Of a DNA stretch of 64,000 bases, positions 1 to 64,000 are shown in pieces. The notes below the pieces were generated by a model. It was given only the letters and a program-made list of their open reading frames with translations, searched no databases and was not told the origin of the DNA. Within the stretch, counting starts at the first letter, position 1; each line of letters opens with the position of its first letter. The stretch comes from Hydrogenophilales bacterium 28-61-23 (GTDB lineage Bacteria; Pseudomonadota; Gammaproteobacteria; Burkholderiales; Thiobacillaceae): contig NCGJ01000013.1 of the NCBI GenBank assembly GCA_002281555.1, positions 23,493 to 87,492 on the forward strand. Direction: 5' to 3'. A program made the translations under genes and the position numbers.

Positions 1-316
1 GCATGTAAATCACACCGATCGTCAGCAAGGATTGGCGACCTTCACGCCAGCCGGCGCCCAGGTAGATAAAGGAAATCGGCTCGCCGGCGCCGCCGCCCCG
101 GCTCGCGGCCAGATAGCCCGCGACGATGAAGGGCGACAGCACATGCACGGCCAGCGTGCCAATCAAGGGCACCATGCCTATCGCCATCAACACCAGAAAA
201 ACCAGCGCGGTCATGCCGGTCCAGGGCACTGGCGCGAGCATGAACAAGCGCCAGCCCGCCTTTACCCAGGCCATGCCGGCGGCGGCGGGAGGACGCGAAA
301 TGGTGAGTGGAATCAT
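1..316 (-). CDS. membrane protein, N-terminal part (gene runs off the left edge); possibly BPSS1780-like
   Basis: It is absent from the ORF track because it has no stop inside the window. A reverse-strand ATG at 316-314 opens a stop-free frame to position 1: MIPLTISRPPAAAGMAWVKAGWRLFMLAPVPWTGMTALVFLVLMAIGMVPLIGTLAVHVLSPFIVAGYLAA... The product has hydrophobic helices and GC-rich third codon positions. The family guess is from memory only. Confidence 0.45.
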   Translation of the reverse strand, partial: MIPLTISRPPAAAGMAWVKAGWRLFMLAPVPWTGMTALVFLVLMAIGMVPLIGTLAVHVLSPFIVAGYLAASRGGGAGEPISFIYLGAGWREGRQSLLTIGVIYM

Positions 317-397
317 GGAATTGCGGATAGATGTGACGCCCTGAATCGGCGGGTGCGTCGGTTGAAAAGGGGCCAGCGCCGAATATTTGTCTGGCGC

Positions 398-745
398 TTA
401 AAACGTGTGGATGACCCAGAGCGGCACCTGGAAGTTCGGCGACAGATCGTCGTACTTGCGCATCTGGCCATCTCCGCGCTGGTCGACCAGGTAATAGGGT
501 TTGCCGTGCGGCGGCGTGACCTTGATCATGTAAAGACGCCCTTTGACGCGGAACTCTTCGACCCGGTCATCGCCGCGTTTGATGATGGTGATTTTCGGTT
601 CCAGATCGGGATCGACCATGCCGGGCGGCGGTGGAAGGTCAGGCAGGGGTTCCAGGCGCGGGGCAGTGTCGGCGGCGAAGGCGTTGCCAACGAATGCCGG
701 GCTGATGAACAGAACGCTGGCGAGCAGGAAAGCGGGTGTGCGCAT
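398..745 (-). CDS. DUF2782-like small periplasmic protein
   Basis: This is the track ORF 398..1039, with the start moved to the internal ATG at 745. That start gives a signal peptide (MRTPAFLLASVLFISPAFVGNAFA). The mature part (ITIIKRGDDRVEEFRVKGRLYMIKVTPPHGKPYYLVDQRGDG) matches my memory of the DUF2782 family, which is often found next to polA. Confidence 0.7.
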   Translation of the reverse strand: MRTPAFLLASVLFISPAFVGNAFAADTAPRLEPLPDLPPPPGMVDPDLEPKITIIKRGDDRVEEFRVKGRLYMIKVTPPHGKPYYLVDQRGDGQMRKYDDLSPNFQVPLWVIHTF

Positions 746-832
746 GGGAATAACCTCGGTGAGTTGATTCGATTCTAGTCGGATCGGCCCTGGCTTGCCG
801 CCGGCATTAAGCTGCCCCGTCGCTATAGATCG

Positions 833-860
833 AAAAACAAAAAGCCGCCCGGGGGCGGCT
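833..860 (-). terminator. Rho-independent terminator downstream of polA
   Basis: On the minus strand it reads agccgcccCCgggcggct followed by ttttgttttt. The stem is 8 bp and GC-rich, followed by a T-run. Confidence 0.6.
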
Positions 861-1091
861 TGCGCGGTTGATCGTGGGATCAACCCCGTTTGCGACGAAC
901 CGCCCAGCCGACCAGACCGGATGGCTGGTGTGGTCAGGTCGGCGAAGTTGTCGTAGAAGATCGGTGCTGTGGTCAGGAGGCCGGACGCTGTGTCGAGGCT
1001 GGCGGGATCGATGTTCTTGCATGCCGCGAAGGTGTCCATCTGGAATCTGTAGGCTTGCGCTTGCCTGGCGATGCGCCGATGCAGGCGCTGC

Positions 1092-1124
1092 CTCAGTGTG
1101 CGCTCAGTGTGCGCTCAGTGTGCA
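1092..1124. repeat. 11-nt tandem repeat x3 overlapping the polA stop codon
   Basis: The plus strand reads ctcagtgtgcg ctcagtgtgcg ctcagtgtgca. The polA TGA (1117-1115) lies in the third copy. Confidence 0.85.
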
Positions 1125-3889
1125 GATTCCCAGTTCGCGCCGACGCCGACTTCCGCTTTCAACGGCACATTCAACCGCGCTACGCCGCACATTTTTTCCG
1201 GCAGGCCGACGCGCACGATTTCCAGTTCGGCTTCTGGCACTTCCAGCACCAGTTCGTCGTGTACCTGCATGATCAGTTTCGACTGTAGGCCGGCCGTATC
1301 CAGCCAACCCTGTGTCGCGATCATCGCCAGCTTGATCAGGTCGGCCGCCGTGCCCTGCATCGGCGCGTTGATCGCGGCGCGTTCGGCGCCCTGGCGACGC
1401 GGGCCGTTGGCGCGGATCTCGGGTAGATAGAGGCGGCGGCCGAACAGGGTTTCCACGTAACCGTCGGTTTTGGCTTGCTCGCGGGTGCGATTCATGTAGT
1501 CCAGCACGCCCGGATAACGGGCGAAATAGCGGTCGATGTACGCCTGCGCGACGTTGCGTTCGACATTGAGTTGCGCGCTCAAACCGAACGCGGACATGCC
1601 GTAGATCAGACCGAAGTTCACCGCCTTCGCCATCCGCCGCATGTCCGGCGTAACGGCGTCGAGCGCGACGCCCTGCACTTCGGCGGCGGTGGCGGCGTGG
1701 ATGTCGGCGTCCATCGCGAAGGCCTTGAGCAGGCTTTCGTCGCCGGACAGGTGCGCCATGATGCGCAGCTCGATCTGCGAGTAGTCGGCGGAGACGATGA
1801 CGCAGCCCGGTTCGGCGATGAACGCCTCGCGGATCTTGCGGCCTTCCATGCTGCGCACCGGAATATTCTGCAGATTCGGGTCGTTGGACGACAGCCGTCC
1901 GGTCACCGCCACGGCTTGCGAATACGTGGTGTGGACACGGCCGGTGCGCGGATTGACCATGCCCGGCAGCTTGTCGGTGTAGGTCGATTTCAGCTTGGCC
2001 AGGCCGCGGTAGTCGAGGATCAGCTTGGGCAGCGGGTGATCGAGGGCGAGTTCCTGCAGCGCATCTTCATTGGTCGAGGGCGCGCCGCCCGGTGTTTTTT
2101 TCTTCGGTTTCAGGCCGAGTTGGTTGAACAGAATCTCGCCCAGTTGCTTGGGCGAATTCAGGTTGAACGGCTGGCCGGCGGCCTGATGCGCGCGGGCTTC
2201 CAGTTGCATCATCTCCAGCGCCAGCGTGCCGGAATGGGCGCGCAGCAGCTCGGCGTCGAGCTTGACGCCGGTGCGCTCGATGCGACACAGGATCGGCAAC
2301 AGCGGCATTTCGATAGCGCGGTAAACCGATTCCAGCTTCGGCTCCGCCAGCAGCGCCGAGTGCATGTTCCGGTGCAGGCGCAACGTGATGTCGGCGTCCT
2401 CGGCGGCGTAGGCGCTGGCGTGTTCGACCGCGACCTGATCGAAGCCGATCTGGCCGGCGCCCTTGCCGCAAACCTCCTCGTACTTGATGGTCTTCTCGCC
2501 CAGATGGCGCGCCGCCAGCGTGTCCATGTCGTGGCGTTCGTGCGCTTCCAGCACATAGCTTTGCAGCAATGTGTCATGCGCGATGCCCTGCAGGTCGATG
2601 CCGTGGTTCATCAGCACATGCCAGTCGTATTTCAGGTTCTGGCCGACCTTCGCCTTGTTGGCGTCTTCCAGCAGCGGTTTCAGCCGAGCGAGCGTGGCTT
2701 CGAGCGCAAGTTGCGTCGGCGCGCCGGCATAGTGGTGCGCCAGCGGCAGGTAGGCCGCTTCGCCCGGGCTGATCGAAAACGACATGCCGACCAGTTTCGC
2801 CGCCATCGGGTCGAGGCTGGTGGTTTCGGTGTCGAGGCAGATCAGGTCGGCGGCGGCGAGTTTGTCCAGCCAGTGCGTCAGCGCGGTCTCATTGAGGATG
2901 GTTTCGTAATGGCGCGGGGTTATTGCCCCCTCCCCCGCAAGCGGGGGAGGGCTGGGGAGAGGGAGCAGCGGTTGATCTGGAGAAAACGCTTGAGTAGCGC
3001 TCGTCCCCTCTCCCCCAGCCCCTCCCCCGCTTGCGGGGGAGGGGAGCGAAACCTCCCGCAACCAGGTTCGAAAACCATACTTCTCGAACAACTCGGCCAG
3101 TTTTTCGCGGTCTTCCGCGCCCCAACCGAGGTCGTTGGGATGCAAATCCAGCGCCACATCGGTCTTCACCGTAATCAGCTTGCGCCCCATCGGCAGCCAA
3201 TCCAGCGCATTGCGCAGGTTTTCGCCGACCGCGCCCTTGACCTCGCCGGCGCGCGCGATCAGCGCGTCAAGATCGCCGTATTCGGCCAGCCATTTGACCG
3301 CCGTCTTCGGCCCGACCTTGGACACGCCGGGCACGTTATCCACCGTGTCGCCGATCAACGTCAGGTAATCGACGATGCGCGCCGGCGGCACGCCGAACTT
3401 GGCCAGCACGCCGGCTTCGTCGAGCACCTCGTTGGTCATCGTGTTGATCAGGCGAACCTGGCTGGTGACCAGTTGCGCCAGATCCTTGTCGCCGGTGGAG
3501 ACCACCGCCTGCATGCCGGCTTCCTCTGCTTGCCGGGTCAGGGTGCCGATGACGTCGTCCGCCTCGACGCCGTCGATCATCAACAACGGCCAGCCCAGCG
3601 CTCGCACCGCCTCATGCAGTGGCGCGATCTGGCAGGCCAGCTCGTCCGGCATCGATGGGCGATTGGCCTTGTATTCGGGAAACCAGTCATCGCGGAAGGT
3701 TTTGCCCTTGGCGTCGAAAACGCAGGCGGCATAAGCCGTGGGGTAATCCTTGCGCAAGCGCTTGAGCATGTTGATGACGCCATACATCGCCCCGGTTGGC
3801 TGGCCTTGCGGATTGCGCAGATCGGGCAGGGCGTGGAAAGCGCGGTAAAGGTAGGACGAACCGTCCACCAGCAAGAGGGTGTGCGACAT
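1115..3889 (-). CDS. polA: DNA polymerase I
   Basis: The ORF is 924 aa. It has a 5'-3' exonuclease N-terminus (LLLVDGSSYLYRAFHA), a 3'-5' exonuclease motif (CLDTETTSLD) and polymerase motifs (DYSQIELRIMAH, QVHDELVLE). The ATG is at 3889. Confidence 0.97.
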   Translation of the reverse strand: MSHTLLLVDGSSYLYRAFHALPDLRNPQGQPTGAMYGVINMLKRLRKDYPTAYAACVFDAKGKTFRDDWFPEYKANRPSMPDELACQIAPLHEAVRALGWPLLMIDGVEADDVIGTLTRQAEEAGMQAVVSTGDKDLAQLVTSQVRLINTMTNEVLDEAGVLAKFGVPPARIVDYLTLIGDTVDNVPGVSKVGPKTAVKWLAEYGDLDALIARAGEVKGAVGENLRNALDWLPMGRKLITVKTDVALDLHPNDLGWGAEDREKLAELFEKYGFRTWLREVSLPSPASGGGAGGEGTSATQAFSPDQPLLPLPSPPPLAGEGAITPRHYETILNETALTHWLDKLAAADLICLDTETTSLDPMAAKLVGMSFSISPGEAAYLPLAHHYAGAPTQLALEATLARLKPLLEDANKAKVGQNLKYDWHVLMNHGIDLQGIAHDTLLQSYVLEAHERHDMDTLAARHLGEKTIKYEEVCGKGAGQIGFDQVAVEHASAYAAEDADITLRLHRNMHSALLAEPKLESVYRAIEMPLLPILCRIERTGVKLDAELLRAHSGTLALEMMQLEARAHQAAGQPFNLNSPKQLGEILFNQLGLKPKKKTPGGAPSTNEDALQELALDHPLPKLILDYRGLAKLKSTYTDKLPGMVNPRTGRVHTTYSQAVAVTGRLSSNDPNLQNIPVRSMEGRKIREAFIAEPGCVIVSADYSQIELRIMAHLSGDESLLKAFAMDADIHAATAAEVQGVALDAVTPDMRRMAKAVNFGLIYGMSAFGLSAQLNVERNVAQAYIDRYFARYPGVLDYMNRTREQAKTDGYVETLFGRRLYLPEIRANGPRRQGAERAAINAPMQGTAADLIKLAMIATQGWLDTAGLQSKLIMQVHDELVLEVPEAELEIVRVGLPEKMCGVARLNVPLKAEVGVGANWESAH
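2926..3044. repeat. REP/MITE-like imperfect inverted repeat inside the polA linker
   Basis: The arms are 2926-2964 (ccccctcccccgcaagcgggggagggctggggagaggga) and 3004-3044 (tcccctctcccccagcccctcccccgcttgcgggggagggg). They are reverse complements of each other apart from two 1-nt indels. Each arm also holds its own palindrome, cctcccccgc-NN-gcgggggagg. Confidence 0.85.
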
Positions 3890-3985
3890 GGGCCGTATCC
3901 ATCGAAAGTCGGGAGAGTTCGCGCAAAGCGCGGGGCTAGATTAAGCCCGCTTTGGCTGGGTCGAATCAACGGCTCGCGCAATGGG

Positions 3986-4025
3986 CGCAAAAACAAACGG
4001 CACGCCGATGGTCGGCGTGCCGTTT
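3986..4025 (-). terminator. Rho-independent terminator after the 4037..5134 gene
   Basis: The hairpin is aaacggcacgccga-tgg-tcggcgtgccgttt (14-bp stem, 3995-4025). On the minus strand it is followed by tttgtttttgcgc. Confidence 0.7.
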
Positions 4026-4036
4026 GTCGCGCAACT

Positions 4037-5134
4037 TCAGTTCGGTGCGCAGACGTACATGCGGCCCGGGCGGTCGCCGTTGCGGCATTGTTTCGGCGTG
4101 GCGTCCTTGTAGACGCAGCCGCTGAGCTGGCAGACCGCCACCTTGCCGGCCATGTCCTGGTCGCAGTACTCGCTCAGGGGTTCCGGAGATTTGTGTTTTT
4201 TCAGGTCGAAGCCGTCGCAGCCGTCGTAATCCACCGTTTGCCAGGTGCCGCCATTCCAGGCTGGCGGCGCCATGGTTTCCTTCGGCGCAACATCCTGGGC
4301 GGGGGCGGGCTCGTTAGCCGGAGCGGGCGTGGCAATGGGCTGCTTGCTTTCAGGCTCGCCGCTTTCGCCGCCAATTTTCAACAGGGAAAGCTTGTAGCTG
4401 CCGGTCTGCGATTTGTCGCTGGTGCCATCGGATACCAGAACGGTATGCACACCCTGGGTTTTGACCTTGTAAGCAATCGCGCCCACGTCATAACCATGGC
4501 CGCTGTCGATATAAGCGCCGCTCGGCCCATAAAGCGCGATCAATGGATAAAAGTTGTTTTTGCCGGTGTCGGCGATGCGTAGATTGACGGTTTCGCCGAT
4601 GTTGGCGCTAAAGGTGTAGGAGTCGATGTCGCCCAAATCGATCGCGCCCTGCCTCGCTTCGCCGTTGACCAGCACACCGTCCTCATTGGCGCCGGGAACC
4701 AGGGCAAAGTGAATCAGGTAGCCGCCGACCTGGGACTTGTCGGAAGTGCCATCGGACACCACGATTCGATAAACGCCGTTTGCTTTGGCCTGGTGGCTTA
4801 TCGCGCCCACGTCATAGCCATGGCCGCTGTCGATGTAGGCGCCGGTCGGTCCATACAAGGCGATCAACGGGTGAAAAGCGCTCTTGCCGGTATCGACAAT
4901 GCGGAGATCGAAATGCTCGCCTTCCTTGGCGCTGAAGGTATAGGTCTCCATGTCGCCCGCGGTCGATATGGCGCCCTTCACGACATCGCCATTGATCAGC
5001 GCGCTGGCGTTTGAAACGGGCGCGACGCCAATCATCAAGGCCATTGCGAGGCAGGTTGTCTGGATGCGGTAGAGCGGACGGCGCTTGCTGGCAAAGCGAG
5101 CCGTCGGACGAACGAAAAGCCGTGTGGCAAGCAT
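4037..5134 (-). CDS. secreted protein with two tandem PPC-like beta-sandwich repeats and a Cys-rich C-terminal domain
   Basis: The ORF is 365 aa with a signal-like N-terminus (...CLAMALMIGVAPVSNASA). Two ~115-aa repeats follow (GDVVKGAISTAGDMETYTFSAKEGEHFDLRI...SDGTSDKSQVGGY and GEARQGAIDLGDIDSYTFSANIGETVNLRI...SDGTSDKSQTGSY). They resemble bacterial pre-peptidase C-terminal domains. A P/A-rich linker leads to a last ~75 aa with 6 Cys. Confidence 0.6.
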   Translation of the reverse strand: MLATRLFVRPTARFASKRRPLYRIQTTCLAMALMIGVAPVSNASALINGDVVKGAISTAGDMETYTFSAKEGEHFDLRIVDTGKSAFHPLIALYGPTGAYIDSGHGYDVGAISHQAKANGVYRIVVSDGTSDKSQVGGYLIHFALVPGANEDGVLVNGEARQGAIDLGDIDSYTFSANIGETVNLRIADTGKNNFYPLIALYGPSGAYIDSGHGYDVGAIAYKVKTQGVHTVLVSDGTSDKSQTGSYKLSLLKIGGESGEPESKQPIATPAPANEPAPAQDVAPKETMAPPAWNGGTWQTVDYDGCDGFDLKKHKSPEPLSEYCDQDMAGKVAVCQLSGCVYKDATPKQCRNGDRPGRMYVCAPN

Positions 5135-5280
5135 CGTTTTTCCCTTCTGCTTGAGTGGAGTCCTGGCCTATTTTACCGACGGCCGATTATAAGAATGTGT
5201 CCGCCAGAGCAATTGCCGCGCGCTTTTCCTCGCGCCATGGCGGGATAGAATCCGGGCGCTTTCCATCACCTGGCACAGCC

Positions 5281-6009
5281 ATGAGCAAACCCAAACTTCC
5301 CAATCTGTTCGATCCTGGCGGCGGCCAGGAAGCCCGGCTGTCCGCGCGCGAGTCGTGGCGCATGTTCGAGATCATGTCCGAGTTCGTCGAAGCGACCGAG
5401 CGGCTGGCGCCGATCCGGCCGGCGGTGAGCATCTTCGGCAGCGCGCGCACGCCGCCCGATTCGGCCTATTACATGCTGACCGAGATCATCGCCCGAAAAT
5501 TGTCGGACGCGGGCTTCGCGGTGATTTCCGGCGGCGGCCCGGGCGTGATGGAAGCCGCCAACAAGGGCGCGTTCTTCGGCAAGTCGCCCAGCGTCGGCCT
5601 CAACATCCAGCTGCCGCATGAGCAACACACCAACCCGTATCAGGACGTCAGCCAGACCTTCCGCCACTTCTTCGCGCGCAAGGTGATGTTCGTCAAATTC
5701 GCCAGCGCATACGTGGTGATGCCGGGCGGCTTCGGCACGCTGGACGAGTTGATGGAAGCGCTGACCTTGGTGCAAACCGGCAAGACCCGGCGCATTCCCA
5801 TCATTCTGGTGCAATCCAGCTTCTGGGGCGGCCTGGTCGATTGGTTCCGCGACCGTCTGGTCGGCGAGGGCATGATCAACCCGGAGGACATGGATTTGAT
5901 CCGGGTCATCGACGAACCGGAACAGGTCGTCGAGGCGATCTTCCAGCATTACGAAACGCGCGGTTTCGAACCTTCGCCGCAGGAACGGGAAATCCTGCTC
6001 AATCTTTGA
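5281..6009 (+). CDS. LOG / TIGR00730-family Rossmann-fold nucleotide-binding protein
   Basis: It carries the GGGPGVMEAANKGA and PGGFGTLDELMEALTLVQTGK motifs. The start was moved from the track start 5155 to ATG 5281 (MSKPKLPNLF). Confidence 0.85.
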   Translation: MSKPKLPNLFDPGGGQEARLSARESWRMFEIMSEFVEATERLAPIRPAVSIFGSARTPPDSAYYMLTEIIARKLSDAGFAVISGGGPGVMEAANKGAFFGKSPSVGLNIQLPHEQHTNPYQDVSQTFRHFFARKVMFVKFASAYVVMPGGFGTLDELMEALTLVQTGKTRRIPIILVQSSFWGGLVDWFRDRLVGEGMINPEDMDLIRVIDEPEQVVEAIFQHYETRGFEPSPQEREILLNL

Positions 6010-6036
6010 GGTTGCGCGCTCCGCGCTCGGCGGAAT

Positions 6037-7116
6037 CTAGACGTGGAACGCCCGGCTTTTCTCGCGCACCGTTTCCACCAGCACGGACACATTTTCCGGT
6101 GGCGTGAACTGCGAAATGCCGTGGCCCAGGTTGAAGATATGGCCGGAACCGTGGCCGTAGCTGGCTAGAACCTGCTCGGCTTCCTTCGCCACGGCTTCCG
6201 GCGTGGTGAGCAATATGCTCGGGTCCATATTGCCTTGCAGCGCAACCCCTTGGTGTCCAGCCCTGTCGCCAACACGGCGACGGGCATCGCCGATATCTAT
6301 CGTCCAGTCCAGGCCGACCGCGTCGCAACCGCAAGCCGCGATTTTTTCCAGCCACAGCCCGCCGCCCTTGGTGAACACGATGCGCGGCACGGTGCGGCCA
6401 TCGCGTTCCCGCGTCAGCGCGGCCATGATGCGAGCCATGTAGGGCAGGGAGAATTCCAGATAGGCCGCTTGCGACAGCATGCCGCCCCAGGAATCGAACA
6501 CCATCACCGCCTGCGCGCCGGCTTCGATCTGCGCATTCAGGTAATCGATGACCGCGCGCGTGGTCACTTCCAGAATGTGATGCATCAGGTCGGGCCGGCC
6601 GTACATCATCTTCTTGACTTGGGTGTAGCTGTCGCTGCCCTGGCCCTCGATCATGTAGCAGGACAGCGTGAACGGGCTGCCGGAGAAGCCGATCAGCGGC
6701 ACCGAGCCATCCAGCGCCTTGCGGATTTCCGCCACCGCGTCGATCACATAGCGCAGATGGTCGTGCGGATTCGGCGCTTGCAGGTCGCGGATGGCCCATT
6801 CCTCACGCAGCGGCCGCTCGAATTTGGGGCCTTCGCCCTCGGCGAAATACAGGCCCAGGCCCATCGCGTCGGGCACGGTGAGGATGTCGGAGAACAGAAT
6901 CGCCGCGTCCAGGTTGTAGCGCGCCAGCGGTTGCAGGGTGACTTCCGTCGCCAGCGAGGGCGATTTGCACAGATTCAGGAAGCTGCCGGCGCGGGCGCGC
7001 GTGGCGCAGTATTCGGGCAAGTAGCGGCCTGCCTGGCGCATCAGCCAGGTCGGCGTGTATTCGGTCGGCTGGCGCAGCAGGGCGCGGAGGAAGGTATCGT
7101 TTTTGAGGGCGGACAT
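6037..7116 (-). CDS. hemE: uroporphyrinogen decarboxylase
   Basis: The ORF is 359 aa. Its N-terminus, [36 protein letters not shown], is typical of HemE. Confidence 0.95.
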
Positions 7117-7277
7117 GATGGGCTCGAAAAATGAACTGCCACATTCTACCGGAGGGGTCTTGGCTGCCGGGCGACATCGGCGCGGGCTGGGTTTGCCCGG
7201 TAGCGCGCCGCGTCGTCGGGCATCGACGCAGCCGGTGTAGACGGGGTTTCTTTGTCAGGCCCGGCGCGGCTGGCCGT

Positions 7278-7724
7278 TCAGTGTTTGCCGGTGCTGCCGA
7301 AACCGCCTTCGCCGCGATGGCTGGCGTCGAAGTCGTCCACGATGTTGAACTGCGCCTGAACCACCGGCACGATGACCATCTGCGCGATGCGCTCGAACGG
7401 CTGGATGACAAAAGCTTCATGGCCCCGATTCCACATCGACACCATCAACTGGCCCTGGTAATCGGAGTCGATCAGCCCGACCAGATTGCCCAGCACGACG
7501 CCATGCTTATGGCCCAAACCCGAGCGCGGCAGGATCATCGCGGCATAGCCGGCATCGGCCAGATGCAGCGCCAGCCCGGTCGGGATCAGCTTGGTCTCGC
7601 CCGGATTCAGGCTTACCGCCTCGTCCAGACAGGCGCGCAGATCGAGGCCGGCGCTGCCCGGCGTGGCGTAATGGGGAAGTTGCGCGCGGACGCGTTCGTC
7701 CAGAATTTTGAGATCGACTTGCAT
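7278..7724 (-). CDS. dut: dUTP diphosphatase
   Basis: The sequence [12 protein letters not shown]...GSAGLDLRA...RSGLGHKHG...[10 protein letters not shown]...[10 protein letters not shown] shows all dUTPase motifs. The start was re-picked at ATG 7724. Confidence 0.95.
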
Positions 7725-7740
7725 AGGGGTTCCGTAAAAG

Positions 7741-8928
7741 TTACTGGTAATGCGTGTTGTAAAGCTGGGCGACATGCGTGATCAGCCGGCGCGCCTGGGT
7801 GAGTTTGTCGGCTTTTTCCAGTACATGGCGGCCAGCCTCGTCGAGCAGAATCAACTGCACATCCTCGGCGCCGACCGCCTCACGAACGTCGTTGGCGACG
7901 ATCAGCGGCAGATGTTTGCGGCGGCGTTTCAGTTCGGCGTATTCCTCCATGTTCTCGCTTTCGGCGGCGAAACCGACACAGAACGGCGGTTTCGGCCGGC
8001 TGCTGATATTGGCCAGGATGTCCGGGTTCGGCGCCAGCTCCAGGGTCAGGATGTGGGCGTCCTTCTTGATCTTCTGTTCGCTTGGATTCAGCACGTAATA
8101 GTCGGCCACCGCCGCGACGCTGATGAAAATGTCTGTGGCGTCGGCCTCTTTTTCGACCTCCGTCAGCATCTGCTGCGCGCCCAGGATGTTGATGACGCGA
8201 GCCTCGCGCGGCGGCGTCAGACAGGTCCGCCCGGTGATCAACGTCACTTCCGCGCCGGCTTCCAGCGCCGCCCGCGCCACCGCGTAACCCATGCGGCCGG
8301 AACTGGGATTGGTGATGCCACGCACCGCGTCGATGGCCTCGAAGGTCGGCCCGGCGGTGACCAGCACCTTGAGTCCGTTCAATTGCTTGGGCTGGAAGCG
8401 CGCGACGATGGCCTCGACCAGCGCCTCCGCCTCCAGCATGCGGCCGAAACCGGTTTCGCCGCAGGCCTGCTCGCCGCTGTCCGGCCCGATCAGGCTGACG
8501 CCATCGAGCAGCAGTTGCGCCGCATTGCGTTGCGTCGCCGGGCTTTCCCACATCTGCCGGTTCATCGCCGGCGCCACCAGCAGCGGGCAATCGCGCGCCA
8601 GGCATAGTGTCGAGAGCAGATCGTCGGCCCGGCCCTGCGCCAGTTTGGCGAGAAAGTCGGCGGAAGCCGGCGCCACCACGATGGCATCCGCGCCCCGGCT
8701 CAGGTCGATATGCGCCATGCCGTTATCGACCCGCTCGTCCCACAGATCGGTGAACACCGGATGTCCGGTCAACGCCTGGAACGTGGCCGGGCCGACAAAA
8801 TGCCGCGCCGCCGACGTGCACACGACCTGAACATCGATGCCCTCTTTCACCAGCAAGCGCGCCAGTTCGGCGGCCTTGTAGGCGGCCACGCCGCCGGTCA
8901 CACCCAATACGATCCGTTTCAGTTGCAT
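7741..8928 (-). CDS. coaBC: bifunctional phosphopantothenoylcysteine decarboxylase / phosphopantothenate-cysteine ligase
   Basis: The ORF is 395 aa. It has an N-terminal flavoprotein motif ([22 protein letters not shown]) and a C-terminal CoaB part ([25 protein letters not shown]). It sits directly upstream of dut, as in many proteobacteria. Confidence 0.95.
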
Positions 8929-9084
8929 AGCCTTGGCTGCCCCAGGTTGGTCGAACAGACTTACATCGTTTCAAAATCCGGCCGGAATTGTAGGCCAGCC
9001 GGCCCCGCTACCGGATGCCGCCGAGCGCAAGCCGATTCGGGCAAACTTCATGCTCAGGACTCAACCCGCCCCGGAAACCGACCC

Positions 9085-9810
9085 ATGCCCGCTCAACATC
9101 CCGCCACGCCCATCCCGCGCCGCAATCTGCTCAAGCTTCTCGCCGCCGGCGCGCTGGCCGGCCTCGGTCTCGCCGGTCTGGTACGTCAGGCGCTCGCGGC
9201 CGGCAGCGGGCCGCAACGCAGGCAGGGCATTTTTCGGCTGGAAGGCGAGGCGACGTTCAACGGCAAATCGCTCAAAGTGGGCGATGTGCCGACGCTGCCG
9301 CTTACCGTGCTAACCGGTCCGAAGACCTTGCTGGTCTTCGTGGTCGGCGCCGATGCTTATTTGTTGCGCTCGAACAGCCATTTGATTCTCGGCGCCAACG
9401 ACGCGAAAACACCGAACCGGGCCGCTTCGATCAAGCTGCTGGCCGGCAAATTGCTGTCGGTATTCGAAAAGGGCGAACGCAATCTGAGCACCGTCACCGC
9501 CGTGGCCGGCATACGCGGCACCGGCATCTATATGGAAAGCGAGCCCGACCGGTCTTATCTCTGCCTCTGTTATGGCCATGCGCGCATCGGCCCGGTCGAT
9601 GCGCCGGGCGCGGCCGAAATGTTGCGGACGACGCACCACGAATCGCCGCGCTGGGTGTTCCGAGACCGGATGGAGCCGGCGCAAGTCATCAACCACTCGG
9701 ATGAAGAATTGATCCTGCTGGAAAGCCTGACCGGCCGCTTGCCGCCGTTCCACAACCAATGGGGCTATGGCGACGGCATCCTTAACGATCCGGCCGAAAA
9801 ACGCTATTGA
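9085..9810 (+). CDS. Tat-signal exported protein with FecR-like domain
   Basis: The start was re-picked at ATG 9085. It has a twin-arginine signal (PIPRRNLLKLLAAGALAGLGLAGLVRQALA). A beta-rich body contains the FecR-type motif TAVAGIRGTGIYME. Confidence 0.6.
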   Translation: MPAQHPATPIPRRNLLKLLAAGALAGLGLAGLVRQALAAGSGPQRRQGIFRLEGEATFNGKSLKVGDVPTLPLTVLTGPKTLLVFVVGADAYLLRSNSHLILGANDAKTPNRAASIKLLAGKLLSVFEKGERNLSTVTAVAGIRGTGIYMESEPDRSYLCLCYGHARIGPVDAPGAAEMLRTTHHESPRWVFRDRMEPAQVINHSDEELILLESLTGRLPPFHNQWGYGDGILNDPAEKRY

Positions 9811-9840
9811 GCGGGGCGGGGCGCTGCTCGGCCCCGACCG

Positions 9841-10368
9841 TTATTTCGGCTGGGCGCTTATTTCGCTGTCCAGTGCGTCGAAAGCGCGGTCGCGGTGGTG
9901 CAAGGTGACGGCTTTTTTCAGTTTGCCGACCCGCTCTTCCTGATACGACTGGAGTCTTTCCTTGGGAATGCAGACCCGCGCGTAGGCGGTCGACTGCTTT
10001 TCCTTGTATTCGATGTTTTCGTAGATAACCGCGCTTTCCACGAATACGGGCAGGTTTTCATCCTGCTTGAAACGTTCGACCAGGGCGCGCTCGGTCGGGT
10101 CGGATTTGTCGCGGAAGTTTTCGTAGACCACGATTTCCAGCGCTTTGTTGAGCCGGATGACCATCTGCTTGCGGGCGTCGGCCTTGGAGATTTCGACCGC
10201 TTCGAGCCCGCCGCGCGCGAAACCGGAATCGCAGATGTGATTGCGGGTTTGCTGGTAATACCAGCCGGGAGCGCCTTCGACCCGAACCGATTGCATGTGC
10301 TCGAGATGCTGCTCGAACATGAAGGAGATGAATGTTTTTACCAGTGCAAATGCAAGCGATTCGAGCAT
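9841..10368 (-). CDS. hypothetical protein, weak LPP20-like features; last gene of the lipoprotein cluster
   Basis: The ORF is 175 aa with ATG at 10368, preceded by AGGAGG at a 5-nt spacing. It contains GAPGWYYQQ...SGFARGG...ADARKQMVIRLNKALE, which resembles the P-x-W...G-x-G...A...A pattern of the neighbouring LPP20-like genes. I see no clear lipobox. Confidence 0.5.
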   Translation of the reverse strand: MLESLAFALVKTFISFMFEQHLEHMQSVRVEGAPGWYYQQTRNHICDSGFARGGLEAVEISKADARKQMVIRLNKALEIVVYENFRDKSDPTERALVERFKQDENLPVFVESAVIYENIEYKEKQSTAYARVCIPKERLQSYQEERVGKLKKAVTLHHRDRAFDALDSEISAQPK

Positions 10369-10383
10369 GTGGCCTCCTGAAAG

Positions 10384-12054
10384 CTATCTGGCGGGAATAA
10401 CCCGCAGCGGTTTGATATTGGCGTAGCTGGGCATGGCCATGCCGATGCTGGCGTTGATATAGGTGGGGTCGGCGATGACATAACGCTCTCCCTGCCAATC
10501 GACGCTCGACCAGTTGCCATGCGGGTTGGGAACGGCAACCGCCGTGGTCATGTGGCCGGGGTAATGCAGGCCTACCGTCTTCAGGCCGACCAGTTCCCGC
10601 ACCAGCCAGGAGAACAGGGCGGAGCGGTCTTCGCAGTCCGAGTAGGGGTAGTAGAGCGCTTCCTCGACGAAGAAGTATTTTTCATAGCCGAACTGATCCT
10701 GATCGGTCTTGTAGTCGAAACCTTTCTGCACGAAGGCGAGCAGGAAGTTGACCGACTCTTCCGGCGACATGCCCTGCATGCGCTGGCGCAGCACCTGCAA
10801 CAGCGGTTCGCGCGCGGAGGGACTGGCCTGGGTGGAGAAGTAAAGGTCGAAATCCATTTGCGGAAAGCCGGCCATGTATTGCACCAACCTGCGGTCGTAG
10901 CCGAGTTTGACTTGCACCGGACGCCCTTGGTATTCGAACTTGACGGTTTTCTCCGTCGGTTCCGCTTTGGTGAAGCCGGTCGCCGCGCCTTTCAGGTCGA
11001 GCGATTGCAGGGGAGCGGGATAGTTGGATTCATAGGTGCTGAAGGTACGCAGGCCTTTGCCTCGATCGGCGTTGAGCAGCGCGTAGTAAGTGCGTTCGGC
11101 ATTGCCCTTGCCCAGCTTGATGAAGCTGACGGCATAGACCGGCTGTTTTACGGCGACAAAGAGGTAGACCTCCTGGCCGCTGTAGCCGAGGCGAACATCG
11201 ACGCCGGCCTTGACCAGGCAATGCCACAGCAGCAGGTTCTGTTCGGTCGGGCGGTCGGGCAGTATCGCCTTGGCGGCTTCCTGCCATAGCGTGGCGTGGC
11301 CCCAGTCATCCAGACGCAGGTCGCGGCGTGCCTTGGCGATGGCCTGCAAGGTCGGCGCGATTCGGGTCACGCTCATTTTGTCCCAGTAGGCGGCAAGTCC
11401 GGCCGGGTCGATCTTGTTGGCGCGGATGTTCCGCCACTGCGGGTCGTAAGGCAGGCTGACGACGTTGCCGTAGAAGCTGAGTTCCAGGCTGTCGGCGGCC
11501 AATTCCGCCGGCTTGGCGGGTATCGGGAACGGCACTGGCGGGACGCTGGGCGCAACCACCACGGGTGGTTTGGGCGCCGGAATTTCGGCTGGCTTGGGAA
11601 TGTCCAGCGGTTTGGGCATTTCCGCCGGCTTCGGAGGCTGGGCCGGCTTGGGCTGCTCTACCGGTTTCGGTGTCGCCGACGGCTTCGGGGCTTCAAACGG
11701 CTTCGGCACTTCCAGAGGTTTGGGCGTCGCTCTCGGGGGTTCCCTGGGCGGCGTTTTCACGACAACAGGCGCTTGCGGGATCACCTTCGGCTTCGGCCGC
11801 GGGTCGCGGACTTTGCCCTGGAATACCTGGAATTCTTGCCATTGCTTCTTCAGATAACCGGAGAACTGCTGATCCTGTTCACTGCGATAAACCTCGAATT
11901 GCTGTTTGGTTTCAGCCACGCCCTGGCTCTGGCCGCGTAGCCAGTCCTGGTAACTTTCCCCGCCAATCGCGGGAGAAGCGGCGGAAATCGTCAGCACCGC
12001 ACAACCGAACGTAGCCAGACCTCGGCTGAGCTGGGTATTTCGGATTTCCGCCAT
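10384..12054 (-). CDS. exported proline-rich protein with C-terminal transglutaminase-like cysteine-protease domain
   Basis: The ORF is 556 aa with a signal-like N-terminus (ATFGCAVLTISAASPAIG). Residues ~84-182 are x-x-PKP repeats. The C-terminal part shows a Cys/His/Asp pattern (YSDCEDRSALF ... HYPGHMTTAV ... VIADPTY) typical of the transglutaminase core. Confidence 0.7.
   Translation of the reverse strand: MAEIRNTQLSRGLATFGCAVLTISAASPAIGGESYQDWLRGQSQGVAETKQQFEVYRSEQDQQFSGYLKKQWQEFQVFQGKVRDPRPKPKVIPQAPVVVKTPPREPPRATPKPLEVPKPFEAPKPSATPKPVEQPKPAQPPKPAEMPKPLDIPKPAEIPAPKPPVVVAPSVPPVPFPIPAKPAELAADSLELSFYGNVVSLPYDPQWRNIRANKIDPAGLAAYWDKMSVTRIAPTLQAIAKARRDLRLDDWGHATLWQEAAKAILPDRPTEQNLLLWHCLVKAGVDVRLGYSGQEVYLFVAVKQPVYAVSFIKLGKGNAERTYYALLNADRGKGLRTFSTYESNYPAPLQSLDLKGAATGFTKAEPTEKTVKFEYQGRPVQVKLGYDRRLVQYMAGFPQMDFDLYFSTQASPSAREPLLQVLRQRMQGMSPEESVNFLLAFVQKGFDYKTDQDQFGYEKYFFVEEALYYPYSDCEDRSALFSWLVRELVGLKTVGLHYPGHMTTAVAVPNPHGNWSSVDWQGERYVIADPTYINASIGMAMPSYANIKPLRVIPAR
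11509..11805 (-). repeat. coding low-complexity PKP repeat (TonB-like Pro-rich spacer)
   Basis: The translation is RPKPKVIPQAPVVVKTPPREPPRATPKPLEVPKPFEAPKPSATPKPVEQPKPAQPPKPAEMPKPLDIPKPAEIPAPKPPVVV... The coordinates come from residues 84-182 of the 556-aa ORF. Confidence 0.8.
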
Positions 12055-12064
12055 CTTGCACTCC

Positions 12065-12670
12065 TTACTGCATGGCCTTCATTTTGGCGATTTCTTCGGC
12101 CAGCTCTTCCTGGCCCTTCTTGGCCTTGAATTGCTGCCACAGCGCCTTGTCGTTGTTCATGCTGGTCTTCAGCACTTTCTCGGTAGCCTCTTTGGTGACG
12201 GAAGGATCGAGGCCGACCAGAACGTAGATGGAACCGTTCGGGCTGGTGGCGCTACGGAAAACGCGCGAACCGACGATGGTTTCGGCGGTGATCAGCTTGG
12301 ACACGCTGGTGTTGACCTTGTCCACGGTCTCGGAAGCGGCGGCGCCGGTCGTCTCGACATAGGACTTGATCATGTTGGTGACGTGCACCTTCATCTGCTG
12401 GGCCAGGTTGACGCGCGCGGCGGCGGCGGCCTGGTCTTTCATGAATGCGGTGCCGGCGGCGGATTTTTCATAAGAACCGACCGCGGAAACGGCAACCCCT
12501 TCAACCGGAGCATCGCAAATCCAGAGCGGCGCGGCCTGATTCGGCGAGTCCGGGAAGACGCATTCGGCGATCTTCGCGGGTTCTGGTTTAACGGCGTCCT
12601 TACCGCCAAAGCAACCCGTGAGCGCGACAGCCATAAGGGAAGACAACAATACGATACGTTTTGTGCTCAT
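12065..12670 (-). CDS. LPP20-family lipoprotein
   Basis: The start was re-picked at ATG 12670, which gives MSTKRIVLLSSLMAVALTGC (lipobox LTGC). The body contains APLWICDAPVEGVAVSAVGSYEKSAAG...AAAAARVNLAQQM, which is LPP20-like. Confidence 0.65.
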   Translation of the reverse strand: MSTKRIVLLSSLMAVALTGCFGGKDAVKPEPAKIAECVFPDSPNQAAPLWICDAPVEGVAVSAVGSYEKSAAGTAFMKDQAAAAARVNLAQQMKVHVTNMIKSYVETTGAAASETVDKVNTSVSKLITAETIVGSRVFRSATSPNGSIYVLVGLDPSVTKEATEKVLKTSMNNDKALWQQFKAKKGQEELAEEIAKMKAMQ

Positions 12671-12784
12671 TTTGATCTCCATTGAAAAAACCGAAAAATT
12701 ACCGCGACTTTCATAAGTGTCGAATCCCCGAAAAAACAAGATGACTACAACAGCCGGGGCGCTCTGTTACTGCTCTCTTCTCTA

Positions 12785-13189
12785 CTACTTAGCTGGTACC
12801 AGCCAAATCCATAAGACGCCGGATTGAGGATCTTTCCACTTTTCCTTCACCGTCGCCTTGACCTCCTTCTGCTTGACCGTCTCCTGGATTGCCTTGTCGG
12901 AAACCGAGGTGGTGCGATCGCCTTGCGTGTGCATTTCAGTCAGGTGCTCGCTGTCGATAATGACGCCGTAACGTTTGGCATATTCGTCTCGAGCCCGCGT
13001 GATGGCCAACTCTTCCTGTGCCTGAGCGCCCCTGACATGAAACATGGCCGAAGCCGCCACGCCCTCACCCGGGTTATTGATCCAGGCGGGGGGGGCGGAT
13101 GCGTCAGGTTTGGCGTGGCGCTCCGGGAGCATGCTGCAGGCGCTCAACAGCGACAATGACAGGATCAGGATGGTGCGATACGGGCCCAT
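12785..13189 (-). CDS. small lipoprotein, LPP20-like
   Basis: The ORF is 134 aa. It begins MGPYRTILILSLSLLSAC (lipobox) and contains PPAWINNPGEGVAASAMFHVRGAQAQEELAITRARDEYAKRYG. Confidence 0.55.
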   Translation of the reverse strand: MGPYRTILILSLSLLSACSMLPERHAKPDASAPPAWINNPGEGVAASAMFHVRGAQAQEELAITRARDEYAKRYGVIIDSEHLTEMHTQGDRTTSVSDKAIQETVKQKEVKATVKEKWKDPQSGVLWIWLVPAK

Positions 13190-13208
13190 TTCGAAAATTC
13201 CTTAGTGG

Positions 13209-14240
13209 CTAAAACTGCAATGGTTTCAAAACTTTTTGCCAGAGCGACCCCTTGCGGGTCACTTCAACCAGATCGCCGAGCAGCACGCCCTGAGCCTTGC
13301 GATCGTCGTCCGCAATAATCCACGATTCCATTGCCGTGACGTTGCCGAAGACAACCCCTTCGACGACGGGCACCTTGTCATAAACGGTTTTATTGGTAAT
13401 CGAGTGCAAACTGGGTTTTTGATTAAAAACCGTGACCTTGCTCCCAGCGGTCACGCCCTGGTCGGCACCGATGGATAGTTTGAATATCGACTTGCTTCCC
13501 TTGTCGCGTCTGCCAAGGATGTAACCCTTGTGGGAAAACTGCTCGAGGAACTCGTCGCCGACCTGAGACAAGGCCTTCTGAGCCGCCTCCCGCACCATCG
13601 ACACCGCGAGATCCCTATTGCTGGCTTCTTCGGCCTTGTGAGAATTGGCGCCACGGCCATTCAACGTTTTGATCAGGCGCAAACTTGGCACCTCGTAAAC
13701 CCGCAATACAACGTTCACGCTGGCACTGTGTGAATAACTGGCGGGCGTGGTGACCGTCTTGCCCTTCTTGTTGGTCTGGCTGGTGGCTGGCTTGATTTCC
13801 AGATCGTATTCCGCCTGGGTGATCGCCGGCTTGACCGCGTAGTTGGCTACGGAAGGCCCGTCGTAGCCGGCGACGCCGACCGCCTCGGCCAGTTTCAACT
13901 CGTCCCTGAGTTGATTGGCAAGGTTGCGATCCACCACTTCGATGCCGTTTGTGCCCAGCAACTGTTCGATTTCCCGCATCAAAAAGCTGCCGGCCTGGGC
14001 ATGCCGGGCCTTGCTCAGATTGTTGTCTTCCATATCGAATACCACGACCTTGGCGCGCCCCTGCCTGGCAAGGTCGGCCTCGGTCGGCATGCGGGCGGCG
14101 GAAGCAAGCGTGGCCTCATTGGTGTATTCAGACAGCGAACCGCCCGTGCCTGCGCAACCGCTCAAAACTACCAGACCCGATAGCGCTAGCGCGCGGACAT
14201 GCCGCCCGCACCTGGTTCTTTCCCGCATAATTTTCCCCAT
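13209..14240 (-). CDS. lipoprotein with CsgG/LpoB/FlgO-like (TolB-N-like) domain and C-terminal beta domain
   Basis: The lipobox is ALALSGLVVLSGC. The stretch KVVVFDMEDNN...AGSFLMREIEQLLGTNGIEVVDRNLANQLRDELKLAE...SVNVVLRVYEVPSLRLIKT follows the pattern of CsgG/LpoB-type lipoproteins. The C-terminus is GYILGRRDKGSKSIFKLSIGADQGVTAGSKVTVF...GDLVEV. The start is ambiguous (GTG 14246, ATG 14240, ATG 14228). Confidence 0.55.
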   Translation of the reverse strand: MGKIMRERTRCGRHVRALALSGLVVLSGCAGTGGSLSEYTNEATLASAARMPTEADLARQGRAKVVVFDMEDNNLSKARHAQAGSFLMREIEQLLGTNGIEVVDRNLANQLRDELKLAEAVGVAGYDGPSVANYAVKPAITQAEYDLEIKPATSQTNKKGKTVTTPASYSHSASVNVVLRVYEVPSLRLIKTLNGRGANSHKAEEASNRDLAVSMVREAAQKALSQVGDEFLEQFSHKGYILGRRDKGSKSIFKLSIGADQGVTAGSKVTVFNQKPSLHSITNKTVYDKVPVVEGVVFGNVTAMESWIIADDDRKAQGVLLGDLVEVTRKGSLWQKVLKPLQF

Positions 14241-14255
14241 GGACACATCAACCGA

Positions 14256-15236
14256 TTAATCAGTAAACCCCAAACCCTTGATCGGACCGACATCCCGCAG
14301 TGCCGCACCCAGTTTTTGAGTGGCGCTTTGCCGGGCGCCCGCGTAGTCGTATGAGGAAGACCCGGATACCTCGAAATCGCGACTGGTCACTGCGCGCCCG
14401 TGATCGTCCTGCACGCTCAGCGTGACTTTAAGTTTAACCAACTTGCTGCCATAGATGGCATCGGAGCGGCTGCTGCTGGCGATTGCGAGGACATTGCCCC
14501 TGCCAGAAGCGGTGTTTTCCGTGCGAATGCCATTCTCGTTGAGGAAAGCGGTGATTGCCGCGGCAAGATCGCCATCGCTCGAACCGGCCTGAACCCGGAA
14601 TACCAAATCCGTGGCGGCTTTCTGAGCCTGCTGTTGCAGCGACTCCAGACGACTCAGACGCTCCGCCGATGCGGCACCCGGCTCAAGGCCCGTCAGTAGC
14701 TGAGCATGGCCGGTCGCTTTTTCCAGATTGGGCTGCAAGCGGCGCAGCGCCACGAATTTTTCCAGCGGCGTTTTTTTGCCGAGCTCCGCGGCCGCCGGCT
14801 GGATGAGGCTATCGAGATTGCCCAGCTTCTGCTTGATATCGCGGATAAATGCCTGGCGATCGACTTTGACCAAAGCAAAAAATCCGTTCCCCGATTGAGC
14901 GGTTTTTTCCACCACGAAATTGTTGAATTCCGTTTTTTGCACTTCTTCGGAAATACGGGTGCGCGCCTTGCGATCGACCTTGTTGTTGTCGACGCTGATC
15001 TGGCTTTCGAGTTGCGCGGAAATACTGACCCGCAGCTTGGCGGCGATATCCTTCAACGCGGCGCGCTTCGCCGTGTCGAGATCCGGGCCCTCGCCCACAC
15101 CCCAGAACCATTCCCTGCTGTCGGCCGGTGTCGACAACACCCAGGCCGGGGCCGCGCTGGCCTGTTTCTTCGGCAACAAGCTGTCACAGCCTATGAGCGG
15201 AACGAAAAGTGTCAATAAAATCAATAAGTTACGCAT
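14256..15236 (-). CDS. long LPP20-like lipoprotein (paralogue B)
   Basis: The ORF is 326 aa. It begins MRNLLILLTLFVPLIGC (lipobox) and contains APAWVLSTPADSREWFWGVGEGPDLDTAKRAALKDIAAKLRVSI. Its three-part architecture matches 18554..19549. Its start overlaps the cyclase stop by 8 nt. Confidence 0.6.
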   Translation of the reverse strand: MRNLLILLTLFVPLIGCDSLLPKKQASAAPAWVLSTPADSREWFWGVGEGPDLDTAKRAALKDIAAKLRVSISAQLESQISVDNNKVDRKARTRISEEVQKTEFNNFVVEKTAQSGNGFFALVKVDRQAFIRDIKQKLGNLDSLIQPAAAELGKKTPLEKFVALRRLQPNLEKATGHAQLLTGLEPGAASAERLSRLESLQQQAQKAATDLVFRVQAGSSDGDLAAAITAFLNENGIRTENTASGRGNVLAIASSSRSDAIYGSKLVKLKVTLSVQDDHGRAVTSRDFEVSGSSSYDYAGARQSATQKLGAALRDVGPIKGLGFTD

Positions 15237-17202
15237 TTTTCATGTTTTCCATTGGGTACAGCGAAGCCGGTTGAGTCGATTCGGCGGATCGGGATTCCAG
15301 GATTTTTCCGGTCAAGGGATCGGCCACCATTTTCCAGCACAACTCGTAGACGGGTTGCGCCTGCTCCTTGCCCGCGACCTGCACCTCGCCCAGCGCGCGG
15401 AAAGGTAAAACATCTTTCGCGCGCTGGAATACGGATTCGCCGGCCACGATGTCCACGCCCAATTTTTTAGTCGCGCTTTCAAAACGGGAAGCCAGATTCA
15501 CCACATCGCCGATCGCCGTGTAGTTGAACCGGATCGATGAACCCAGATTGCCGACGATGGCGGGCCCGCAATTGATGCCGATGCCGGTTTTCAGCGGCGC
15601 CGCGCCGACCCGGCCCATCGCCTGGTTGATTCTGAGTTGGGCATACTGCATGGCGATGGCCGCGCGACAGGCGGCTATGGCGTGATCCGGCTGATCCAGC
15701 GGGGCGTTGAACAGGGCCATGATCGCGTCGCCGATGTATTTGTCGAGCGTTCCGCCCTGGTCGAAGATCGCTTCGGTCATCGGCTGAAAATAATCCGCCA
15801 TGATTTCCGCCAGACGCTCTGCCGAGACGCCCTCGGACATCGAGGTAAAACCTCGAATGTCAGAAAACAGCACGGTAATTTCCTTCTTTTCCCCGCCCAG
15901 TTTGAGTTGTTCTGGATTCTCGACAATCCGGCTGACCAGACTGGGCGGCAGGTAGGTTGAAAACGCCGTGCGCAGTTTTTCGGCGTGCTTCTTGGAGTGC
16001 GACAACAAGCTGGTTTCAATCAGCATCGCCGAAGCGGCAAGCGCGGTCAGCACATAGGCGCTTTCCAGCCACACGCCGGCCTGGACATAGAGCAGGAGCC
16101 CTGCGGAATAGGCGACGACGGCCAAACCGGCATAGAGCGCGGCGCGCAGCCATATCCGACGAATACGCATGATGGCGAGGGCGGCGGCCAAAGCCAGAAA
16201 AATGACGCCCGCCATCGAGACAACGCCCAGTTCCTGCAATCCATGCCCGCCCAGCACATTGGCCATGAAGGTCGCGTGCATCAGCGGGCCGGGATACTGC
16301 CCAAGCGGCGTCGCGCGGATGTCGGAAACGCCGGCCTCGGTGATGCCGAACAACACCACTTTGCCTTTCAGGCTGGCCGGGCTGAAACCGGGCGCGAACA
16401 AATCGGCAAATGAGATCGTGTGAAAGCTCGACTCGGGGTAAAAGTTCAAGCGGGTGAACCCGCGCGCGTCGAGATGTACCAGGTCGTCGCCAATAGTCAG
16501 CCGCGCAGCGGCCGAAATCGGCCCATTGCCGCGTTGCAGACGGGCTTGGCTATCCAGAAAGACCTGCAGCGTCTGCACGCCCAGGCTGGGTTGCACCATG
16601 CCAAGCAAGACAAAGCCGGCGGGGTAATGGCGAAACCGTTCATCCTTGTCCGCCAAGGTGTTCAGGGAACCCAATGCGGCTTGTCCGGCAAGGATGTCCG
16701 GAATCGAGAGTTCCACTTCGTCCTTGACCTCGACCAGACCCACATTATGGCTATCGGTCAGGCTCGAATTGGCCAGCAGCGCCATGCCGGCGGCATCGGG
16801 TGTCACCGGACGAATGCCGTTCATCTGGTAACCGCCGATGACGGTCGTCCGCGCGAGCATTTCTCCCAGCGCCCGGTCTTCCGCCGAGTCTGTCGGTTCG
16901 GAGAACACCATATCCAGCGCAATGACCTTGGCCTCGCGACACTTGTCGATGGCGGCCGCCATCCTGAGTCGCGACCAGGGCCAGCGGCCGAAGCTTTTGA
17001 CCGCCTTGTGGTCGACGGCGATGAAGACGATGTCCCGGTTCGGCGAATGCGGATTAAAGCGATAGTAGGTATCGCTGACCGCGCTGGCCAATGCGGCGAC
17101 CGGACCGGGTTGCCAATAAAACAACAGCGTCAGCAATAGCCCCAGCGTGGCGATTGCGCCGGTAAGGTTCAGGTATTCGCTGCGTGCAAGAAGCTGGGGC
17201 AT
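15229..17202 (-). CDS. CHASE2 sensor domain-containing class III adenylate/guanylate cyclase
   Basis: It has a periplasmic CHASE2 signature (IVFIAVDHKAVKSFGRWPWSRLRMAAAIDKCREAKVIALDMVFSEPT). Three TM helices follow. The cyclase domain reads ITVLFSDIRGFTSMSE...DKYIGDAIMALFNAP...GINCGPAIVGNLGS..FNYTAIGDVVNLASRFE. The track start 17211 is TTG, so ATG 17202 was chosen. Confidence 0.9.
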   Translation of the reverse strand: MPQLLARSEYLNLTGAIATLGLLLTLLFYWQPGPVAALASAVSDTYYRFNPHSPNRDIVFIAVDHKAVKSFGRWPWSRLRMAAAIDKCREAKVIALDMVFSEPTDSAEDRALGEMLARTTVIGGYQMNGIRPVTPDAAGMALLANSSLTDSHNVGLVEVKDEVELSIPDILAGQAALGSLNTLADKDERFRHYPAGFVLLGMVQPSLGVQTLQVFLDSQARLQRGNGPISAAARLTIGDDLVHLDARGFTRLNFYPESSFHTISFADLFAPGFSPASLKGKVVLFGITEAGVSDIRATPLGQYPGPLMHATFMANVLGGHGLQELGVVSMAGVIFLALAAALAIMRIRRIWLRAALYAGLAVVAYSAGLLLYVQAGVWLESAYVLTALAASAMLIETSLLSHSKKHAEKLRTAFSTYLPPSLVSRIVENPEQLKLGGEKKEITVLFSDIRGFTSMSEGVSAERLAEIMADYFQPMTEAIFDQGGTLDKYIGDAIMALFNAPLDQPDHAIAACRAAIAMQYAQLRINQAMGRVGAAPLKTGIGINCGPAIVGNLGSSIRFNYTAIGDVVNLASRFESATKKLGVDIVAGESVFQRAKDVLPFRALGEVQVAGKEQAQPVYELCWKMVADPLTGKILESRSAESTQPASLYPMENMKNA

Positions 17203-17278
17203 TCCGCGCAAGTCACTCGTCTATGGCCGATGGACAAGGGCTCGGCATCAGCGCAAGCCTTGTGGCGCACTCAACCTG

Positions 17279-18025
17279 TTATTGTTTGCCTTGCCAGTCG
17301 ATCAGGGACTTCATCGCCTTGGCGCTCTCGCCGCTGATATTGCGCTCCACGGCAACCCGGCCGGTCGTGACCAATTCCTTGCCCGCTTCCAGTACCAGGT
17401 TTTCCACATAATCGACAAACTCGCGTTCCACCTGGGCCTTGTACTGGTCGAATGCCGCCTGTTCGCCCGCGATGGCCTCGGCTTTTTTGCGCACGAGATC
17501 CTCGAACTCATCCCTCTCGGATTGCTGGGCGACCGGCTTTTCACGATACAACTCGACCGGGCCCTGCGTGCTGGCGATATCGACAGAGCCCTGGTCCAGA
17601 ACCACGCTGACGCTGTCTTTATCGTCTTCCACCAGGAAACGCGTGCCTTTTACGCCGATAACCGACAACCGTGTTTTGATCTCGACTCCGGCTGCGGCCT
17701 TGCTCTTGCGTACCTCAAACAGCGCCTGGCCTTTGTCCAAAGCGGTTTTTCCCACGCCGTTGAAGGCGGCCACGCTGAACTTGTCGATTGCAACCGAATA
17801 ACGGCCATCGTTGAGCAGGGCGCGGCCTTCGAAGGTGTGCACCTCATCGCCCGCGCAAAGCGCTCGGGGTAGGGCGCCCGGACTGGTTTTCAACACCTTT
17901 CCGCTCGGTTTGATGCTGACCTGGCCTTCAAATGCCACCATCTTGGCCACCGAGGCGCAACTGGCAAAAACATGGCCGGAAACGCAACATGCCAACGATA
18001 CAAACAAGAGTTTCACTAAACGCAT
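17279..18025 (-). CDS. FecR-domain periplasmic protein (partner of the CHASE2 cyclase)
   Basis: ATG 18025 gives the signal peptide MRLVKLLFVSLACCVSGHVFA. The FecR pattern is present (VAFEGQVSIKP...GDEVHTFEGRALL...RLSVIGVKGTRFLVE). There is no N-terminal anti-sigma domain. Confidence 0.8.
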   Translation of the reverse strand: MRLVKLLFVSLACCVSGHVFASCASVAKMVAFEGQVSIKPSGKVLKTSPGALPRALCAGDEVHTFEGRALLNDGRYSVAIDKFSVAAFNGVGKTALDKGQALFEVRKSKAAAGVEIKTRLSVIGVKGTRFLVEDDKDSVSVVLDQGSVDIASTQGPVELYREKPVAQQSERDEFEDLVRKKAEAIAGEQAAFDQYKAQVEREFVDYVENLVLEAGKELVTTGRVAVERNISGESAKAMKSLIDWQGKQ

Positions 18026-18164
18026 GGATGGCACCCCCGAGAGCTTGTCGTGGAAATTCTAAACCACGCAAGCGGTGTGGCTTTAACTGTAATCCGGCCT
18101 CTATCCGTCTGCGCTTCCCAACCGGGATGCAAGGGTTGCGAAGCCCATGCTGGTTTTATGCGGG

Positions 18165-18479
18165 CTAATTGCCTGCGTTGTTACATCGAGTCATGCACTT
18201 GTTGCAGTAGTAATCACGGGCGCAAGTCGTGGTCTGGCCTGGCCGCAGCGAGCTTCTTAACGATTCGATGCAACCGTTCATGCAGGCTTTCTGCTCGCGC
18301 TGGTTCTCAATCGTCGATGACAAGGTTTCAGCCATATTCCTGGTGCTTTCGTCGTCCGTCGTTTGTTTAAGCAACTCAAGAAACATCTGGGTATTGCCGC
18401 CATCGCGGGCGCAGGCAATATTGGGCAGCAACGAAAAACAAAGGGCTATCAACAAGGCAATCATATAGTTCGATTTCAT
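18165..18479 (-). CDS. small secreted Cys-rich protein
   Basis: ATG 18479 lies 6 nt after GAGGAG. The signal peptide is MKSNYMIALLIALCFSLLPNIACA. The mature part is ~80 aa, with 6 Cys in the last ~45 aa (CMNGC...C...CNKC...C). The gene is visibly more AT-rich than its neighbours. Confidence 0.5.
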   Translation of the reverse strand: MKSNYMIALLIALCFSLLPNIACARDGGNTQMFLELLKQTTDDESTRNMAETLSSTIENQREQKACMNGCIESLRSSLRPGQTTTCARDYYCNKCMTRCNNAGN

Positions 18480-18553
18480 GGTCATCTCCTCTCAAGATAA
18501 AAACGCGTGAAACTGCAAAATATGAAACAGCTGCTATCGCATTACAGCTTGGT

Positions 18554-19549
18554 TCAACTCGTGGCGAATTCGATGATCGTGGTTTTGAGTTCACGCTTGA
18601 ACAATTTCTCGGCCTCGATCAGCACACGCGAGCGAGCGGTCCGCGCGCTTTGCCCGGCGGCCTTCAGCGGCCAGGTTTTACTGCCGCGAACACGCCCGGA
18701 CGCTTTCTCGATCAGCGAGATTTCAAGCGTCCCGCGCATCCAGTTCCAGTTATCGCGCCGGCCCAAATCGTCGAGATTCAATTTGCCGACCAGAACGAAA
18801 TCCGCATTCGCTCCGCCTTGCGCCAGAAACCCGGCGGCGGACAGTCCGCCTTTGAGGATGGCGGCAAACTCCGCGACACCGCCATCGTCCGCGACTTCGG
18901 GCAATACCTTGATGGCCTTGATGGCGTCATCGAGCTGAGCGCGTATTTCGACCTGCGCTATGGGCGCTTCGACGCCGCGCCCGGTCTGGTCGATGGCCTT
19001 GAGGGAAGCCTGAAATCCATCGCGATTGACCGCCGATTCCATCGCGCGCGCCAGCGCGCCAATTTTGAGCAGGGGGTCGGCGGCCGCTTTGGCCTTGTCG
19101 AATTCCAGTTGCACCGCCGCGTCGATCTTGCCGATTTCATCTTGCAGACTCGCGGCAGCCTGTGAACGCGACAACACGGCCAGGGCATGGAAATCCTTGG
19201 ATTCTGGATCGCGCCAGACATCGGCGATATTGATGCCGCTGATGACCTTGTCGGTCGTGGTGGATACATCCTGAGTCGAGGTTTTGCTGACCTGCTCCTT
19301 GCCGCCGGTTTTCGTTACCGTGGTATTGGTTCCGGTTGCCACCTCGACACGCACTTCAAAGATCGTGACCAGATCTCCGCGCGCCCGATCCTGAGCCTCG
19401 TTCGCCGTCGAGCCGACGCCACGACCGATCAGATAGGAAGAATGGGGATATTTCTTGGGCGCGTTGCCGACCCAGTCGGGCGGCGCGGCAAGGGCAAGGC
19501 TGTTTCCCGCCAGCGCCACGACAAACATCATCAGCTTCAAGTACCGCAT
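18554..19549 (-). CDS. long LPP20-like exported protein (paralogue A)
   Basis: The ORF is 331 aa with signal peptide MRYLKLMMFVVALAGNSLALA. It contains PPDWVGNAPKKYPHSSYLIGRGVGSTANEAQDRARGDLVTIFEVRV, then a helical middle part, then a C-terminal domain similar in layout to 14256..15236. Confidence 0.6.
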   Translation of the reverse strand: MRYLKLMMFVVALAGNSLALAAPPDWVGNAPKKYPHSSYLIGRGVGSTANEAQDRARGDLVTIFEVRVEVATGTNTTVTKTGGKEQVSKTSTQDVSTTTDKVISGINIADVWRDPESKDFHALAVLSRSQAAASLQDEIGKIDAAVQLEFDKAKAAADPLLKIGALARAMESAVNRDGFQASLKAIDQTGRGVEAPIAQVEIRAQLDDAIKAIKVLPEVADDGGVAEFAAILKGGLSAAGFLAQGGANADFVLVGKLNLDDLGRRDNWNWMRGTLEISLIEKASGRVRGSKTWPLKAAGQSARTARSRVLIEAEKLFKRELKTTIIEFATS

Positions 19550-19595
19550 GGCTCAATCTCCGTGATTTGGTGTTGTCAGCGCGAGCTGGGGGCAA

Positions 19596-20990
19596 TCACA
19601 AGTAGTAGTCGGAAAGGAAGGTCTTGCGCGCAGCGTCGACCCGAACGCCTTTGAACTCGCGCGTGGACAACAGATTGCCGTTGACGCCGTAATAGGACAC
19701 TTTCAGGTCATGCGTCCCGGGCGGCAGAGCCAGCCGCGCCAACTGGATGTTGCCAGGCAATAACGACCAGCTGCGCGTGTCGGCTCGCTCCGTCAAGGTC
19801 GCCGTAATGTCCATGATCGTGCCCATGGACATCCTCAGCATGCTGGCCAGGTCGCCGGTGTTCTGCTTTGCCGCCTGCTCACTCCTTTTCTTTGCATCGG
19901 CGGTAAGCTTGTTCTTGGCAACCAGGCGAACCAGCGCCCGGGTCTGTATTCCAGGCAGCCTGGCTTCGAGGCTTTTTTTGGCCAGGCCGTTAACATCTTC
20001 CGCGACCTCGGAATTCGTCGACTGGCCGCCGCTGGAGAGCTCGAAGCGCATAACGGGCAGCGGCCGTTCGACAAACTTTGGCAGCGCGATGCGCAGCAGG
20101 GAGGTTCCTTGCCCCGGCACGGGATTGGGCACCTGAATCAGGTTTTCGGCCAATGAAGGGCCCAGCCCATTGTGCAGAAAGAAAACCACCTCGCCGTTCG
20201 CTTCCGCCAAGGCGGCTGTCGCATCGGGCGTCGAGTCGGCTTTCGACCGGCTTCGTTTGGATGATTTGCTTCGGCTCGGCGTTTTGCCTTCGACGCGGGC
20301 CAGATCGGCCCGCAACGCCGAGGGCGCGCCACAGTTGGTGAACTTGCTTTGGCTTTGATAGCCCTCCAAAGCCTTGGTGAATTCGATGCGCGCGGAATCC
20401 GGCTCGCCGACAGCCTCGTAAATCATGCCATTCAGATAACGAACAAAAGCGCCGGAAATAAACTTGGCTTCCGGATACTTTTCCGTAATCAAGCGTTGCT
20501 TGATGTCGAACTGCCTGGCTTCCACCGCCGCCGCGTCAAAGTCGTTCAACTGAAGGTAGTTGAGCGCTTTGAAACCATAAAGCAGCAATTGCTCGTTGGC
20601 GTCGCCGGTATAGGCTTTGACGCCTTCATTGATCAGGGCGCTGCCAGCCTGCTCAGCCACACTGATCGCTTCCAGTTTGTCGATCAGGCTCTTGGCCGTG
20701 TCGAATTCAGTATTCGACTTTGAGTAATCGGCCTGAAGGCGTAGCAGCATGCCGCGATTCAGATACTTCAGCGTTTCATCCGTTTTCGCCAGGTCTGTCG
20801 CATGGAATTGATCCAGCGCCTTGATGGCGCCGGGAATGTTTCGTATCGCGGCTTGCTGTTCGATCGAACGGAAACCTTCGCTGTGGGTGGCGCATCCTTG
20901 CATGCCAAGCACGGCGACCAGCGCCAGCAGGCCGACAAAAAGCCCGCCCGCGCGCGCCGGTTGCCGACGATCAGAACCGAAGTTTTGCAT
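19596..20990 (-). CDS. TPR-like lipoprotein, COG3014-like
   Basis: The ORF is 464 aa with lipobox VLGMQGC. It contains LKYLNRGMLLRLQADYSKSNTEFDTA...LLLYGFKALNYLQLNDFDAAAVEARQFD... This recalls the uncharacterised COG3014 lipoproteins that I remember as neighbours of lpoB/ycfL-type genes. That is memory only and needs an HMM check. The start overlaps the lpoB stop by 20 nt. Confidence 0.5.
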   Translation of the reverse strand: MQNFGSDRRQPARAGGLFVGLLALVAVLGMQGCATHSEGFRSIEQQAAIRNIPGAIKALDQFHATDLAKTDETLKYLNRGMLLRLQADYSKSNTEFDTAKSLIDKLEAISVAEQAGSALINEGVKAYTGDANEQLLLYGFKALNYLQLNDFDAAAVEARQFDIKQRLITEKYPEAKFISGAFVRYLNGMIYEAVGEPDSARIEFTKALEGYQSQSKFTNCGAPSALRADLARVEGKTPSRSKSSKRSRSKADSTPDATAALAEANGEVVFFLHNGLGPSLAENLIQVPNPVPGQGTSLLRIALPKFVERPLPVMRFELSSGGQSTNSEVAEDVNGLAKKSLEARLPGIQTRALVRLVAKNKLTADAKKRSEQAAKQNTGDLASMLRMSMGTIMDITATLTERADTRSWSLLPGNIQLARLALPPGTHDLKVSYYGVNGNLLSTREFKGVRVDAARKTFLSDYYL

Positions 20991-21576
20991 TCTGGACTTC
21001 TTTCTTCAGTTTCTTCTGACCGGTCCATACCTTTTCGTTGTTGGCCAGGCTGACCAGCGTCAGGTCAACCTGATAGAAGCGGACTTGCTCGCGGCCGGCG
21101 GCATCGATGATGGTGTTGATCGACCCCATCAACATGTAATCGGCGCCGGTCTCCTGCCCCATTGCCTTGCGTGTTTCTTCGCGCACATTGGTGTCCATAT
21201 CCAAGCGTTCACCGCGCAGGCCCTCGCGCTCATTCTTCGAGGCGACGACCCGGACGTCGCCGGAGTTGACGAACGCACGCTCCAGGTCGTTCACAAACGT
21301 GCGCGTGTTGATGTGTTCGTGCGACAGATTCCGGATGCTGCCCACGATGACCACAGGTTCATTCTTGGAGTTTTTCAGATGCCGCTTGAGCCAACCGCCG
21401 GAAAGCGAATCGCGGATCATCTCTTCCGAAACCAGTCTCGAATCCGTGTCGTTCCAGGCTCCGGACAAGTCTTTCACTTCTTCGACACCGACCCGCTTCA
21501 CCTGAGTTGCGCACCCCGTCAAACCTGCCGCGGACAGGGCGGCTACCAAAACCAAGACATGATATTTTTTTGACAT
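20971..21576 (-). CDS. lpoB: penicillin-binding protein activator LpoB-like lipoprotein
   Basis: The ORF is 201 aa with lipobox AAGLTGC. The sequence DLSGAWNDTDSRLVSEEMIRDSL...PVVIVGSIRNLSHEHINTRTFVNDLERAFVNSGDVRVVA...GADYMLMGSINTIID...YQVDLTLVSLANNEKVW matches the short LpoB (YcfM/COG3417) family as I remember it. Confidence 0.75.
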   Translation of the reverse strand: MSKKYHVLVLVAALSAAGLTGCATQVKRVGVEEVKDLSGAWNDTDSRLVSEEMIRDSLSGGWLKRHLKNSKNEPVVIVGSIRNLSHEHINTRTFVNDLERAFVNSGDVRVVASKNEREGLRGERLDMDTNVREETRKAMGQETGADYMLMGSINTIIDAAGREQVRFYQVDLTLVSLANNEKVWTGQKKLKKEVQNAKLRF

Positions 21577-21826
21577 AGGGTCACCCGTTGGTTGAAGAAA
21601 ACGATTGGAGTCGATGAGATTTTGTTAAATAAACATGACGATTTATGGGTGAAGTCCATGCGGCATTTGACAAATGCATTCACCCTTACGAGAACGGTAG
21701 CTTGGCCGCTTTGTTTTCGTCAAGCCACGGCGGGACTGCGGGCTAGGTTGTCGGCGTAAATAGCTCATGGGTTTTGACCAGGCCAGCTGGATCGAGTCCG
21801 GCCGCAATGTTTCCGGAGGCTCGGGC

Positions 21827-21853
21827 AAAAAAACAGGCGACCGAAGTCGCCTG
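21827..21853 (-). terminator. Rho-independent terminator downstream of glgP
   Basis: The minus strand reads caggcgac-ttcg-gtcgcctg followed by ttttttt. Coordinates are anchored on ORF 21767..22006. Confidence 0.75.
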
Positions 21854-22038
21854 TATAAGCTGCTATCGAATCTGGGCGGCGGAGTCGTTGCCGTTTTAGC
21901 GGCTTACGAACCCGGCGTACCACTTGCGGGGCAGCGGTGTCCTGCTCAAGGGACGCTTCGAATTGTCGGCGCGTCGGTGGCAGAAAACATTCGCGTATGC
22001 GCGTAAGGGGATCACCTACAACGCGCGACCGAGGGCGC

Positions 22039-24591
22039 TCAGCGACCGACCGCGACCGGCGTCAGTTGCCAGATTTCCGCGTTGTATTCAGCCATCGTGC
22101 GGTCGGTGGAGAACTTGCCGCTGGCCGCCGTGTTGACGATGCTCATGCGAACCCAGCGCTCGCGGTCGCGGTACGCTGCGGCCACTTGCTCTTGCGCGTC
22201 GACGAAAGCGCGGAAATCGGCCGCGACCAGCCAGGGGTCGCTCGGGCTGCGGATGGCCTGGATGATCGGATCGAACAGGCCGGGTTCGAAATGATTGAAG
22301 TGGCCGGATTCGAGTAGTCCCAGCACGCGTTTCAGGTCGGCATCGGCTTCGATCAGCGCGTTCGGGTTGTACTGGCTGCGAGTCGCTTCGACTTGGGCGG
22401 CGGTGAGGCCGAACAGGAAGAAGTTGTGCTCGCCATCGAGCTTGGCGACTTCTTCGCGAATTTCGATATTGGCGCCATCGAGCGTGCCGATGGTGGCGGC
22501 GCCGTTCATCATGAACTTCATGTTGCCGGTGCCTGAAGCCTCTTTGCCGGCGGTGGAAATCTGCTCGGACAAGTCCGTGCCGGGCGCGATGATTTCCATC
22601 GCCGATACGCGGTAATTGGGCAGGAAAGCCACCTTCAAACGACCGCCGACCGCCGGGTCGCCGTTGACCATTTCCGCCACTTTGCAGATCAGCGTGATGA
22701 TCCGCTTGGCCATGAAATAACCGGGCGCGGCCTTGCCGCCGATCAACACGCAGCGTGGCGTCCACTGGCTTGCCTCACCGGCGGCAACGCCGTTTTTCAG
22801 GCGCGCGTAGAGGTGGATGACGTGCAGGATGTTGAGCAGTTGGCGCTTGTATTCGTGCATGCGTTTGACCTGCACGTCGAACAACGCGTCCGGATCGAAA
22901 GTCACGCCGCAATCGCGCCGCACCAGTTCGGCCAGACGCACCTTGTTGGCGTATTTGACTGCATGCCAGCGCGCGCGGAAGTCGGCATCGTCGGCGTGTT
23001 TGGCCAGGCCTTGCAGTTGGTCGAGCTGCGAAATCCAGCCTTCGCCACCCAATGTTTCGCTGATCAGTTTCGACAAACCGGGGTTGGCGGCGACCATCCA
23101 GCGGCGCTGGGTGACGCCGTTGGTCTTGTTGTTGAACTTCTCCGGCCAGAGTTCGTGGAAATCGCGGAACAGGCCTTCCTGCAGCAGATCGGAGTGCAGT
23201 TGGGCGACGCCGTTGACCGAATAGCTGCCGACGATGGCCAGGTAGGCCATTCGCAACTGCGGCTCCGCGCCTTCCTCGATCAGCGACATGCGCGCCAGGC
23301 GATCGGTGTCGCCCGGCCAGCGCCGCGCGACTTCGGTCAGGAAGCGGGCGTTGATTTCGTAAACGATTTCCATCAGGCGCGGCAACAACAGGCCGAACAG
23401 GCGCACCGACCATTTTTCCAGCGCTTCCGGCAACAGCGTGTGGTTGGTGTAAGCCATGGTATGGCGGGTGATTTCCCAGGCCTCGTCCCACTCCAGACCG
23501 TGCTCGTCCATCAACAGGCGCATCAATTCCGGCACCGCGCAGGTCGGGTGGGTATCGTTCAACTGGAAGCAATTCTTGGCGGCAAACTGGCTGAAATCGT
23601 GGCCATTGCGGCGCTCCCAGCCTTCCAGCACATCCTGCAGACTGGCCGAGGCGAGGAAGTATTGCTGGCGCAGGCGCAGGGCCTTGCCGTTCTCGCTGGC
23701 GTCGTTCGGATACAGCACCATGGTGATGTTCTCGGCGGCATTCTTGGCCGCCACCGATTCGGTGTAAGAGCCGGCGTTGAATTCACCCAGATCGAACTCG
23801 TCGGTGGCCGACGCGCTCCACAGGCGCAAGACGTTGACGGTATTGTTCTTGTAGCCGGGTATCGGTGTATCGAACGGCACGGCGAGCACGTCGTGGCTAT
23901 CGACCCAGCGCGTGTGCTGACGACCGTTAACGTCGCGGTAATGTTCGATGCGGCCGTAATACTGAATGCGGCGGGTATGTTCAGGCCGTTCCACTTCCCA
24001 CGGATTGCCGTCGCGCAGCCAGTGATCCGGCTCCTCGATCTGGCGGCTGTTTTCGACATGCTGGCGGAACATGCCGTATTCGTAGCGGATGCCGTAGCCC
24101 ATCACCGGCAGTTGCAGGCTGGCGCAGCTATCCAGAAAGCAGGCGGCGAGACGGCCGAGGCCACCGTTGCCCAAGCCGGCGTCGTGTTCGACGTCGATCA
24201 TTTCTTCCAGATCGAGGCCCAGGCGGTGCAAGGTCGGTTCGATGACTTCGCCCAAACCCAGATTGAGCAGCGCGTTATTCAGCGTGCGTCCCATCAGGAA
24301 TTCGAGCGACAGGTAATAGGCGTGTCTGGCGTTCTGTTCCTCGTAGGCGTAGCGAGTGCGTTTCCAGCGTTCCATGAGCCGGTCGCGCAGCGCCAGAGCC
24401 AGCGCCTGATAGGGGTAGTGAGTGGAACGGCAATGTTTGTCGCGGCCGAGGAAGTTGCCGAAATAGCGGCGAATATCCAGCGCCAGCGCGTCTGGATCCA
24501 TGCCCAAACTCGGCACTTCAAACAGCTCCGGTGTGGGTTTGCTGGAGCGCAAACGCTTCAGACTGCTGTTTTTCTGATTCATGGAAAGCAT
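22039..24591 (-). CDS. glgP: glycogen/alpha-glucan phosphorylase
   Basis: The ORF is 850 aa. It has the PLP-lysine motif EASGTGNMKFMMNGA and collinear phosphorylase motifs (LGNGGLGRLAACFLDS, TNHTLLPEALE). Confidence 0.95.
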   Translation of the reverse strand: MLSMNQKNSSLKRLRSSKPTPELFEVPSLGMDPDALALDIRRYFGNFLGRDKHCRSTHYPYQALALALRDRLMERWKRTRYAYEEQNARHAYYLSLEFLMGRTLNNALLNLGLGEVIEPTLHRLGLDLEEMIDVEHDAGLGNGGLGRLAACFLDSCASLQLPVMGYGIRYEYGMFRQHVENSRQIEEPDHWLRDGNPWEVERPEHTRRIQYYGRIEHYRDVNGRQHTRWVDSHDVLAVPFDTPIPGYKNNTVNVLRLWSASATDEFDLGEFNAGSYTESVAAKNAAENITMVLYPNDASENGKALRLRQQYFLASASLQDVLEGWERRNGHDFSQFAAKNCFQLNDTHPTCAVPELMRLLMDEHGLEWDEAWEITRHTMAYTNHTLLPEALEKWSVRLFGLLLPRLMEIVYEINARFLTEVARRWPGDTDRLARMSLIEEGAEPQLRMAYLAIVGSYSVNGVAQLHSDLLQEGLFRDFHELWPEKFNNKTNGVTQRRWMVAANPGLSKLISETLGGEGWISQLDQLQGLAKHADDADFRARWHAVKYANKVRLAELVRRDCGVTFDPDALFDVQVKRMHEYKRQLLNILHVIHLYARLKNGVAAGEASQWTPRCVLIGGKAAPGYFMAKRIITLICKVAEMVNGDPAVGGRLKVAFLPNYRVSAMEIIAPGTDLSEQISTAGKEASGTGNMKFMMNGAATIGTLDGANIEIREEVAKLDGEHNFFLFGLTAAQVEATRSQYNPNALIEADADLKRVLGLLESGHFNHFEPGLFDPIIQAIRSPSDPWLVAADFRAFVDAQEQVAAAYRDRERWVRMSIVNTAASGKFSTDRTMAEYNAEIWQLTPVAVGR

Positions 24592-24681
24592 CCAGTTATT
24601 TTTGTGGCGAAAGACGGCAAGCGTAAACGCTGGGGGCGGAAATGAAAACTGCGGACGCGCCGCGCCTGGCTATTCGAAATT

Positions 24682-26649
24682 TCAGGTTCGCGTCCGATAA
24701 AACTTCACCGGCATCGTTTGGGCCGTCTGTGCGTGCTGATTGACGATCGCGCGTTTCATTTTTCCGACCACATGCATTTCGCACGCCTTGCAGTCGAAAC
24801 GCAGGGTCAGTTTTTCGCTGCCGTTGATCAGGCTGAGCGGTTCCGCCTTGACGGTGCCGTGCACGCCGGTGACGCCGATGGTCTGCTTCGGGCACAAGCT
24901 GAGCGAATAGCGCACGCAGTGTTTGGTGATCATCAGCGATACCTCACCTTCTTCCTCGTGGCTTTCATACGCGGCGGCGATCAGCTTGACGCCGTGCCGG
25001 GCGTAGAAGTCGCGCGCCCGGCTGTTGAACACGTTGCCCAGATAACTGAGGCTGTCTTCCGGGTAGGTGGCCGGTTTCGGCATTGCGCGCGGCAGACGCT
25101 CGAAAGCCTTGCGGCGCGCGGCTTCCAGCGCTTCCACCGCTTCGCGCCGTAGCGCGTTGATCGCGGACGCCGGCACGAACCAGGGCTGCGCCAGATTGAG
25201 GCTGATATCCAGCGGCTGAAAAATCGTCGTGCCCAATTTGGCCAGGTTCTCGCGCAAGCCGGCTTCGGCGCGCTCCGAGTCCTTGGCGGGTTCCTTGGCG
25301 ATGACGGTTTCGGCGCGGGCGCTGTAGCCGTCTTCGTCGGTCAGCGTCAGCGCCAGGCCGGCGGCGGTTTCGTCCAGATTCAGCCAGACGCCGATGCGCC
25401 GCTCGCTCGATTTCTTGTCCAGCGTGCGCTGCCAGCTCATGTCGCGGTTGCGGTTGACTTCGACGCCGGCGCGCAGGTCTTTCAGTTCCGCGATCGGGTC
25501 GTTCGGCTGCACCCGCCAGCGCTGCTTGCCGCCCTTCAGTTTGCCAACTGAAACGGCGGTATTGATCGCCAGGCCGACCAGTTCCTTGTGCAGATCGTAG
25601 TAGCACAGGCCGTCGCCGTTGTTCAGGGCGAAGTTGGCAGCTCCGTCGGTTTCGATCTCGACCCAGTCCGGCCCGACCTTGAGCACGTGGCCTATCGGCT
25701 GGCCCGGATTCTTCGGGCTGTCGAACGCGCCGATGTCGAGCTTGCGGCCCTGCACGAAGTAATCGGTGGAACCCCGATTGAAATTGAGATCCGGGTCCGG
25801 CGAGAAGGTGAAGCTGCACTGTCCGCTGGACGCGCGCGCCAACTCGGGCCGTTGTTCCAGGATGTCATCGAGCAGCTTGCGGTAATGGGCGGTGATGTTT
25901 TTCACATAGCCCAGGTCCTTGTAGCGGCCCTCGATCTTGAAACTGCGGATGCCGGCATCGATCAGCGCGGCCAAGTTGTCGCTCTGGTTGTTGTCCTTCA
26001 GCGACAGCACATGTTTGTCGTGCGCCACGATGCGGCCCTTGGTATCCGCCACCTGATACGGCAGCCGGCAGGCCTGGCTGCAATCGCCGCGATTGGCGCT
26101 GCGCCCGGTATGCGCGTGGCTGATGTAGCACTGGCCGCTATAGGCCACGCACAGCGCGCCATGGATGAAAAACTCCAGCGTGGCGCCGGTTGCGGCGCGG
26201 ATCGCGGCGATCTGTTCCAGAGTCAGTTCGCGCGCCAGCACCAGTTGCGACAGGCCGACAGCCTCCAGAAAGCGCGCCTTCTCCGGCGTGCGGATGTCGG
26301 TCTGCGTGCTGGCGTGCAACTGGATCGGCGGCAAGTCCAGTTCCAGCAGCCCCATGTCCTGAACGATCAGCGCATCGACGCCGGCGTCGTACAACTGCCA
26401 GACCAGCTTGCGCGCCGGTTCCAGTTCGTCGTCGCGCAGGATGGTGTTGAGGGTGGCGAAGATGCGCGCGTTGAAGCGGTGCGCATGCTTCGCCAGCCGG
26501 GCGATTTCGGCGACCGGGTTATCCGCGCCGCCGCGCGCGCCAAACGACGGCCCGCCGATATACACCGCATCCGCGCCGTGATTGACCGCTTCGATGCCGA
26601 TGTCGGCGTTGCGCGCCGGAGCGAGGAGTTCAAGTTGATGATTTTGCAT
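24682..26649 (-). CDS. U32-family protein, long YdcP/RlhA-like form
   Basis: The ORF is 655 aa. Its N-terminus LELLAPARNADIGIEAVNHGADAVYIGGPSFGAR and the E-x-F-x-H-G-A-L-C motif (EFFIHGALCVAYSGQC) belong to peptidase family U32. The length is similar to E. coli YdcP, which I recall from memory. Confidence 0.8.
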   Translation of the reverse strand: MQNHQLELLAPARNADIGIEAVNHGADAVYIGGPSFGARGGADNPVAEIARLAKHAHRFNARIFATLNTILRDDELEPARKLVWQLYDAGVDALIVQDMGLLELDLPPIQLHASTQTDIRTPEKARFLEAVGLSQLVLARELTLEQIAAIRAATGATLEFFIHGALCVAYSGQCYISHAHTGRSANRGDCSQACRLPYQVADTKGRIVAHDKHVLSLKDNNQSDNLAALIDAGIRSFKIEGRYKDLGYVKNITAHYRKLLDDILEQRPELARASSGQCSFTFSPDPDLNFNRGSTDYFVQGRKLDIGAFDSPKNPGQPIGHVLKVGPDWVEIETDGAANFALNNGDGLCYYDLHKELVGLAINTAVSVGKLKGGKQRWRVQPNDPIAELKDLRAGVEVNRNRDMSWQRTLDKKSSERRIGVWLNLDETAAGLALTLTDEDGYSARAETVIAKEPAKDSERAEAGLRENLAKLGTTIFQPLDISLNLAQPWFVPASAINALRREAVEALEAARRKAFERLPRAMPKPATYPEDSLSYLGNVFNSRARDFYARHGVKLIAAAYESHEEEGEVSLMITKHCVRYSLSLCPKQTIGVTGVHGTVKAEPLSLINGSEKLTLRFDCKACEMHVVGKMKRAIVNQHAQTAQTMPVKFYRTRT

Positions 26650-26957
26650 GGCGCGGATTATCGCCCCGGACGAGATGGCCGGCGAATTGACGCGATTTGC
26701 AACGAAACCATGGCGTCATCTGCCGGATCGTGAATTATTTACCTGATTGGCAAGCTGACTCGGTTAGCACGGAAATCAGGCGGTGTCGAAGCGGATGGCC
26801 TATGCCCTGGAGCGGATGAAGACGATGCTGCCATAGCCCAGGCCTGGACTATGGCAGGCAGTTGCCGCGGTATCTGGCGCGGGACATCCGGGTGGAAATC
26901 GGCAGGGTGGCGCTGCGCGGCAGCGTGGGGCAACTGGAAAAAACGGCCGCTGAAATG

Positions 26958-26989
26958 AATGTGGGCACCGTGTTAACGGTGCCCACATT
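26958..26989 (-). terminator. strong hairpin 9 nt after the tRNA-Arg 3' end
   Basis: The hairpin is aatgtgggcaccgt-gtta-acggtgcccacatt, a 14-bp perfect stem. On the minus strand a T-run (cgttttttcc) follows about 15 nt later. Confidence 0.55.
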
Positions 26990-26998
26990 CTGTACAAC

Positions 26999-27075
26999 TG
27001 GTGCGCCCGGCAGGATTCGAACCCACGACCCCCTGGTTCGTAGCCAGGTACTCTATCCAACTGAGCTACGAGCGC
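26999..27075 (-). tRNA. tRNA-Arg (anticodon ACG)
   Basis: The reverse complement is GCGCTCGTAGCTCAGTTGGATAGAGTACCTGGCTACGAACCAGGGGGTCGTGGGTTCGAATCCTGCCGGGCGCACCA. It folds as a cloverleaf with anticodon loop CT-ACG-AA, a GTTCGAATC T-loop and an encoded CCA. Confidence 0.95.
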
Positions 27076-27134
27076 ATAAAGAGGCGCGGATTATAAAGAA
27101 ACCGCGCCAATTGGCAAGATAATTGCGGGTGTTT

Positions 27135-27227
27135 TGGCGGAGACGGAGGGATTCGAACCCTCGATACAGGTTTTGCCCGTATGCTCCCTTAGCAGGGGAG
27201 TACCTTCAACCTCTCGGCCACGTCTCC
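27135..27227 (-). tRNA. tRNA-Ser (anticodon GCU)
   Basis: The reverse complement is GGAGACGTGGCCGAGAGGTTGAAGGTACTCCCCTGCTAAGGGAGCATACGGGCAAAACCTGTATCGAGGGTTCGAATCCCTCCGTCTCCGCCA. It has anticodon loop CT-GCT-AA, a long variable arm and an encoded CCA. Confidence 0.95.
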
Positions 27228-27249
27228 AATCTTTTTTCGGCCGGAGCTG

Positions 27250-27280
27250 AAAAAAGCCGCGCAAGGATACCTGCGCGGGG
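27250..27280 (-). terminator. Rho-independent terminator after lysC
   Basis: The minus strand reads ccgcgca-ggtatcct-tgcgcgg followed by cttttttc, about 25 nt after the lysC stop. Confidence 0.75.
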
Positions 27281-27303
27281 TTTCTAAAGCAATGTCGGAA
27301 CGC

Positions 27304-28530
27304 TCAGACAGCCGCTTTATCCAGCTCGAATGCCTGGTGCAGGGCGCGCACGGCGAGTTCCATGTATTTATCTTCGACGACGACGGAAATCTTGATTTCC
27401 GAGGTGGAAATCATCTGCAGATTGATGTTTTCCGCCGCCAGGGTGCCAAACATTTTGCTGGCGACGCCGGCATGGCTGCGCATGCCGATGCCGACCAGGG
27501 ATATCTTGGCGATCTTGTCGTCGCCGTTGACTTCGCTCGCGCCGATTTCATCCTTGACCTTGTTGAGCACTTCCATCGCTTTCTTGAATTCGTTGCGATG
27601 AACCGTGAAGGTGAAGTCTGTGGTGTTATTGGCGCCGACGTTCTGCACGATCATGTCGACGTCGATGTTGGCGTCGGCGACCGAACCGAGGATGAGGGCG
27701 GCGATGCCGGGTTTGTCGGGCACGCCCAGGACGGTGAGCTTCGCTTCGTCGCGGTTGAAGGCGATGCCGGAAATGATGGCTTGTTCCATGTTTTCTTCCT
27801 CGAAGGTGATCAGGGTGCCCTCGCCTTCATCCTGGAAGCTGGAGAGCACGCGCAGTTTGACTTTGTATTTTCCGGCGAATTCGACCGAGCGGATTTGCAG
27901 CACTTTGGAGCCCAGGCTGGCGAGTTCCAGCATTTCCTCGAAAGTGATGGTGTCCAGCTTGCGGGCTTCCGGGACGATGCGCGGGTCGGTGGTGTAGACG
28001 CCGTCGACATCGGTGTAGATCTGGCATTCGTCGGCCTTCAACGCGGCGGCGAGTGCGACGCCGGTGGTGTCGGAGCCGCCTCGGCCGAGCGTGGTGATGT
28101 TGCCGTTCTCGTCCACACCCTGGAATCCGGCGACGACGACGACATGGCCGCTGTCGAGGTCGGTGCGCAGTTTTTCTTCGTCGATGGAGAGGATGCGCGC
28201 TTTGGTATGGGCGTCGTCGGTGACGATGCGGACCTGCGTGCCGGTGTAACTCCTGGCTTTCAGGCCGAGGTCTTTCAGCGCCATGGCGAGCAGGGCGATG
28301 GTGACTTGTTCGCCGGTGGAAATGAGAACGTCCATCTCGCGCGGGTCGGGGTCTTTCTGGATTTCCTTGGCCAGGGCGATGAGTCGATTGGTTTCGCCGG
28401 ACATGGCGGAAAGTACGACCACGACTTGATGCCCGAGCATCTTGAACTTAGCGACGCGCTCGGCGACGTTGCGTATGCGTTCGATGGAGCCCACCGAGGT
28501 GCCGCCGTATTTCTGAACAATTAGCGCCAT
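27304..28530 (-). CDS. lysC: aspartate kinase
   Basis: The start was re-picked at ATG 28530 (MALIVQKYGGTSVGSIERIRNVAERV). It has a kinase core and two C-terminal ACT-like repeats. Confidence 0.95.
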   Translation of the reverse strand: MALIVQKYGGTSVGSIERIRNVAERVAKFKMLGHQVVVVLSAMSGETNRLIALAKEIQKDPDPREMDVLISTGEQVTIALLAMALKDLGLKARSYTGTQVRIVTDDAHTKARILSIDEEKLRTDLDSGHVVVVAGFQGVDENGNITTLGRGGSDTTGVALAAALKADECQIYTDVDGVYTTDPRIVPEARKLDTITFEEMLELASLGSKVLQIRSVEFAGKYKVKLRVLSSFQDEGEGTLITFEEENMEQAIISGIAFNRDEAKLTVLGVPDKPGIAALILGSVADANIDVDMIVQNVGANNTTDFTFTVHRNEFKKAMEVLNKVKDEIGASEVNGDDKIAKISLVGIGMRSHAGVASKMFGTLAAENINLQMISTSEIKISVVVEDKYMELAVRALHQAFELDKAAV

Positions 28531-28664
28531 GATTGGGGGAGTTGCAGGAAAAATGTAAATTCTACAGGAGGCGGAGTTTGCTCCACCAGATTGCAAGGAC
28601 ATTGAAACTCTTGCCGCTCATCAGTAGTCTTACCCCCGTTTTCAATTGTGTGTGGAGCTTCAAA

Positions 28665-29372
28665 ATGGCTAATCAAATCGACAATATCGTGCGTATGGAT
28701 GGCGCCATCGGTGGCGCAACCAGCGTCGAGCAGGCCAACAAGGTCTTGCGTAATACCTACATGATGCTGGGCTTGACGATGATCCCGACGGTGATCGGGG
28801 CGTATTTCGGCATGAGCCTGAACTTCGCTTTCGCGGCCGAGCACCCGTTCATGTTCGCGATCGGCATGCTGGCGGTGATGATGGGGCTGTTCTATGGCGT
28901 CAATGCCACCAAGGACAGTGGCCTGGGCGTGGTGCTGTTGCTGGTGCTCACCGGTTTCATGGGTTTGATGCTGGGGCCGATTCTGCAAGTGGCGATGAAT
29001 CTGCGTAACGGCGCTGAGATTGTCGGTTTGGCGGCGGGCGGCACGGGTGCGATCTTCCTGACTCTGGCCGGTATCGCGACGACCACCAAGAAGGATTTCA
29101 GCTTCCTGGGCAAATTCCTGATGGTGGGCATCGTGCTGCTGATTCTGGCTAGCCTGGCGAACATCTTCTTCCAGATTCCCGCTTTGGCGCTGACGCTTTC
29201 CGCGGTGGCGATTCTGCTGTTCTCCGGCTTTCTGCTGTATGACGTGAGCCGTGTGGTGAATGGCGGCGAGACCAATTACGTGATGGCGACGCTGGCGATC
29301 TATCTGGACATCTACAACATCTTCGTCAATCTGCTGCAATTGCTGATGGCCTTCATGGGCGAACGCGACTGA
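28665..29372 (+). CDS. Bax inhibitor-1/YccA family membrane protein
   Basis: The start was re-picked at ATG 28665. The sequence shows NKVLRNTYMMLGLTMIPTVIGAYFG, seven hydrophobic segments and a C-terminal LYLDIYNIFVNLLQLL. Confidence 0.85.
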   Translation: MANQIDNIVRMDGAIGGATSVEQANKVLRNTYMMLGLTMIPTVIGAYFGMSLNFAFAAEHPFMFAIGMLAVMMGLFYGVNATKDSGLGVVLLLVLTGFMGLMLGPILQVAMNLRNGAEIVGLAAGGTGAIFLTLAGIATTTKKDFSFLGKFLMVGIVLLILASLANIFFQIPALALTLSAVAILLFSGFLLYDVSRVVNGGETNYVMATLAIYLDIYNIFVNLLQLLMAFMGERD

Positions 29373-29391
29373 GTTGATTGTTCGAGTCACG

Positions 29392-29424
29392 GGGCGGCCG
29401 GGGTGACCCGGGCCGCCCTTTTTA
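29392..29424 (+). terminator. Rho-independent terminator after the BI-1-like gene
   Basis: The hairpin is gggcggccgggg-tga-cccgggccgccc, followed by tttttatt. Confidence 0.7.
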
Positions 29425-29433
29425 TTGGTCGAT

Positions 29434-30414
29434 ATGTCTATTCCTCTTCCCCTTGTAATAACGGCTGGCGAGCCGGCCGGAATCGGTCCGGATTTGTGTG
29501 TCATGTTGGCGCAGTCGGTTCCGGCCGGACGCGTTGTGATTCTGGCCGACCGAAATGTGCTTGCCGCGCGCGCGGCGCAACTGGAACTGCCTTTCGAGGT
29601 GCGGGATTTCGCGCCGGAAGCCGCTGAGCCGCTGAGCCTGCTGCATATGCCGGTGCTTGCGCCGGTAACTCCCGGCCGGCTCGATTCGGCTAACGGCCCC
29701 TATGTGCTGGAAAGCTTGCGCCGGGCGGTGGCGGGTTGCGTGAACGGCGAGTTCGCCGGCATGGTGACCGGGCCGGTACACAAGGGCGCGATCAACGAGG
29801 CGGGCATTGCCTTTACCGGCCATACCGAGTTTCTGGCTGAGCTTACGCATACGCCACGCGTGGTAATGATGCTGGCCGGTGGCGGCATGCGGGTGGCGCT
29901 GGCAACGACTCATTTGCCGTTGCGGGAGGTGGCGGATGCGATCACGCCGGAAAGTCTGCTGGAAACTTTGCGCATATTGCATGCGGCGTTGCGGCGCGAT
30001 TTCGGCGTTGCCGCGCCGCGCATTCTGGTCGCCGGGCTGAATCCGCATGCCGGCGAAGGCGGGCATCTGGGCCGTGAGGAGATCGATGTGATCGAACCCG
30101 TATTGCGCCAATTGCGCGGCGAGGGCATGAATCTGGTCGGCCCGCTGCCGGCCGATACCTTGTTCCAGAAAAAAAATCTGGCGATGGCCGATGCCGTGCT
30201 GGCGATGTATCACGATCAGGGCTTGCCGGTGTTGAAGCACGCGAGTTTTGGCGAGGGGGTGAACATCACCTTGGGGCTGCCGATCATTCGTACTTCGGTT
30301 GACCACGGCACCGCGCTCGACCTGGCCGGCACGGGCCGCATCAATGCAGGCAGCCTGAAAGTGGCGCTCGAGGCGGCCTGGGTGATGGCGGAGTACCGGA
30401 GCATGGCGGCATGA
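29434..30414 (+). CDS. pdxA: 4-hydroxythreonine-4-phosphate dehydrogenase
   Basis: It shows [21 protein letters not shown] and [17 protein letters not shown]. The track start 29425 is TTG, so ATG 29434 was chosen. Confidence 0.93.
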
Positions 30415-31208
30415 ACCCGAGTTCGTCGCGTCAACCTTTGCCCAAGGCCAAGAAGGCGCTGGGCCAGCATTTTCTGGTCGATAGCCATTACATCGCGCGC
30501 ATTGTCGCGGCGATCCGGCCGGAAGCCGGCGATCGGATGGTCGAAATCGGCCCCGGTCCCGGCGCGTTGACGCGGCCGCTGCTGCAAACGCTGCCGCATC
30601 TGGATGTGGTGGAAGTGGACCGCGAGATGGTGGCGCGTTTGCAGGCCGAGTTTCCGGCCGAGCGCCTCGGCGTTCATTCGGTGGATGCCCTGATGTTCGA
30701 CTTCGCCAGCCTTGGGCCGGCTCTGCGCGTGGTCGGCAATCTGCCCTACAACATCTCTTCGCCACTGCTGTTTCATCTGGCCGCGAGCGCGGCATCCATC
30801 ATCGATATGACCTTCATGCTGCAGAAGGAAGTGGTCGACCGTATGGCCGCGGCCCCCGATACCCCCGATTACGGCCGGCTTTCCGTGATGCTGCAATCCC
30901 GCTTCAAGGTCACCAAGCTGTTTACCGTGCCGCCGGGCGCGTTTCAGCCGCCGCCCAAGGTGGATTCGGCCATCGTGCGTCTGGCACCTTTGGCGCTGGA
31001 GGCGGTGCCGTATCGCGATGCCAAAGTTTTTGCCGAGGTCGTGGCGCGTGCTTTCGGGCAACGCCGCAAGACCTTGCGCAACACTTTGAAGGGCCTGGTG
31101 GACGACGCGTTGTTCGCGGAACTGGGCATCGATCCGCGCCGGCGTGGGGAAACGTTATCGGTCGCCGAGTTCGCGGCCTTGGCGAATCGGCTCGAAGCCG
31201 CCGGTTAA
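30411..31208 (+). CDS. rsmA: 16S rRNA (adenine1518/1519-N6)-dimethyltransferase
   Basis: It shows [10 protein letters not shown] and the SAM motif [11 protein letters not shown]. The start overlaps the pdxA stop as ATGA. Confidence 0.95.
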
Positions 31209-31218
31209 ACTACCCAGC

Positions 31219-33669
31219 ATGACCGAACCTACCGCCTGTTTTCATTGCGGCGAACCGGTTCCCGCCGGCGCCAGCTATCTCATTGTCTACCAGGGTTGCA
31301 ACCAACCCGCCTGTTGCCTGGGCTGTCAGGCGGTCGCGCAGACCATCATCGATTCCGGCAATGCCGATTACTACCGGTTGCGCACCGATTTGCCGAAGAC
31401 GGCGGAGGCCGCGCTGGAGGAATTGAAGAATCTCAAGCTGTACGACTTGCCCGAAGTGCAGAACAGTTTCGTCAAGAGCGAGGGCGCGGATGGCCAAACG
31501 CGCGAGGCGAATCTGATTCTGGAAGGCATCGTCTGCGCTGCCTGCGTCTGGCTCAACGAACGCCATTTGCATCAGTTGCCTGGGGTGCTGGCGGCGGATA
31601 TCAACTTTTCCACGCACCGCGCGCGCGTGCGCTGGGATGACAGTCGCATCCATCTCTCGGACATCCTTAAGAGCATTCAGGACATCGGCTATCTGGCCTA
31701 TCCGTTCGACGCCGGGCGTCAGGAGGAGTTGTTCCGCAAGGAGCGCAATACCTCTATTCGTCGTCTGGCCATCGCCGGGCTGGGCATGATGCAGGTGATG
31801 ATGTACGCGGTGCCGCTCTATCTTGCCGGCGAGGGCGCGATGACCGACGACATCCAGGCGCTGATGCGTTTTGCCAGCCTGATGTTGACGACACCGGTGG
31901 TGTTCTATTCCGCCTGGCCGTTTTTTCAGGGCGCCTGGCGCGATCTGAAATTGAAGCGGGCCGGCATGGATGTGCCGGTCGCGCTGGGTGTCGGGGCGGC
32001 GTATGTGGCCAGTATTTACGGCACTTTCACCGGCAGCGCCGAGGTGTATTTCGATGCGGTGACCATGTTCGTGTTTTTCCTGCTCACCGGTCGTTTCCTG
32101 GAGATGAGCGCGCGAAAACGCTCGGCTGAGGCGGCGGAGAGTCTGATCAAGCTGATTCCGGCTGCCGCGATGCGACTGCCCGGCTATCCGGCAACGCGCG
32201 AAGAGGAAATGGTGGCGGCGGTCAAGCTGATGGTCGGCGACCATGTGCTGATCGGCCCGGGCGCGAGTTTTCCGGCCGATGGCAGCGTCGTGGAAGGGGC
32301 TTCCAGCGTCGATGAGTCGTTGTTGACCGGCGAGTCTCTGCCGGTTTCCAAGCATGCCGCCAGTCTGGTCATTGGCGGCACCATCAATCTGGAAAGTCCG
32401 CTGGTGGTGCGGGTCGAGAAGGTGGGGGCGGATACGGTGCTGTCCGGCATCGTGCGTCTGCTCGATCGGGCTCTGGCCGAAAAGCCGCGTCTTGCCAAGA
32501 TCGCCGATCGCGTCGCCGCCTGGTTTGTGTTCGCGTTGTTGCTGGTTGCCGCCAGCGTCGCCGGTATCTGGTATGTGGTCGATGCATCGCGCGCGTTCTG
32601 GATTACCGTGTCCGTGCTGGTGGTGTCTTGTCCGTGCGCGCTGGCTTTGGCCACCCCGGCGGCGTTGACGGCGGCATTGGGGCGGCTGACCCGGTTGGGC
32701 TTGTTGTCCACGCGCGGCCATGCTTTGGAAACCCTGGCGCACGCGACGGATTTCGTTTTCGACAAGACTGGAACGTTGACTACCGGCAAGTTCAGCTTGC
32801 TGGATATGGAAGTGCTGCGCACGGATCGCATGCATGTCCTGGCCTTGGCGCATGCGCTGGAGCAGGGCGCGACGCATCCGCTGGCGGCGGGATTGCGCGA
32901 AGCCGCGGGTGTGTCGTCCGGGTTGCCGACGAGTTTGCCCGCGCTGGCGGCGGACAATCTGAGCTATATCCCCGGGCGCGGCGTCACCGGCCAGATTGAA
33001 GCCAAGACGTATCGCCTGGGCGCGCCGGAATTTCTCGGCGATACACCTGCGCAAGGTCGTTTCCAGGTTGGCGCTTCGCTGGTCGGTCTGGCCGATGACG
33101 CGGGCGTGCTCGCCTGGTTTGCCTTGGGCGATACGCCCAGGGCTCAGGCGCATCAGTTGATCGACGACCTGAAAAACCTGGGCGTGCGCTTGCATCTTTA
33201 TTCCGGTGATCGCGCGGAAAACGTGCGCGCGCTGGCGCGCGAACTCGGCATCGACGACGCACAGGGCGGCATGTTGCCGCAAGACAAGCTCGCGGCCGTG
33301 CGCGCATTGCAGCAAGCCGGCGCCATCGTCGCGATGACGGGTGACGGTGTGAACGACGCGCCGGTGCTGGCGCAGGCTCAGGTCTCCATCGCGGTGGATC
33401 AGGGCGCTGAAGCGGCGCAGGCTGCGGCGGATATGGTGCTATTGTCGAGCGAGATCGGGCGTCTGGCCGATGGAGTCAGATTGGCGCGCAAGGCCCAGGC
33501 TGTGATTAAGCAGAATCTGGCCTGGTCGGTGTTCTATAACGCGCTCGCCATCCCAGCCGCCGCGATGGGCTATGTGACGCCCTGGATGGCGGGTATCGGT
33601 ATGTCGTTGTCTTCACTGCTGGTTGTGCTGAACGCGATGCGTTTGTCTCGCATCAGCAAGAACGAGTGA
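31219..33669 (+). CDS. ccoI: copper-translocating P-type ATPase of the cbb3 assembly type (CcoI/FixI)
   Basis: The start was re-picked at ATG 31219 (MTEPTACFHCGEPV). It has an HMA-like CAAC, the CPC motif (SCPCALALATP), DKTGTLT and GDGVNDAP. It lies directly upstream of ccoS. Confidence 0.9.
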   Translation: MTEPTACFHCGEPVPAGASYLIVYQGCNQPACCLGCQAVAQTIIDSGNADYYRLRTDLPKTAEAALEELKNLKLYDLPEVQNSFVKSEGADGQTREANLILEGIVCAACVWLNERHLHQLPGVLAADINFSTHRARVRWDDSRIHLSDILKSIQDIGYLAYPFDAGRQEELFRKERNTSIRRLAIAGLGMMQVMMYAVPLYLAGEGAMTDDIQALMRFASLMLTTPVVFYSAWPFFQGAWRDLKLKRAGMDVPVALGVGAAYVASIYGTFTGSAEVYFDAVTMFVFFLLTGRFLEMSARKRSAEAAESLIKLIPAAAMRLPGYPATREEEMVAAVKLMVGDHVLIGPGASFPADGSVVEGASSVDESLLTGESLPVSKHAASLVIGGTINLESPLVVRVEKVGADTVLSGIVRLLDRALAEKPRLAKIADRVAAWFVFALLLVAASVAGIWYVVDASRAFWITVSVLVVSCPCALALATPAALTAALGRLTRLGLLSTRGHALETLAHATDFVFDKTGTLTTGKFSLLDMEVLRTDRMHVLALAHALEQGATHPLAAGLREAAGVSSGLPTSLPALAADNLSYIPGRGVTGQIEAKTYRLGAPEFLGDTPAQGRFQVGASLVGLADDAGVLAWFALGDTPRAQAHQLIDDLKNLGVRLHLYSGDRAENVRALARELGIDDAQGGMLPQDKLAAVRALQQAGAIVAMTGDGVNDAPVLAQAQVSIAVDQGAEAAQAAADMVLLSSEIGRLADGVRLARKAQAVIKQNLAWSVFYNALAIPAAAMGYVTPWMAGIGMSLSSLLVVLNAMRLSRISKNE

Positions 33670-33747
33670 CGTGTGGCTATAAGGAATTTTGATTATCCCT
33701 GTGACCTGGGACACAAATACTATGCCGTTACTCAATAAAGCCAGCCT

Positions 33748-33948
33748 ATGGATATCCTGTATTTATTAATCCCGCTCAGCCTGGTTTTCGTCGCTGCCAT
33801 CGCCGTGGTTTTCCTGTGGGCGGTGAAAAGCGGCCAGTTTGAAGACATGGAGGGGCCCGCGCACCGCATACTCATGGACGATGAGTTTCCGAAACCGACA
33901 CAGAAGAGTTCATCGTTGGACAAAGGTGGAGATGAAGGTGTTCGTTGA
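33748..33948 (+). CDS. ccoS: cbb3 oxidase maturation protein CcoS/FixS
   Basis: The ORF is 66 aa. MDILYLLIPLSLVFVAAIAVVFLWAVKSGQFEDMEGPAHRILMDDE is the typical CcoS sequence. Confidence 0.85.
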   Translation: MDILYLLIPLSLVFVAAIAVVFLWAVKSGQFEDMEGPAHRILMDDEFPKPTQKSSSLDKGGDEGVR

Positions 33949-33958
33949 CATATATCAA
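33945..33958 (+). promoter_or_regulatory. putative FNR/Anr-type binding site upstream of ccoN
   Basis: The site reads TTGAC-ATAT-ATCAA, against the consensus TTGAT-N4-ATCAA. It overlaps the ccoS stop codon and is centred about 84 nt upstream of the ccoN ATG at 34036. Confidence 0.6.
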
Positions 33959-34035
33959 GCGCCTATTTAGGATTTGAATGTCGTTTATTCGGCGTTCGTT
34001 TTTCAACCCAGCCTGTAATGCTTAAGGAGACCCGT

Positions 34036-35466
34036 ATGGAAGCAACATACAACTATAAGGTCGTCCGCCAATTCGCCATCATGACTGTCGTGTGGGGAAT
34101 TGTCGGGATGTTGGTGGGCGTCATTCTTGCCGCTCAACTCATCTGGCCCGATATCACCAAGGATCTCGGTCCTCTGGCCCCCTACCTTTCTTACGGGCGC
34201 TTGCGTCCCTTGCATACCAACGCGGTCATTTTTGCGTTTGGCGGCTCAGCCTTGTTTGCCACTTCGCTCTATATCGTGCAGCGCACCTGTCAGGCGCGGC
34301 TGCTATCCGATGGTCTGGCTTCCTTCGTGTTCTGGGGCTGGCAACTCATCATCCTTCTCGCGGCTGTTTCTCTGCCGATGGGTTTCACCACGGGCAAGGA
34401 ATACGCCGAGCTGGAATGGCCGATCGATTTGTTGATCGCGGTGGTCTGGATTGGTTACGCGGTGCTGTTTTTTGGCACCATCATCAAGCGCAAGACCCAG
34501 CACATCTATGTGGCCAACTGGTTCTTCGGCGCCTACATCGTCACCATTACCCTCCTGCACGTTGTCAACAGCGCCGAATTGCCGGTGACGTTGACCAAGT
34601 CCTACTCAGCCTACGCCGGTGTGCATGACGCCATGGTGCAGTGGTGGTACGGCCATAACGCGGTCGGTTTCTTTCTGACCACCGCCTTCCTGGGCATGAT
34701 GTATTACTTCATTCCCAAGCAGGCCGGTCGCCCGATCTTTTCGTATCGTCTGTCCATCGTTCACTTCTGGGCGCTGAACTTCATCTACATGTGGGCCGGC
34801 CCGCACCATCTGCTCTACACCGCGCTGCCCGACTGGGCGCAGTCTCTCGGCATGGTCTTCTCGCTGATGCTGATCGCGCCAAGCTGGGGCGGCATGATGA
34901 ACGGCATCATGACCCTGTCCGGCGCCTGGCATAAGCTGCGCACCGATCCGATCCTGAAGTTCCTGATCACCGCGATGTCCTTCTACGGCATGTCGACCTT
35001 CGAAGGTCCGATGATGTCGGTGAAGACCGTCAACGCCTTGTCCCACTACACCGAATGGACTATCGGTCACGTCCACTCCGGCGCGCTGGGCTGGGTCGCG
35101 ATGATCTCGATCGGCTCGCTGTATCACCTCATTCCGCGCCTGTTCGGCCGTGAAGAGATGTTCAGCGTCAAGTTGATCAACACCCACTTCTGGATGTCCA
35201 CCATCGGTGTCGTGTTGTATATCGCCGCGCTTTGGATTGCCGGTGTTGCCCAAGGTTTGATGTGGCGCGCAACCAACTCGGACGGCACGCTGACCTACAG
35301 CTTCGCCCAGTCGGTCAACGCCATGTACCCGTTCTATACCATCCGATTGATTGGCGGAACGCTGTTCTTCGCCGGCATGTTGCTGATGGCTTACAACGTG
35401 TGGAAGACCATCGCGGCGGGCAAAGCCGTCAACGATGCCCGCATCTCTGAAGCCGTCGCGGCCTGA
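34036..35466 (+). CDS. ccoN: cytochrome c oxidase cbb3-type subunit I
   Basis: It is a multi-TM heme-copper oxidase ([37 protein letters not shown]). ATG 34036 lies 6 nt after AAGGAG. The alternative start is ATG 34018, used by the track. Confidence 0.95.
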
Positions 35467-35484
35467 TGAACAAGGAGACTGAAC

Positions 35485-36099
35485 ATGTTTTCGCATAAGG
35501 CTTTAGAAAAGAACATCGGCTGGTTGATGGTGCTGACGTTCGTCGTCGTTTCCGTGGGCGGGTTGGTGCAGATCGTGCCCCTGTTCTTCCAGAAATCGAC
35601 CACGCAACCGGTCGAGGGCCTCAAGCCCTACACCGCGCTGGAGCTGACCGGGCGCGATGTCTACATCCGCGAGGGCTGCTACAACTGTCATTCGCAGATG
35701 GTGCGTCCGTTCCGCGCCGAGACCGAGCGTTACGGCCACTTCTCCGTGGCCGGCGAGTTCGTCTACGATCGTCCGTTCCAGTGGGGTTCCAAGCGCACGG
35801 GGCCGGATCTGCATCGTGTCGGTGGCCGTTACTCGAACGAATGGCATTACGCTCACATGATGGACCCGCGTGCTTTGGTGCCCGAGTCCAACATGCCCGC
35901 CTATGCCTGGTTGGCCGATGCCGCCGCCGATGCCGATACCATCCAGAAGAAGATGACCGTGCTCAAGAATTGGGCCGGCCATCCTTATACGGATGAGGAA
36001 ATCGCCCAAGCTCCGGAAATGTTGAAAGACAAGACCGAGATGGATGCGCTGATCGCCTATCTGCAAGTGCTGGGCACCCACGCACCCAAGGCCAAATGA
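35485..36099 (+). CDS. ccoO: cytochrome c oxidase cbb3-type subunit II
   Basis: The ORF is 204 aa with one TM helix and a monoheme motif ([11 protein letters not shown]). An AAGGAG RBS precedes it. Confidence 0.95.
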
Positions 36100-36100
36100 G

Positions 36101-36262
36101 ATGGATGCGGGCCTCCTGGGTTCTATCGTGACCGTCCTCTTCTTTGTGCTGTTTATCGCAATCCTGGTGTGGGCATTTCACCGGGGCAACAAGCAGAAGT
36201 TCGAGGACGCCGGCAACCTTCCGTTTCAGGAGGATGCAGGCGAGGCCCGCAAACCAGATTGA
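36101..36262 (+). CDS. ccoQ: cbb3-type oxidase small subunit CcoQ
   Basis: It is not in the ORF track (53 aa). The translation is MDAGLLGSIVTVLFFVLFIAILVWAFHRGNKQKFEDAGNLPFQEDAGEARKPD. It has a single TM helix and sits between ccoO and ccoP. Coordinates are anchored on the ccoO stop 36099 and the ccoP start 36305. Confidence 0.7.
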   Translation: MDAGLLGSIVTVLFFVLFIAILVWAFHRGNKQKFEDAGNLPFQEDAGEARKPD

Positions 36263-36304
36263 CCACGAGTCGATTTCACATTGTCGGTTCATTAGGAGAG
36301 ACAC

Positions 36305-37288
36305 ATGATTGAAGGATATGCAGTACCCGACTTCATCAGCGATTTCTGGCATTACTACATCGCTGCCATCACCGCTGCCGGCATTCTGTTTTCGCTCTGG
36401 CTGTTGAAGAGCCAGAGCAGCGTGAAGCCACTCGCTCCCGGCGAGCAGGCCGAACTGATGCATCCCGTCTGGGATGGCGATTTGCAGGAATTGAACAACC
36501 CGCTGCCGCGCTGGTGGATGTGGATGTTCTACCTGCTGATCGTGTTCGGCATTGTTTACCTGGTGATTTTTCCAGGCATGGGAAAATACGCGGGCATGTT
36601 GGGTTGGTCTTCCGCCCAGGAATGGCAAGACGAAAAGACCCGTGTCGATGCCGAGTTCGACAAGGAGTTCCAGCCATTTGCCGGCCAGGATCTGATGGCG
36701 GTCGCGGCCGATCCGAAGGCGAAGGAAATGGGCGGGCATTTGTTCCTGACCTACTGTTCCCAGTGCCATGGTTCCAGCGGGCAGGGCGCGACCGGTTTCC
36801 CCGACCTGACCGACAACAAGTGGTTGTTCGGCGGCGCGCCGGATGATGTCAAGGCCAGCATAGTTAATGGCCGTGTTGCCGAGATGCCGGGTGGCTTGGC
36901 GGGCGATGTCCAAGGCGCCAAGGAAGTGGCCAACTATGTGCTGTTACTCGGTGGCAAGCCGCATGACGCGGCACTGGCCGCAACGGGCAAAGAGAAATTT
37001 GCCGCTTGCGCCGGTTGCCACGGTGAAGACGGTAAAGGCATGAAGGCGGCTGGCTTCCCGGACCTGACCGACGACGCCTGGCAGTACGGCGGCAGCGAAG
37101 CCGCAATCACCGAAAGCATCGTCAAGGGTCGCAAGGGCGGCATGCCGGCTCAGCTTGAACAGCTTGGCGAGAACAAGGTGCATCTGCTGGCGGCCTATGT
37201 CTGGGGGTTGGGTGGTGGCCAGAAACCGGCACCGGTGGCACCTCCCGTACCGGATGCCGCAGCGCCCGCAGCCGCACCAGCGCAGTAA
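36305..37288 (+). CDS. ccoP: cytochrome c oxidase cbb3-type subunit III (diheme)
   Basis: The ORF is 327 aa with an N-terminal TM helix and two CxxCH motifs (CSQCHG, CAGCHG). Confidence 0.95.
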   Translation: MIEGYAVPDFISDFWHYYIAAITAAGILFSLWLLKSQSSVKPLAPGEQAELMHPVWDGDLQELNNPLPRWWMWMFYLLIVFGIVYLVIFPGMGKYAGMLGWSSAQEWQDEKTRVDAEFDKEFQPFAGQDLMAVAADPKAKEMGGHLFLTYCSQCHGSSGQGATGFPDLTDNKWLFGGAPDDVKASIVNGRVAEMPGGLAGDVQGAKEVANYVLLLGGKPHDAALAATGKEKFAACAGCHGEDGKGMKAAGFPDLTDDAWQYGGSEAAITESIVKGRKGGMPAQLEQLGENKVHLLAAYVWGLGGGQKPAPVAPPVPDAAAPAAAPAQ

Positions 37289-37482
37289 TCTTTTGTAGCC
37301 CTTCGGAGCTGGCTGGATAGCCGGCCCCGGAGGCGAGTTGGTTTAATTGAGCCAATTCGCTTCCGGGACACAAAACCTCAACATCGTTCAGCAAGCGTGT
37401 CGCCTGGAATAGTTTCCAGGCGTGGGCGCTGGAGATGGCCTAGCGAATGATCAAATCATGGCATTGAAGAGAGAGACGATAC

Positions 37483-38904
37483 GTGGCTGAGCAACATTCC
37501 AACATTCCTGTCATCAAGGATGCGGAAGGCGAGCAAGAGCAGTCGCTTTATGCCGTGCATCAGAAAATCTACCCGCGCGCGGTATCCGGAATTTTTAACT
37601 TCTGGCGTGTGGCTCTCGTTCTGTTCACACAAATCATTTTCTATGGATTACCGTGGCTGAATTGGAACGACCGCCAAGCGGTGCTGTTTGATCTTGGCGC
37701 GCGCAAGTTTTATCTGTTCGATTGGGTTTTCTGGCCGCAAGATTTTGCCTGGCTGGCCGCGATTCTGATCATCTCCGCACTCGCGCTCTTCTTGTTTACC
37801 GCGGTGGCTGGGCGCTTATGGTGCGGTTTTGCCTGCCCACAGACGGTTTATACGCAACTGTTTGTCTGGATAGAGCGTTGGTTCGAGGGCGATCACAATA
37901 AACAGAAAAAGCTGACGGAAGCGCCTTGGTCCACCAACAAAGTTGTGCGGCGTGGCGGCAAACATGTCGCGTGGATTCTGCTATCTCTGTGGACCGGTTT
38001 TACGTTTGTCGGTTACTACACGCCCATTCACCTGCTCGGCCAGGAGTTCGTTACCTGGACGCTCGGCCCATGGGAAACCTTCTGGATATTTTTCTACGGT
38101 TTTGCGACTTGGGGCTTCGCCGGATTCATGCGCGAACAGGTTTGCAAATACATGTGCCCCTATGCGCGCTTCCAGAGTGTGATGTTCGATCAGGACACCC
38201 TGATCATCACCTATGACTACCGTCGAGGCGAATCGCGCGGTACGCGCAGGAAGGGCGTCGACTACAAGGCAAACGGCTTGGGCGATTGTGTCGACTGCGG
38301 CATATGCGTTCAGGTATGTCCAACCGGCATCGATATCCGCAATGGCCTGCAATACATGTGCATAGGCTGCGCGGCTTGTGTCGATGCGTGCGATCAGGTC
38401 ATGGACAAGATGGGTTACCCCAAGGGGCTGATCCGTTATTCAACCCAGAATGCCATCGATGGCAAATATGCCGATAAGGACATCGCCAAACATACTTTGC
38501 GCCCGCGGACTCTGGCCTACACATTCATCCTGGGCGCGATCTGCGTGGCTTTTGTTTACACCCTGGTCGGGCGTGTGCCGCTGCGGACCGATGTCATCCG
38601 AGATCGCCAGGTTTTATCTCGACTGGCCGAAAACGGGCAAACCGAGAATCTGTACCGTCTGCAGATCATAAATATGGATGGACGCCCGCATCGCTACGCC
38701 ATTTCCGCCAGCGGCATCGCTGGTTTGAACATGGTCTCGGGCGATTCTGTCGAAATCCCGGCCTTGGGCACCACGAACGTGAACGTCGTTTTACGTGTGG
38801 ACGGCGGCCAGTTGAAACGTCCCAGCCAGCCCATCATTTTCACGATCAAGGCGGATGACGATGCCAAGATCGTGCGCGAAGCCAAATCCAGTTTTCTAAA
38901 ATAA
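37483..38904 (+). CDS. ccoG: cbb3 oxidase accessory ferredoxin-like membrane protein CcoG/FixG
   Basis: The ORF is 473 aa. It shows CGFACPQT and two 4Fe-4S motifs (CVDCGICVQVCP, CIGCAACVDAC). The start is GTG. Confidence 0.9.
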   Translation: MAEQHSNIPVIKDAEGEQEQSLYAVHQKIYPRAVSGIFNFWRVALVLFTQIIFYGLPWLNWNDRQAVLFDLGARKFYLFDWVFWPQDFAWLAAILIISALALFLFTAVAGRLWCGFACPQTVYTQLFVWIERWFEGDHNKQKKLTEAPWSTNKVVRRGGKHVAWILLSLWTGFTFVGYYTPIHLLGQEFVTWTLGPWETFWIFFYGFATWGFAGFMREQVCKYMCPYARFQSVMFDQDTLIITYDYRRGESRGTRRKGVDYKANGLGDCVDCGICVQVCPTGIDIRNGLQYMCIGCAACVDACDQVMDKMGYPKGLIRYSTQNAIDGKYADKDIAKHTLRPRTLAYTFILGAICVAFVYTLVGRVPLRTDVIRDRQVLSRLAENGQTENLYRLQIINMDGRPHRYAISASGIAGLNMVSGDSVEIPALGTTNVNVVLRVDGGQLKRPSQPIIFTIKADDDAKIVREAKSSFLK

Positions 38905-38918
38905 AGGCAGTGAGCGCA

Positions 38919-39431
38919 ATGACTGAACCCTTGCAGCGGCCATGGTGGAAAGAGCCCATGGTCTGGCTGGTGGCGGGGCTGCCGGCGGCGGCGGTGCTGG
39001 CGAGTTTTGCAACCTATTTCATCGCAGCGGATAAGCCTGATTCCCTGGTCAATGCGGGCTATCAAAAAGTTGGCATGGCGCCAGACAAGGACACCTCGCG
39101 TGAAGAGCGCGCCGCCGCGTTGGCTGTCGTGGCAGACCTGGTCATGGTCGATGGCGTTGCCGGAGTCAAATTGACTGGCCGGCTTGACGCGATGCCCGCC
39201 AGCCTGCAACTGCTTTTGCTGCATCCCACACAGACGAGCCAGGATATACGTATCCATCTCCAGGCTGTTGGAGCGGGCGAGTACACCGGTGTCGTGCCGG
39301 TTGGAGGCGCGGGAAAGCGGCAATGGGTTCTGGAACCGAATGACAACGCATGGCGGCTAAGCGGCGAGTTGACGCTACCTATTGCGAGTGCCGTGAAACT
39401 GAGTAGTGAGTCATCTCGTAACCACCCGTAA
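38919..39431 (+). CDS. FixH-family protein (CcoH-position)
   Basis: It begins MTEPLQRPWWKEPMVWLVAGLPAAAVL (single TM) and lies directly after ccoG. The track start 38910 is GTG, so ATG 38919 was preferred on RBS spacing. Confidence 0.75.
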   Translation: MTEPLQRPWWKEPMVWLVAGLPAAAVLASFATYFIAADKPDSLVNAGYQKVGMAPDKDTSREERAAALAVVADLVMVDGVAGVKLTGRLDAMPASLQLLLLHPTQTSQDIRIHLQAVGAGEYTGVVPVGGAGKRQWVLEPNDNAWRLSGELTLPIASAVKLSSESSRNHP

Positions 39432-39456
39432 GGGCGTTTTTTAAAGGAGCTGGGAA

Positions 39457-39591
39457 ATGGACGTCGTGATGAAAGAGCTGTTCGGATCGGATATTGGATT
39501 GCTGAGCCTGTTCACGATTGGCTTTCTGATTGCCATGGGATTGTTCATCTGGTTCAAGTTGTCGAAGAAAGCGCACGAAGGCGGCAACTGA
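39457..39591 (+). CDS. small single-TM protein (DUF3149-like?)
   Basis: It is not in the ORF track (44 aa). The translation is MDVVMKELFGSDIGLLSLFTIGFLIAMGLFIWFKLSKKAHEGGN. AAAGGAG lies 7 nt upstream and a strong terminator follows. The family name is from memory only. Confidence 0.5.
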   Translation: MDVVMKELFGSDIGLLSLFTIGFLIAMGLFIWFKLSKKAHEGGN

Positions 39592-39612
39592 GTTTGTGGC
39601 TCGTAGTGTTCA

Positions 39613-39647
39613 CATCGGGCCGACCCTGTGTCGGCCCGATGCGTTTT
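39613..39647 (+). terminator. Rho-independent terminator ending the cco cluster
   Basis: The hairpin is catcgggccgac-cctgt-gtcggcccgatg (12-bp stem), followed by cgtttt. Confidence 0.8.
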
Positions 39648-39767
39648 AAGAGCCGGGCAAAGAAAACGTCAGAATTTTCATGCACATATCCGCTATGAAT
39701 ATTCATATATGGCTACGACAATCAATTCGCCTTGTCGGTTGCCAGTTCATCGTCGGGATCGCCTAAC

Positions 39768-41378
39768 ATGACCAAAATCGTTACGAACTCTATTCAGAGC
39801 AAGATTGTTCTGACCATTTCGCTGATATTCGTGGCGGTACTGGCTACGTCGACCTGGTTGACCGCAAGCAAGGAACGTTCGCTGGCCCAGGAAATCGCCC
39901 TCGATAAGGCGAAGGTCATGTCGCAGTCTTATTTCGATGGCATCAACACCATGATGCTGACCGGAACGATGGATCAGCACGAATCCTTACGCAAAAAGTA
40001 TCTATCGACGCCGGGTGTGCGCGAGATACGCGTGGTGCATGCGCCGGGCGCGCTGGATGGCGTAACCACGAATCCGGCAAAGCCACGGGACATTCTCGAT
40101 GAGCGCGCAATCAAGGGTGAGGTGGTGAGCGAATTTGGCGAGGATGAAAATGGCCGCTATGTCACCGTGCTGACGCCATTGCCCGCCAGCGCGAACCACA
40201 TGGGCACCAATTGCCTGAACTGCCATCAAGTTCCACAGGGGACGATTCTGGGCGCGGTGCGTATGTCCTACTCGTTGAAGCAACTGGACGGCGAGTTCTG
40301 GAACAACATGCTGGTCGTGGCCGGTTTGAACCTGTTGTTGTCGTTTTTGGGTATTGCGCTGGTCGTCGGGCTGTTGCGGCGCATCGTTATCCTGCCGTTG
40401 TCGAAAATGCGCGCATCGATGCATTCCATCGAACAAAACTCCGATTTGACCCAGCGCCTGGAAATTTCGACCAAGGATGAAGTGGCCTCGCTGGCCCACG
40501 CAATCAACGGCATGCTGGACAAGTTTGGCTCCAGCCTGGGCTTGGTCAACGAGACATCCACCCGCCTGTCGAGCGCGGCGGACCGTATCGCCTCAGCCTC
40601 GACTCAAACCGCCGAGGCCGCCAGCCAGCAGCTGCAAGAAGCCGCCTCCACCGAACGCTCGATCATGGATCTCAAAGGCATCGCGGCGGAAGCCGGCAGC
40701 AGCGCGGCGCGGACCGCGGAAGCGTCAGTCGATGCCGACCGGGAGGCCGGCAAAACCACGCAAACGACGCGTGAAGCGATCGCGGGCATCTTGTCCCTGG
40801 TCACTGAAATACAGCAGGCCGCCGAAGTCATCGAAGCGCTGGACCAGCGCAGCCAGAATGTCAGCGATGTGCTCGATGTCATCAAAGGCATTGCCGAACA
40901 AACCAATCTGCTTGCGCTCAATGCCGCGATCGAGGCCGCGCGTGCCGGCGAGATGGGGCGCGGTTTCGCCGTGGTGGCGGATGAAGTCCGCAAGCTGGCC
41001 AACATGTCGCATGAATCCACGCGCAGCATCGAGGCTATCGTCATGCAACTACGTCAGGAGGCGCAGCGCGCGGTTCAGGTCATGCATGCCGCGCGCGAGA
41101 CCGCTTCGCAACATAGCCAGGCGCTGGGCGATTCCATGGGCGGCATCGATCAGATCGTGGTGCGTGTCAAAGACATTCGCGACCTCAACGCGCAGATGGA
41201 ACGCTCGGTACGGACTCAGGCCGATTTGACGGAAAACGTCGATCAACGGGTTGCGACCATCGGCCGGATCGCGCAACGCACCGCCGATGAAGCCGTCGGC
41301 ACGCGCGGAGTCAGTGAGGAGCTGGTGGCTTTGGCGCGTGAATTGAACGAACTGGTGAGTCATTTCCGCTTGCGTTGA
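39768..41378 (+). CDS. methyl-accepting chemotaxis protein with periplasmic CxxCH (heme c-type) sensor domain
   Basis: The layout is TM1 ([19 protein letters not shown]), a ~150-aa periplasmic domain ending in [25 protein letters not shown] (CLNCH at 40212-40226), TM2, a HAMP domain, and an MCP signalling domain ([35 protein letters not shown]). The track start 39732 is TTG, so ATG 39768 was chosen. Confidence 0.9.
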
Positions 41379-41495
41379 TCGGCAGCACTGACCGTGTGCG
41401 TGGGGGCAAGTGGTTTGGGGTTCTTTTCCAGGATTCGTCATATGCGCCAAGCAATGGCACTATCCGTCCCGGAACAATGAAGCCTGAAAATTCGC

Positions 41496-44282
41496 ATGAC
41501 CACAGCCTCGCCATCCCATCTCAAGGAACTTCGCAGTCGTGAACGACTGCTCAATCTGCTGCTCAGCAAGGTGCTGAAGCGCCAGTTGCCGCCGCCGGTA
41601 TATCAAGTCATCGGCGATTTGCGGCTCGGCTTTATCGCGCTGCGCGCGCGCGAGTCGAAAACCAAACGGCAGCAATTGATCGACCTGATCAACCGGCAAG
41701 AGCCGGAAGCGCTCAGCCAGATCATCCGGGCGTTCAACCTGTATTTCAGCCTGATCAATATCGCCGAGGAGGCGATTGCGTTGCGCGAGCGCCGGCGCGC
41801 CGTGCAGCAAGGCGCTCAGATGTGGCCCGGTTCATTCCACGATACGCTGCACTCGCTGCGCGACGAAGGTGTCGATGCGGCCGCATTGAAGAACCTGTTC
41901 GGCCAGTTGTGCTATCTGCCGGTGATCACCGCGCATCCTTCCGAGGCCAAACGCCGCACCATCAAGGGCGCGCTGCGCAATATTTTCCTGTCCATCGAGG
42001 CGCTGGACGATCCCCGCGTGCGCGGCATGTATCGCGACGAGGCGATACAGCAGCTCTCGAACCAGATTCATATCCTGTGGAACACCGACGAAGTGCGCGC
42101 CAGCAAGCTGGATGTCAGCGACGAGATCCGCACCGGCCTGTCCTACTTCCCGCTTTCGCTGTTCCAGGCGGTGACCCAGGTTTACCGCAACTTCACGCGT
42201 TCGCTGGCCGATGTCTACGGCCCTCAAGCGCCGGCTGAAATAGGCACGCCCAGTTTCCTGCGTTTCGGTTCCTGGATCGGCGGCGACCGCGACGGCCACC
42301 CGCTGGTGACGACGCAAGTCACCGCCCAGGCCTGGCGCATGCAGGCGCAGACCGCTTACACCGAATATCTGCGCCGGCTGGAACGGTTGAGCGACCAGCT
42401 TTCCTACTCGATCCGCTTGTGCCGCCCCTCGGACGCCTTCATGGCCGATCTGGACGACGATGTGGTCCAGGCCGGAGCGATGCTGGGCGCGAACGAGAAA
42501 CGCTATTTGCAGGAGCCTTACCGGCGCAAGCTCGAACTCATGTGGCTGCGCATTCGGCGCAATCTCGACCTGTCCGAGGCCAGCGTCGACTTCGTCGGCG
42601 AACAGCCCGGCTACGCCAGCGACAAGGCCTTTCTGAAAGACCTGCATCTGATTCGGGATTCACTGATCAGCCATGGCGATAGTGAAGTCGCTAACCGTGA
42701 ATTGCTCGATCTGATCCGTCTGGTCGAGACTTTCGGCTTTCATCTGCTGCAGCTCGACGTACGCCAGGAATCCGGCCGGCATAGCCAAACCGTGGCGGAG
42801 GTATTGCGCGCCGCGCTGGATATCGACTACCTGGCGCTGGACGAAGGCGCGCGCCTGGCCTTGTTGAGCGACACCATCGCCCATCCCAATGCCTTGCAGT
42901 TCGATCCCGCCGATCTGAGCCCTTCCGCCCAGGAAACCTTGCAGTTGTTCCACCTGATCGCGCATGCGCGGCGCAATCTGGGCGCCGCGTGTTTCGGCAA
43001 ATACGTGATCTCGATGACGCATTCCGCCTCCCATGTCATGGAAGTCATGCTGCTTGCATCACAGGCCGGGCTGGCCGGGCAGCTCGCGGGCAACTGGTAT
43101 TGCCATATCGGTATTTCGCCTTTGTTCGAAACCATCGAAGACTTGCATCAGGTCGAAGCCGTGTTGACGCAGCTGTACCAACTGCCGGTCTACCGCAGCC
43201 TGCTCGATGTCGAAGGCAACGGCCAGGAAGTCATGCTCGGCTATTCCGACTCCTGCAAGGACGGCGGCATCCTGGCCTCGGCGTGGAGTCTTTACGACGC
43301 GCAAAAGCGCATCGTCGCGGTCTCGCAAAACGAGGGCATACCCTGCCGGCTGTTCCATGGTCGCGGCGGCACGCTCGGGCGCGGCGGCGGCCCGACCTAC
43401 GAGGCGATCCTGGCGCAGCCCGCCGGCACGGTCAGCGGACAGCTCAAACTGACCGAGCAAGGCGAAGTGTTGTTCTACAAGTACAACAACATGGAAACGG
43501 CGGTGTACGAATTGACGCTGGGCGTCAGCGGCCTGCTCCGCGCCAGTAGCCATCTGATCGGCGAGGTCCGGCCGGATCGCAAGGATTATCTCGGCATCAT
43601 GGACGAGATCGCGCGCGCCGGCGAACACCATTACCGGCTGCTGACCGAGCAGACGCCTGGCTTCCTTGACTACTTCTACGAAGCCACGCCGGTGCGTGAA
43701 ATAGGCTTGATGAACATCGGCTCGCGTCCGTCGCATCGCAAGTCGGGCGACCGCTCGAAAAATTCCGTGCGCGCCATCGGCTGGGTGTTCGCCTGGGGCC
43801 AGTCGCGCCACGCCCTGCCGGCCTGGTACGGCATCGGCGCGGCGCTGGAAAGCTGGCGTGGCAACGATCTTGCGCGTCTGGCCAAGCTGCAGCACATGTA
43901 TCGGGAATGGCCGTTCTTCCGCACCTTGCTGGCCAATGCGCAAATGGCGTTGACCAAGACCGACATGAACATCGCGCGCGAATATGCCAGCCTGTGCCCG
44001 GATGCGGCGGTCGGCAAACAGGTTTACGACACCATCCGCGAGGAATACGCGCGCAGCATCCGGCAGATTCTGAATGTGGCCGACATCCAGACCTTGCTCG
44101 AAGAGTCGCCCGAACTGGCGATCTCGCTCAACCAGCGCAACCCCTACCTGGACCCGCTCAACCACATCCAGGTCGTGCTGTTGCGCAAACTGCGCCAGGA
44201 TCAGGCCGCCGACAGCGACTGGCTGGAACCGTTGCTACGCTCGATCAACGCCATCGCCGCCGGCATGCGCAATACCGGTTGA
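41496..44282 (+). CDS. ppc: phosphoenolpyruvate carboxylase
   Basis: The ORF is 928 aa. It shows VITAHPSEAKRRT, GYSDSCKDGG, FHGRGGTLGRGGGP and a C-terminal AAGMRNTG. Confidence 0.97.
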   Translation: MTTASPSHLKELRSRERLLNLLLSKVLKRQLPPPVYQVIGDLRLGFIALRARESKTKRQQLIDLINRQEPEALSQIIRAFNLYFSLINIAEEAIALRERRRAVQQGAQMWPGSFHDTLHSLRDEGVDAAALKNLFGQLCYLPVITAHPSEAKRRTIKGALRNIFLSIEALDDPRVRGMYRDEAIQQLSNQIHILWNTDEVRASKLDVSDEIRTGLSYFPLSLFQAVTQVYRNFTRSLADVYGPQAPAEIGTPSFLRFGSWIGGDRDGHPLVTTQVTAQAWRMQAQTAYTEYLRRLERLSDQLSYSIRLCRPSDAFMADLDDDVVQAGAMLGANEKRYLQEPYRRKLELMWLRIRRNLDLSEASVDFVGEQPGYASDKAFLKDLHLIRDSLISHGDSEVANRELLDLIRLVETFGFHLLQLDVRQESGRHSQTVAEVLRAALDIDYLALDEGARLALLSDTIAHPNALQFDPADLSPSAQETLQLFHLIAHARRNLGAACFGKYVISMTHSASHVMEVMLLASQAGLAGQLAGNWYCHIGISPLFETIEDLHQVEAVLTQLYQLPVYRSLLDVEGNGQEVMLGYSDSCKDGGILASAWSLYDAQKRIVAVSQNEGIPCRLFHGRGGTLGRGGGPTYEAILAQPAGTVSGQLKLTEQGEVLFYKYNNMETAVYELTLGVSGLLRASSHLIGEVRPDRKDYLGIMDEIARAGEHHYRLLTEQTPGFLDYFYEATPVREIGLMNIGSRPSHRKSGDRSKNSVRAIGWVFAWGQSRHALPAWYGIGAALESWRGNDLARLAKLQHMYREWPFFRTLLANAQMALTKTDMNIAREYASLCPDAAVGKQVYDTIREEYARSIRQILNVADIQTLLEESPELAISLNQRNPYLDPLNHIQVVLLRKLRQDQAADSDWLEPLLRSINAIAAGMRNTG

Positions 44283-44313
44283 GGTGGAAAACGTGATTCG
44301 TCCGGTCTTCAAA

Positions 44314-45045
44314 ATGCTGCGCTTGGGTAGCCTAATTCTTACCGGCTTGGTTCTGGCGCTGATCGTGTACCCGAACCTGGATCGCGCAGGCCGAGACCGT
44401 CGATTGCTGGCTTGGGCCGGTGCCCTGATGCGTATTCTGAACATCGAGTTGAGGTTACGCGGTAACCCGCCTGTCGGCGGTGCGGTGCTGGTGGCGAACC
44501 ATGTCTCCTGGCTGGACATCCATGTTCTGCACAGCATTTTTCCAGTGCGGTTTATTTCCAAAGCGGAAGTGCAAGACTGGCCCCTGCTGGGACGCCTGGC
44601 AAAAGCGTCCGGCACGCTGTTCATCACGCGCGAGAAAAAGTCGGACGCGATCCGGGTGAACCAAGAAATGGCCGCCGAATTGCGCGCTGGCGAATGTCTG
44701 GCCTTTTTCCCGGAGGGCACCACCTCGGACGGCCAGGACATGCAGACTTTTTTCCCATCGCTGTTCCAGCCCGCGGTCGAGGCCGGCTGCCCGGTGATAC
44801 CCGCTTCGATCCGATATTTGAACCCGCAGGGTGAGCCCTGCCTGGAAGCGGCTTATCACGGCGAGATGACCCTGATCGAATCGTTCTGGCGCATCGCCAA
44901 ATTGCGCGGCCTGACCGTCGAGGTCGCCTTTCTGCCGGCCCTGAAAAACGACGGCCAGCACCGTCGAGAGTTGGCGAAACAGGCGGAAGCGGCGATACGT
45001 TCGGCCTTGGGTTTCGCGTTCAAGGAAAACGCATCGGCTGCTTAG
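44314..45045 (+). CDS. lysophospholipid (1-acyl-glycerol-3-phosphate-type) acyltransferase
   Basis: It has the HX4D motif (NHVSWLDI) and FPEGTTS. The start is either ATG 44314 (MLRLGSLILTGLVLAL) or GTG 44293. The long track ORF from 44074 overlaps the ppc 3' end and was trimmed. Confidence 0.85.
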   Translation: MLRLGSLILTGLVLALIVYPNLDRAGRDRRLLAWAGALMRILNIELRLRGNPPVGGAVLVANHVSWLDIHVLHSIFPVRFISKAEVQDWPLLGRLAKASGTLFITREKKSDAIRVNQEMAAELRAGECLAFFPEGTTSDGQDMQTFFPSLFQPAVEAGCPVIPASIRYLNPQGEPCLEAAYHGEMTLIESFWRIAKLRGLTVEVAFLPALKNDGQHRRELAKQAEAAIRSALGFAFKENASAA

Positions 45046-45088
45046 AACCTGAACCCTGAAGCGCGGGAGGCTGCATCCAAAGGAAATC

Positions 45089-45958
45089 TCAGGCCTGCTC
45101 CGCTTCGGGTGGAACCGGGTTCGGTTCGGTTTCCGTCGCTTGCAGCAGCGCCGCTTTCTCCTCCGCGCCGATACCCGGCAGCGCCGAAATTACGTTGGAC
45201 AAGGTTGCGCCGGTCAGTTTCGCGGCTTCGCGCATGTCGTCGGGCAAGGCGGGGTCGCTGACGCCATTGTCGAGGTGGCGGGCGGTGTTGACGGCCAGGC
45301 GGGCGAGGCGGGCGCGCAGGCCTTCGTCGCCACGGATCAGATGTTTGATCAATTGCGGCAGGTTCCAGGCGTCGATCAGCAGCAAGGTGACATCGAGAAA
45401 CGCGAAACCGCAGGCTTGTCGTTGCGCGGCTTCGCTGCGCGCGGCGCGGCCGTTGTGCAACTCGTCCAGCGCTTTTTGCGGCAATTCGGGCATGAATGCC
45501 CACAGCTCAACTTCGCCGGCATTGGCCAGCAGGGCGGCCATCGCCAACTCGCCGGAGTCGAGGTCGTAATGCAGCGAACCCCAGGCGTAGGCGATGCGGG
45601 CGGCGCGCGAGGCTTGTGCTTCGCAGGCCGTGAAGCCGCTGTTTTCGGGCGGGATTTCCGGCGCGGTTTCGATTTGCTCGCGCAAGGCGACGGTGCCCAA
45701 AGCCATCACCACGCCGAGCGGGGTGGTGATATCGCGTGACATGCGCCTGGGCAGCCGTTTGTTGGCTTCCTTGATCAGGCGCAGCGCGAGCAAGGGGTCG
45801 TCGAGCATCAGCGCGGCATAGGCTTGGCCGGTCAGCGTGTCGCCGTGCGTGGCCTCCAGCTCGTGCAACGCGACTTTGCTGACGGCCTTGATCGGTTGTT
45901 CCTGATGTTCCAGATAGGCCGCCCATTGCGTAGCGCCCCACCAGCTTTGTCCAGTCAT
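45089..45958 (-). CDS. HDOD domain-containing signalling protein
   Basis: The ORF is 289 aa. The stretch YAALMLDDPLLALRLIKEANKRLPRRMSRDITTPLGVVMALGTVAL follows the HDOD pattern. Confidence 0.7.
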   Translation of the reverse strand: MTGQSWWGATQWAAYLEHQEQPIKAVSKVALHELEATHGDTLTGQAYAALMLDDPLLALRLIKEANKRLPRRMSRDITTPLGVVMALGTVALREQIETAPEIPPENSGFTACEAQASRAARIAYAWGSLHYDLDSGELAMAALLANAGEVELWAFMPELPQKALDELHNGRAARSEAAQRQACGFAFLDVTLLLIDAWNLPQLIKHLIRGDEGLRARLARLAVNTARHLDNGVSDPALPDDMREAAKLTGATLSNVISALPGIGAEEKAALLQATETEPNPVPPEAEQA

Positions 45959-46049
45959 TGCGCCGCCTCCTTACGATATAGCCGGTTTTATACCCTGAAC
46001 CTGGCGCGCCGGATGGCAAAAGCTCATGGCAATAACACGTGGCAAAAAC

Positions 46050-47336
46050 TCAGCTTCGCGTCATGCGCGCGGCCAGCCAGGTCAAGCCAACCGCGCTCAG
46101 CATCAGCCCCAAGGTCACCGCAAGGTTGTTGAGCCATTCCGGCGCGGCCAACAACAGGACGCCGAGTCCCAGCATCATCAGGCCGGAGAGCAGTTTCATG
46201 AGCCGGCCTTCGCGCTCGCTCAGTTTGCGCGCGCCCAGCGTGCGCACGAAGGCGAACACGATCAGCAGCAGCGGCAAAACGTAAATGACGTTGTAGAGCG
46301 CGAGATAGGCCAGGTGCTGGGCTGGGCTGGCGACCTGCATGGTGAGCAGGCGGGTGTAGACCATTGGAAAACCTGCGGTGCACAGCAGCTCGTAGAAATT
46401 GGCGGCGATGGCGAGCAGGACGGTGGTGGCGAGCATCGCGGGCAGGCTGCCGGCGGCGAGAATGGCGCGACCGCGCCGGAAGATGTCGGCCTGGCGCGCT
46501 TCCGGGATCGACAGCGACACGCCGGCCTTGAAGGCGAAGAAATCCTTGCTATTGATCAGCCCGATGACCACCGCTAGCGCGCCCGCGGCGGTGGTGACCC
46601 AGGGCAAACTGCCCATGATCCGGAACAGGCCGAGCCAGGCGGCCATGAAGGCGAAATACATCAGGCCGGAAAACAGCACGAAGACGCCGCCGATCAAGGC
46701 CATGCGCCGGCGATCCCGCTGGTGGACAAGGAGCGAAAGCAGGAACAGCAGGACGAAAAACGCGCACGGGTTGAAGGCATCCATGCCGGCGATCAGGACG
46801 GTCAAAACGGGCAGGGAGAGCGCGCGCGCATCGACCGCGCCGAGCAGCGGCAGCTGCAGGGTGGAATCTGGCGTTGACGGCATAACCGCCCCGGTGTTGC
46901 CACCCGCGGTCTGATCCCGACAGTCTTGCAGGCCTTTAAGCAAGGCGGCTCCGGTAATGGCGGCACTATCCCAGCCGACCCGCATCTGGCCGCAATACAG
47001 GAATGCCGGCACCGATTGCGCTTGCTGGCCGAGTTCGGCCGCCATCGCGACGTAGCGTTCGACGTTGGCGCGATTTTTGGTCAACTCCAGGGAATGCAAA
47101 ACGATCCAGGGTTGGGCTTTTGCCATCGCTTCGACTTCGGGGCGCGCTTCCAGACAATGCGGACAGCGCATCGACCAGAAGAAATAGAGATGGACTCTGG
47201 GCTGCCCATCGACGCCGGGTTCGGTCCAGGCGGGAGACGATTGCGCATGCGAAATCCGTGCCGAGAAGGCAACCGATATGGCCACAAACAACAACAGCAA
47301 CAAGAGTTTCAGAAGCGGGGAGAGCAGTCTGAACAT
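46050..47336 (-). CDS. fusion of periplasmic thioredoxin-like domain (CPHC) and CcdA/DsbD-like membrane domain
   Basis: The start was re-picked at ATG 47336, giving the signal peptide MFRLLSPLLKLLLLLLFVAISVAFSARISHA. It has YFFWSMRCPHCLEARPEVE followed by six or more TM helices. These carry the conserved-looking Cys in AFNPCAFF and ELLCTAGFP. Confidence 0.65.
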   Translation of the reverse strand: MFRLLSPLLKLLLLLLFVAISVAFSARISHAQSSPAWTEPGVDGQPRVHLYFFWSMRCPHCLEARPEVEAMAKAQPWIVLHSLELTKNRANVERYVAMAAELGQQAQSVPAFLYCGQMRVGWDSAAITGAALLKGLQDCRDQTAGGNTGAVMPSTPDSTLQLPLLGAVDARALSLPVLTVLIAGMDAFNPCAFFVLLFLLSLLVHQRDRRRMALIGGVFVLFSGLMYFAFMAAWLGLFRIMGSLPWVTTAAGALAVVIGLINSKDFFAFKAGVSLSIPEARQADIFRRGRAILAAGSLPAMLATTVLLAIAANFYELLCTAGFPMVYTRLLTMQVASPAQHLAYLALYNVIYVLPLLLIVFAFVRTLGARKLSEREGRLMKLLSGLMMLGLGVLLLAAPEWLNNLAVTLGLMLSAVGLTWLAARMTRS

Positions 47337-47395
47337 CGGCGCGCTTTTCTCAATCGAGGATTCAGGTTTGAGCATAGCCGGCCCGAGCAAGAGCA

Positions 47396-48067
47396 TCAAA
47401 ACGGCGGCGGGCTGGAGAACGAAATCAATTCGCCGGTGGCCGGATGCGGCAGGTTCAATTCGCAGGCATGCAGCAGCAAGCGGTCGGCGCGGGCGACGGC
47501 GTCCGCGCTGGCGTAGAGATCGTCGCCCAGAATCGGGTGGCCGATGGCTTGCAGATGCACGCGCAGTTGATGCGAGCGACCGGTGATCGGCTCGAGTTCC
47601 AGCCGCGTGCCGTTGCGTTCCCGATCTGGCGACAACACCCGCCAGCGAGTCACGCTGGGCCGGCCATGCTGGTAATCGACGATGTGCTTCGGCCGATTCG
47701 GCCAATCCAGTTCCAGCGGCAGGTCGATCACACCCCATTCTTCCGGGCCGATAACGCGGGCAATGCCATCGACCACGGCCTGGTAGCGTTTGTGTACCTG
47801 GCGTTGTTCAAAGGCCCGGTTGAGTGCGCGCTGCGCTTCGATGCCGCGCGCCATCGCCAACAGGCCGGAGGTTTGCATGTCCAGCCGATGCACGATCAGC
47901 GCGTCCGGATAGCGGCGCTGCGCGCGCGCGCTCAGGCAATCCTGTTTGTCCGGGCCGCGCCCGGGGACGGACAGCAAACCGCTGGGCTTGTTCAGCACCA
48001 GCAGGTGGTCGTCGACGTAGAGCAGTTCGAAAGGGACGTCGCCTGCAGGCGGCGGGGTGTAAAGCAT
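47396..48067 (-). CDS. RluA-family pseudouridine synthase
   Basis: The ORF is 223 aa and shows LVLNKPSGLLSVPG and the catalytic HRLDMQTSGLL. Confidence 0.9.
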   Translation of the reverse strand: MLYTPPPAGDVPFELLYVDDHLLVLNKPSGLLSVPGRGPDKQDCLSARAQRRYPDALIVHRLDMQTSGLLAMARGIEAQRALNRAFEQRQVHKRYQAVVDGIARVIGPEEWGVIDLPLELDWPNRPKHIVDYQHGRPSVTRWRVLSPDRERNGTRLELEPITGRSHQLRVHLQAIGHPILGDDLYASADAVARADRLLLHACELNLPHPATGELISFSSPPPF

Positions 48068-48223
48068 GGAGAAGGCTCAAGACTTGAGGAACAGCCATGA
48101 GCTTACAGCAGCAGTAGGGCGGGAATCCTTTCCGCTGGGAGAGGATCGTCGCCGGCCTACTTCTGTGGCGGGACGCTCGCATCGCGAGCCGGTAGGCCGC
48201 TCCCACCAGTTTTTCTCGGCCGA

Positions 48224-48979
48224 TCAGGCCGCCTTCATGAAATGGCGTGCGTAGCTCGGGTTCAGACGGTTCAGCGGCAGCAGAATCGGCAAGTCGGCGG
48301 TGTTGAAATCCGGATCCCAGGCCGGTTCGCCGCAGACGTAGGCGCCCAGGCGCAGGTAGCCTTTGACCAGCGGCGGCAGCAGCGGGGCGGCAACGCTTTC
48401 CAGCGCATCCAGCGGCAACGGGCAGCGCGGGAAGACATGCCATTCGATCGGCGCCAGGTGCTTTTCACGCACCGCGTGCCAGATGCCGGCGGCATTATGG
48501 CCACCGTCGGCCATGCCGATGCTGGCGCAGCCGATCAGGTATTCGTGCTTGTTGCGCAGCATGTACTCGGCCAGCCCGGCCCAGAGCAGCGTGATGACGC
48601 TGCCGCTGCGGTAATCGGCATGAACGCAGGAGCGGCCCAATTCCACCATGCGGCCGCGCAGATGTTGCAGACGGGTCAGGTCGAATTCGGATTCCGAGTA
48701 GTAGTTGCCTACGCGCTTGGCCGCGCTGGGGCTGAGGATGCGGTAGGTGCCCACGACTTCGCCGCTGTCCGGATCGCGCACCAGCAGATGTTCGCAATGC
48801 GCGTCGTAGAGGTCGATGTCCAGTCCAGGCTCGGGGGTGTTGAGGCGAGCGCCCATTTCTTCGGCGAAGACTTTCCAACGCAAGCGTTGCGCTTCACGAA
48901 CCTCGTCCTGATGGCGGGCGAAACTGACGCTGAAATTCTTTTTGATGCGAGTGTCCTGTCCTGCATGTTTTTGCAACAT
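48224..48979 (-). CDS. GNAT-type N-acyl amino acid synthase, OlsB/hemolysin-like
   Basis: The ORF is 251 aa. The stretch FARHQDEVREAQRLRWKVFAEEMGARL...DIDLYDAHCEHLLVRD...GEVVGTYRIL is typical of the OlsB-like acyltransferase family. Confidence 0.7.
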   Translation of the reverse strand: MLQKHAGQDTRIKKNFSVSFARHQDEVREAQRLRWKVFAEEMGARLNTPEPGLDIDLYDAHCEHLLVRDPDSGEVVGTYRILSPSAAKRVGNYYSESEFDLTRLQHLRGRMVELGRSCVHADYRSGSVITLLWAGLAEYMLRNKHEYLIGCASIGMADGGHNAAGIWHAVREKHLAPIEWHVFPRCPLPLDALESVAAPLLPPLVKGYLRLGAYVCGEPAWDPDFNTADLPILLPLNRLNPSYARHFMKAA

Positions 48980-49113
48980 GACATTTCCTTTCCTTTGCGT
49001 TGGTGTGGCAAAGGTAAGGAAGTGGCATTGCGAGTTGGTGACCAGGGTATTAAGAAATAATTACAGCCGGCATATTAGAGAACGTCGATATGCGCTGTCG
49101 GATGTTCTGAATC

Positions 49114-50046
49114 CTAAAGCGCATAGCCATATTCCAGCCGGAATTTGTCCGCGATCTCGTCCCAGGTGAAGCGGTGGTTCTGTCCGCCGCGCTGCGCGAT
49201 TTTGATTGCGCCCAGCAAACCGGCCAGACGTCCGCAGGTCGGCCAGTCCATGCCTTGGTGCATGCCGGTCATCAGGCCCGCGCGGTAGGCGTCGCCGCAT
49301 CCGGTCGGATCGACCACCTCGCTTGCCTTGGCGGCGGCGATGTCATGCACCTGTCCATCGGCGTAGATGCGGGAGCCTTCGCCGCCCAGGGTCACCACAA
49401 GCGCGCGCACCATTTTTGCCAACTGTTCCAAGGACTGTCCGGTGCGCTCTTGCAGTAGTTTGGCTTCGTAGTCGTTGCAGGCGATGTATTCGGCCTGGCG
49501 GATGAAATCGAGCAATTCTTCGCCATTGAACATGGGCAGGCCCTGGCCGGGATCGAAAATGAACGGGATGCCGGCTTCGGCGAACTGGCGAGCGTGTTCG
49601 ATCATGCCCTGGCGGCCATCCGGCGCGACGATGCCGAGTTTGATGCCATCGGCCAAGGTGACTTTGTTCTGATGCGCAAAATTCATCGCGCCCGGATGGA
49701 ACGCCGTAATCTGGTTGTCCGCCAAATCGGTGGTAATGAAGGCCTGCGCGGTAAAGGTGTTGGCGACGCGATGAATCAGACTGGCGTCCAGATCAAGCTG
49801 CTTCAGTCGCTCCGCATAGGGCGCGAAGTCGTCGCCCACCGTGGCCATGATCACCGGTTCGCCGCCCAGCATCTTCATGTTGTAGGCGATGTTGCCGGCG
49901 CAGCCGCCATATTCGCGCCGCATGTCGGGCACCAGAAAGGCGACATTCAGGATATGAATCTGTTCGGGCAGGATGTGATTCTTGAAGTGATCCTGAAACA
50001 CCATGATGGTGTCGAATGCCATCGAACCGCAGATGAGTGTGCGCAT
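49114..50046 (-). CDS. PfkB-family carbohydrate/nucleoside kinase
   Basis: The start was re-picked at ATG 50046 (MRTLICGSMAFDTIM). It shows GGCAGNIAYN and a C-terminal DPTGCGDAYRAG motif. Confidence 0.85.
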   Translation of the reverse strand: MRTLICGSMAFDTIMVFQDHFKNHILPEQIHILNVAFLVPDMRREYGGCAGNIAYNMKMLGGEPVIMATVGDDFAPYAERLKQLDLDASLIHRVANTFTAQAFITTDLADNQITAFHPGAMNFAHQNKVTLADGIKLGIVAPDGRQGMIEHARQFAEAGIPFIFDPGQGLPMFNGEELLDFIRQAEYIACNDYEAKLLQERTGQSLEQLAKMVRALVVTLGGEGSRIYADGQVHDIAAAKASEVVDPTGCGDAYRAGLMTGMHQGMDWPTCGRLAGLLGAIKIAQRGGQNHRFTWDEIADKFRLEYGYAL

Positions 50047-50363
50047 GTAAGTCTCTTGTCCGTGAAGTGGTAGGGGGTGCGAGTGGATAAACGCGGCGGC
50101 AACCGGCCGAATTTCATGGCGCGAATCTAGCCCGGAACGCGGCGCGATGCCAGTCAAGATGACATATTTGTGATCTGTGCCGAGTAGTCGACTGAAGTGT
50201 CGGCGATCTCTACGGGTTCAGTCTCCGATGCGGGGGTCTGACCCTATGAACTTAATATTAAAGATAATTAAATCAACTGCCTGCCGCCGCCCCATGGCTC
50301 CGGTTTGATGTCTGGCATGGTCGTTGCTCTGAAGACGATGCCTAGAAAACCTGGAGATACACC

Positions 50364-50564
50364 ATGCAAAATCCTGCAACTGTCGATCTGTTGGCTGGCG
50401 ATGACGACCAGAGTCTCGAAATGGCTTCCTGCGAGGCGCAAGCCGAGTTGTCTTCAAAGGACATAAAAGCGCTGGATGAATTTCTATGCGATTTCCAGCA
50501 AGCCGACGATGATCTCGAACTGCGGCATTTCTTTGGCTTGAACGCGCAGGAATTCGACGCCTGA
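50364..50564 (+). CDS. small highly acidic hypothetical protein
   Basis: The ORF is 66 aa and D/E-rich, with GGAG 8 nt upstream of the ATG. I recognise no family. Confidence 0.4.
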   Translation: MQNPATVDLLAGDDDQSLEMASCEAQAELSSKDIKALDEFLCDFQQADDDLELRHFFGLNAQEFDA

Positions 50565-50613
50565 TTCAGCTGTTCACGGGATGCAAAGGCGTGATCGGAT
50601 ATGGAGAGGAACA

Positions 50614-51582
50614 ATGCTGGGCTGGTTGGCCAAATTGGGCTTGCGGCGGGATGTCGATCAGGATGAGCCGCGACTTCTAGAGGCGATCAAGCGCGCCATC
50701 GATCTGGTCGAACCGCGCCTGGAACATGTCAGCGGTTATCCGAACCGCTATCGCGACATGGCCAAGCGCATGCTTCGGCACGCGGAAGCCCTGGCCGCAG
50801 GGTTACCCGGTCCGGTCGAATTGAATCGTGAACGCTTTGTGCTTGATCCTTTCGTTCGCGCCTTGTTCGCATCGCCCGACGACATTCCGCGGACCTTGTC
50901 CTTGAGCCGTGCAATGCGTGAATACCGGCAATGTGCTGGCGTTCCTGAGGGCGAGTTGTATGCGCTGATGGGCATGCGCTACCGGCAAAAACATGTCTTT
51001 GGCATGGAAGCGCGGGGCGAAGTCATTCGGCGCGATGTCGAGCAGGAGGCGCTCAGTTTCGAGGATCACACGCTGAGTTGTATCTCGGTCAGCGAAGCCG
51101 AGACTCGCGCCTTGCTGATCTGGGATGTTTTCGACCATTTGATGCGGCAGGTGGCGCGGCGCCTGGAGCTTCTTCGCCAGGAGAGGCAAAGCCTGGCCCA
51201 GGCAAAAGACCGGATCATGGCCCAACTGCGCGGCGCCAGCGCGGATCGGCGAGCGGGCATGCAACTAGAACTGGACGCTTTGCTGTCGCAACAACGTGAG
51301 CTGCTTGCTCGGCTGGACTTGCATCATGTCGCGAGCTTGTTTGACGATGAACTGCGCACCCCCGAGGCCCATGTCCGACTTGAACAACGAAAAATCCAGC
51401 TTGACGGCATGGGCGTGCTGCGCCGGCCGGAAGAAAGCGTTTTAAGCCACGCCATCGATTTCACCGATCTGGTCGGCATGGACAGGCGGCGCTGGACGGT
51501 CGTCCTGGTTCGCTACCGCCATCAGGAACTGTCCTCGATGTCGGATCGGATGGAGAACGCCCGTCGCTGGTTGTACGCATGA
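50614..51582 (+). CDS. hypothetical protein
   Basis: It is 322 aa from ATG 50614 (MLGWLAKLGL), with GGAGAGGA 4 nt upstream. It has ordinary codon bias and a coiled-coil-like middle part. I recognise no family. Confidence 0.6.
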   Translation: MLGWLAKLGLRRDVDQDEPRLLEAIKRAIDLVEPRLEHVSGYPNRYRDMAKRMLRHAEALAAGLPGPVELNRERFVLDPFVRALFASPDDIPRTLSLSRAMREYRQCAGVPEGELYALMGMRYRQKHVFGMEARGEVIRRDVEQEALSFEDHTLSCISVSEAETRALLIWDVFDHLMRQVARRLELLRQERQSLAQAKDRIMAQLRGASADRRAGMQLELDALLSQQRELLARLDLHHVASLFDDELRTPEAHVRLEQRKIQLDGMGVLRRPEESVLSHAIDFTDLVGMDRRRWTVVLVRYRHQELSSMSDRMENARRWLYA

Positions 51583-51617
51583 ATGAAAGAGGCCCGCTTC
51601 GCGCGGGCCTCTTTCAT
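51583..51617. terminator. bidirectional terminator hairpin between convergent genes
   Basis: The hairpin is atgaaagaggcccgc-ttcgc-gcgggcctctttcat, a 15-bp perfect stem. It sits between the stops at 51582 (+) and 51633 (-). Confidence 0.8.
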
Positions 51618-51632
51618 GGTCTCAAGCGCGCA

Positions 51633-52910
51633 TCAGGGCCGTACCTTGTCGATGGTCAGCCTGATATCTTTTGCCCCCACTTTCACGCTGGCCACGCTGC
51701 CCTCCAGGTCGCCCGCCGCGCCCATCGGCTGGCCGGATTTGGATATCCGCGCGGTCAAGGTGACCTCCTTGAAGTTGGACAGTTTGTTATCCGGATTCAT
51801 CGCCATCGCATCGGAGAGTTCGAACTTGAGCGGGAACTGGCCGGCGGTTGAGCGAAGCGCGGCAACCGGAGCGCCACCGCCGCCCGAGCGGGCGAACAGG
51901 AAGACGATATCCGAGGCGCTGATCTTGCTCTTCAGGGCCGGGGCGATGTCCACAGTGCCCTGGATGGTGGCGGCGGTGCCGGTGTCTTTGCCGCTCGTCG
52001 GCGCCTGGTCGGCCAGATTGTCCAGGCCGGTGACCGTGCCCCGCGCCAGCCGGGTCGCCTCCTTCTGGGCTTCCGCGATGTCCTGGGCATAGGGGGATTC
52101 CGGCGGCAGCAGCTTGAGCAGATGCTTGAAGTAATAAGCGGCCTGGGCGTAGTTCTTGTCCTGGAAGTTGCTGATGGCGGCGAGTTCCAGGCCCTTCATG
52201 TCATCCGGCGTTTTTTCCAGCGCTTGCAACACGAGTTCCATGGGTTTGCCCTTGAGGACGCGGTTGTTGTTGATCGCCAGGGCCTCGGCGTAGCCGGTCA
52301 TCACCGCCGGCACATCCGGCTTGAGTTGCATGGCTTTTTCGTAGGCCTTGAGCGCTTCCGGCCAGTGCCCGACCACGGCGTAGGTCTTGCCCAGCATGGT
52401 CCAGGCCTCGACGTCGTCGGGGTTGGTTTGGGTTCGCTCCTCGACCTTCTGGATCATTTTCATGATGTCGTGCTCGCCCTTCACAGCCTCGGCAGCTATC
52501 GGAGGATTGGCTTGTGCTTCGGCGATGGCGATCAGCGACATGGGATTGCCCAGCCAGAAATACATGCCGAAGGCGGCGACCGGGATGACGCCAGCCAACG
52601 TGAAACCGAGGCGACGACTGGCGACCGGCGCCATGGCCGCATCGGCTTTGGCCAGCGCATCTTCAGCCAGGCGTGATTCCAGTTCGATCTTGCCGGACTG
52701 GAACTGTTCTTCCGTGAGCAGGCCGGCGGTGCGATCGGCTTCCATTTCCTGCATTTGATCGCGGTAAACGGCGATGTTGATGTCACGCCGCGCGGCTTTG
52801 GCCACGGTCGATTTTTTCCTCAGCAGGGGCGGCAGGACAAAGGCCAGGGCGACCGCGACCGAAGCTACGGCGGCAATCCAGAACAGCGAAACGGACCAGA
52901 AGGGATTCAT
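51633..52910 (-). CDS. ccmI: c-type cytochrome biogenesis protein CcmI (TPR)
   Basis: The ORF is 425 aa with two N-terminal TM segments followed by TPR repeats. It is the last gene of the ccm operon, and its start overlaps the ccmH stop as ATGA. Confidence 0.85.
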   Translation of the reverse strand: MNPFWSVSLFWIAAVASVAVALAFVLPPLLRKKSTVAKAARRDINIAVYRDQMQEMEADRTAGLLTEEQFQSGKIELESRLAEDALAKADAAMAPVASRRLGFTLAGVIPVAAFGMYFWLGNPMSLIAIAEAQANPPIAAEAVKGEHDIMKMIQKVEERTQTNPDDVEAWTMLGKTYAVVGHWPEALKAYEKAMQLKPDVPAVMTGYAEALAINNNRVLKGKPMELVLQALEKTPDDMKGLELAAISNFQDKNYAQAAYYFKHLLKLLPPESPYAQDIAEAQKEATRLARGTVTGLDNLADQAPTSGKDTGTAATIQGTVDIAPALKSKISASDIVFLFARSGGGGAPVAALRSTAGQFPLKFELSDAMAMNPDNKLSNFKEVTLTARISKSGQPMGAAGDLEGSVASVKVGAKDIRLTIDKVRP

Positions 52911-53374
52911 CGTTTTTCATCCAGTAATTGTGCGGCCAGTAGTTTTGAAGCTTCATCGAGTTGCTTCTCGTCCACCGGGGTGTCTTTGAGGGCGCGGCGT
53001 TTTTGCAGGGTGACATACCAGATGCCGCCACCGAGGCCGAGGAATAGCAGCGGACCCAGCCACAGGATGTAAGTCAACGGCTTGAACGGCGGTCGATACA
53101 GCACGAAATCGCCATAGCGGGTGGTCAGATATTCGATGACTTCCTTGTCGTTCTTGCCGGCTTTCATCTGGACGCGGATTTCCTTGCGCAGATCCTCCGC
53201 CAGTTCGGCGTGCGAGCCGGCCAGGGATTCGTTCTGGCAGACCAGACAGCGCAACTCTTCCGCCAGCTTGACCATGCGTTGTTCGATCGCCGGGTCTTCG
53301 CCGACCGGCGCGGCCTCGCCGGCCCAGACCGAGGTGTTCAGTGCAATCAGTAGCGAGAACAGCAGCGATTTCAT
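52907..53374 (-). CDS. ccmH: cytochrome c-type biogenesis protein CcmH
   Basis: It is 155 aa from ATG 53374 and has a signal peptide plus the LRCLVCQNESL motif. The 421-aa track ORF (to 54172) is a read-through artefact. Confidence 0.9.
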   Translation of the reverse strand: MKSLLFSLLIALNTSVWAGEAAPVGEDPAIEQRMVKLAEELRCLVCQNESLAGSHAELAEDLRKEIRVQMKAGKNDKEVIEYLTTRYGDFVLYRPPFKPLTYILWLGPLLFLGLGGGIWYVTLQKRRALKDTPVDEKQLDEASKLLAAQLLDEKR

Positions 53375-53375
53375 C

Positions 53376-53478
53376 AGGCCTCCCGCCGGGCAGCCCCAAG
53401 GGAGGCCTTCACCCCCTTGGGGGTACCGAAGGGTAGGGGCTTCATCAGCAGCGAACGAAGTGAGCGTGGGGGTCGTCA
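53376..53478. repeat. ~100-nt intercistronic repeat, copy A (ccmG-ccmH gap)
   Basis: The sequence is ...cccaagggaggc...ccgaagggtaggggcttcatcag-cagcgaacgaagtgagcgtgggggtcgtc. It contains alternative hairpins ggcctccc/gggaggcc and ccccaaggg/cccttgggg. It fills the whole 104-nt gap. Confidence 0.8.
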
Positions 53479-53997
53479 TCAGTTCAGCTCCTTTAGTTTC
53501 GGTTCGAACTTCTCTTTCCAGACTTTTTCGTCGATCGGGCCGACATGTTTCATGCGGACGATGCCGGCCTTGTCGATGACGTAGGTTTCCGGGGTGCCGG
53601 TGACGCCGTAGTCGATGCCGGTCTTGCCGGAGAGATCGTCCGGCACCGCCAGGTAAGGGCTGCCCGCCTGGGCCAGGAGTTGTTCGGCTTCGCGCGCCTT
53701 GTCTTTCCAGTTGAGGCCGACGATAGGCACCGGCTGGCTCTGCGCCAGCGCCATCAGCACGCCATGTTCCTGCCGGCAGGACACGCACCAGGGCGCCCAG
53801 ACGTTGAGCAGCCAGACCTTGCCCTTCATGTCGGCCGGGCTGAACGTCTTGTCGGCTTGCCCCACCATCGGCAGGGTAAACGCCGGCGCGGCCTTGCCGA
53901 TGAAGGGCGAGGGCACCTCGCGCGGGTTGAGGAACAGACCCTTGGCGAAGAAACCGACCAGAACGGCGAAGATGATCAGAGGCAACCATCGCTTCAT
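53479..53997 (-). CDS. ccmG: thiol:disulfide oxidoreductase CcmG/DsbE
   Basis: It is 172 aa from ATG 53997 (MKRWLPLIIFAVLVGFFA) and has the motif WAPWCVSCRQEH. Confidence 0.92.
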   Translation of the reverse strand: MKRWLPLIIFAVLVGFFAKGLFLNPREVPSPFIGKAAPAFTLPMVGQADKTFSPADMKGKVWLLNVWAPWCVSCRQEHGVLMALAQSQPVPIVGLNWKDKAREAEQLLAQAGSPYLAVPDDLSGKTGIDYGVTGTPETYVIDKAGIVRMKHVGPIDEKVWKEKFEPKLKELN

Positions 53998-53999
53998 GT

Positions 54000-55979
54000 T
54001 CAGGCTCCCTGTGCGGCGGCGTTCGACGGCGCCGTCGCCTGCACCGCGATCCGGTAACGCCGGTCGGATGCGGCCAGGAATCCGCCCACTGCCAGGAACA
54101 GTGCGCCGATCCACAGCCAGTTGATGAACGGTTTGTGGAAAATGCGCACGACCCAGGTCGTCGCCTGGTCATTCAACGGCTCGCCCAGGGCGACATAGAC
54201 GTCGCGGAAGAAGTTGGGATCGATGGCGGCCTCGGTCATGGCCATGCCGGAAGCGTTGTAGATCCGTTTTTCCGGGTGCAGCACGAACAGCTTCTTGCCG
54301 CCGGGTTTTTCACCCTCGCTGACCTCTATGGTGCCGCGGGCGGCGCGATAGTTGGGGCCTACGTGATCCGTGGTGCCGCGGAAGGTGAAGGTGTAACCAG
54401 CCAGTCCGGCGTGATCGCCCACATTCATGCGGACATCGCGCTCGGTCTGGTAATTGGCGACCAGGGTAATGCCCGCGACGCCCAGGGCCATGCCGAAGTG
54501 CGCCAGTTGCATGCCCCAGAAAGCGCGCGGCAACGCGGCGAGGCGTCCGCCATTTTTCAGGCGCTCGCGGAAACCGATCAGCACCGTCAGCGCGATCCAG
54601 ACCGACAGCGAGAAGCCGAGGCTGGCCCAGGCATTGAAGCCCTTCAGGGTGAGCGGCAGCAACAGGCCGGTCGCCAGCGATATCGCCAGCGCCCATTTCA
54701 GGCGCGCCACCATGTCCGGCAAGCTGGCTTCCTTCCAGCGCGCCAGCGGGCCGATGCCCATCAGGAACAGCGCCGGCGCGATCACCGGCACGAACACCGC
54801 GTTGAAATAGGGTGGGCCGACGGAAATCTTGCCCATGCCCAACGCGTCGATCAGCAACGGATACAACGTACCCAGCAGTACCGTGCCGAGCGCGGCCAGC
54901 AGAACGACGTTATTGGATAGCAGCAACGCCTCGCGCGAGAACCAGTTGAAGCGGCCGCCGGTGAGCATCTTGGGCGCGCGCCAGGCGAACAAGGCGAGCG
55001 AGCCGCCGATCACCACGGCCAGGAAGCCAAGGATGAAAGCGCCGCGCGCCGGGTCGGTGGCGAAGGCGTGCACCGAAGAAAGCACGCCGGAACGAACCAG
55101 GAAAGTGCCGAGCAAGGATAGCGAGAAAGCAGTCAGCGCCAGCAGCACGGTCCAGGCCTTGAAGGCGCCGCGCTTTTCGGTCACCGCCAGAGAGTGGATC
55201 AGCGCGGTGCCGGCCAGCCAGGGCATGAACGAGGCGTTTTCGGTCGGATCCCAGAACCACCAGCCGCCCCAGCCCAGTTCGTAGTAGGCCCACCAACTCC
55301 CGAGCGCGATGCCGGCGGAGAGGAACGCCCAGGCCACCGTGGTCCAGGGCCGCGACCAGCGCGCCCAGGCGGCGTCAAGACGGCCGGACAGCAGCGCCGC
55401 GATGGCGAAGGCGAAGGCGACCGAGAAGCCGACATAACCCATGTACAGCATGGGCGGATGGATCACCATGCCGGGGTCTTGCAGCAGTGGGTTCATGTCG
55501 CGCCCGTCGGCGGGCATGGCATCGCCCAGGAGGCGCAGGAAGGGGTTGGAGGTGGTCAGCAGGAAAGCGAGGAACCCGGTGGAGACCAGGCCCATGATGC
55601 CGATCACGCGCGCCACCATGTCGTCCGGCAGATGGCGGGAGAACACGGACACCGCCGTGGTCCAGAACGCCAGGATCAGCGCCCACAGCAACATGGAACC
55701 TTCATGCGAGCCCCAGGTGGCGGTGAAGCGGTAAATCTCGGGCAACTGCGAGAAGGAGTTGCGCGCCACGTTCTCCACCGAGAAGTCATTGTGGAGAAAC
55801 GACCAGGCCAGACAGCCGAAGGCGATGGCGACGAACACGAATTGCCCCTGCGCCGCCGGCCGCGCCACCGCCATCAGGGTGAGATTGCCGCGCTGAGCGC
55901 CGATCAGCGGCAAAGTGGCCTGGGTAAGCGCCAGCAGCAGCGCGACGATGAGGGCGAAATGGCCGAGTTCTGGGATCAT
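54000..55979 (-). CDS. ccmF: heme lyase CcmF
   Basis: The ORF is 659 aa, polytopic, with the WWD motif GWGGWWFWDPTENAS. Confidence 0.95.
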   Translation of the reverse strand: MIPELGHFALIVALLLALTQATLPLIGAQRGNLTLMAVARPAAQGQFVFVAIAFGCLAWSFLHNDFSVENVARNSFSQLPEIYRFTATWGSHEGSMLLWALILAFWTTAVSVFSRHLPDDMVARVIGIMGLVSTGFLAFLLTTSNPFLRLLGDAMPADGRDMNPLLQDPGMVIHPPMLYMGYVGFSVAFAFAIAALLSGRLDAAWARWSRPWTTVAWAFLSAGIALGSWWAYYELGWGGWWFWDPTENASFMPWLAGTALIHSLAVTEKRGAFKAWTVLLALTAFSLSLLGTFLVRSGVLSSVHAFATDPARGAFILGFLAVVIGGSLALFAWRAPKMLTGGRFNWFSREALLLSNNVVLLAALGTVLLGTLYPLLIDALGMGKISVGPPYFNAVFVPVIAPALFLMGIGPLARWKEASLPDMVARLKWALAISLATGLLLPLTLKGFNAWASLGFSLSVWIALTVLIGFRERLKNGGRLAALPRAFWGMQLAHFGMALGVAGITLVANYQTERDVRMNVGDHAGLAGYTFTFRGTTDHVGPNYRAARGTIEVSEGEKPGGKKLFVLHPEKRIYNASGMAMTEAAIDPNFFRDVYVALGEPLNDQATTWVVRIFHKPFINWLWIGALFLAVGGFLAASDRRYRIAVQATAPSNAAAQGA

Positions 55980-56044
55980 GCGGTCTCCTTGTGGGGTGCC
56001 GATTTATTTAGGCAATTGACGCCAGCCAGGCTGGCGCCGAGGTG

Positions 56045-56491
56045 TTATTTGACGAGTGTGGTTTGAGCCTTTGCCGCCTGTTCCAGGGCATGTGCGGCTT
56101 CCGGCGGCATGTAGTTCTCGTCGTGCTTGGCCAGCACCTGGGTGGCGGTGAACAGGCCGTCTTTACCCAGCTTGCCTTCCGCCACGACGCCTTTGCCTTC
56201 CTTGAACAGGTCGGGAAGGATGCCGGTGTAGACCACGGGCATGGATTTGGCGGTATCGGTCACCACGAAATGGCTGGTCAGTCCATTTGCCTCGCGTTTC
56301 AGGCTGCCCACTTCTACCAGGCCGCCGATGCGGAAGGCGCGGTCGGTTGGCGCTTCGCCCTTGGCCACCTGGGTGGGCGAGAAGAAGAAGACCAGATTGC
56401 TCTGGAAGGCGTTGAGGATCAGCGCGGCGGCGATGCCGAGGCCGGCCAGGCCGAGCAAAATGACCAGGATTTTCTTATGGCGCGATTTCAT
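56045..56491 (-). CDS. ccmE: heme chaperone CcmE
   Basis: It is 148 aa from ATG 56491 and has a membrane anchor plus the heme-binding motif [13 protein letters not shown]. Confidence 0.93.
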
Positions 56492-56679
56492 CGTTCTTCC
56501 CCCTCTGGGGACAATGCCCATTGCTGCATGCGTTTAAGGCGGCGGCGAGTATCCGCGCCAGCGCGTTTCAAGAGTATGACCTCGATCAAGATGCCGGCGG
56601 CCGTCACCCCGAACGAACCCCAGACATAAAGCCCATATCCGGCCATATGCCAGAAATCAGACCAGCTAGCCCATTCCAT
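56488..56679 (-). CDS. ccmD: heme exporter protein CcmD
   Basis: It is a 63-aa single-TM protein, [37 protein letters not shown]..., between ccmC and ccmE. Its stop overlaps the ccmE start as ATGA. Confidence 0.75.
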
Positions 56680-56696
56680 CAACTCGTCCTTTCCAT

Positions 56697-57428
56697 CTAT
56701 TCGCGCTCCAGAATTGCTTTGGCCCAATCGGTCTGCCGTTCCCGTTCCAGGATGATCCGGCGTACCCGCACCAGAGAGACGGCAATGGTGTAAAGCCAGG
56801 CGGCGATCGCCATTACCAGCATGCCCTGCAACATGATCGCCGCCATGCTGGGCGCCTTCATCAGGTTGATCGACGAACCCTGGTGCAACGTGTTCCACCA
56901 CTTCACGGAAAAATAGATGATCGGCACATTGATCGCGCCGATCAGCGTCAGCAGCGAACCGGCGCGGTCGCCGCGTCTGACGTCATCGATGGCCGCCCAC
57001 AGGGCGATGATGCCGACGTAGAGAAACAGCAGAATCAGTTCCGAGGTCAGGCGCGCGTCCCACACCCACCAGGCGCCCCACATCGGCTTGCCCCACAGCG
57101 CGCCGGTCCACAACGCGATGAAAGTAAACAGCGCGCCGGTCGGCGCCAGCGCGCGCGCCATCATGAACGACAGCCGCGTGTTGAAGGCGAGGCCGATGGC
57201 GCCCCAGAACGCCATGACCAGGTAAATGAACATCGACATCCAGGCGGCGGGGACATGAATAAAAATGATGCGATACGCCTCGCTCTGCTGGAAATCGGTC
57301 GGCGCGAGGAAGAAGCTGATGTACAGCCCCCAGACGGCGAGCAGGCCGGCGCTCCAGGAAAACCAGGGAATCAGCTTGCCGGCGAGGACGTAGAAATTGG
57401 CGGGGGAGGCGTAGGTATAAAGATTCAT
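56697..57428 (-). CDS. ccmC: heme exporter/heme delivery protein CcmC
   Basis: The ORF is 243 aa with the WWD motif WGKPMWGAWWVWDARLTSE. Confidence 0.95.
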   Translation of the reverse strand: MNLYTYASPANFYVLAGKLIPWFSWSAGLLAVWGLYISFFLAPTDFQQSEAYRIIFIHVPAAWMSMFIYLVMAFWGAIGLAFNTRLSFMMARALAPTGALFTFIALWTGALWGKPMWGAWWVWDARLTSELILLFLYVGIIALWAAIDDVRRGDRAGSLLTLIGAINVPIIYFSVKWWNTLHQGSSINLMKAPSMAAIMLQGMLVMAIAAWLYTIAVSLVRVRRIILERERQTDWAKAILERE

Positions 57429-57457
57429 TCCGTGACTATTCGACGATTATTCAATGC

Positions 57458-58126
57458 TTATTCAAGAGACACGCGTAAGGCCGCGGCGGCAATCCAGGGC
57501 GCGATCATAAGTGAGAGCACCATGAATGCGCCTAACAATGACAGGTGCGCTTCGGCTCCAGTTCCCGCCATCACACCATCCACCGCGCCGGCGCCAAAAA
57601 TAAGCGCGGGAATGTAGAGCGGCAGGATCAGCAGCGTCAGCAACACGCCGCCGCCGCGCAAGCCCAGCGTCAGCGCGGCGCCGACGCCGCCGAGCAGGGA
57701 CAGGATGGGTGTGCCCAGCAACAAGGAGATTTCCAGCACCAGTATCGCCTCCCAGCTTAAATTGAACTGAATGCCCAGCACCGGCGCGATCAACAGCAAT
57801 GGAACGCCATAGATCAGCCAGTGCGCCAGGGACTTGCCCAGCACCAGCAACACCGTCGGCTCCGGCGACAGCACCATATGTTCGAGGCTGCCGTCGCGAT
57901 GATCGTCTTCGAACAAACGCGCCAGTGAGAGCAGGGATGCCAGGGTCGCCGCCACCCAGAGCACGCCGGGGCCGATACGCGCCAGCATCTCCGGCTCGGG
58001 GCCGACACCGAGTGGAAACAGGCTGGCGACCATGACGAAGAAGAATTGCGCGATCAGCCAATCGCCGCGACGGCGAGCGGCCAGCGTGAGGTCACGGCGG
58101 AGGACGGCGAGCAGGAAACGATGCAT
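57458..58126 (-). CDS. ccmB: heme exporter permease CcmB
   Basis: The ORF is 222 aa with six TM helices. It sits between ccmA and ccmC. Confidence 0.92.
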   Translation of the reverse strand: MHRFLLAVLRRDLTLAARRRGDWLIAQFFFVMVASLFPLGVGPEPEMLARIGPGVLWVAATLASLLSLARLFEDDHRDGSLEHMVLSPEPTVLLVLGKSLAHWLIYGVPLLLIAPVLGIQFNLSWEAILVLEISLLLGTPILSLLGGVGAALTLGLRGGGVLLTLLILPLYIPALIFGAGAVDGVMAGTGAEAHLSLLGAFMVLSLMIAPWIAAAALRVSLE

Positions 58127-58136
58127 TTTCCGGGCT

Positions 58137-58238
58137 AGGTCTCTCGTTGGGCCGTCCCAAGGGAGGCATGCGCCGCCTCGGGGTGCCGAAGGGTAGGGGC
58201 TTCATCAGGCAGCGAAGGAAGTGAGCGTGCGGGCCGTC
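58137..58238. repeat. ~100-nt intercistronic repeat, copy B (ccmA-ccmB gap)
   Basis: The sequence is ...cccaagggaggc...ccgaagggtaggggcttcatcaggcagcgaaggaagtgagcgtgcgggccgtc. It shares an identical 23-nt core (ccgaagggtaggggcttcatcag) and near-identical flanks with copy A. Confidence 0.8.
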
Positions 58239-58889
58239 TCATACCAACTCGGGAATCGCCACATTGCCGACCAGCAAGCGCTGCACTGATACGCCTTCGA
58301 GATTCAAGGCCTGATGGGTCGTCGCGACGACCATGCCGCCACCGGTCAGATGCTCCCGGATCAGCCCTTCCATCAGCGCGACCGCGTGCACATCGAGGCC
58401 GGTCAAGGGTTCGTCCAATATCCACAAGGCCGCGCCCGCCAGCAACAACGCGGCCAGCGCGACGCGGCGACGCTGGCCGAAAGACAACACGCGACAGGGT
58501 AAATCCAGGCAGCGGTTCAAGCCGAGACGCTCCAGCGTGGCGACGGCGCGCGCCTGATCGAAGGCGCGGCCGTGCAGGCCATCGGCAAAACGCAGGTTTT
58601 CGACTGGATTGAGATCGTCCTTGACGCCATTGGCGTGGCCCAGGTAACACATTTCAGCATGGTAGGCCTCGCCGATACGTCGGATCGACTCGCCACGCCA
58701 GCGAACTTCACCGTCTTCCGGTCGGGCCAGTCCAGTCAGCAAACGCAACAAACTGGTTTTGCCCTGGCCATTGCCGCCTTGCACCAGCAGCAACTGGCCC
58801 TGGCACAAGCTGAAATTCATGCCTTTGAACAGCAGCCGTTCGCCACGGGCGCAGGCAAGGTCATGAACGGAAAGGAGGGCGTCGGGCAT
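58239..58889 (-). CDS. ccmA: heme exporter ATP-binding protein CcmA
   Basis: The ORF is 216 aa with Walker A (GGNGQGKTSLL), an ABC signature (LSFGQRRR) and Walker B (LWILDEP). Confidence 0.93.
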   Translation of the reverse strand: MPDALLSVHDLACARGERLLFKGMNFSLCQGQLLLVQGGNGQGKTSLLRLLTGLARPEDGEVRWRGESIRRIGEAYHAEMCYLGHANGVKDDLNPVENLRFADGLHGRAFDQARAVATLERLGLNRCLDLPCRVLSFGQRRRVALAALLLAGAALWILDEPLTGLDVHAVALMEGLIREHLTGGGMVVATTHQALNLEGVSVQRLLVGNVAIPELV

Positions 58890-59012
58890 GGCGGGGGAAA
58901 TCGGGGGGCGAGCGAGGATACTCGCAAAGCACCGCCGGAGAATACGTCGACGATCAAGAAATCAGCGCTTGCCCGAGCATCTCCGGCTGGCCCGGCGTGC
59001 TCGGGCCAGGTC

Positions 59013-59966
59013 TTACTTCAGGACAAAAGCCACTTTGGCGGAGGCGAGGAAGTTGCTCTTCTGGTCAGCCAGGAAAATGCGCATGACGTCTTCATCGCTG
59101 ACATTCAGATCGGCCATCGTCTTCAGGCCGGTGGCCTTGACCACCATCGGCATTTTCGCGCCACGCGCTTCCAGCGCGGCACGCGCCTTCTCGACGGTGT
59201 TGGTGTATTCGCCCGCGCCTTGCTCGACCAGGATTTTCTGGCTGACTTTGGACGGGTCGTAGAGCGCTTCGCCCTTGCTGGAGAAAATTCGATTGATCAG
59301 CGCGGGTTGAAAGCCGAGTTCACGCGCATCGATGATCAGGCCATCGTGCGGTTCGATCGGCGCGGCCGCTGTGGCCACCGGAGCGGCCGCTGGCGCGGCT
59401 GCGACCGGCATCGGGCTGGGCAGGGTGTACGCGACGGCCTTCAATAAAGCGCGGCCCGGCGCGGCATTGATGTAGTTGTTGTACATGGCTTCAGCGACGC
59501 CATCCGCCCCGCGCACGCCGATCTGCATGAACACCACGGCGGTGCCGTCGACCGGATTCCATTCTTCATGCACTTTGCGCGCGCCCTTGATCAGGCCGCT
59601 GACCGCGGTTTTGACGACTTCGCTCTCGAGCGAGCAGTCGCGCACGGTGGTCTGGCCGGAAACATAGACGCCATTGATGATTTCAGCCAGGCGACGATAG
59701 GCAGTGATTTCCGCCGCGCGGATCGCGGTCAGTTTCTGACGCGCCGGCGAGCCGCCGGCCATCGGCAAACCCTGGCCGACCACCAGAATGTAACCATCGG
59801 TCAGCGCTTCCTGAGGCGAATCGGTCAGATCCAGATTGCGTTTTTCCATCCAGGTTTTGCCCTGATCGAAATCTCCGGACACGATTCGGTCGGCGCTGGC
59901 TGGCGAAATGGCGGAAAGCAGAGAAACAAGCGCGCCGATCACGGCGGATGTCTTAACGGTATTCAT
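59013..59966 (-). CDS. exported LPP20/FlgP-like protein with extra C-terminal domain
   Basis: The ORF is 317 aa with signal peptide MNTVKTSAVIGALVSLLSAISPASA. It contains LVVGQGLPMAGGSPARQKLTAIRAAEITAYRRLAEIINGVYVSGQTTV, which is the LPP20 pattern. A P/A-rich linker leads to a domain beginning GLIIDARELGFQPALINRIFS. Confidence 0.6.
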   Translation of the reverse strand: MNTVKTSAVIGALVSLLSAISPASADRIVSGDFDQGKTWMEKRNLDLTDSPQEALTDGYILVVGQGLPMAGGSPARQKLTAIRAAEITAYRRLAEIINGVYVSGQTTVRDCSLESEVVKTAVSGLIKGARKVHEEWNPVDGTAVVFMQIGVRGADGVAEAMYNNYINAAPGRALLKAVAYTLPSPMPVAAAPAAAPVATAAAPIEPHDGLIIDARELGFQPALINRIFSSKGEALYDPSKVSQKILVEQGAGEYTNTVEKARAALEARGAKMPMVVKATGLKTMADLNVSDEDVMRIFLADQKSNFLASAKVAFVLK

Positions 59967-60194
59967 GGTTCAGGGCCCCAATGCGATAACTGATATTGGT
60001 AAACTGCCAGCAGGTTAAACAATTAACTCAAGCATGGAAAATCTGGCGGGGTGATTTTGCTTCGTTTTGTTTCGGGCGGTGGATCAGATTCACTGCAAAG
60101 GTTATCCAATCTCGTGGGATTGTCGTACATGAATTCTCGAACTCCCGCCGCAAGCGTGGCTGACTTGCATCCGATATTGAGGCATCTCCGGGCT

Positions 60195-62609
60195 ATGTCC
60201 GCTCGATGCCGCCGGAAATTGTCGAGTATTCCAGTCCAGGCCGGCATGGGCGGGCTGCTGTTTTTTACCCTGACCTCGTTTGCCGCGGCCGCGGACGAAG
60301 GTGGCTTCGATTTCATCTCCCCCTCGGCGCCCAAGGGCACGCTATCGCCAGACGCCGCCGCGCGGCCCGCCGAGATGCCGGCGGAATCGCTGCCACGCAC
60401 CATAGCCATACTGCCATTCGAAAATGCCACCGCCGAGCCCGGCATTGCCGAAGAAATTCGGCGCGCTTTTTATAACCAGTTCAGCTCGAAGCCATTCAGC
60501 GACATCGAGCTTTCCGCCATCGATGCCAAGTTGCTGGCGCTGGATCGAGGCGCTCAGCCGGGCTCCGCTGAAAAGGCGATTGCCGATTACCGGCCGTTAT
60601 GTCTATCGCTTGGTTGCGATGGCGTGATTACCGGGCGTGTCGTCGATTACAACAAGATTTATGCCGGCCTGTATTCGCAATTCTCGGTCACCGCTGAAAT
60701 CAATCTGATCAATGCCAACACAGGTGCGCTGGTGCTGACGCGAAAAGAACGCGTGACCTTCCGTGAAGGCGGTTTGAGCCTGTCGCCGATCGGCCTGGCG
60801 ATCGCCGCCATGTCCGCCGCGTTGAACCTGCGCGATATTCAGCGCGTCCGCCTGGTCAGTGAACTCGGCTATGTCATCGCCAAGTCGATTCCCAATCCGA
60901 CCGGTGTCGCCGCCATCAGCGGCCCGCGCATAGAGGGCATGCTGTCAAACGCGTCCGAGTCGCCATTCGGTCTGGGCAAGACGATCAGCGTCGCCATCCA
61001 GGCCGACAGCAACGGTTCGGCCGTATTCGATATCGGCAATTACCGCCGCGCATTGCCGATGATCGAGAAAACGCCGGGCGTTTATGTCGGCGAATATCAG
61101 GTTCAGGATGGCGACGCGGTGCGTCAGGCACCGATAGTCGCCACGCTACGCGGACGCAACGGACTGGTTTCCAGTTGGTATGACACCAGTCTGGTCAACA
61201 TCGACAGTCAGCCGCCAGCTCCGCCAGCCCGACTCAGCGCGCGTTCCCAGCCGGGCAAAGTGTTGTTGCAGTGGGACGCGCTGAGCCAGGTTTCCGATCT
61301 GGCCGGTTATCAGGTTCTGCGCTCCTCGCAGCCTTTGGCCGGGTTCAAGCCGTTGGGCGTGGTCGATACGCCCGGTTTTGTCGATACCGACGCCAGCGAC
61401 GATCAGTACCGCTACTACCGCGTGATCGCGCTCGATCACGCGGGCAATGCTTCCGAGCCGGGCCCGATCGCGCGCGGCCGCGTGCTGAATGAACATGGCA
61501 TGACCTTGAGCGGTCGCATCGACGCGGAGCGCGAACTCGGCGGCAACGTGCACGTTACCGCCGACCTGCTGGTTCCCGCCGGTGTCACGCTGCAACTTGC
61601 GCCGGGTACCCGGATGAGCTTCGCGCCGTCCGTTGTGCTGACCATACAGGGCGGGCTGGTGTCGGACAGCCGCGATGAGGCGGTCGAGTTTGTCGCGCAT
61701 GGCGGCGGGGCGTGGGGCGGCATCAAGGTCGAAGGCGGCAATATCGGCCTGCGCGGCTTCAATCTCTCCGGCGCGACGACCGGCATCCATCTGCAACGCG
61801 GCCAGGGAATACTCGAAGCCGGCCAGATTCAGAAATGCGATACCGGCTTGCTGGTTACCGGAACCGGCAGCGCCAGCGCGCGCGAATTGAAAATCAGCGA
61901 AAACCGCATTGGCGCGCGGCTGGATGCCAGCGATGCCGAACTGACCCAGAACCGCATCGCCAACAACGATATCGGCGTCGAATTGAACAAATTTACCGGT
62001 GTGCTGCGCGACAACGCCATTTTCCAGAACAGGCTGAATCTGCGCGCTGAAGCCGGCACGCTGCTGGAAGCCAACTACTGGGGCAGCCTCGACCCGGCCG
62101 CGCTGCGCATCGAGGGCGGCATCGTCAGCGAAGCGCTGAACCGGCCGGCGCCCGAAGGCAAAACGGTAGCCTTGCGCGTCAGTCCCTGCGCGGGTTTGTC
62201 CGACGAGGCCTGCCAGCAAAAATCGGCCGAAGCCATGATCGAGGGCGGTCGGCTGTTCCGCGCGAAAAATTATGGCCGCGCGCTGACTCAGTTTGAAACC
62301 TCGATTGCCGCCCGGCCCAGCGCCGATGCTTATTACTTCGCGGCGATTTGCCACCAGGAAATGCGGGAAGAAGAACCCGCCTTGATTCGTCTGCGCGAGG
62401 GTATCGCGGCCTTCCCGGCGGACCCTTCTCTGCGCCGGGCGCTTGGCATGCTGTATCTTCAACGCGGCGACGAAACGCTTGCGCGCGAACATCTGCGCGA
62501 GGCGGTGCGACTTTCACCCAACGACCGCCAGGCGGCATTCGTATTGGAACGCTTGGGTGGCACAACGCGTGGCGACAAGTCGAGCGAAAAAACAGGAACT
62601 CAACCATGA
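60195..62609 (+). CDS. large exported multidomain protein: LpoB/CsgG/GNA1162-like domain + Ig-like + FN3 + right-handed beta-helix (PbH1 repeats) + TPR
   Basis: ATG 60195 gives MSARCRRKLSSIPVQAGMGGLLFFTLTSFAAAA; alternative starts are 60051 (GTG) and 60129.
- About 60393-60905: TIAILPFENATAEPGIAEEIRRAFYNQFSS...CDGVITGRVVDY...FSVTAEINLINANTGALV, the LPF-x-N lipoprotein-fold pattern.
- About 61206-61475: an FN3-like stretch (GKVLLQWDA...AGYQVLRS...YRYYRVIALDHAGNASEPG).
- About 61533-62150: beta-helix repeats (ISENRIGARLDASDAELTQNRIANNDIGVELN...).
- About 62223-62555: TPR. Confidence 0.7.
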   Translation: MSARCRRKLSSIPVQAGMGGLLFFTLTSFAAAADEGGFDFISPSAPKGTLSPDAAARPAEMPAESLPRTIAILPFENATAEPGIAEEIRRAFYNQFSSKPFSDIELSAIDAKLLALDRGAQPGSAEKAIADYRPLCLSLGCDGVITGRVVDYNKIYAGLYSQFSVTAEINLINANTGALVLTRKERVTFREGGLSLSPIGLAIAAMSAALNLRDIQRVRLVSELGYVIAKSIPNPTGVAAISGPRIEGMLSNASESPFGLGKTISVAIQADSNGSAVFDIGNYRRALPMIEKTPGVYVGEYQVQDGDAVRQAPIVATLRGRNGLVSSWYDTSLVNIDSQPPAPPARLSARSQPGKVLLQWDALSQVSDLAGYQVLRSSQPLAGFKPLGVVDTPGFVDTDASDDQYRYYRVIALDHAGNASEPGPIARGRVLNEHGMTLSGRIDAERELGGNVHVTADLLVPAGVTLQLAPGTRMSFAPSVVLTIQGGLVSDSRDEAVEFVAHGGGAWGGIKVEGGNIGLRGFNLSGATTGIHLQRGQGILEAGQIQKCDTGLLVTGTGSASARELKISENRIGARLDASDAELTQNRIANNDIGVELNKFTGVLRDNAIFQNRLNLRAEAGTLLEANYWGSLDPAALRIEGGIVSEALNRPAPEGKTVALRVSPCAGLSDEACQQKSAEAMIEGGRLFRAKNYGRALTQFETSIAARPSADAYYFAAICHQEMREEEPALIRLREGIAAFPADPSLRRALGMLYLQRGDETLAREHLREAVRLSPNDRQAAFVLERLGGTTRGDKSSEKTGTQP

Positions 62610-63691
62610 ATCTTTGCGCGTTGCCGAATCCGATGGTTCCAAGATCGCCGGGTCGCGCGATTGCTTCGATACTGCTCGGTCTGGCGTTGTTGTCGCCGCT
62701 GGCGGTCCGCGCGGACGATATCGTGCTGGGTCTGACCAAAGGGGACGTGCAAGTGCTCACGGCGGGGCGCGCGCAACCGGTTCCGGTTCGCAAGGGGCAA
62801 GCGCTGCGTAGCGGCGACCGCGTCTACACCGGTGGCGATGGCTGGACCGTCATGCTGATGCCGGACGGCAGCCGGGTCGTGTTGACGGCCAATTCGGAAT
62901 TCATGGTGCGCTCGCACGACGCAAAACGTCGGAAAGGCACGTTCGCTCTGCTCGGCGGCATGTTGCGCGCCATCATCTCGGCTTCGTCCGTCTCGCCAGC
63001 CAATTACCGTTTCAACACCTTGACCGCTGTCGCCGGCGTGCGTGGCACCGATTTCTCGATGATCAACCGGGGGCAGGCCAACGTTTTCTTCGGCAACAAC
63101 GGCAAGGTCGAGGTGCAAGGACTCAATACCGCCATTCGCCCACTGACCGCGGCTACCGTGGTGCAAACCACGCGAGGCGAACTGCCGACGCAGCCTATTT
63201 CCGTTGAGCCGAATTCCCGCCTGGCGGAAGCACAGACGCTGCTCAACGCGGTCACCGAGCAAGCGCCGGCCTCCTGGGTCGAGGCGGGAAAATTGCCTGA
63301 AATTGTCGCGCGCTGGAATATCACCTATAGCCGCTACCTGGCCGATGCCGGTCGCCATGACGAGGCGCTGCATGTTTTGCAGGTGGCTTTGGATTTGACC
63401 GACGCGGTGGAAATTCAGGTCGATGCGCGCCTTGAGCGCGGTGCCGTCTTGAGTCGGGACCCGGGCGGCGCCAATGCGGCCTTGAAAGAATATGAAAAAG
63501 TGCTCGATAGCCCGGTCGTGGGGCCGCAGCGTGAGACCGCGCTGTACATGATGGGGATGGGGTATTTTCAACTCAAGCAACCCGTCGAGGCGCAATCTCG
63601 TCTGCGCCAGTATCTGAGCGACTATCCGGAAGGGCGCTACAAGGAACGGGTCGAGACCTTGCTGCGCACCATCAAAGGTGTTGCGCCTTGA
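62606..63691 (+). CDS. FecR-domain exported protein with C-terminal TPR/YbgF-like region
   Basis: ATG 62606 overlaps the upstream stop as ATGA. It has a signal peptide (AIASILLGLALLSPLAVRA) and the FecR pattern (GDVQVLTAG...GDRVYTGGDGWTVMLMPDGSRVVLTANS...LTAVAGVRGTDFSM). TPR-like helices form the C-terminus. Confidence 0.75.
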   Translation: MNLCALPNPMVPRSPGRAIASILLGLALLSPLAVRADDIVLGLTKGDVQVLTAGRAQPVPVRKGQALRSGDRVYTGGDGWTVMLMPDGSRVVLTANSEFMVRSHDAKRRKGTFALLGGMLRAIISASSVSPANYRFNTLTAVAGVRGTDFSMINRGQANVFFGNNGKVEVQGLNTAIRPLTAATVVQTTRGELPTQPISVEPNSRLAEAQTLLNAVTEQAPASWVEAGKLPEIVARWNITYSRYLADAGRHDEALHVLQVALDLTDAVEIQVDARLERGAVLSRDPGGANAALKEYEKVLDSPVVGPQRETALYMMGMGYFQLKQPVEAQSRLRQYLSDYPEGRYKERVETLLRTIKGVAP

Positions 63692-63783
63692 TCGATTCCA
63701 CTACGCACGATGACCACCTCATACGCTTATCTAAACTCGGCTCATCAACATCAGCCGCGCGGTTGAATTTCCTTGGAGTGACC

Positions 63784-64000
63784 ATGCGTTATCTATTTCC
63801 CGCCAGCTTGCTTTGCATTTTTGCCTGGTCTGGAGCGGCCCAATGCGCCCCGGATGCGAAAGAGCAGCCTTTTCTCACCGAGGCGGAAGGCAGCGCCTGC
63901 ATGGGCGACGACAAATCCCGCAAACACACTGAAGAAGTGGCCCGGGATGAGGCCAAGCGCCGCGCCGCCGAACAGGCCGCGACGCAAGTCCGGGCGCAGA
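63784..64000 (+). CDS. exported protein, N-terminal fragment (runs off right edge), LPP20-like start
   Basis: It is not in the track because it has no stop in the window. GGAG lies 5 nt before ATG 63784. The translation is MRYLFPASLLCIFAWSGAAQCAPDAKEQPFLTEAEGSACMGDDKSRKHTEEVARDEAKRRAAEQAATQVRAQ... Confidence 0.45.
   Translation, partial: MRYLFPASLLCIFAWSGAAQCAPDAKEQPFLTEAEGSACMGDDKSRKHTEEVARDEAKRRAAEQAATQVRAQ

Follow-up and report, generated by a model that had tools for sequence, protein, structure and literature searches.

The analysed stretch of a Hydrogenophilales genome (64,000 nucleotides, hereafter the window) contains twelve consecutive ORFs on the minus strand, named g1 to g12 in the order of transcription (Table 1). 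A sequence-only reading had placed them in a single co-directional cluster, and the translated ORFs are present at the positions given there and all co-directional; two public contigs of this organism (a Hydrogenophilales MAG) carry independently made gene calls that agree with them. The two proposed gene overlaps were also found, g6/g7 at 15229-15236 and g1/g2 at 20971-20990, the latter of 20 nt and retained in two loci in which g1-g3 form a stand-alone triad (L091, L093). As proposed, the remaining spacers are 9-130 nt long when the longest ORFs are used; if the published, shorter starts are taken, they reach about 139 nt. A strong intrinsic-terminator-like hairpin parts glgP from g1 and is the upstream limit of cluster transcription. 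A terminator scan revealed no convincing internal terminator within the cluster (19 sites versus 16 expected, which is weak evidence). At the other end, a plus-strand ORF with a Tat signal (9085-9810) converges on g12, and the GC-rich hairpin between the two probably closes the cluster on its downstream side.

Lipoboxes are present in g1, g2, g7, g8, g9, and g10 and are kept in orthologues, g3, g4, g5, and g11 have signal peptides resembling signal peptidase I substrates, and g6 is a membrane protein. These features, read from the translations, confirm that eleven of the twelve products are exported, which is far above chance, judged from general fractions of exported proteins, and they support the view that the products are mostly outer-membrane lipoproteins. 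In g12 the one such feature is an N-terminus that is hydrophobic, uncharged, and invariant; as this is no clear export signal, the compartment of g12 is uncertain. The proposed family assignments held in part. Pfam supported LpoB, FecR, CHASE2, Guanylate_cyc, and LPP20 (g3, g7, g10), but no cluster protein was matched by the Transglut_core, CsgG, or GNA1162 HMMs (Pfam/NCBIfam). Among the calls without a Pfam match, g9 as LPP20-like was upheld by profile comparison and g8 and g11 by fold, whereas g12 as LPP20-like was not (profile comparison not significant).

Table 1. Features of the cluster and its borders (positions in the window).
Feature	Coordinates	Strand	Description	Evidence or context
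g1	20971..21576	(-)	LpoB-family outer-membrane lipoprotein, 201 aa, lipobox LTGC	Pfam LpoB 7.5e-38
g2	19596..20990	(-)	TPR-like-region lipoprotein, 464 aa	No Pfam family; second gene of triad
g3	18554..19549	(-)	Long LPP20, 331 aa, signal peptide	Pfam LPP20 7.8e-18; third of triad
g4	18165..18479	(-)	Small secreted Cys-rich protein, 104 aa, 8 Cys	No Pfam/NCBIfam match
g5	17279..18025	(-)	Secreted FecR-domain protein, 248 aa	Pfam FecR 4.3e-9
g5 C-terminal helical motif	17408..17512	(-)	DEFEDLVRKKAEAIAGEQAAFDQYKAQVEREFVDY	Homologous to g11 N-terminal helix
g6	15229..17202	(-)	Membrane CHASE2 sensor and class III cyclase fusion	CHASE2 1.8e-41, Guanylate_cyc 1.9e-21
g7	14256..15236	(-)	Long LPP20 lipoprotein, 326 aa, LIGC-D	Pfam LPP20 4.3e-7
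g8	13209..14228	(-)	FlgT-like lipoprotein, 339 aa, LSGC	AF2 model (pLDDT 81) and Foldseek
g9	12785..13189	(-)	Short LPP20-like lipoprotein, 134 aa, LSAC	No Pfam match
g10	12065..12670	(-)	Short Lpp20-type lipoprotein, 201 aa, LTGC	Pfam LPP20 9.4e-7
g11	10384..12054	(-)	Secreted enzyme candidate, 556 aa	No Pfam/NCBIfam match
g11 N-terminal helical motif	11845..11958	(-)	Residues 33-70	Common to cluster FecR proteins
g11 linker	11497..11817	(-)	PKP-repeat proline-rich linker, residues 80-186	Translation; predicted disordered/extended
g11 catalytic core	10387..10668	(-)	Transglutaminase-like core	Cys474, His501, Asp529; fold matches
g12	9841..10368	(-)	175 aa, fold unassigned	No Pfam match
Upstream hairpin	21833..21854	(-)	Intrinsic-terminator-like; 9-bp stem, 6 GC pairs, T7 tail	Downstream of glgP
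Downstream hairpin	9817..9836	(.)	GC-rich	Between convergent ends of g12 and plus-strand Tat-signal ORF

Modules and their neighbourhoods

All twelve genes might encode one dedicated periplasmic/outer-membrane scaffold, with a cyclic nucleotide reading out or setting its state. Co-direction, the short spacers and two overlaps, the one upstream terminator without a clear internal one, and the eleven exported products are in agreement with this. However, in neighbourhood counts, which are based on six-frame ORFs and often truncated contigs, the complete set was found in this organism only among the loci compared. The closest relatives of g2 (69%, 59%, and 50% identity) belong to triads that stand alone between unrelated flanking genes (L091, L092, L093), the closest relatives of the g5-g12 block (L008, L006) lack g1 and g2, g4 is an orphan confined to one locus group of this organism, and most g8 and g11 loci have no cyclase. 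The claim of a single twelve-gene system was thus not upheld, and we regard one common scaffold as very unlikely. Our favoured reading, with a probability of roughly 0.55, is that the locus is a lineage-specific mosaic of smaller envelope modules, which would work as the platform, enzyme, and cAMP system proposed below.

The first of these, Module A (g1-g3), is an autonomous operon that is widespread alone and is here just an upstream neighbour. g1 was rejected as an LpoB orthologue, its NCBIfam TIGR02722 score of 90 bits being below the cut-off of 110.55, and it matches the E. coli LpoB structure at E 0.58 only. g2 has a sub-threshold match to TPR_2 (2.4e-4), a G-C lipobox conserved in its family, and at least 303 homologues, every one unnamed. 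g3 combines an N-terminal LPP20/SHS2 domain with a C-terminal LptE/PelC-like domain, lacks a lipobox in this genome, and is a full-length paralogue of g7 (hhalign probability 100 over 305 columns); the long-LPP20 profile matches 4kzs (1.9e-12), LptE (0.0018), and PelC (0.084). Because the triad adjoins a pair of LPP20 and g11 genes, in varying arrangements, in five other distant loci (L047, L051, L055, L062, L073), which also speaks for the single scaffold, Modules A and B may be functionally linked in some way.

Module B (g5-g12) is a conserved unit of this betaproteobacterial lineage and is composite in turn. It recurs in about six betaproteobacterial loci, and its order is kept in L006/7, L008, L009, L010/L095, and L011. 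A long LPP20 gene accompanies g8 in 24 of 26 non-redundant loci, a short LPP20 gene in 22, g11 in 11, FecR in 10, and the cyclase in seven. Among the 86 g11 loci, a sample that is biased to close relatives since it is the best 80 of at least 587, any LPP20 was found in 73, FecR in 21, and the cyclase in eight. The cyclase is therefore an accessory and not a core part. Linkage of the cluster outlasts rearrangement: in L088 FecR and cyclase genes are convergent to the g7-g8 block, and in L099 and L102 g8, FecR with g7 on the opposite strand, and g10-g9-g11-g12 are separate blocks.

Some of the component modules are widespread yet unstudied. The g8 family, which comprises 645 clusters at 50% identity, is the anchor of the set of long LPP20, FlgT-like, and short LPP20 proteins. 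The combination of a short LPP20 protein and the transglutaminase-like enzyme is present in at least 587 species; for g11 itself there are at least 516 homologues and at least 587 species genomes. No paper describing these modules was found in the literature, nor one on the combination, which agrees with its earlier assessment as not previously described.

Lipoproteins, enzyme candidate, and cyclase

According to its AF2 model, g8 has an N-terminal domain of the LptE/CsgG/PelC-type fold followed by a beta-rich C-terminal domain. Foldseek matched it to FlgT (3w1e, E 3.7e-14 over 302 columns), further to the Vibrio LPHT ring (8z5n), and then to HpaA, CsgG, LptE, GNA1162, and PelC. g8 itself has no Pfam match, the FlgT models included; FlgT_C is weakly matched by four of 24 g8 relatives, and weak FlgT_M matches also occur among relatives. 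Directly upstream of g8 in 24 of the 26 non-redundant loci lies g7, in which a profile search revealed the same LPP20 plus LptE/PelC-like architecture as in g3. g9 aligns with LPP20 families at hhalign probabilities of 98-98.6. g10, with invariant Cys37 and Cys52 and 61-92% identity across loci, adjoins g11 in 67 of 86 loci and is its most conserved partner; its short-LPP20 profile matches H. pylori Lpp20 (5ok8) at 4e-8.

The proposed scaffold has thereby gained folds as in flagellar H-ring or basal-disk parts (g8 FlgT-like; g3, g7, g9, and g10 LPP20/FlgP-type), while the scaffold itself we infer. It is improbable, though, that the cluster encodes flagellar motor accessories of this type away from flagellar loci, g8 corresponding to FlgT and the LPP20 proteins to FlgP/Lpp20. 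The FlgT and LPHT matches of g8 and the weak Pfam matches of some relatives would fit, H. pylori Lpp20 and HP1454 co-purify with FapH and FlgP (PMC11756786), and a chemoreceptor gene in the window (39732-41378) indicates that the organism may be motile. However, as noted earlier, the surroundings showed no flagellar, curli, or PBP genes, and no flagellar Pfam family was found in any Pfam-annotated neighbourhood or tested window ORF; g8 is lipidated, unlike described FlgT; the LPP20 profiles match Lpp20 but none of the FlgP chains in the PDB; and the LPP20/g11 pair, in one case the triad, is present in Bacteroidota MAGs (L051, L053, L059, L076-L079, L085). To our knowledge, the Bacteroidota as a phylum have no flagella.

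g11 is made up of a signal peptide, a putative docking helix, a disordered linker rich in PKP, an alpha/beta domain, and a transglutaminase-like core at the C-terminus. The PKP repeats reported before can be read in the translation, and the AF2 model shows them as disordered (pLDDT under 50 for the greater part of residues 80-134 and 165-186). Cys474 (codon 10633-10635), His501, and Asp529 are invariant in the alignment, and the AF2 model places the Cys at a helix N-terminus, with the His and Asp on neighbouring strands or following them. Foldseek matched LapG, PNGase, XPC, vasohibin, and 3kd4, for the core with weak E values of 0.02-0.05 and a probability of 0.99, and neither the Transglut_core nor the BTLCP HMM matches. 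Judged from the model, g11 is an enzyme candidate with a transglutaminase/LapG-like fold and a Cys-His-Asp triad. Its companion g12 is extremely conserved, with two Cys and the hydrophobic N-terminus invariant. It travels with g11 wherever g8 is present too and is 69-88% identical across loci where g8 is only 33-58% identical; it has no match in the PDB.

In eight of roughly 110 loci, an MltC-like lytic transglycosylase is encoded at most 1.5 kb away from g11, g8, or a short LPP20 gene, between g9 and g11 in L069 and in the place of g11 after g7-g8-g10 in L094; none is present in this window. These recurring neighbours point to cell-wall work, and together with the transglutaminase-fold protein they suggest an enzyme-recruiting envelope/cell-wall module at least as strongly as a scaffold. 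Taken further, the lipoproteins could be individual regulators or adaptors of cell-wall enzymes (as LpoB activates PBP1B), g11 a peptidase or amidase of peptidoglycan, with the cyclase monitoring wall damage. The LpoB family membership of g1, the LptE/PelC/LpoB-type domains of g3, g7, and g8, the MltC-like enzymes, HP0018's co-purification with both MltD and AmiA (PMC11394524), and the proline-rich linker of g11, which may recall periplasm-spanning proteins, favour this view. We nevertheless find it doubtful: the cluster in the window lacks genes for PBPs and for other parts of wall synthesis, g1 scores too low for the LpoB equivalog and has hardly any match to E. coli LpoB, the fold search with g11 gave no peptidoglycan-acting transglutaminase-fold enzyme, and three to four LPP20 paralogues strictly co-occur with g8, which fits a multi-subunit assembly better.

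The CHASE2 cyclase and the transglutaminase-fold protein are truly embedded in the cluster. Aligned with Cya2 (2w01/6fht) and P. aeruginosa CyaB (3r5g), g6 has the specificity residues of CyaB, namely Lys in DKYIGD and Thr in NYTAIGD, and should therefore be an adenylate cyclase, so that of the proposed cAMP/cGMP read-out cAMP is predicted and cGMP is not. Its identity of 52-78% across cluster-bearing loci indicates an orthologue co-travelling with the cluster, and only in a small group of bacteria is a cAMP-making sensor joined to these modules. The neighbouring g5 has a conserved Cys directly after the signal-peptide cleavage site, as seen in the N-termini of orthologues. A new finding at the sequence level is a homologous 35-residue helical motif at the C-terminus of g5 and the N-terminus of g11. 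An HMM of g11 residues 33-80 matched, among 8,458 ORFs, 88 g11 homologues and 20 of the 25 FecR proteins from clusters, besides a single further ORF, and nothing in reversed or shuffled controls; the reciprocal helix search matches g11 at E 9e-7. The common helix suggests a common docking site of both proteins.

Proposed mode of action and comparison with known systems

The mosaic reading, in its mechanistic part, starts from gene structure, lipoboxes, domain families, folds, module boundaries, co-occurrence, the common helix, and the triad and specificity residues of g11 and the cyclase. In Module B, the adaptor set g7, g8, g9, and g10 would be tethered at the inner face of the outer membrane and assemble an anchored platform. 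The second part would be g11, the secreted Cys-His-Asp enzyme of transglutaminase fold, along with g12, its tightly conserved companion. g11 may dock onto the lipoproteins via its N-terminal helix, and the proline-rich linker of about 100 residues would let the catalytic domain reach the cell-wall zone, where a peptide or isopeptide bond in peptidoglycan or an attached envelope protein could be the target. The third part would be the periplasmic FecR-domain protein g5 paired with the CHASE2 adenylate cyclase g6. As g5 carries the helix of g11 at its C-terminus, we propose that it reads the same docking site; it would pass the state to the CHASE2 domain and thereby change cytoplasmic cAMP synthesis.

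Lipoprotein operons comparable to Module A have been described from Campylobacter and Helicobacter (PMC3100323, PMC11394524). In C. jejuni cj0089-cj0090-cj0091, likewise a stand-alone operon, a TPR lipoprotein of about 450-470 aa adjoins an LpoB-family protein of about 200 aa and an LPP20-type protein, and Helicobacter HP0018/HP1456 (Lpp20)/HP1457 has the same part types, g2 being likened by architecture only. However, the gene order differs, and the third gene, g3, encodes a two-domain LPP20 protein of 331 aa, compared with 122 aa for Cj0090. The likeness to LpoB-PBP1B extends to the Pfam LpoB match of g1, yet not to the equivalog cut-off.

With the Vibrio H-ring (FlgT, FlgP, FlgO), the parts of which form concentric rings (bioRxiv 10.64898/2025.12.02.691832; PMC12222027), and the Campylobacter basal disk (FlgP), Module B shares a FlgT-like multidomain protein (g8) beside LPP20/SHS2 proteins (g7, g9, g10) and lipid anchoring to the outer membrane at its inner face. 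In contrast to these structures, flagellar genes are absent near the cluster, g8 is lipidated and missed by the FlgT Pfam models, the LPP20 proteins are more like Lpp20 than like FlgP, the cluster adds a transglutaminase-fold enzyme, a FecR protein, and a cyclase, and the module is partly present in Bacteroidota. g3, g7, and g8 have the same small alpha/beta lipoprotein fold as CsgG, PelC, and LptE, and some proteins of this fold type make rings beneath the outer membrane. Unlike in those systems, no curli, Pel, or Lpt partner genes are found at the cluster; the CsgG model is unmatched, and nothing indicates a membrane channel.

FecR proteins encoded next to CHASE2 adenylate cyclases have been described before. 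In Sinorhizobium meliloti, the secreted FecR protein SMc02177 is encoded beside the CHASE2 membrane sensor CyaD1 with cAMP as output (PMC5498481), as predicted for g5/g6, and Burkholderia BiofilmReg has the same layout with a FecR/LysM protein and a CHASE2 histidine kinase (PMC5192318). In contrast to these pairs, g5-g6 are situated inside a lipoprotein/enzyme cluster, g5 has the extra C-terminal helix, and no Clr/CRP-type regulator or target gene was identified for g6. LapG of the Lap system is, like g11, periplasmic with a transglutaminase-like fold and a Cys-His-Asp triad (predicted for g11), and its activity is tied to a nucleotide second messenger, as we propose for g11. Unlike in the Lap system, there is no LapD, LapA, or BTLCP match in Pfam, and g11 is three times larger and has the putative docking helix, the proline-rich linker, and an extra domain. 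The messenger would also differ: cAMP made by a sensor cyclase for g11 versus c-di-GMP sensed by LapD for LapG.

Layout and modular composition of the cluster

The twelve minus-strand genes, here numbered g1 to g12 in transcription order, were recovered at exactly the positions that had been proposed in the sequence-only reading, and they coincide with genes called independently on two public contigs, which belong to a metagenome-assembled Hydrogenophilales genome from the same organism. The two predicted gene overlaps were borne out, with 20 nt shared by g1 and g2 and 8 nt by g6 and g7; the remaining spacers are short, and the g1/g2 overlap is also preserved in unrelated genomes. A consensus scan, which is non-discriminating, revealed no convincing internal terminator between g1 and g12, and the promoter/terminator scan did not yield usable operon boundaries inside the cluster. 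The cluster is flanked by housekeeping genes, with hemE, dut and coaBC at one end and glgP, a U32 peptidase gene and an aspartokinase gene at the other. The G+C content between positions 10000 and 22000 is 0.565-0.605 per 2-kb window, lower than the 0.61-0.64 of the flanks, which may indicate horizontal acquisition.

Coordinates of the gene cluster and of further features in the window
Feature	Position	Strand	Location
Gene cluster g1-g12	21576-9841	-	
Strong terminator hairpin	21854-21833		3' of glgP, 5' of g1
Overlap of g1 and g2	20971-20990	-	
Overlap of g6 and g7	15229-15236	-	
g7, long LPP20 gene	14256-15236	-	
GC-rich hairpin	9817-9836		after g12
ORF with weak FecR match	9085-9810	+	convergent with g12
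Chemoreceptor gene	39732-41378	+	
Second FecR-domain ORF	62348-63691	+	near the window end

Three further genes of the window are listed in the same table. The ORF that is convergent with g12 encodes 241 aa; its product starts with a signal of the Tat-like type (RRNLLKLL) and matches FecR weakly (E 0.0048). It is restricted to this organism and seems to lie outside the conserved modules. The second FecR-domain ORF (447 aa) matched the profile of the cluster FecR proteins with an E value of 8e-10. The methyl-accepting chemotaxis protein, which contains MCPsignal and HAMP domains, suggests a chemotactic organism, and close to its gene are those for a cbb3 oxidase (ccoN, FixG-like) and for a P-type ATPase.

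Export signals were identified by inspecting the sequences together with those of the orthologs. Conserved lipoboxes are present in g1, g2, g7, g8, g9 and g10, signal peptidase I-like signal peptides in g3, g4, g5 and g11, g6 is a multi-pass membrane protein, and the N-terminus of g12 solely has an invariant, uncharged, hydrophobic stretch. The view that the products make up a set of proteins anchored at the outer membrane, together with an embedded sensor cyclase and an enzyme of the transglutaminase fold, was upheld. The further proposal of one twelve-gene system was not, because the g1-g3 triad (Module A) also occurs alone in three genomes, g4 is an orphan, and the cyclase is found near only 7 of the 26 g8 loci. 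The locus is a mosaic of modules.

The distribution of the families was deduced from six-frame ORFs in 111 loci, which were labeled with iterated family HMMs and from which near-duplicates were removed; the g11 loci represent the best 80 of at least 587.

Families encoded near homologs of g11 (transglutaminase-like) and g8 (FlgT-like)
Family	Near g11	Near g8
Any LPP20	73/86	26/26
Short LPP20 (g10 type)	67/86	22/26
Long LPP20 (g7 type)	17/86	24/26
g9 type	41/86	11/26
FecR (g5)	21/86	10/26
g8	12/86	
g11		11/26
Cyclase (g6)	8/86	7/26
g12	8/86	7/26
g2 (TPR-like)	6/86	1/26 (this window)
LpoB (g1)	5/86	1/26 (this window)

About six betaproteobacterial loci, counted without redundancy, preserve the order of g5 to g12 (Module B): L006/7, L008, L009, L010/L095 and L011. 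In L088 g7-g8 and the FecR-cyclase pair converge, and L099 and L102 contain g8, FecR, g7, g10, g9, g11 and g12 without a cyclase. Across the loci the identities are 61-92% for g10 and 70-88% for g12, compared to 31-58% for g8 and 38-70% for g11; judged by these values, g10 and g12 are much better conserved than g8 or g11.

Related loci also contain further genes. MltC-like lytic transglycosylases (SLT and MltC_N domains) are encoded at most 1.5 kb from g11, g8 or a short LPP20 gene in eight loci (L028, L029, L041, L069, L073, L081, L094, L104). In L069 the enzyme gene lies between g9 and g11, and in L094 it follows g7-g8-g10, in the place of g11; a comparison of the L094 SLT protein with g11 gave no common domain. 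Another recurrent group beside LPP20/g11 or g7-g8 modules is that of large caspase-like proteins (Peptidase_C14) that carry WD40 or Sel1 repeats (L014, L020, L031, L047, L103, L106, L108, L109, and L094). A variant cluster downstream of dnaE was found in Gallionellaceae/Nitrosomonadales (L013, L018, L019, L021, L023); it encodes an LPP20 protein, a 393-aa protein, an outer-membrane beta-barrel, a further LPP20 protein, FecR, a g9-like protein and g11, is devoid of the cyclase and g8, and in L019 and L021 has an additional FGE-sulfatase-domain protein between the g9-like protein and g11. In L003, a 47-kb metagenome contig, g7-g8-LPP20 is located beside the genes of a Mu-like transposase (rve, Mu-transpos_C) and of a repressor-like Peptidase_S24 protein, and this copy may be prophage-adjacent. 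Candidate culturable carriers are Thalassolituus alkanivorans TMPB967, which has the LPP20/g11 pair (L043), and the isolate of assembly GCA_039543565.1, which has g7-g8-g10 and the SLT enzyme (L094). The short LPP20/g11 pair of many gammaproteobacteria lies directly 3' of the cytochrome c maturation operon ccmABCEFGH-I and a DsbA-like gene (L033, L042, L052, L054, L058, L063, L066, L067, L087 and other loci). These genes were not counted as part of the system, being conserved housekeeping synteny. The linkage may be plain synteny, or it may hint at a thiol/disulfide link, because g10 has two invariant cysteines.

The lipoproteins

The first gene of the triad, g1, had been described as LpoB-like. 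It belongs to the LpoB family (Pfam PF13036, 7.5e-38, 146 of 147 profile positions), but it is not LpoB itself, as it scored 90.1 bits with the equivalog model TIGR02722, under the cut-off of 110.55, and matched E. coli LpoB structures with an E value of 0.58 at best; the cluster does not contain a PBP gene. The second gene, g2, encodes a TPR-like lipoprotein of 464 aa with at least 303 homologs, none of which is named; its TPR match in Pfam/NCBIfam is sub-threshold and it has no other match there. The third, g3, and g7 are full-length paralogs (profile-profile probability 100), and their profile leads from the N-terminal domain to an LPP20 structure and from the C-terminal domain to LptE/PelC. 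In the three genomes that contain the triad alone it is surrounded by unrelated genes (69%, 59% and 50% identity). Five further distant loci (L047, L051, L055, L062, L073) have it next to the LPP20/g11 pair in varied arrangements, and therefore a loose functional tie to that pair is possible. The Cys-rich orphan g4 had no match in Pfam or NCBIfam.

The LPP20 assignments were confirmed by Pfam for g3 (7.8e-18), g7 (4.3e-7) and g10 (9.4e-7), and for g9, which had no Pfam or NCBIfam match, by profile-profile comparison (hhalign probability 98). The same label was dropped for the small last-gene product g12, for which two profile comparisons were non-significant, Pfam and NCBIfam gave no match, and PDB sequence/profile searches gave no meaningful one. 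The g10 profile aligned end to end with Lpp20 of H. pylori (5ok8, 4e-8). None of the LPP20 profiles matched FlgP chains in the PDB; the mark of FlgP-type oligomers is a ring-forming beta-hairpin insert (PMC12222027). Residue +2 after the lipobox cysteine of g7 is Asp, and it is Glu in the three closest orthologs. It was rejected as a general inner-membrane retention signal, because an acidic residue is confined to the four closest loci and is missing from more distant orthologs; in this subclade g7 could be retained at the inner membrane, provided that the sorting rule of E. coli holds.

For g8 no match was found in Pfam or NCBIfam, nor a meaningful one in sequence/profile searches of the PDB. 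Its AlphaFold model (pLDDT 81) matched the three-domain fold of Vibrio FlgT (3w1e, E 3.7e-14, 302 columns) with a TM score of only about 0.3, which indicates that the domain orientations differ. It also matched FlgT in structure 8z5n of the LPHT ring, followed by HpaA, CsgG, LptE, GNA1162 and PelC. The former description as CsgG/LpoB fold is thus right at the fold level, but FlgT-like is the better label. Of the Pfam models, neither FlgT_N nor FlgT_M nor FlgT_C was matched by g8 itself; weak matches were obtained for FlgT_C with 4 of 24 relatives (best 8e-4) and for FlgT_M with one of 24. Flagellar families were not seen in the annotated neighborhoods. The g8 family comprises 645 clusters at 50% identity in a full HMMER search, and an apparent rarity (17 matches in a word-indexed search) turned out to be an artefact of index sensitivity.

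The transglutaminase-like protein, the FecR protein and the cyclase

The description of g11 as transglutaminase-like holds for its fold and its Cys-His-Asp triad, but the expected Transglut_core HMM match is absent: no Pfam/NCBIfam model, Transglut_core and BTLCP included, was matched at E <=0.01, and sequence/profile searches of the PDB gave nothing meaningful. The structural model (core pLDDT 81-94) matched LapG in a Foldseek search (4fgp/4fgq, probability 0.99, E 0.025-0.05, TM 0.45-0.49 relative to the target), and PNGase, XPC/Rad4, vasohibin and 3kd4, a putative protease of Parabacteroides, were also returned. The predicted fold is that of the transglutaminase-like cysteine protease superfamily. 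Cys474, His501 and Asp529 show no variation among 30 homologs and are modeled at the canonical triad positions, with the cysteine at a helix N-terminus and the other two on or after neighboring strands. The core is preceded by a conserved helix, a PKP-rich linker of about 100 residues that was modeled as disordered, and a second domain. LapD- or LapA-like neighbors of g11 were not found. The family has at least 516 proteins and occurs in at least 587 species genomes of Beta- and Gammaproteobacteria, Campylobacterota, Desulfobacterota, Bacteroidota, Spirochaetales and others.

One helical motif is common to g11, where it forms the N-terminal helix (ESYQDWLRGQSQGVAETKQQFEVYRSEQDQQFSGYLKK), and to the FecR protein g5, where it lies in the C-terminal region (DEFEDLVRKKAEAIAGEQAAFDQYKAQVEREFVDY). 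The helices span residues 33-70 of g11 and 175-209 of the long g5 ORF. When an HMM derived solely from residues 33-80 of g11 was run against 8,458 ORFs, it picked out 88 g11 homologs and 20 of the 25 FecR proteins of the clusters, in each case at around residues 170-210; a single further ORF was matched. Reversed or shuffled sequences yielded zero matches, and the reciprocal search from g5 to g11 also succeeds.

The FecR and CHASE2 cyclase assignments were verified for g5 (Pfam FecR, 4.3e-9) and g6 (PF05226, 1.8e-41; Guanylate_cyc PF00211, 1.9e-21). The gene g5 lies directly upstream of g6, and the pair is preserved in L005, L006, L008-L011 and L088. Alignment of g6 with CyaB (3r5g) and Cya2 (2w01) revealed the motifs FSDIRGFT, DKYIGD and NYTAIGDVVNLASR (Thr, Asn, Arg). 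In DKYIGD the position of the Glu in the guanylate cyclase Cya2 is taken by Lys, NYTAIGD has Thr as in CyaB of P. aeruginosa, and the Asn/Arg pair is intact. From these residues cAMP is expected to be the product. The cyclase is a lineage-specific accessory.

A possible docking platform and its relation to known systems

Beneath the outer membrane, the g7 to g10 lipoproteins probably constitute an adaptor platform. On this platform g11 would be docked via its helix, and the proline-rich linker would allow its Cys-His-Asp domain to reach a bond in the cell-wall zone, while g5, which combines the same helix with a FecR domain, would report the docking site to the CHASE2 adenylate cyclase g6. The lipoproteins may also form a ring, comparable to the H-ring of Vibrio (bioRxiv 10.64898/2025.12.02.691832) or to the basal disk of Campylobacter (PMC12222027). 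The full reading would be a ring or lattice of g7 to g10 that is unrelated to flagella, a free-standing relative of the H-ring and basal disk, that docks g11 and the FecR sensor by the shared helix and signals the envelope/cell-wall state as cAMP to the cytoplasm. This reading is speculative, and we give it a probability of roughly 15%. If it is true, non-flagellar assemblies would be a possible pool for the flagellar recruitment of FlgT- and FlgP-type parts.

These unstudied envelope modules have the same folds as the outer rings of flagellar motors. Linked to them is an enzyme whose catalytic triad is intact and, in some lineages, also a sensor predicted to produce cAMP. If characterised, they might represent a new way of Gram-negative bacteria to tether enzymes under the outer membrane and to sense the envelope state. 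They would then offer a concrete test of the origin of FlgT- and FlgP-type motor parts, and the helix common to the FecR protein and the enzyme is a precise, mutable experimental handle.

A description of the cluster was not found in the searchable literature (LPP20 with CHASE2/FecR, LPP20 with transglutaminase-like, COG3014). Its two cores, LPP20 with the transglutaminase-like enzyme and long LPP20 with FlgT-like and short LPP20 proteins, appear to be undescribed there, and the g2, g8, g11 and g12 families have no Pfam/NCBIfam model and no name in any source. The protein g8 resembles the CsgG curli channel only in the fold of its N-terminal domain; Pfam CsgG was not matched, and curli genes, such as those for the partners CsgE, CsgF and CsgA, are absent. 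Two sub-modules match arrangements already in the literature, the triad by architecture only. In this respect it resembles the cj0089-cj0091 genes of C. jejuni and the HP0018/HP1457/Lpp20 genes of Helicobacter (PMC3100323, PMC11394524); as in the Cj0089-Cj0091/HP0018-HP1457 operon, a TPR lipoprotein (about 450-470 aa) and an LpoB-family lipoprotein (about 200 aa) adjoin each other, here g2 with 464 aa and g1 with 201 aa, compared to 453 aa for Cj0089 and 207 aa for Cj0091 (PMC3100323). That FecR proteins are paired with CHASE2 sensors has been documented for SMc02177/CyaD1 of S. meliloti (PMC5498481) and in Burkholderia (PMC5192318), and, like the CyaD1-type cyclases, g6 consists of CHASE2 and a cyclase domain and is adjoined by the FecR-domain gene g5.

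Follow-up and report, generated by a model that had tools for sequence, protein, structure and literature searches.

Exported FlgP/LPP20-, GNA1162- and FecR-domain proteins encoded next to the ccm operon of a Hydrogenophilales bacterium: a possible accessory module for CHASE2 receptors

The right end of the analysed stretch of 64,000 nucleotides (the window) raises the question of what function is served by a group of exported proteins whose domain families recur at a second site of the same stretch, next to the gene of a CHASE2 adenylate/guanylate cyclase. According to a preliminary description of the window, FecR, LPP20 and LpoB-fold genes occur together twice, and this recurrence was taken to indicate a functional relationship. 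The region around the cyclase gene is referred to here as locus 1 and that at the right end as locus 2. To our knowledge, the input signal of CHASE2 cyclic-nucleotide cyclases has never been identified. The proteins of locus 2 represent a conserved, uncharacterised exported set that shares folds with the rings of some flagellar motors and adjoins CHASE2 cyclases in other bacteria.

Genetic organization of locus 2

The ORF coordinates confirmed the divergent arrangement described previously, with one gene on the minus strand (A), to the left of which ccmABCDE is directly located, and three genes on the plus strand (B, C and D; Table 1). An identical public contig (L001, Hydrogenophilales MAG; 13.6 kb) supplied the sequence beyond position 64000; there, gene D is followed by gene E and a convergent gene for an NrfA-like cytochrome c552; no known polysaccharide or adhesin system was revealed by this extension. 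Locus 2 comprises A and, in the divergent direction, B, C, D and E, and signal peptides are present in all five products. Protein E is a lipoprotein of 637 aa with a lipobox, Ig-like repeats and a glycine-rich tail. No cytoplasmic, transmembrane-plus-cytoplasmic or recognisable catalytic domain was found in the proteins A to E.

The maximal reading frame of gene B begins at 60051 and the NCBI start is 60246 (787 aa), whereas the likely start is that listed in Table 1, from which a signal peptide (about residues 1-33) with positive charge in its n-region is obtained; the length of B is about 787-804 aa and not 852. The predicted ATGA overlap with gene C was read in the sequence at 62606-62609 (start codon ATG of C, 62606-62608; stop codon TGA of B, 62607-62609). 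In the A/B intergenic region, neither a sigma-70-like promoter above chance nor a CRP-like palindrome was found. Gene A is part of the module and not of the ccm operon, since it is paired divergently with B in locus L005, which has no adjacent ccm genes, and in L036.

Table 1. Positions of genes and domains of locus 2 and locus 1 in the window
Feature	Position	Strand	Basis or remark
Gene A	59013..59966	minus	317 aa, exported, signal peptide ...SPASA/D
A, FlgP/LPP20-type (SHS2-like) domain, residues ~50-155	59502..59819	minus	FlgP structure matches
A, Tp0624 D2 homologue, residues ~205-317	59016..59354	minus	family profile
A/B divergent intergenic region	59967..60194		presumed promoter site
Gene B	60195..62609	plus	804 aa from ATG at 60195
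B, GNA1162-like (DUF799) alpha/beta domain, residues 62-231	60378..60887	plus	profile, Foldseek
B, two beta-sandwich domains (Ig-like, then FN3), residues 246-414	60930..61436	plus	AF2, PDB profile
B, right-handed parallel beta-helix (NosD/CASH type), residues 426-650	61470..62144	plus	Pfam, Foldseek
B, TPR domain, residues 670-791	62202..62567	plus	Pfam TPR_16 E 1.1e-8
Gene C	62606..63691	plus	361 aa; signal peptide, FecR, TPR tail
C, FecR domain, residues 71-160	62816-63085	plus	Pfam FecR
C, TPR tail, residues ~234-346	63305-63643	plus	TPR matches
Gene D	63784..64000	plus	cut by window edge; full 338 aa, L001 8550-9566
Locus 1 core, cyclase and FecR gene	15229..18034	minus	Pfam
CHASE2 adenylate/guanylate cyclase	15229-17211	minus	CHASE2 E 1.8e-41, Guanylate_cyc 1.9e-21
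FecR-domain gene, directly upstream of cyclase	17279-18034	minus	FecR E 4.3e-9
Rest of locus 1	12065..21576	minus	LPP20, lipoprotein, TPR, LpoB genes
Locus 1 LPP20 proteins	12065-12739, 14256-15236, 18554-19549	minus	
Locus 1 345-aa lipoprotein	13209-14246	minus	
Locus 1 TPR protein	19596-20990	minus	
Locus 1 LpoB	20971-21576	minus	

Domain composition of the deduced proteins

The N-terminal domain of protein A is homologous to FlgP (IPR024952, LPP20-like; 9hmf, 8z5n, 9yds). Comparisons with FlgP of C. jejuni (9hmf_C) and of Vibrio (8z5n_2) yielded E-values of 1.9e-9 and 2.2e-7 for A and of 5.6e-21 and 2.7e-11 for the A family profile, respectively. The previous classification of A as an exported LPP20-like protein was substantiated by these structure matches, although the Pfam LPP20 model gave only E 0.07 for A itself; it matched 7 of 14 members of the A family. 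The FlgP/LPP20-type fold and its insert have been described (PMC12222027), and A aligns without gaps over the beta-hairpin insert from which the rings of FlgP are built. This retained insert is correlated with ring formation, and A might form rings as well. Unlike FlgP, protein A lacks a lipobox Cys, contains an additional C-terminal domain and is encoded outside flagellar clusters, with FecR, GNA1162-like and CHASE2 genes as neighbours. The C-terminal domain was recognised with the family profile, which matched residues 127-261 of 5jir_B, the D2 domain of Treponema pallidum Tp0624, with E 4e-14, and the AF2 model of A matched 5jir_A in Foldseek (E 2.2e-7, 288 aligned columns). Protein A thus corresponds to the D1-D2 tandem of Tp0624 (PDB 5jir), which was called 'previously uncharacterised' and proposed to stabilise the envelope (PMC5104382), whereas the OmpA-like third domain of Tp0624 is missing from A. 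Homologues of A form at least 480 clusters, all of which are unnamed or labelled 'LPP20 lipoprotein'.

Protein B consists of a signal peptide, a GNA1162-like domain, an Ig and an FN3 domain, a NosD-type beta-helix and a TPR region (AF2 model, mean pLDDT 79). The GNA1162-like domain carries a conserved Cys pair, ends with a long hydrophobic helix and includes the invariant motif IAILPFENAT (family pattern LPR..AILPF.N.T). With B alone, the Pfam GNA1162-like model gave only E 0.063; the B family profile matched 4hrv with E 5.3e-5, the model of B matched GNA1162 in Foldseek with E 2.2e-6 and a target-normalised TM-score of 0.69, and distant homologues of B bear PF05643. Foldseek matches were also obtained with FlgT (3w1e) and the LPHT-ring chain 8z5n_0. 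Of the LpoB/CsgG/GNA1162-type character ascribed to the N terminus of B, the relationship to GNA1162 was upheld, whereas no match was detected between B and the LpoB protein of the window, and B is therefore GNA1162-like but not demonstrably LpoB. The likeness to Neisseria meningitidis GNA1162 (PF05643, DUF799; 4hrv) comprises sequence profile and fold over residues ~62-210, with the ILPF.N strand at the N terminus and the hydrophobic helix at the C terminus included. GNA1162 occurs as a lipoprotein of its own (crystallised chain of 167 residues), whereas in B the domain is joined to Ig, FN3, beta-helix and TPR parts and a lipobox is lacking in this genome; the Nitrospirota orthologues of B carry lipoboxes. 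GNA1162-type genes usually accompany CsgG-like and DUF4810 genes, none of which was visible near gene B.

The Ig/FN3, beta-helix and TPR regions previously noticed in B were all recovered. The FN3 domain gave PDB profile matches with E 2.6e-8 and Foldseek matches to FN3 domains of titin and cytokine receptors, the beta-helix was detected by Pfam NosD (E 8.5e-7, 29.1 bits; cut-off 23.6), and the TPR region was supported by TPR_16 and TPR_2 above the Pfam cut-off, by TPR matches in the PDB and by AF2 helices at residues 670-791. The beta-helix resembles polygalacturonase and pectate lyase in Foldseek, but the invariant columns in the B family contain only Gly, Asn and Trp. Since none of the Asp, Glu, His, Lys and Arg residues is invariant, this region probably functions in binding or as a scaffold and not in catalysis.

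The assignment of C as a FecR protein with a TPR tail proved correct (Pfam FecR E 2.4e-11, 44 bits; cut-off 24). Protein C shares a bona fide FecR domain with the FecR anti-sigma factors, but it has neither a cytoplasmic anti-sigma domain nor a transmembrane helix, and neither an ECF sigma gene nor a TonB-dependent receptor gene is located beside it. The Leptospira FecR-domain lipoproteins Lsa33 and LipL45 were matched weakly (E 3e-6 and 1.5e-5), with scores far under the cut-offs of the respective models. The LPP20-like start attributed to the fourth gene was likewise corroborated, as D matched Pfam FlgT_N with E 3.7e-4 and FlgP in the PDB with E 0.005, and its start was aligned with the N-terminal domain of A by hhalign at a probability of 96.8%. 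In D, the signal peptide and the FlgP/FlgT_N-like SHS2 domain are followed by helical YP.S-motif repeats and an SH3-like segment, both of which were read from the sequence by eye.

Conservation and gene neighbourhoods in other genomes

Homologues of B were surveyed in 18 independent loci of Nitrospirota, Desulfobacterota, Gammaproteobacteria and Betaproteobacteria with 152 neighbour proteins. As plain counts that are not set against a matched background, A-family proteins were located within 10 kb of B homologues in at least 10 of the 18 loci and CHASE2 or Guanylate_cyc genes within 6 kb in 7, the remaining 11 having no cyclase within 6 kb; LPP20 was present in at least five neighbour proteins, FecR in at least two, Transglut_core and Peptidase_C14 (caspase) in six of 152 each and DUF4384 in at least six. 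This repeated co-occurrence of A-family, CHASE2, LPP20 and FecR genes with B supports the proposal that the recurrence within the window reflects a functional relationship.

On the Nitrospirota contig L015, genes for an SLH/TPR protein, A, B, a transglutaminase-like protein, a FecR-TPR protein and a CHASE2 cyclase are arranged consecutively on a single strand, and a homologue of C (E 7e-76) is encoded directly upstream of the cyclase. In L003, gene B is followed by a transglutaminase-like gene and the gene of a cNMP-binding protein. In the cultured species Thermodesulfovibrio yellowstonii, a Crp-type cNMP-binding regulator is encoded two genes upstream of the homologue of A and a TPR-CHAT protein two genes downstream of it. 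The whole unit, A divergent from B-C-D-E, is present in L005 with 53-58% identity and in an unrelated genomic context. In the closer relatives L036 and L037, the order is c552 gene, E, D, C, (B) and, divergently, A, ccmA-H. Protein B is not obligatory, since it is missing from L037, where A, C, D and E are kept. Only the betaproteobacterial version has genes D and E, and no CHASE2 gene was found in locus 2 (13.6 kb recovered), L005, L036 or L037.

Comparison of locus 2 with locus 1

Locus 1 contains two FecR genes, three LPP20 genes, one LpoB gene and one CHASE2 cyclase gene. FecR and LPP20 domains are therefore found in both loci as described before, whereas the LpoB fold is not demonstrably shared, B being GNA1162-like. 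In pairwise comparisons only the FecR domains were detectably similar (E 3.6e-6); judged by sequence, the loci have common superfamilies only and are not recent duplicates or paralogous copies. Homologues of the 224-aa LPP20 protein and the 345-aa protein of locus 1 adjoin homologues of B or A in L007, L020, L016 and L032. A 556-aa protein of locus 1 showed a weak Transglut_core match below threshold (E 0.077) and, by eye, a Cys...His...Asp arrangement. Apart from the cyclase, 43 kb off, no candidate output partner for the locus 2 proteins is visible in the window.

Possible functions of the module

The best explanation, which we advance tentatively, is that locus 2 specifies a periplasmic scaffold associated with the outer membrane, which would serve CHASE2 receptors as an accessory module for sensing or as an adaptor; in this genome, the receptor would most plausibly be the cyclase of locus 1. 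Proteins A and D contain the FlgP/LPP20/FlgT_N SHS2-type domain that makes up the lipoprotein rings of flagellar motors beneath the outer membrane, B combines a GNA1162-type outer-membrane-lipoprotein domain and two Ig/FN3 spacers with the apparently non-catalytic beta-helix and TPRs, and C is a soluble FecR-plus-TPR protein. The five proteins lie wholly outside the cytoplasm and would be attached to the outer membrane, where A, with or without D, might oligomerise. Protein B could extend its beta-helix and TPR region toward the cell wall or a ligand such as a glycan, and C might connect the complex, by means of its FecR domain or TPRs, with the CHASE2 domain in the periplasm, such that an envelope change or a bound ligand would alter the synthesis of cAMP or cGMP. 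The repeated location of these gene families beside CHASE2 cyclases argues for the cyclase link, as do the cNMP-binding proteins encoded near B in L003 and near the A homologue of T. yellowstonii, and the FlgP homology of A, the GNA1162/FlgT similarity of B and the lack of conserved catalytic residues in the beta-helix are consistent with a scaffold. In this clade the link is indirect, as the CHASE2 gene is missing from the respective loci, and the module may serve several kinds of envelope effectors and not cyclases specifically, since caspases and transglutaminase-like proteins equal cyclases in frequency among the neighbours. The 11 B loci without a cyclase within 6 kb, the missing CRP-like palindrome and the absence of B from L037 likewise count against this explanation.

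Clusters of FecR-domain and TPR genes with CHASE2 adenylate cyclases and a phosphodiesterase are known from Campylobacterota (PMC9239204), and in Burkholderia the BiofilmReg operon unites LysM-FecR genes with those of CHASE2 histidine kinases (PMC5192318). These clusters resemble locus 1 and the surroundings of the C homologue in L015 by the position of FecR/TPR beside CHASE2, whereas the families of A, B, D and E were not reported there and a CHASE2 gene is lacking in locus 2 itself. A link between FecR and CHASE2 has already been published, but not the module of A, B, D and E with its flagellar-ring-like composition. The Vibrio H-ring (FlgO, FlgP, FlgT; FlgT 3w1e) combines the same folds as locus 2, in which SHS2 (FlgP and FlgT_N type) is represented by A and D and the alpha/beta lipoprotein domain by B, but the likeness is restricted to the fold or superfamily level, flagellar context is absent, and architectures and partners differ.

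A self-contained structural element of the envelope without a signalling role, which we consider rather unlikely, would be a non-flagellar counterpart of the flagellar H-ring/basal disk or of Tp0624 and OmpA-type tethers, with oligomers of A and D under the outer membrane and with B and E as spacers that fix its distance to the wall or stabilise it. The export of all five proteins without any output domain, the match of A to a proposed envelope stabiliser, the nature of FlgP, FlgO and FlgT as membrane-anchoring scaffolds, the betaproteobacterial loci without a nearby cyclase and the recurrence of cell-wall proteins (SLH, SLT, MltC_N) among the neighbours are compatible with such an element, but the recurrent adjacency to CHASE2 cyclases, cNMP-binding proteins and histidine kinases would be unexpected, and FecR domains are otherwise known in signalling contexts.

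It is unlikely that the module regulates, or is a substrate platform for, extracytoplasmic cysteine peptidases (transglutaminase-like, caspase/CHAT) in an envelope stress or programmed-death-type pathway, CHASE2 cyclases being one of several alternative outputs. The counts of Transglut_core, Peptidase_C14 and DUF4384 among the neighbours, the transglutaminase-like gene that follows B directly in L003 and L015, the TPR-CHAT protein of T. yellowstonii and the 556-aa protein of locus 1 point in this direction; however, the Transglut_core match of the latter is below threshold, locus 2 and its betaproteobacterial relatives contain no peptidase gene, and neither a substrate nor a cleavage site is evident.

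An export or processing machine for a surface polymer or adhesin appears improbable. The beta-helix of B would then act on glycans as a hydrolase or lyase, its TPR region would be akin to PgaA, BcsC or AlgK, the outer-membrane part would be provided by its GNA1162/CsgG-type domain, and the secreted glycine-rich product would be E, which is large and repetitive. The resemblance to polygalacturonase and pectate lyase is countered by the invariant columns described above, the weak TPR matches to the PgaA, BcsC and AlgK models are far below the family cut-offs, D and E are restricted to one version of the module, and no glycosyltransferase, polymerase, outer-membrane beta-barrel or ABC/T1SS gene was found in any locus.

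An auxiliary role in the maturation of cytochrome c or in nitrite reduction, suggested by the position between the ccm operon and the NrfA-like c552 gene in the window, L036 and L037, is very improbable and largely refuted by L005, which has the complete module without ccm or nrf genes nearby; no locus of Nitrospirota or Desulfobacterota ties A or B to ccm/nrf, and the synteny, being confined to close relatives (A identity 69-100%), is most simply explained by shared ancestry.

Gene content and extent of the second locus

The preliminary description of this locus comprised one minus-strand gene and three plus-strand genes in 59013-64000, with an ATGA overlap, and exactly this content was recovered (see table). 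The deduced proteins A and B are 100% identical to proteins of the MAG Hydrogenophilales bacterium 28-61-23. An exact-match look-up of protein C retrieved the public contig L001 (13.6 kb, GCA_027312245.1), which was used to extend the locus to the right. The extension yielded the complete gene D, gene E and a cytochrome c552 gene, and no known polysaccharide or adhesin system past position 64000. The proteins A to E are all exported, and none of them has a cytoplasmic part.

Genes of the second locus and domain layout of protein B. Coordinates refer to the window unless a contig is named (L001, public contig identical to the locus; L036, contig of a betaproteobacterial relative); residues of B are numbered from the ATG at 60195.
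Feature	Position	Strand	Description
Gene A	59013-59966	-	317-aa ORF; upstream of ccmABCDE on the same strand
Gene B	60051-62609 (maximal ORF)	+	large ORF
Gene C	62606-63691	+	361 aa; start within the stop codon of B (ATGA, 62606-62609)
Gene D	from 63784, cut by the window edge	+	338 aa at full length on L001
Gene E	L001:9639-11552 (window 64873-66786, past the edge)		637-aa lipoprotein, after D
Cytochrome c552 gene	L001:11701-13422; L036:1128-2990	- (L001)	NrfA-like multihaem protein, 573-620 aa; convergent to the module in the betaproteobacterial clade
Protein B	residues 1-59		signal peptide and disordered linker
Protein B	residues 62-231		alpha/beta domain with a long helix at its end
Protein B	residues 246-337		beta-sandwich
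Protein B	residues 348-414		FN3
Protein B	residues 426-650		beta-helix
Protein B	residues 670-791		TPR

The public annotation places the start of B at the Met codon at 60246 (787 aa), so that the signal peptide loses its positively charged n-region; with the ATG at 60195 (MSARCRRKLSS...) B has a canonical signal peptide. Antisense ORFs of up to 448 aa are present inside B and C (e.g. 61146-62492, minus strand). They were treated as spurious, since they have no gene call on the public contig and show the Arg/Ala/Gly-rich composition that is typical of antisense frames in high-GC DNA.

A scan of 58800-64000 for promoters and terminators gave counts at the level of shuffled sequences. The only element detected was a perfect 9-bp GC-rich stem (CTGGCCCGG...CGGGCCAG) without a T-run at 58987-59009, located 4 nt past the stop codon of A and between A and ccmA, which may keep A apart from the ccm transcript. 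Control of the locus by cAMP-CRP was considered and rejected, as no site resembling TGTGA-N6-TCACA with up to two mismatches was detected in 59967-60250; the count of CRP-like sites in the entire window was below chance expectation.

Protein A is related to FlgP and to Tp0624 of Treponema pallidum

Protein A had been described as LPP20-like, and this assignment was borne out by solved FlgP structures, which were matched by A itself (C. jejuni 9hmf_C, E 1.9e-9; Vibrio 8z5n_2, E 2.2e-7) and by the A-family profile (E 5.6e-21 and 2.7e-11, respectively), but not by the comparison of the single protein with the Pfam LPP20 family (PF02169, IPR024952), which remained at 14.0 bits (E 0.071; gathering score 25.9 bits). 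Seven of the 14 members of the A family matched the Pfam model at E<=0.1, the best of them with 9.6e-6. FlgP, Lpp20 of H. pylori and FlgT_N have an SHS2-like fold in common, in which an insert after the helix correlates with ring formation (PMC12222027). Residues 50-138 of A were aligned to residues 60-149 of FlgP with one single-residue gap near position 67 (GQGL-PM / GEGIAPM) and without any gap across the insert segment VKVNGKDTVKDAMLRSSTITAQVNG, which separates the SHS2 helix from the second strand. Judged from this alignment, A carries the insert that is characteristic of the ring-forming subset. The N-terminus of A (...LLSAISPASADRIV) contains no Cys and resembles a cleavage site of signal peptidase I. 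A shares a homologous domain with flagellar FlgP but lacks the lipobox cysteine.

Homology to domain D2 of Tp0624 was detected in the C-terminal half of A (E 4e-14), and the AF2 model of the whole protein (pLDDT 70), predicted with an alignment of database homologues, matches the D1-D2 tandem of Tp0624 over 288 columns. This tandem has been described as uncharacterised (PMC5104382), and the locus provides genomic context to this orphan part of a syphilis protein.

Protein B combines a GNA1162-like domain with a beta-helix and TPRs

In the Pfam search, B yielded a NosD-type beta-helix (29.1 bits, cut-off 23.6) and supported TPRs, along with sub-threshold matches to the GNA1162-like family (E 0.063; 13.3 bits, gathering score 25.9) and to LptE (E 0.006). 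The NosD family model TIGR04247 scored 17 bits with a cut-off of 300; B therefore contains a NosD-type beta-helix but is no NosD orthologue. An alignment of 18 homologues with 38-77% identity was prepared, and an AF2 model with a mean pLDDT of 79 was obtained. The model and its Foldseek matches contained the Ig/FN3-like, beta-helix and TPR regions that had been named before, the latter two being detected by Pfam as well.

The N-terminal domain had been assigned to the LpoB/CsgG/GNA1162 type. Foldseek placed the model on GNA1162 (4hrv; E 2.2e-6, target-normalised TM-score 0.69), besides FlgT (3w1e), chain 0 of the Vibrio LPHT ring (8z5n) and FN3 arrays. Moreover, a profile of the N-terminal domain matched 4hrv_A with E 5.3e-5 over residues 10-150, and PF05643 (DUF799) is part of the precomputed annotation of more distant B homologues (P0026, P0031-P0034, P0036 and P0038). 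The LpoB family (PF13036) did not match B, and a comparison of the N-terminal profile with the LpoB protein of the window (20971-21576; E 7.5e-38 to PF13036) gave an hhalign probability of 0.3% in an insensitive test with a single-sequence template. Accordingly, B is referred to as GNA1162-like by profile and fold, whereas the label LpoB-like holds at the fold level at most. The signal peptide of B in the window (...TSFAAAADEGG) contains no Cys; unlike GNA1162-type lipoproteins, B of this genome thus has no lipoprotein signal, whereas the orthologues of Nitrospirota have one (...LFSCAPS, ...LASCVPA).

The beta-helix of B was matched by polygalacturonase and pectate lyase in the Foldseek search. 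In the alignment of the 18 homologues, its invariant columns consist of Gly, Asn and Trp only, and the lack of an invariant charged residue argues for a putative binding or scaffold domain and not for an enzyme.

Proteins C, D and E

The FecR domain and TPR tail previously noticed in C were found as expected: residues 71-160 matched FecR (PF04773) with 44.3 bits (gathering score 24, E 2.4e-11), directly preceded by a cleavable signal peptide and followed by the TPR tail. FecR anti-sigma factors possess a cytoplasmic anti-sigma domain, a transmembrane helix and adjacent genes for an ECF sigma factor and a TonB-dependent receptor. By contrast, neither an anti-sigma domain nor a transmembrane helix was detected in C and neither a sigma factor nor a receptor gene on L001; together with the signal peptide, these data characterize C as a soluble periplasmic FecR-domain protein. 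In Magnetospirillum, mtxA precedes a CHASE2 cyclase gene (PMC4439547); a relationship of C with MtxA was rejected, as MtxA was absent from the PDB matches of C at E<=1.

For D, an LPP20-like start had been proposed, which is right at the superfamily level: D matched FlgT_N (E 3.7e-4) and FlgP of the PDB (E 0.005), and its N-terminal domain was aligned to that of A by hhalign with a probability of 96.8% (E 2.5e-10). Protein E contains a lipobox (LIAGC), weak matches to Ig-like domains and, by eye, about four similar beta-rich repeats, followed by a tail of about 200 residues that is covered with Gly-rich GG.GG(N/D/K) motifs over nearly its whole length and weakly matches Collagen (E 0.006). No Pfam family above cut-off and no NCBIfam or PDB match was obtained for E, and the only modules in which it was detected are those of the betaproteobacterial type (L005, L036 and L037). 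The PDB sequence searches with D, E and a 345-aa protein of the first locus gave no meaningful match.

Comparison with the first locus of the window

The FecR, LPP20, LpoB and cyclase genes named for the first locus (9.8-21.6 kb) were all present, as this region encodes two FecR proteins, three LPP20 proteins, LpoB, a TPR protein and a CHASE2 cyclase. In an all-against-all phmmer comparison of the two loci, only the FecR proteins were clearly similar (E 3.6e-6), and the A-D and A-LPP20 alignments were marginal and in-register. Since clear similarity is confined to the FecR domains, the second locus is not a recent duplicate of the first one, and what recurs are superfamilies and not duplicated genes. 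The A-family profile did not match the LPP20 protein of the first locus in an insensitive test with a single-sequence template, and a PDB sequence search with this protein (331 aa) gave no match. A FecR gene adjoins a CHASE2 gene in the first locus (17279-18034 and 15229-17211), as does the C homologue of the Nitrospirota contig L015; L001 contains no CHASE2 gene.

Some further proteins of the first locus deserve mention. The FecR protein at its edge (9085-9810, plus strand; E 0.0025) is closer to C than any other protein of the first locus and carries a twin-arginine-like signal (RRNLLKLLAAGALAGLG), unlike the other FecR proteins of the window with their Sec-type signals. A 556-aa protein (10384-12054, minus strand) weakly matched Transglut_core (E 0.077), and a Cys...His...Asp arrangement (YSDCEDR ... 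GHMTT ... IADPT) is visible by eye in its C-terminal part; phmmer revealed no match to the clear transglutaminase-like genes located immediately downstream of B in the Nitrospirota loci L003 and L015. The 345-aa lipoprotein (13209-14246, minus strand) has no Pfam or PDB match, and its homologues (E 2e-4 and 3e-9) are located a few kb from A and B homologues in the Nitrospirota loci L016 and L032.

Occurrence and gene neighbourhood in other genomes

A complete set of the genes A to E in the same arrangement was detected in L005 (GCA_002360535.1) with 53-58% identity and in a different genomic context. In the closer relatives L036 and L037 the module has the same flanks, i.e. the c552 gene and ccm; L037 contains no B, so that B is either dispensable or lost in some lineages. 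The synteny of A (69% identical), C, D and E is preserved in the respective region (L037:8559-10915), where C and A are only about 290 bp apart. A gene resembling flavocytochrome c sulfide dehydrogenase is located on the far side of the c552 gene in L036 and L037.

In a scan of one genome per GTDB species, all relatives of B that were found came from MAGs, which belong to Nitrospirota, Desulfobacterota, Syntrophorhabdaceae, Nitrospinota and Gammaproteobacteria. About 55 of the best 150 hits of a full-length B profile in the representative library were true relatives with the full architecture; giant proteins with FN3 and beta-helix repeats dominated this search. Phmmer searches of the window proteins against all ORFs of the B loci detected members of the A family in the vicinity of B at no fewer than 10 loci, L022 and L023 having three paralogues each. 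The same searches detected CHASE2 cyclases in seven loci, and homologues of the 224-aa LPP20 protein and of the 345-aa protein of the first locus in two each. A Pfam census of the proteins encoded within 6 kb of B (18 loci, 152 neighbours), given as raw counts without a matched background, yielded Guanylate_cyc (7), CHASE2, Transglut_core and Peptidase_C14 (6 each), DUF4384 (at least 6), LPP20 (at least 5), SLT (3), FecR (at least 2) and SLH (2). The earlier suggestion that FecR, LPP20 and LpoB-fold genes recur by functional relationship and not by chance is supported by this co-occurrence, within the limits of such raw counts. Flg, Fli and Mot families were absent from the 25 top-ranking Pfam families listed for either of the two neighbour sets (152 proteins in total) and from L001, L005 and L036; in contrast to the flagellar H-ring and basal disk, A and the second locus are not part of flagellar gene clusters.

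The gene order in L015, a Nitrospirota contig of 772 kb, is SLH/TPR, A, B, transglutaminase-like, FecR-TPR (E 7e-76 to C), CHASE2 cyclase and histidine kinase, and that in L003 is B, transglutaminase-like and cNMP-binding protein. The cultured Thermodesulfovibrio yellowstonii DSM 11347 (L035, CP001147.1:1824719-1845645) contains an A homologue in a long row of same-strand genes, which are, in this order, a Crp-type cNMP regulator, SLH, A, SIMPL, a TPR-CHAT protease (1056 aa), several TPR and PDZ proteins and DUF4384.

Proposed role of the module

As the preferred but tentative interpretation, A to E might represent an accessory input module of CHASE2 receptors, in which the five proteins would assemble as a periplasmic scaffold on the outer membrane and feed the receptors. 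This proposal is based on the solely extracytoplasmic and non-enzymatic nature of A to E, the role of FlgP-type domains in ring formation, the design of B (a GNA1162-type lipoprotein domain with spacers, beta-helix and TPR), the adaptor-like FecR and TPR design of C, and the repeated association with CHASE2 cyclases and cNMP-binding proteins in the genomes. The general association of FecR/TPR proteins with CHASE2 is already known from the literature, including the genomic linkage of FecR and CHASE2 (PMC9239204, PMC5192318). Against an input function for CHASE2 stand the second locus itself and its betaproteobacterial relatives, which have no cyclase nearby, the absence of a cyclase within 6 kb at most B loci and the promoter region without a CRP-like site. 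A purely structural envelope element is a rather unlikely explanation of the module. The neighbours include peptidases as often as cyclases, which likewise speaks against the CHASE2 proposal. That the module provides a platform for extracytoplasmic cysteine peptidases seems unlikely, and a polymer export or processing system is improbable. An accessory role for ccm or nrf can be dismissed as highly improbable, as L005 contains the full module in another context. An anti-phage defence system was rejected as well, since PADLOC returned nothing but one spurious match of 14.8 bits.

In a more specific but doubtful model, A, D and B would assemble beneath the outer membrane into a ring- or lattice-like structure, a non-flagellar relative of the flagellar basal disk and H-ring. 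This structure would itself be the long-sought CHASE2 'ligand' and be read via FecR-TPR adaptors. The CHASE2 cyclases would then sense the mechanical or structural state of the scaffold and not the binding of a small molecule, and caspase-like or transglutaminase-like effectors would do the sensing in other lineages.

The individual parts of the module are members or relatives of known families, namely FlgP/LPP20, GNA1162-like, FecR, NosD-type beta-helix, TPR and Tp0624 D1-D2. The annotations of the module proteins read only hypothetical, 'tetratricopeptide repeat protein' or 'LPP20 lipoprotein', and the literature search retrieved neither a description of the A, B, D and E families nor a report on their association. 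CHASE2 domains form the head of cyclases and kinases and, in cyanobacteria, of caspases, and to our knowledge the Pfam entry gives their signal as unknown. The same is still stated in the literature (PMC5192318). The exported partners that travel with CHASE2 genes across phyla (FecR-TPR, FlgP-like and GNA1162-like) are testable candidates for the CHASE2 input, and the folds of the flagellar outer-membrane rings (FlgP, FlgT and GNA1162) are used here together in a non-flagellar setting. With T. yellowstonii the A family has a cultured host, which could serve as an experimentally tractable relative of the system.
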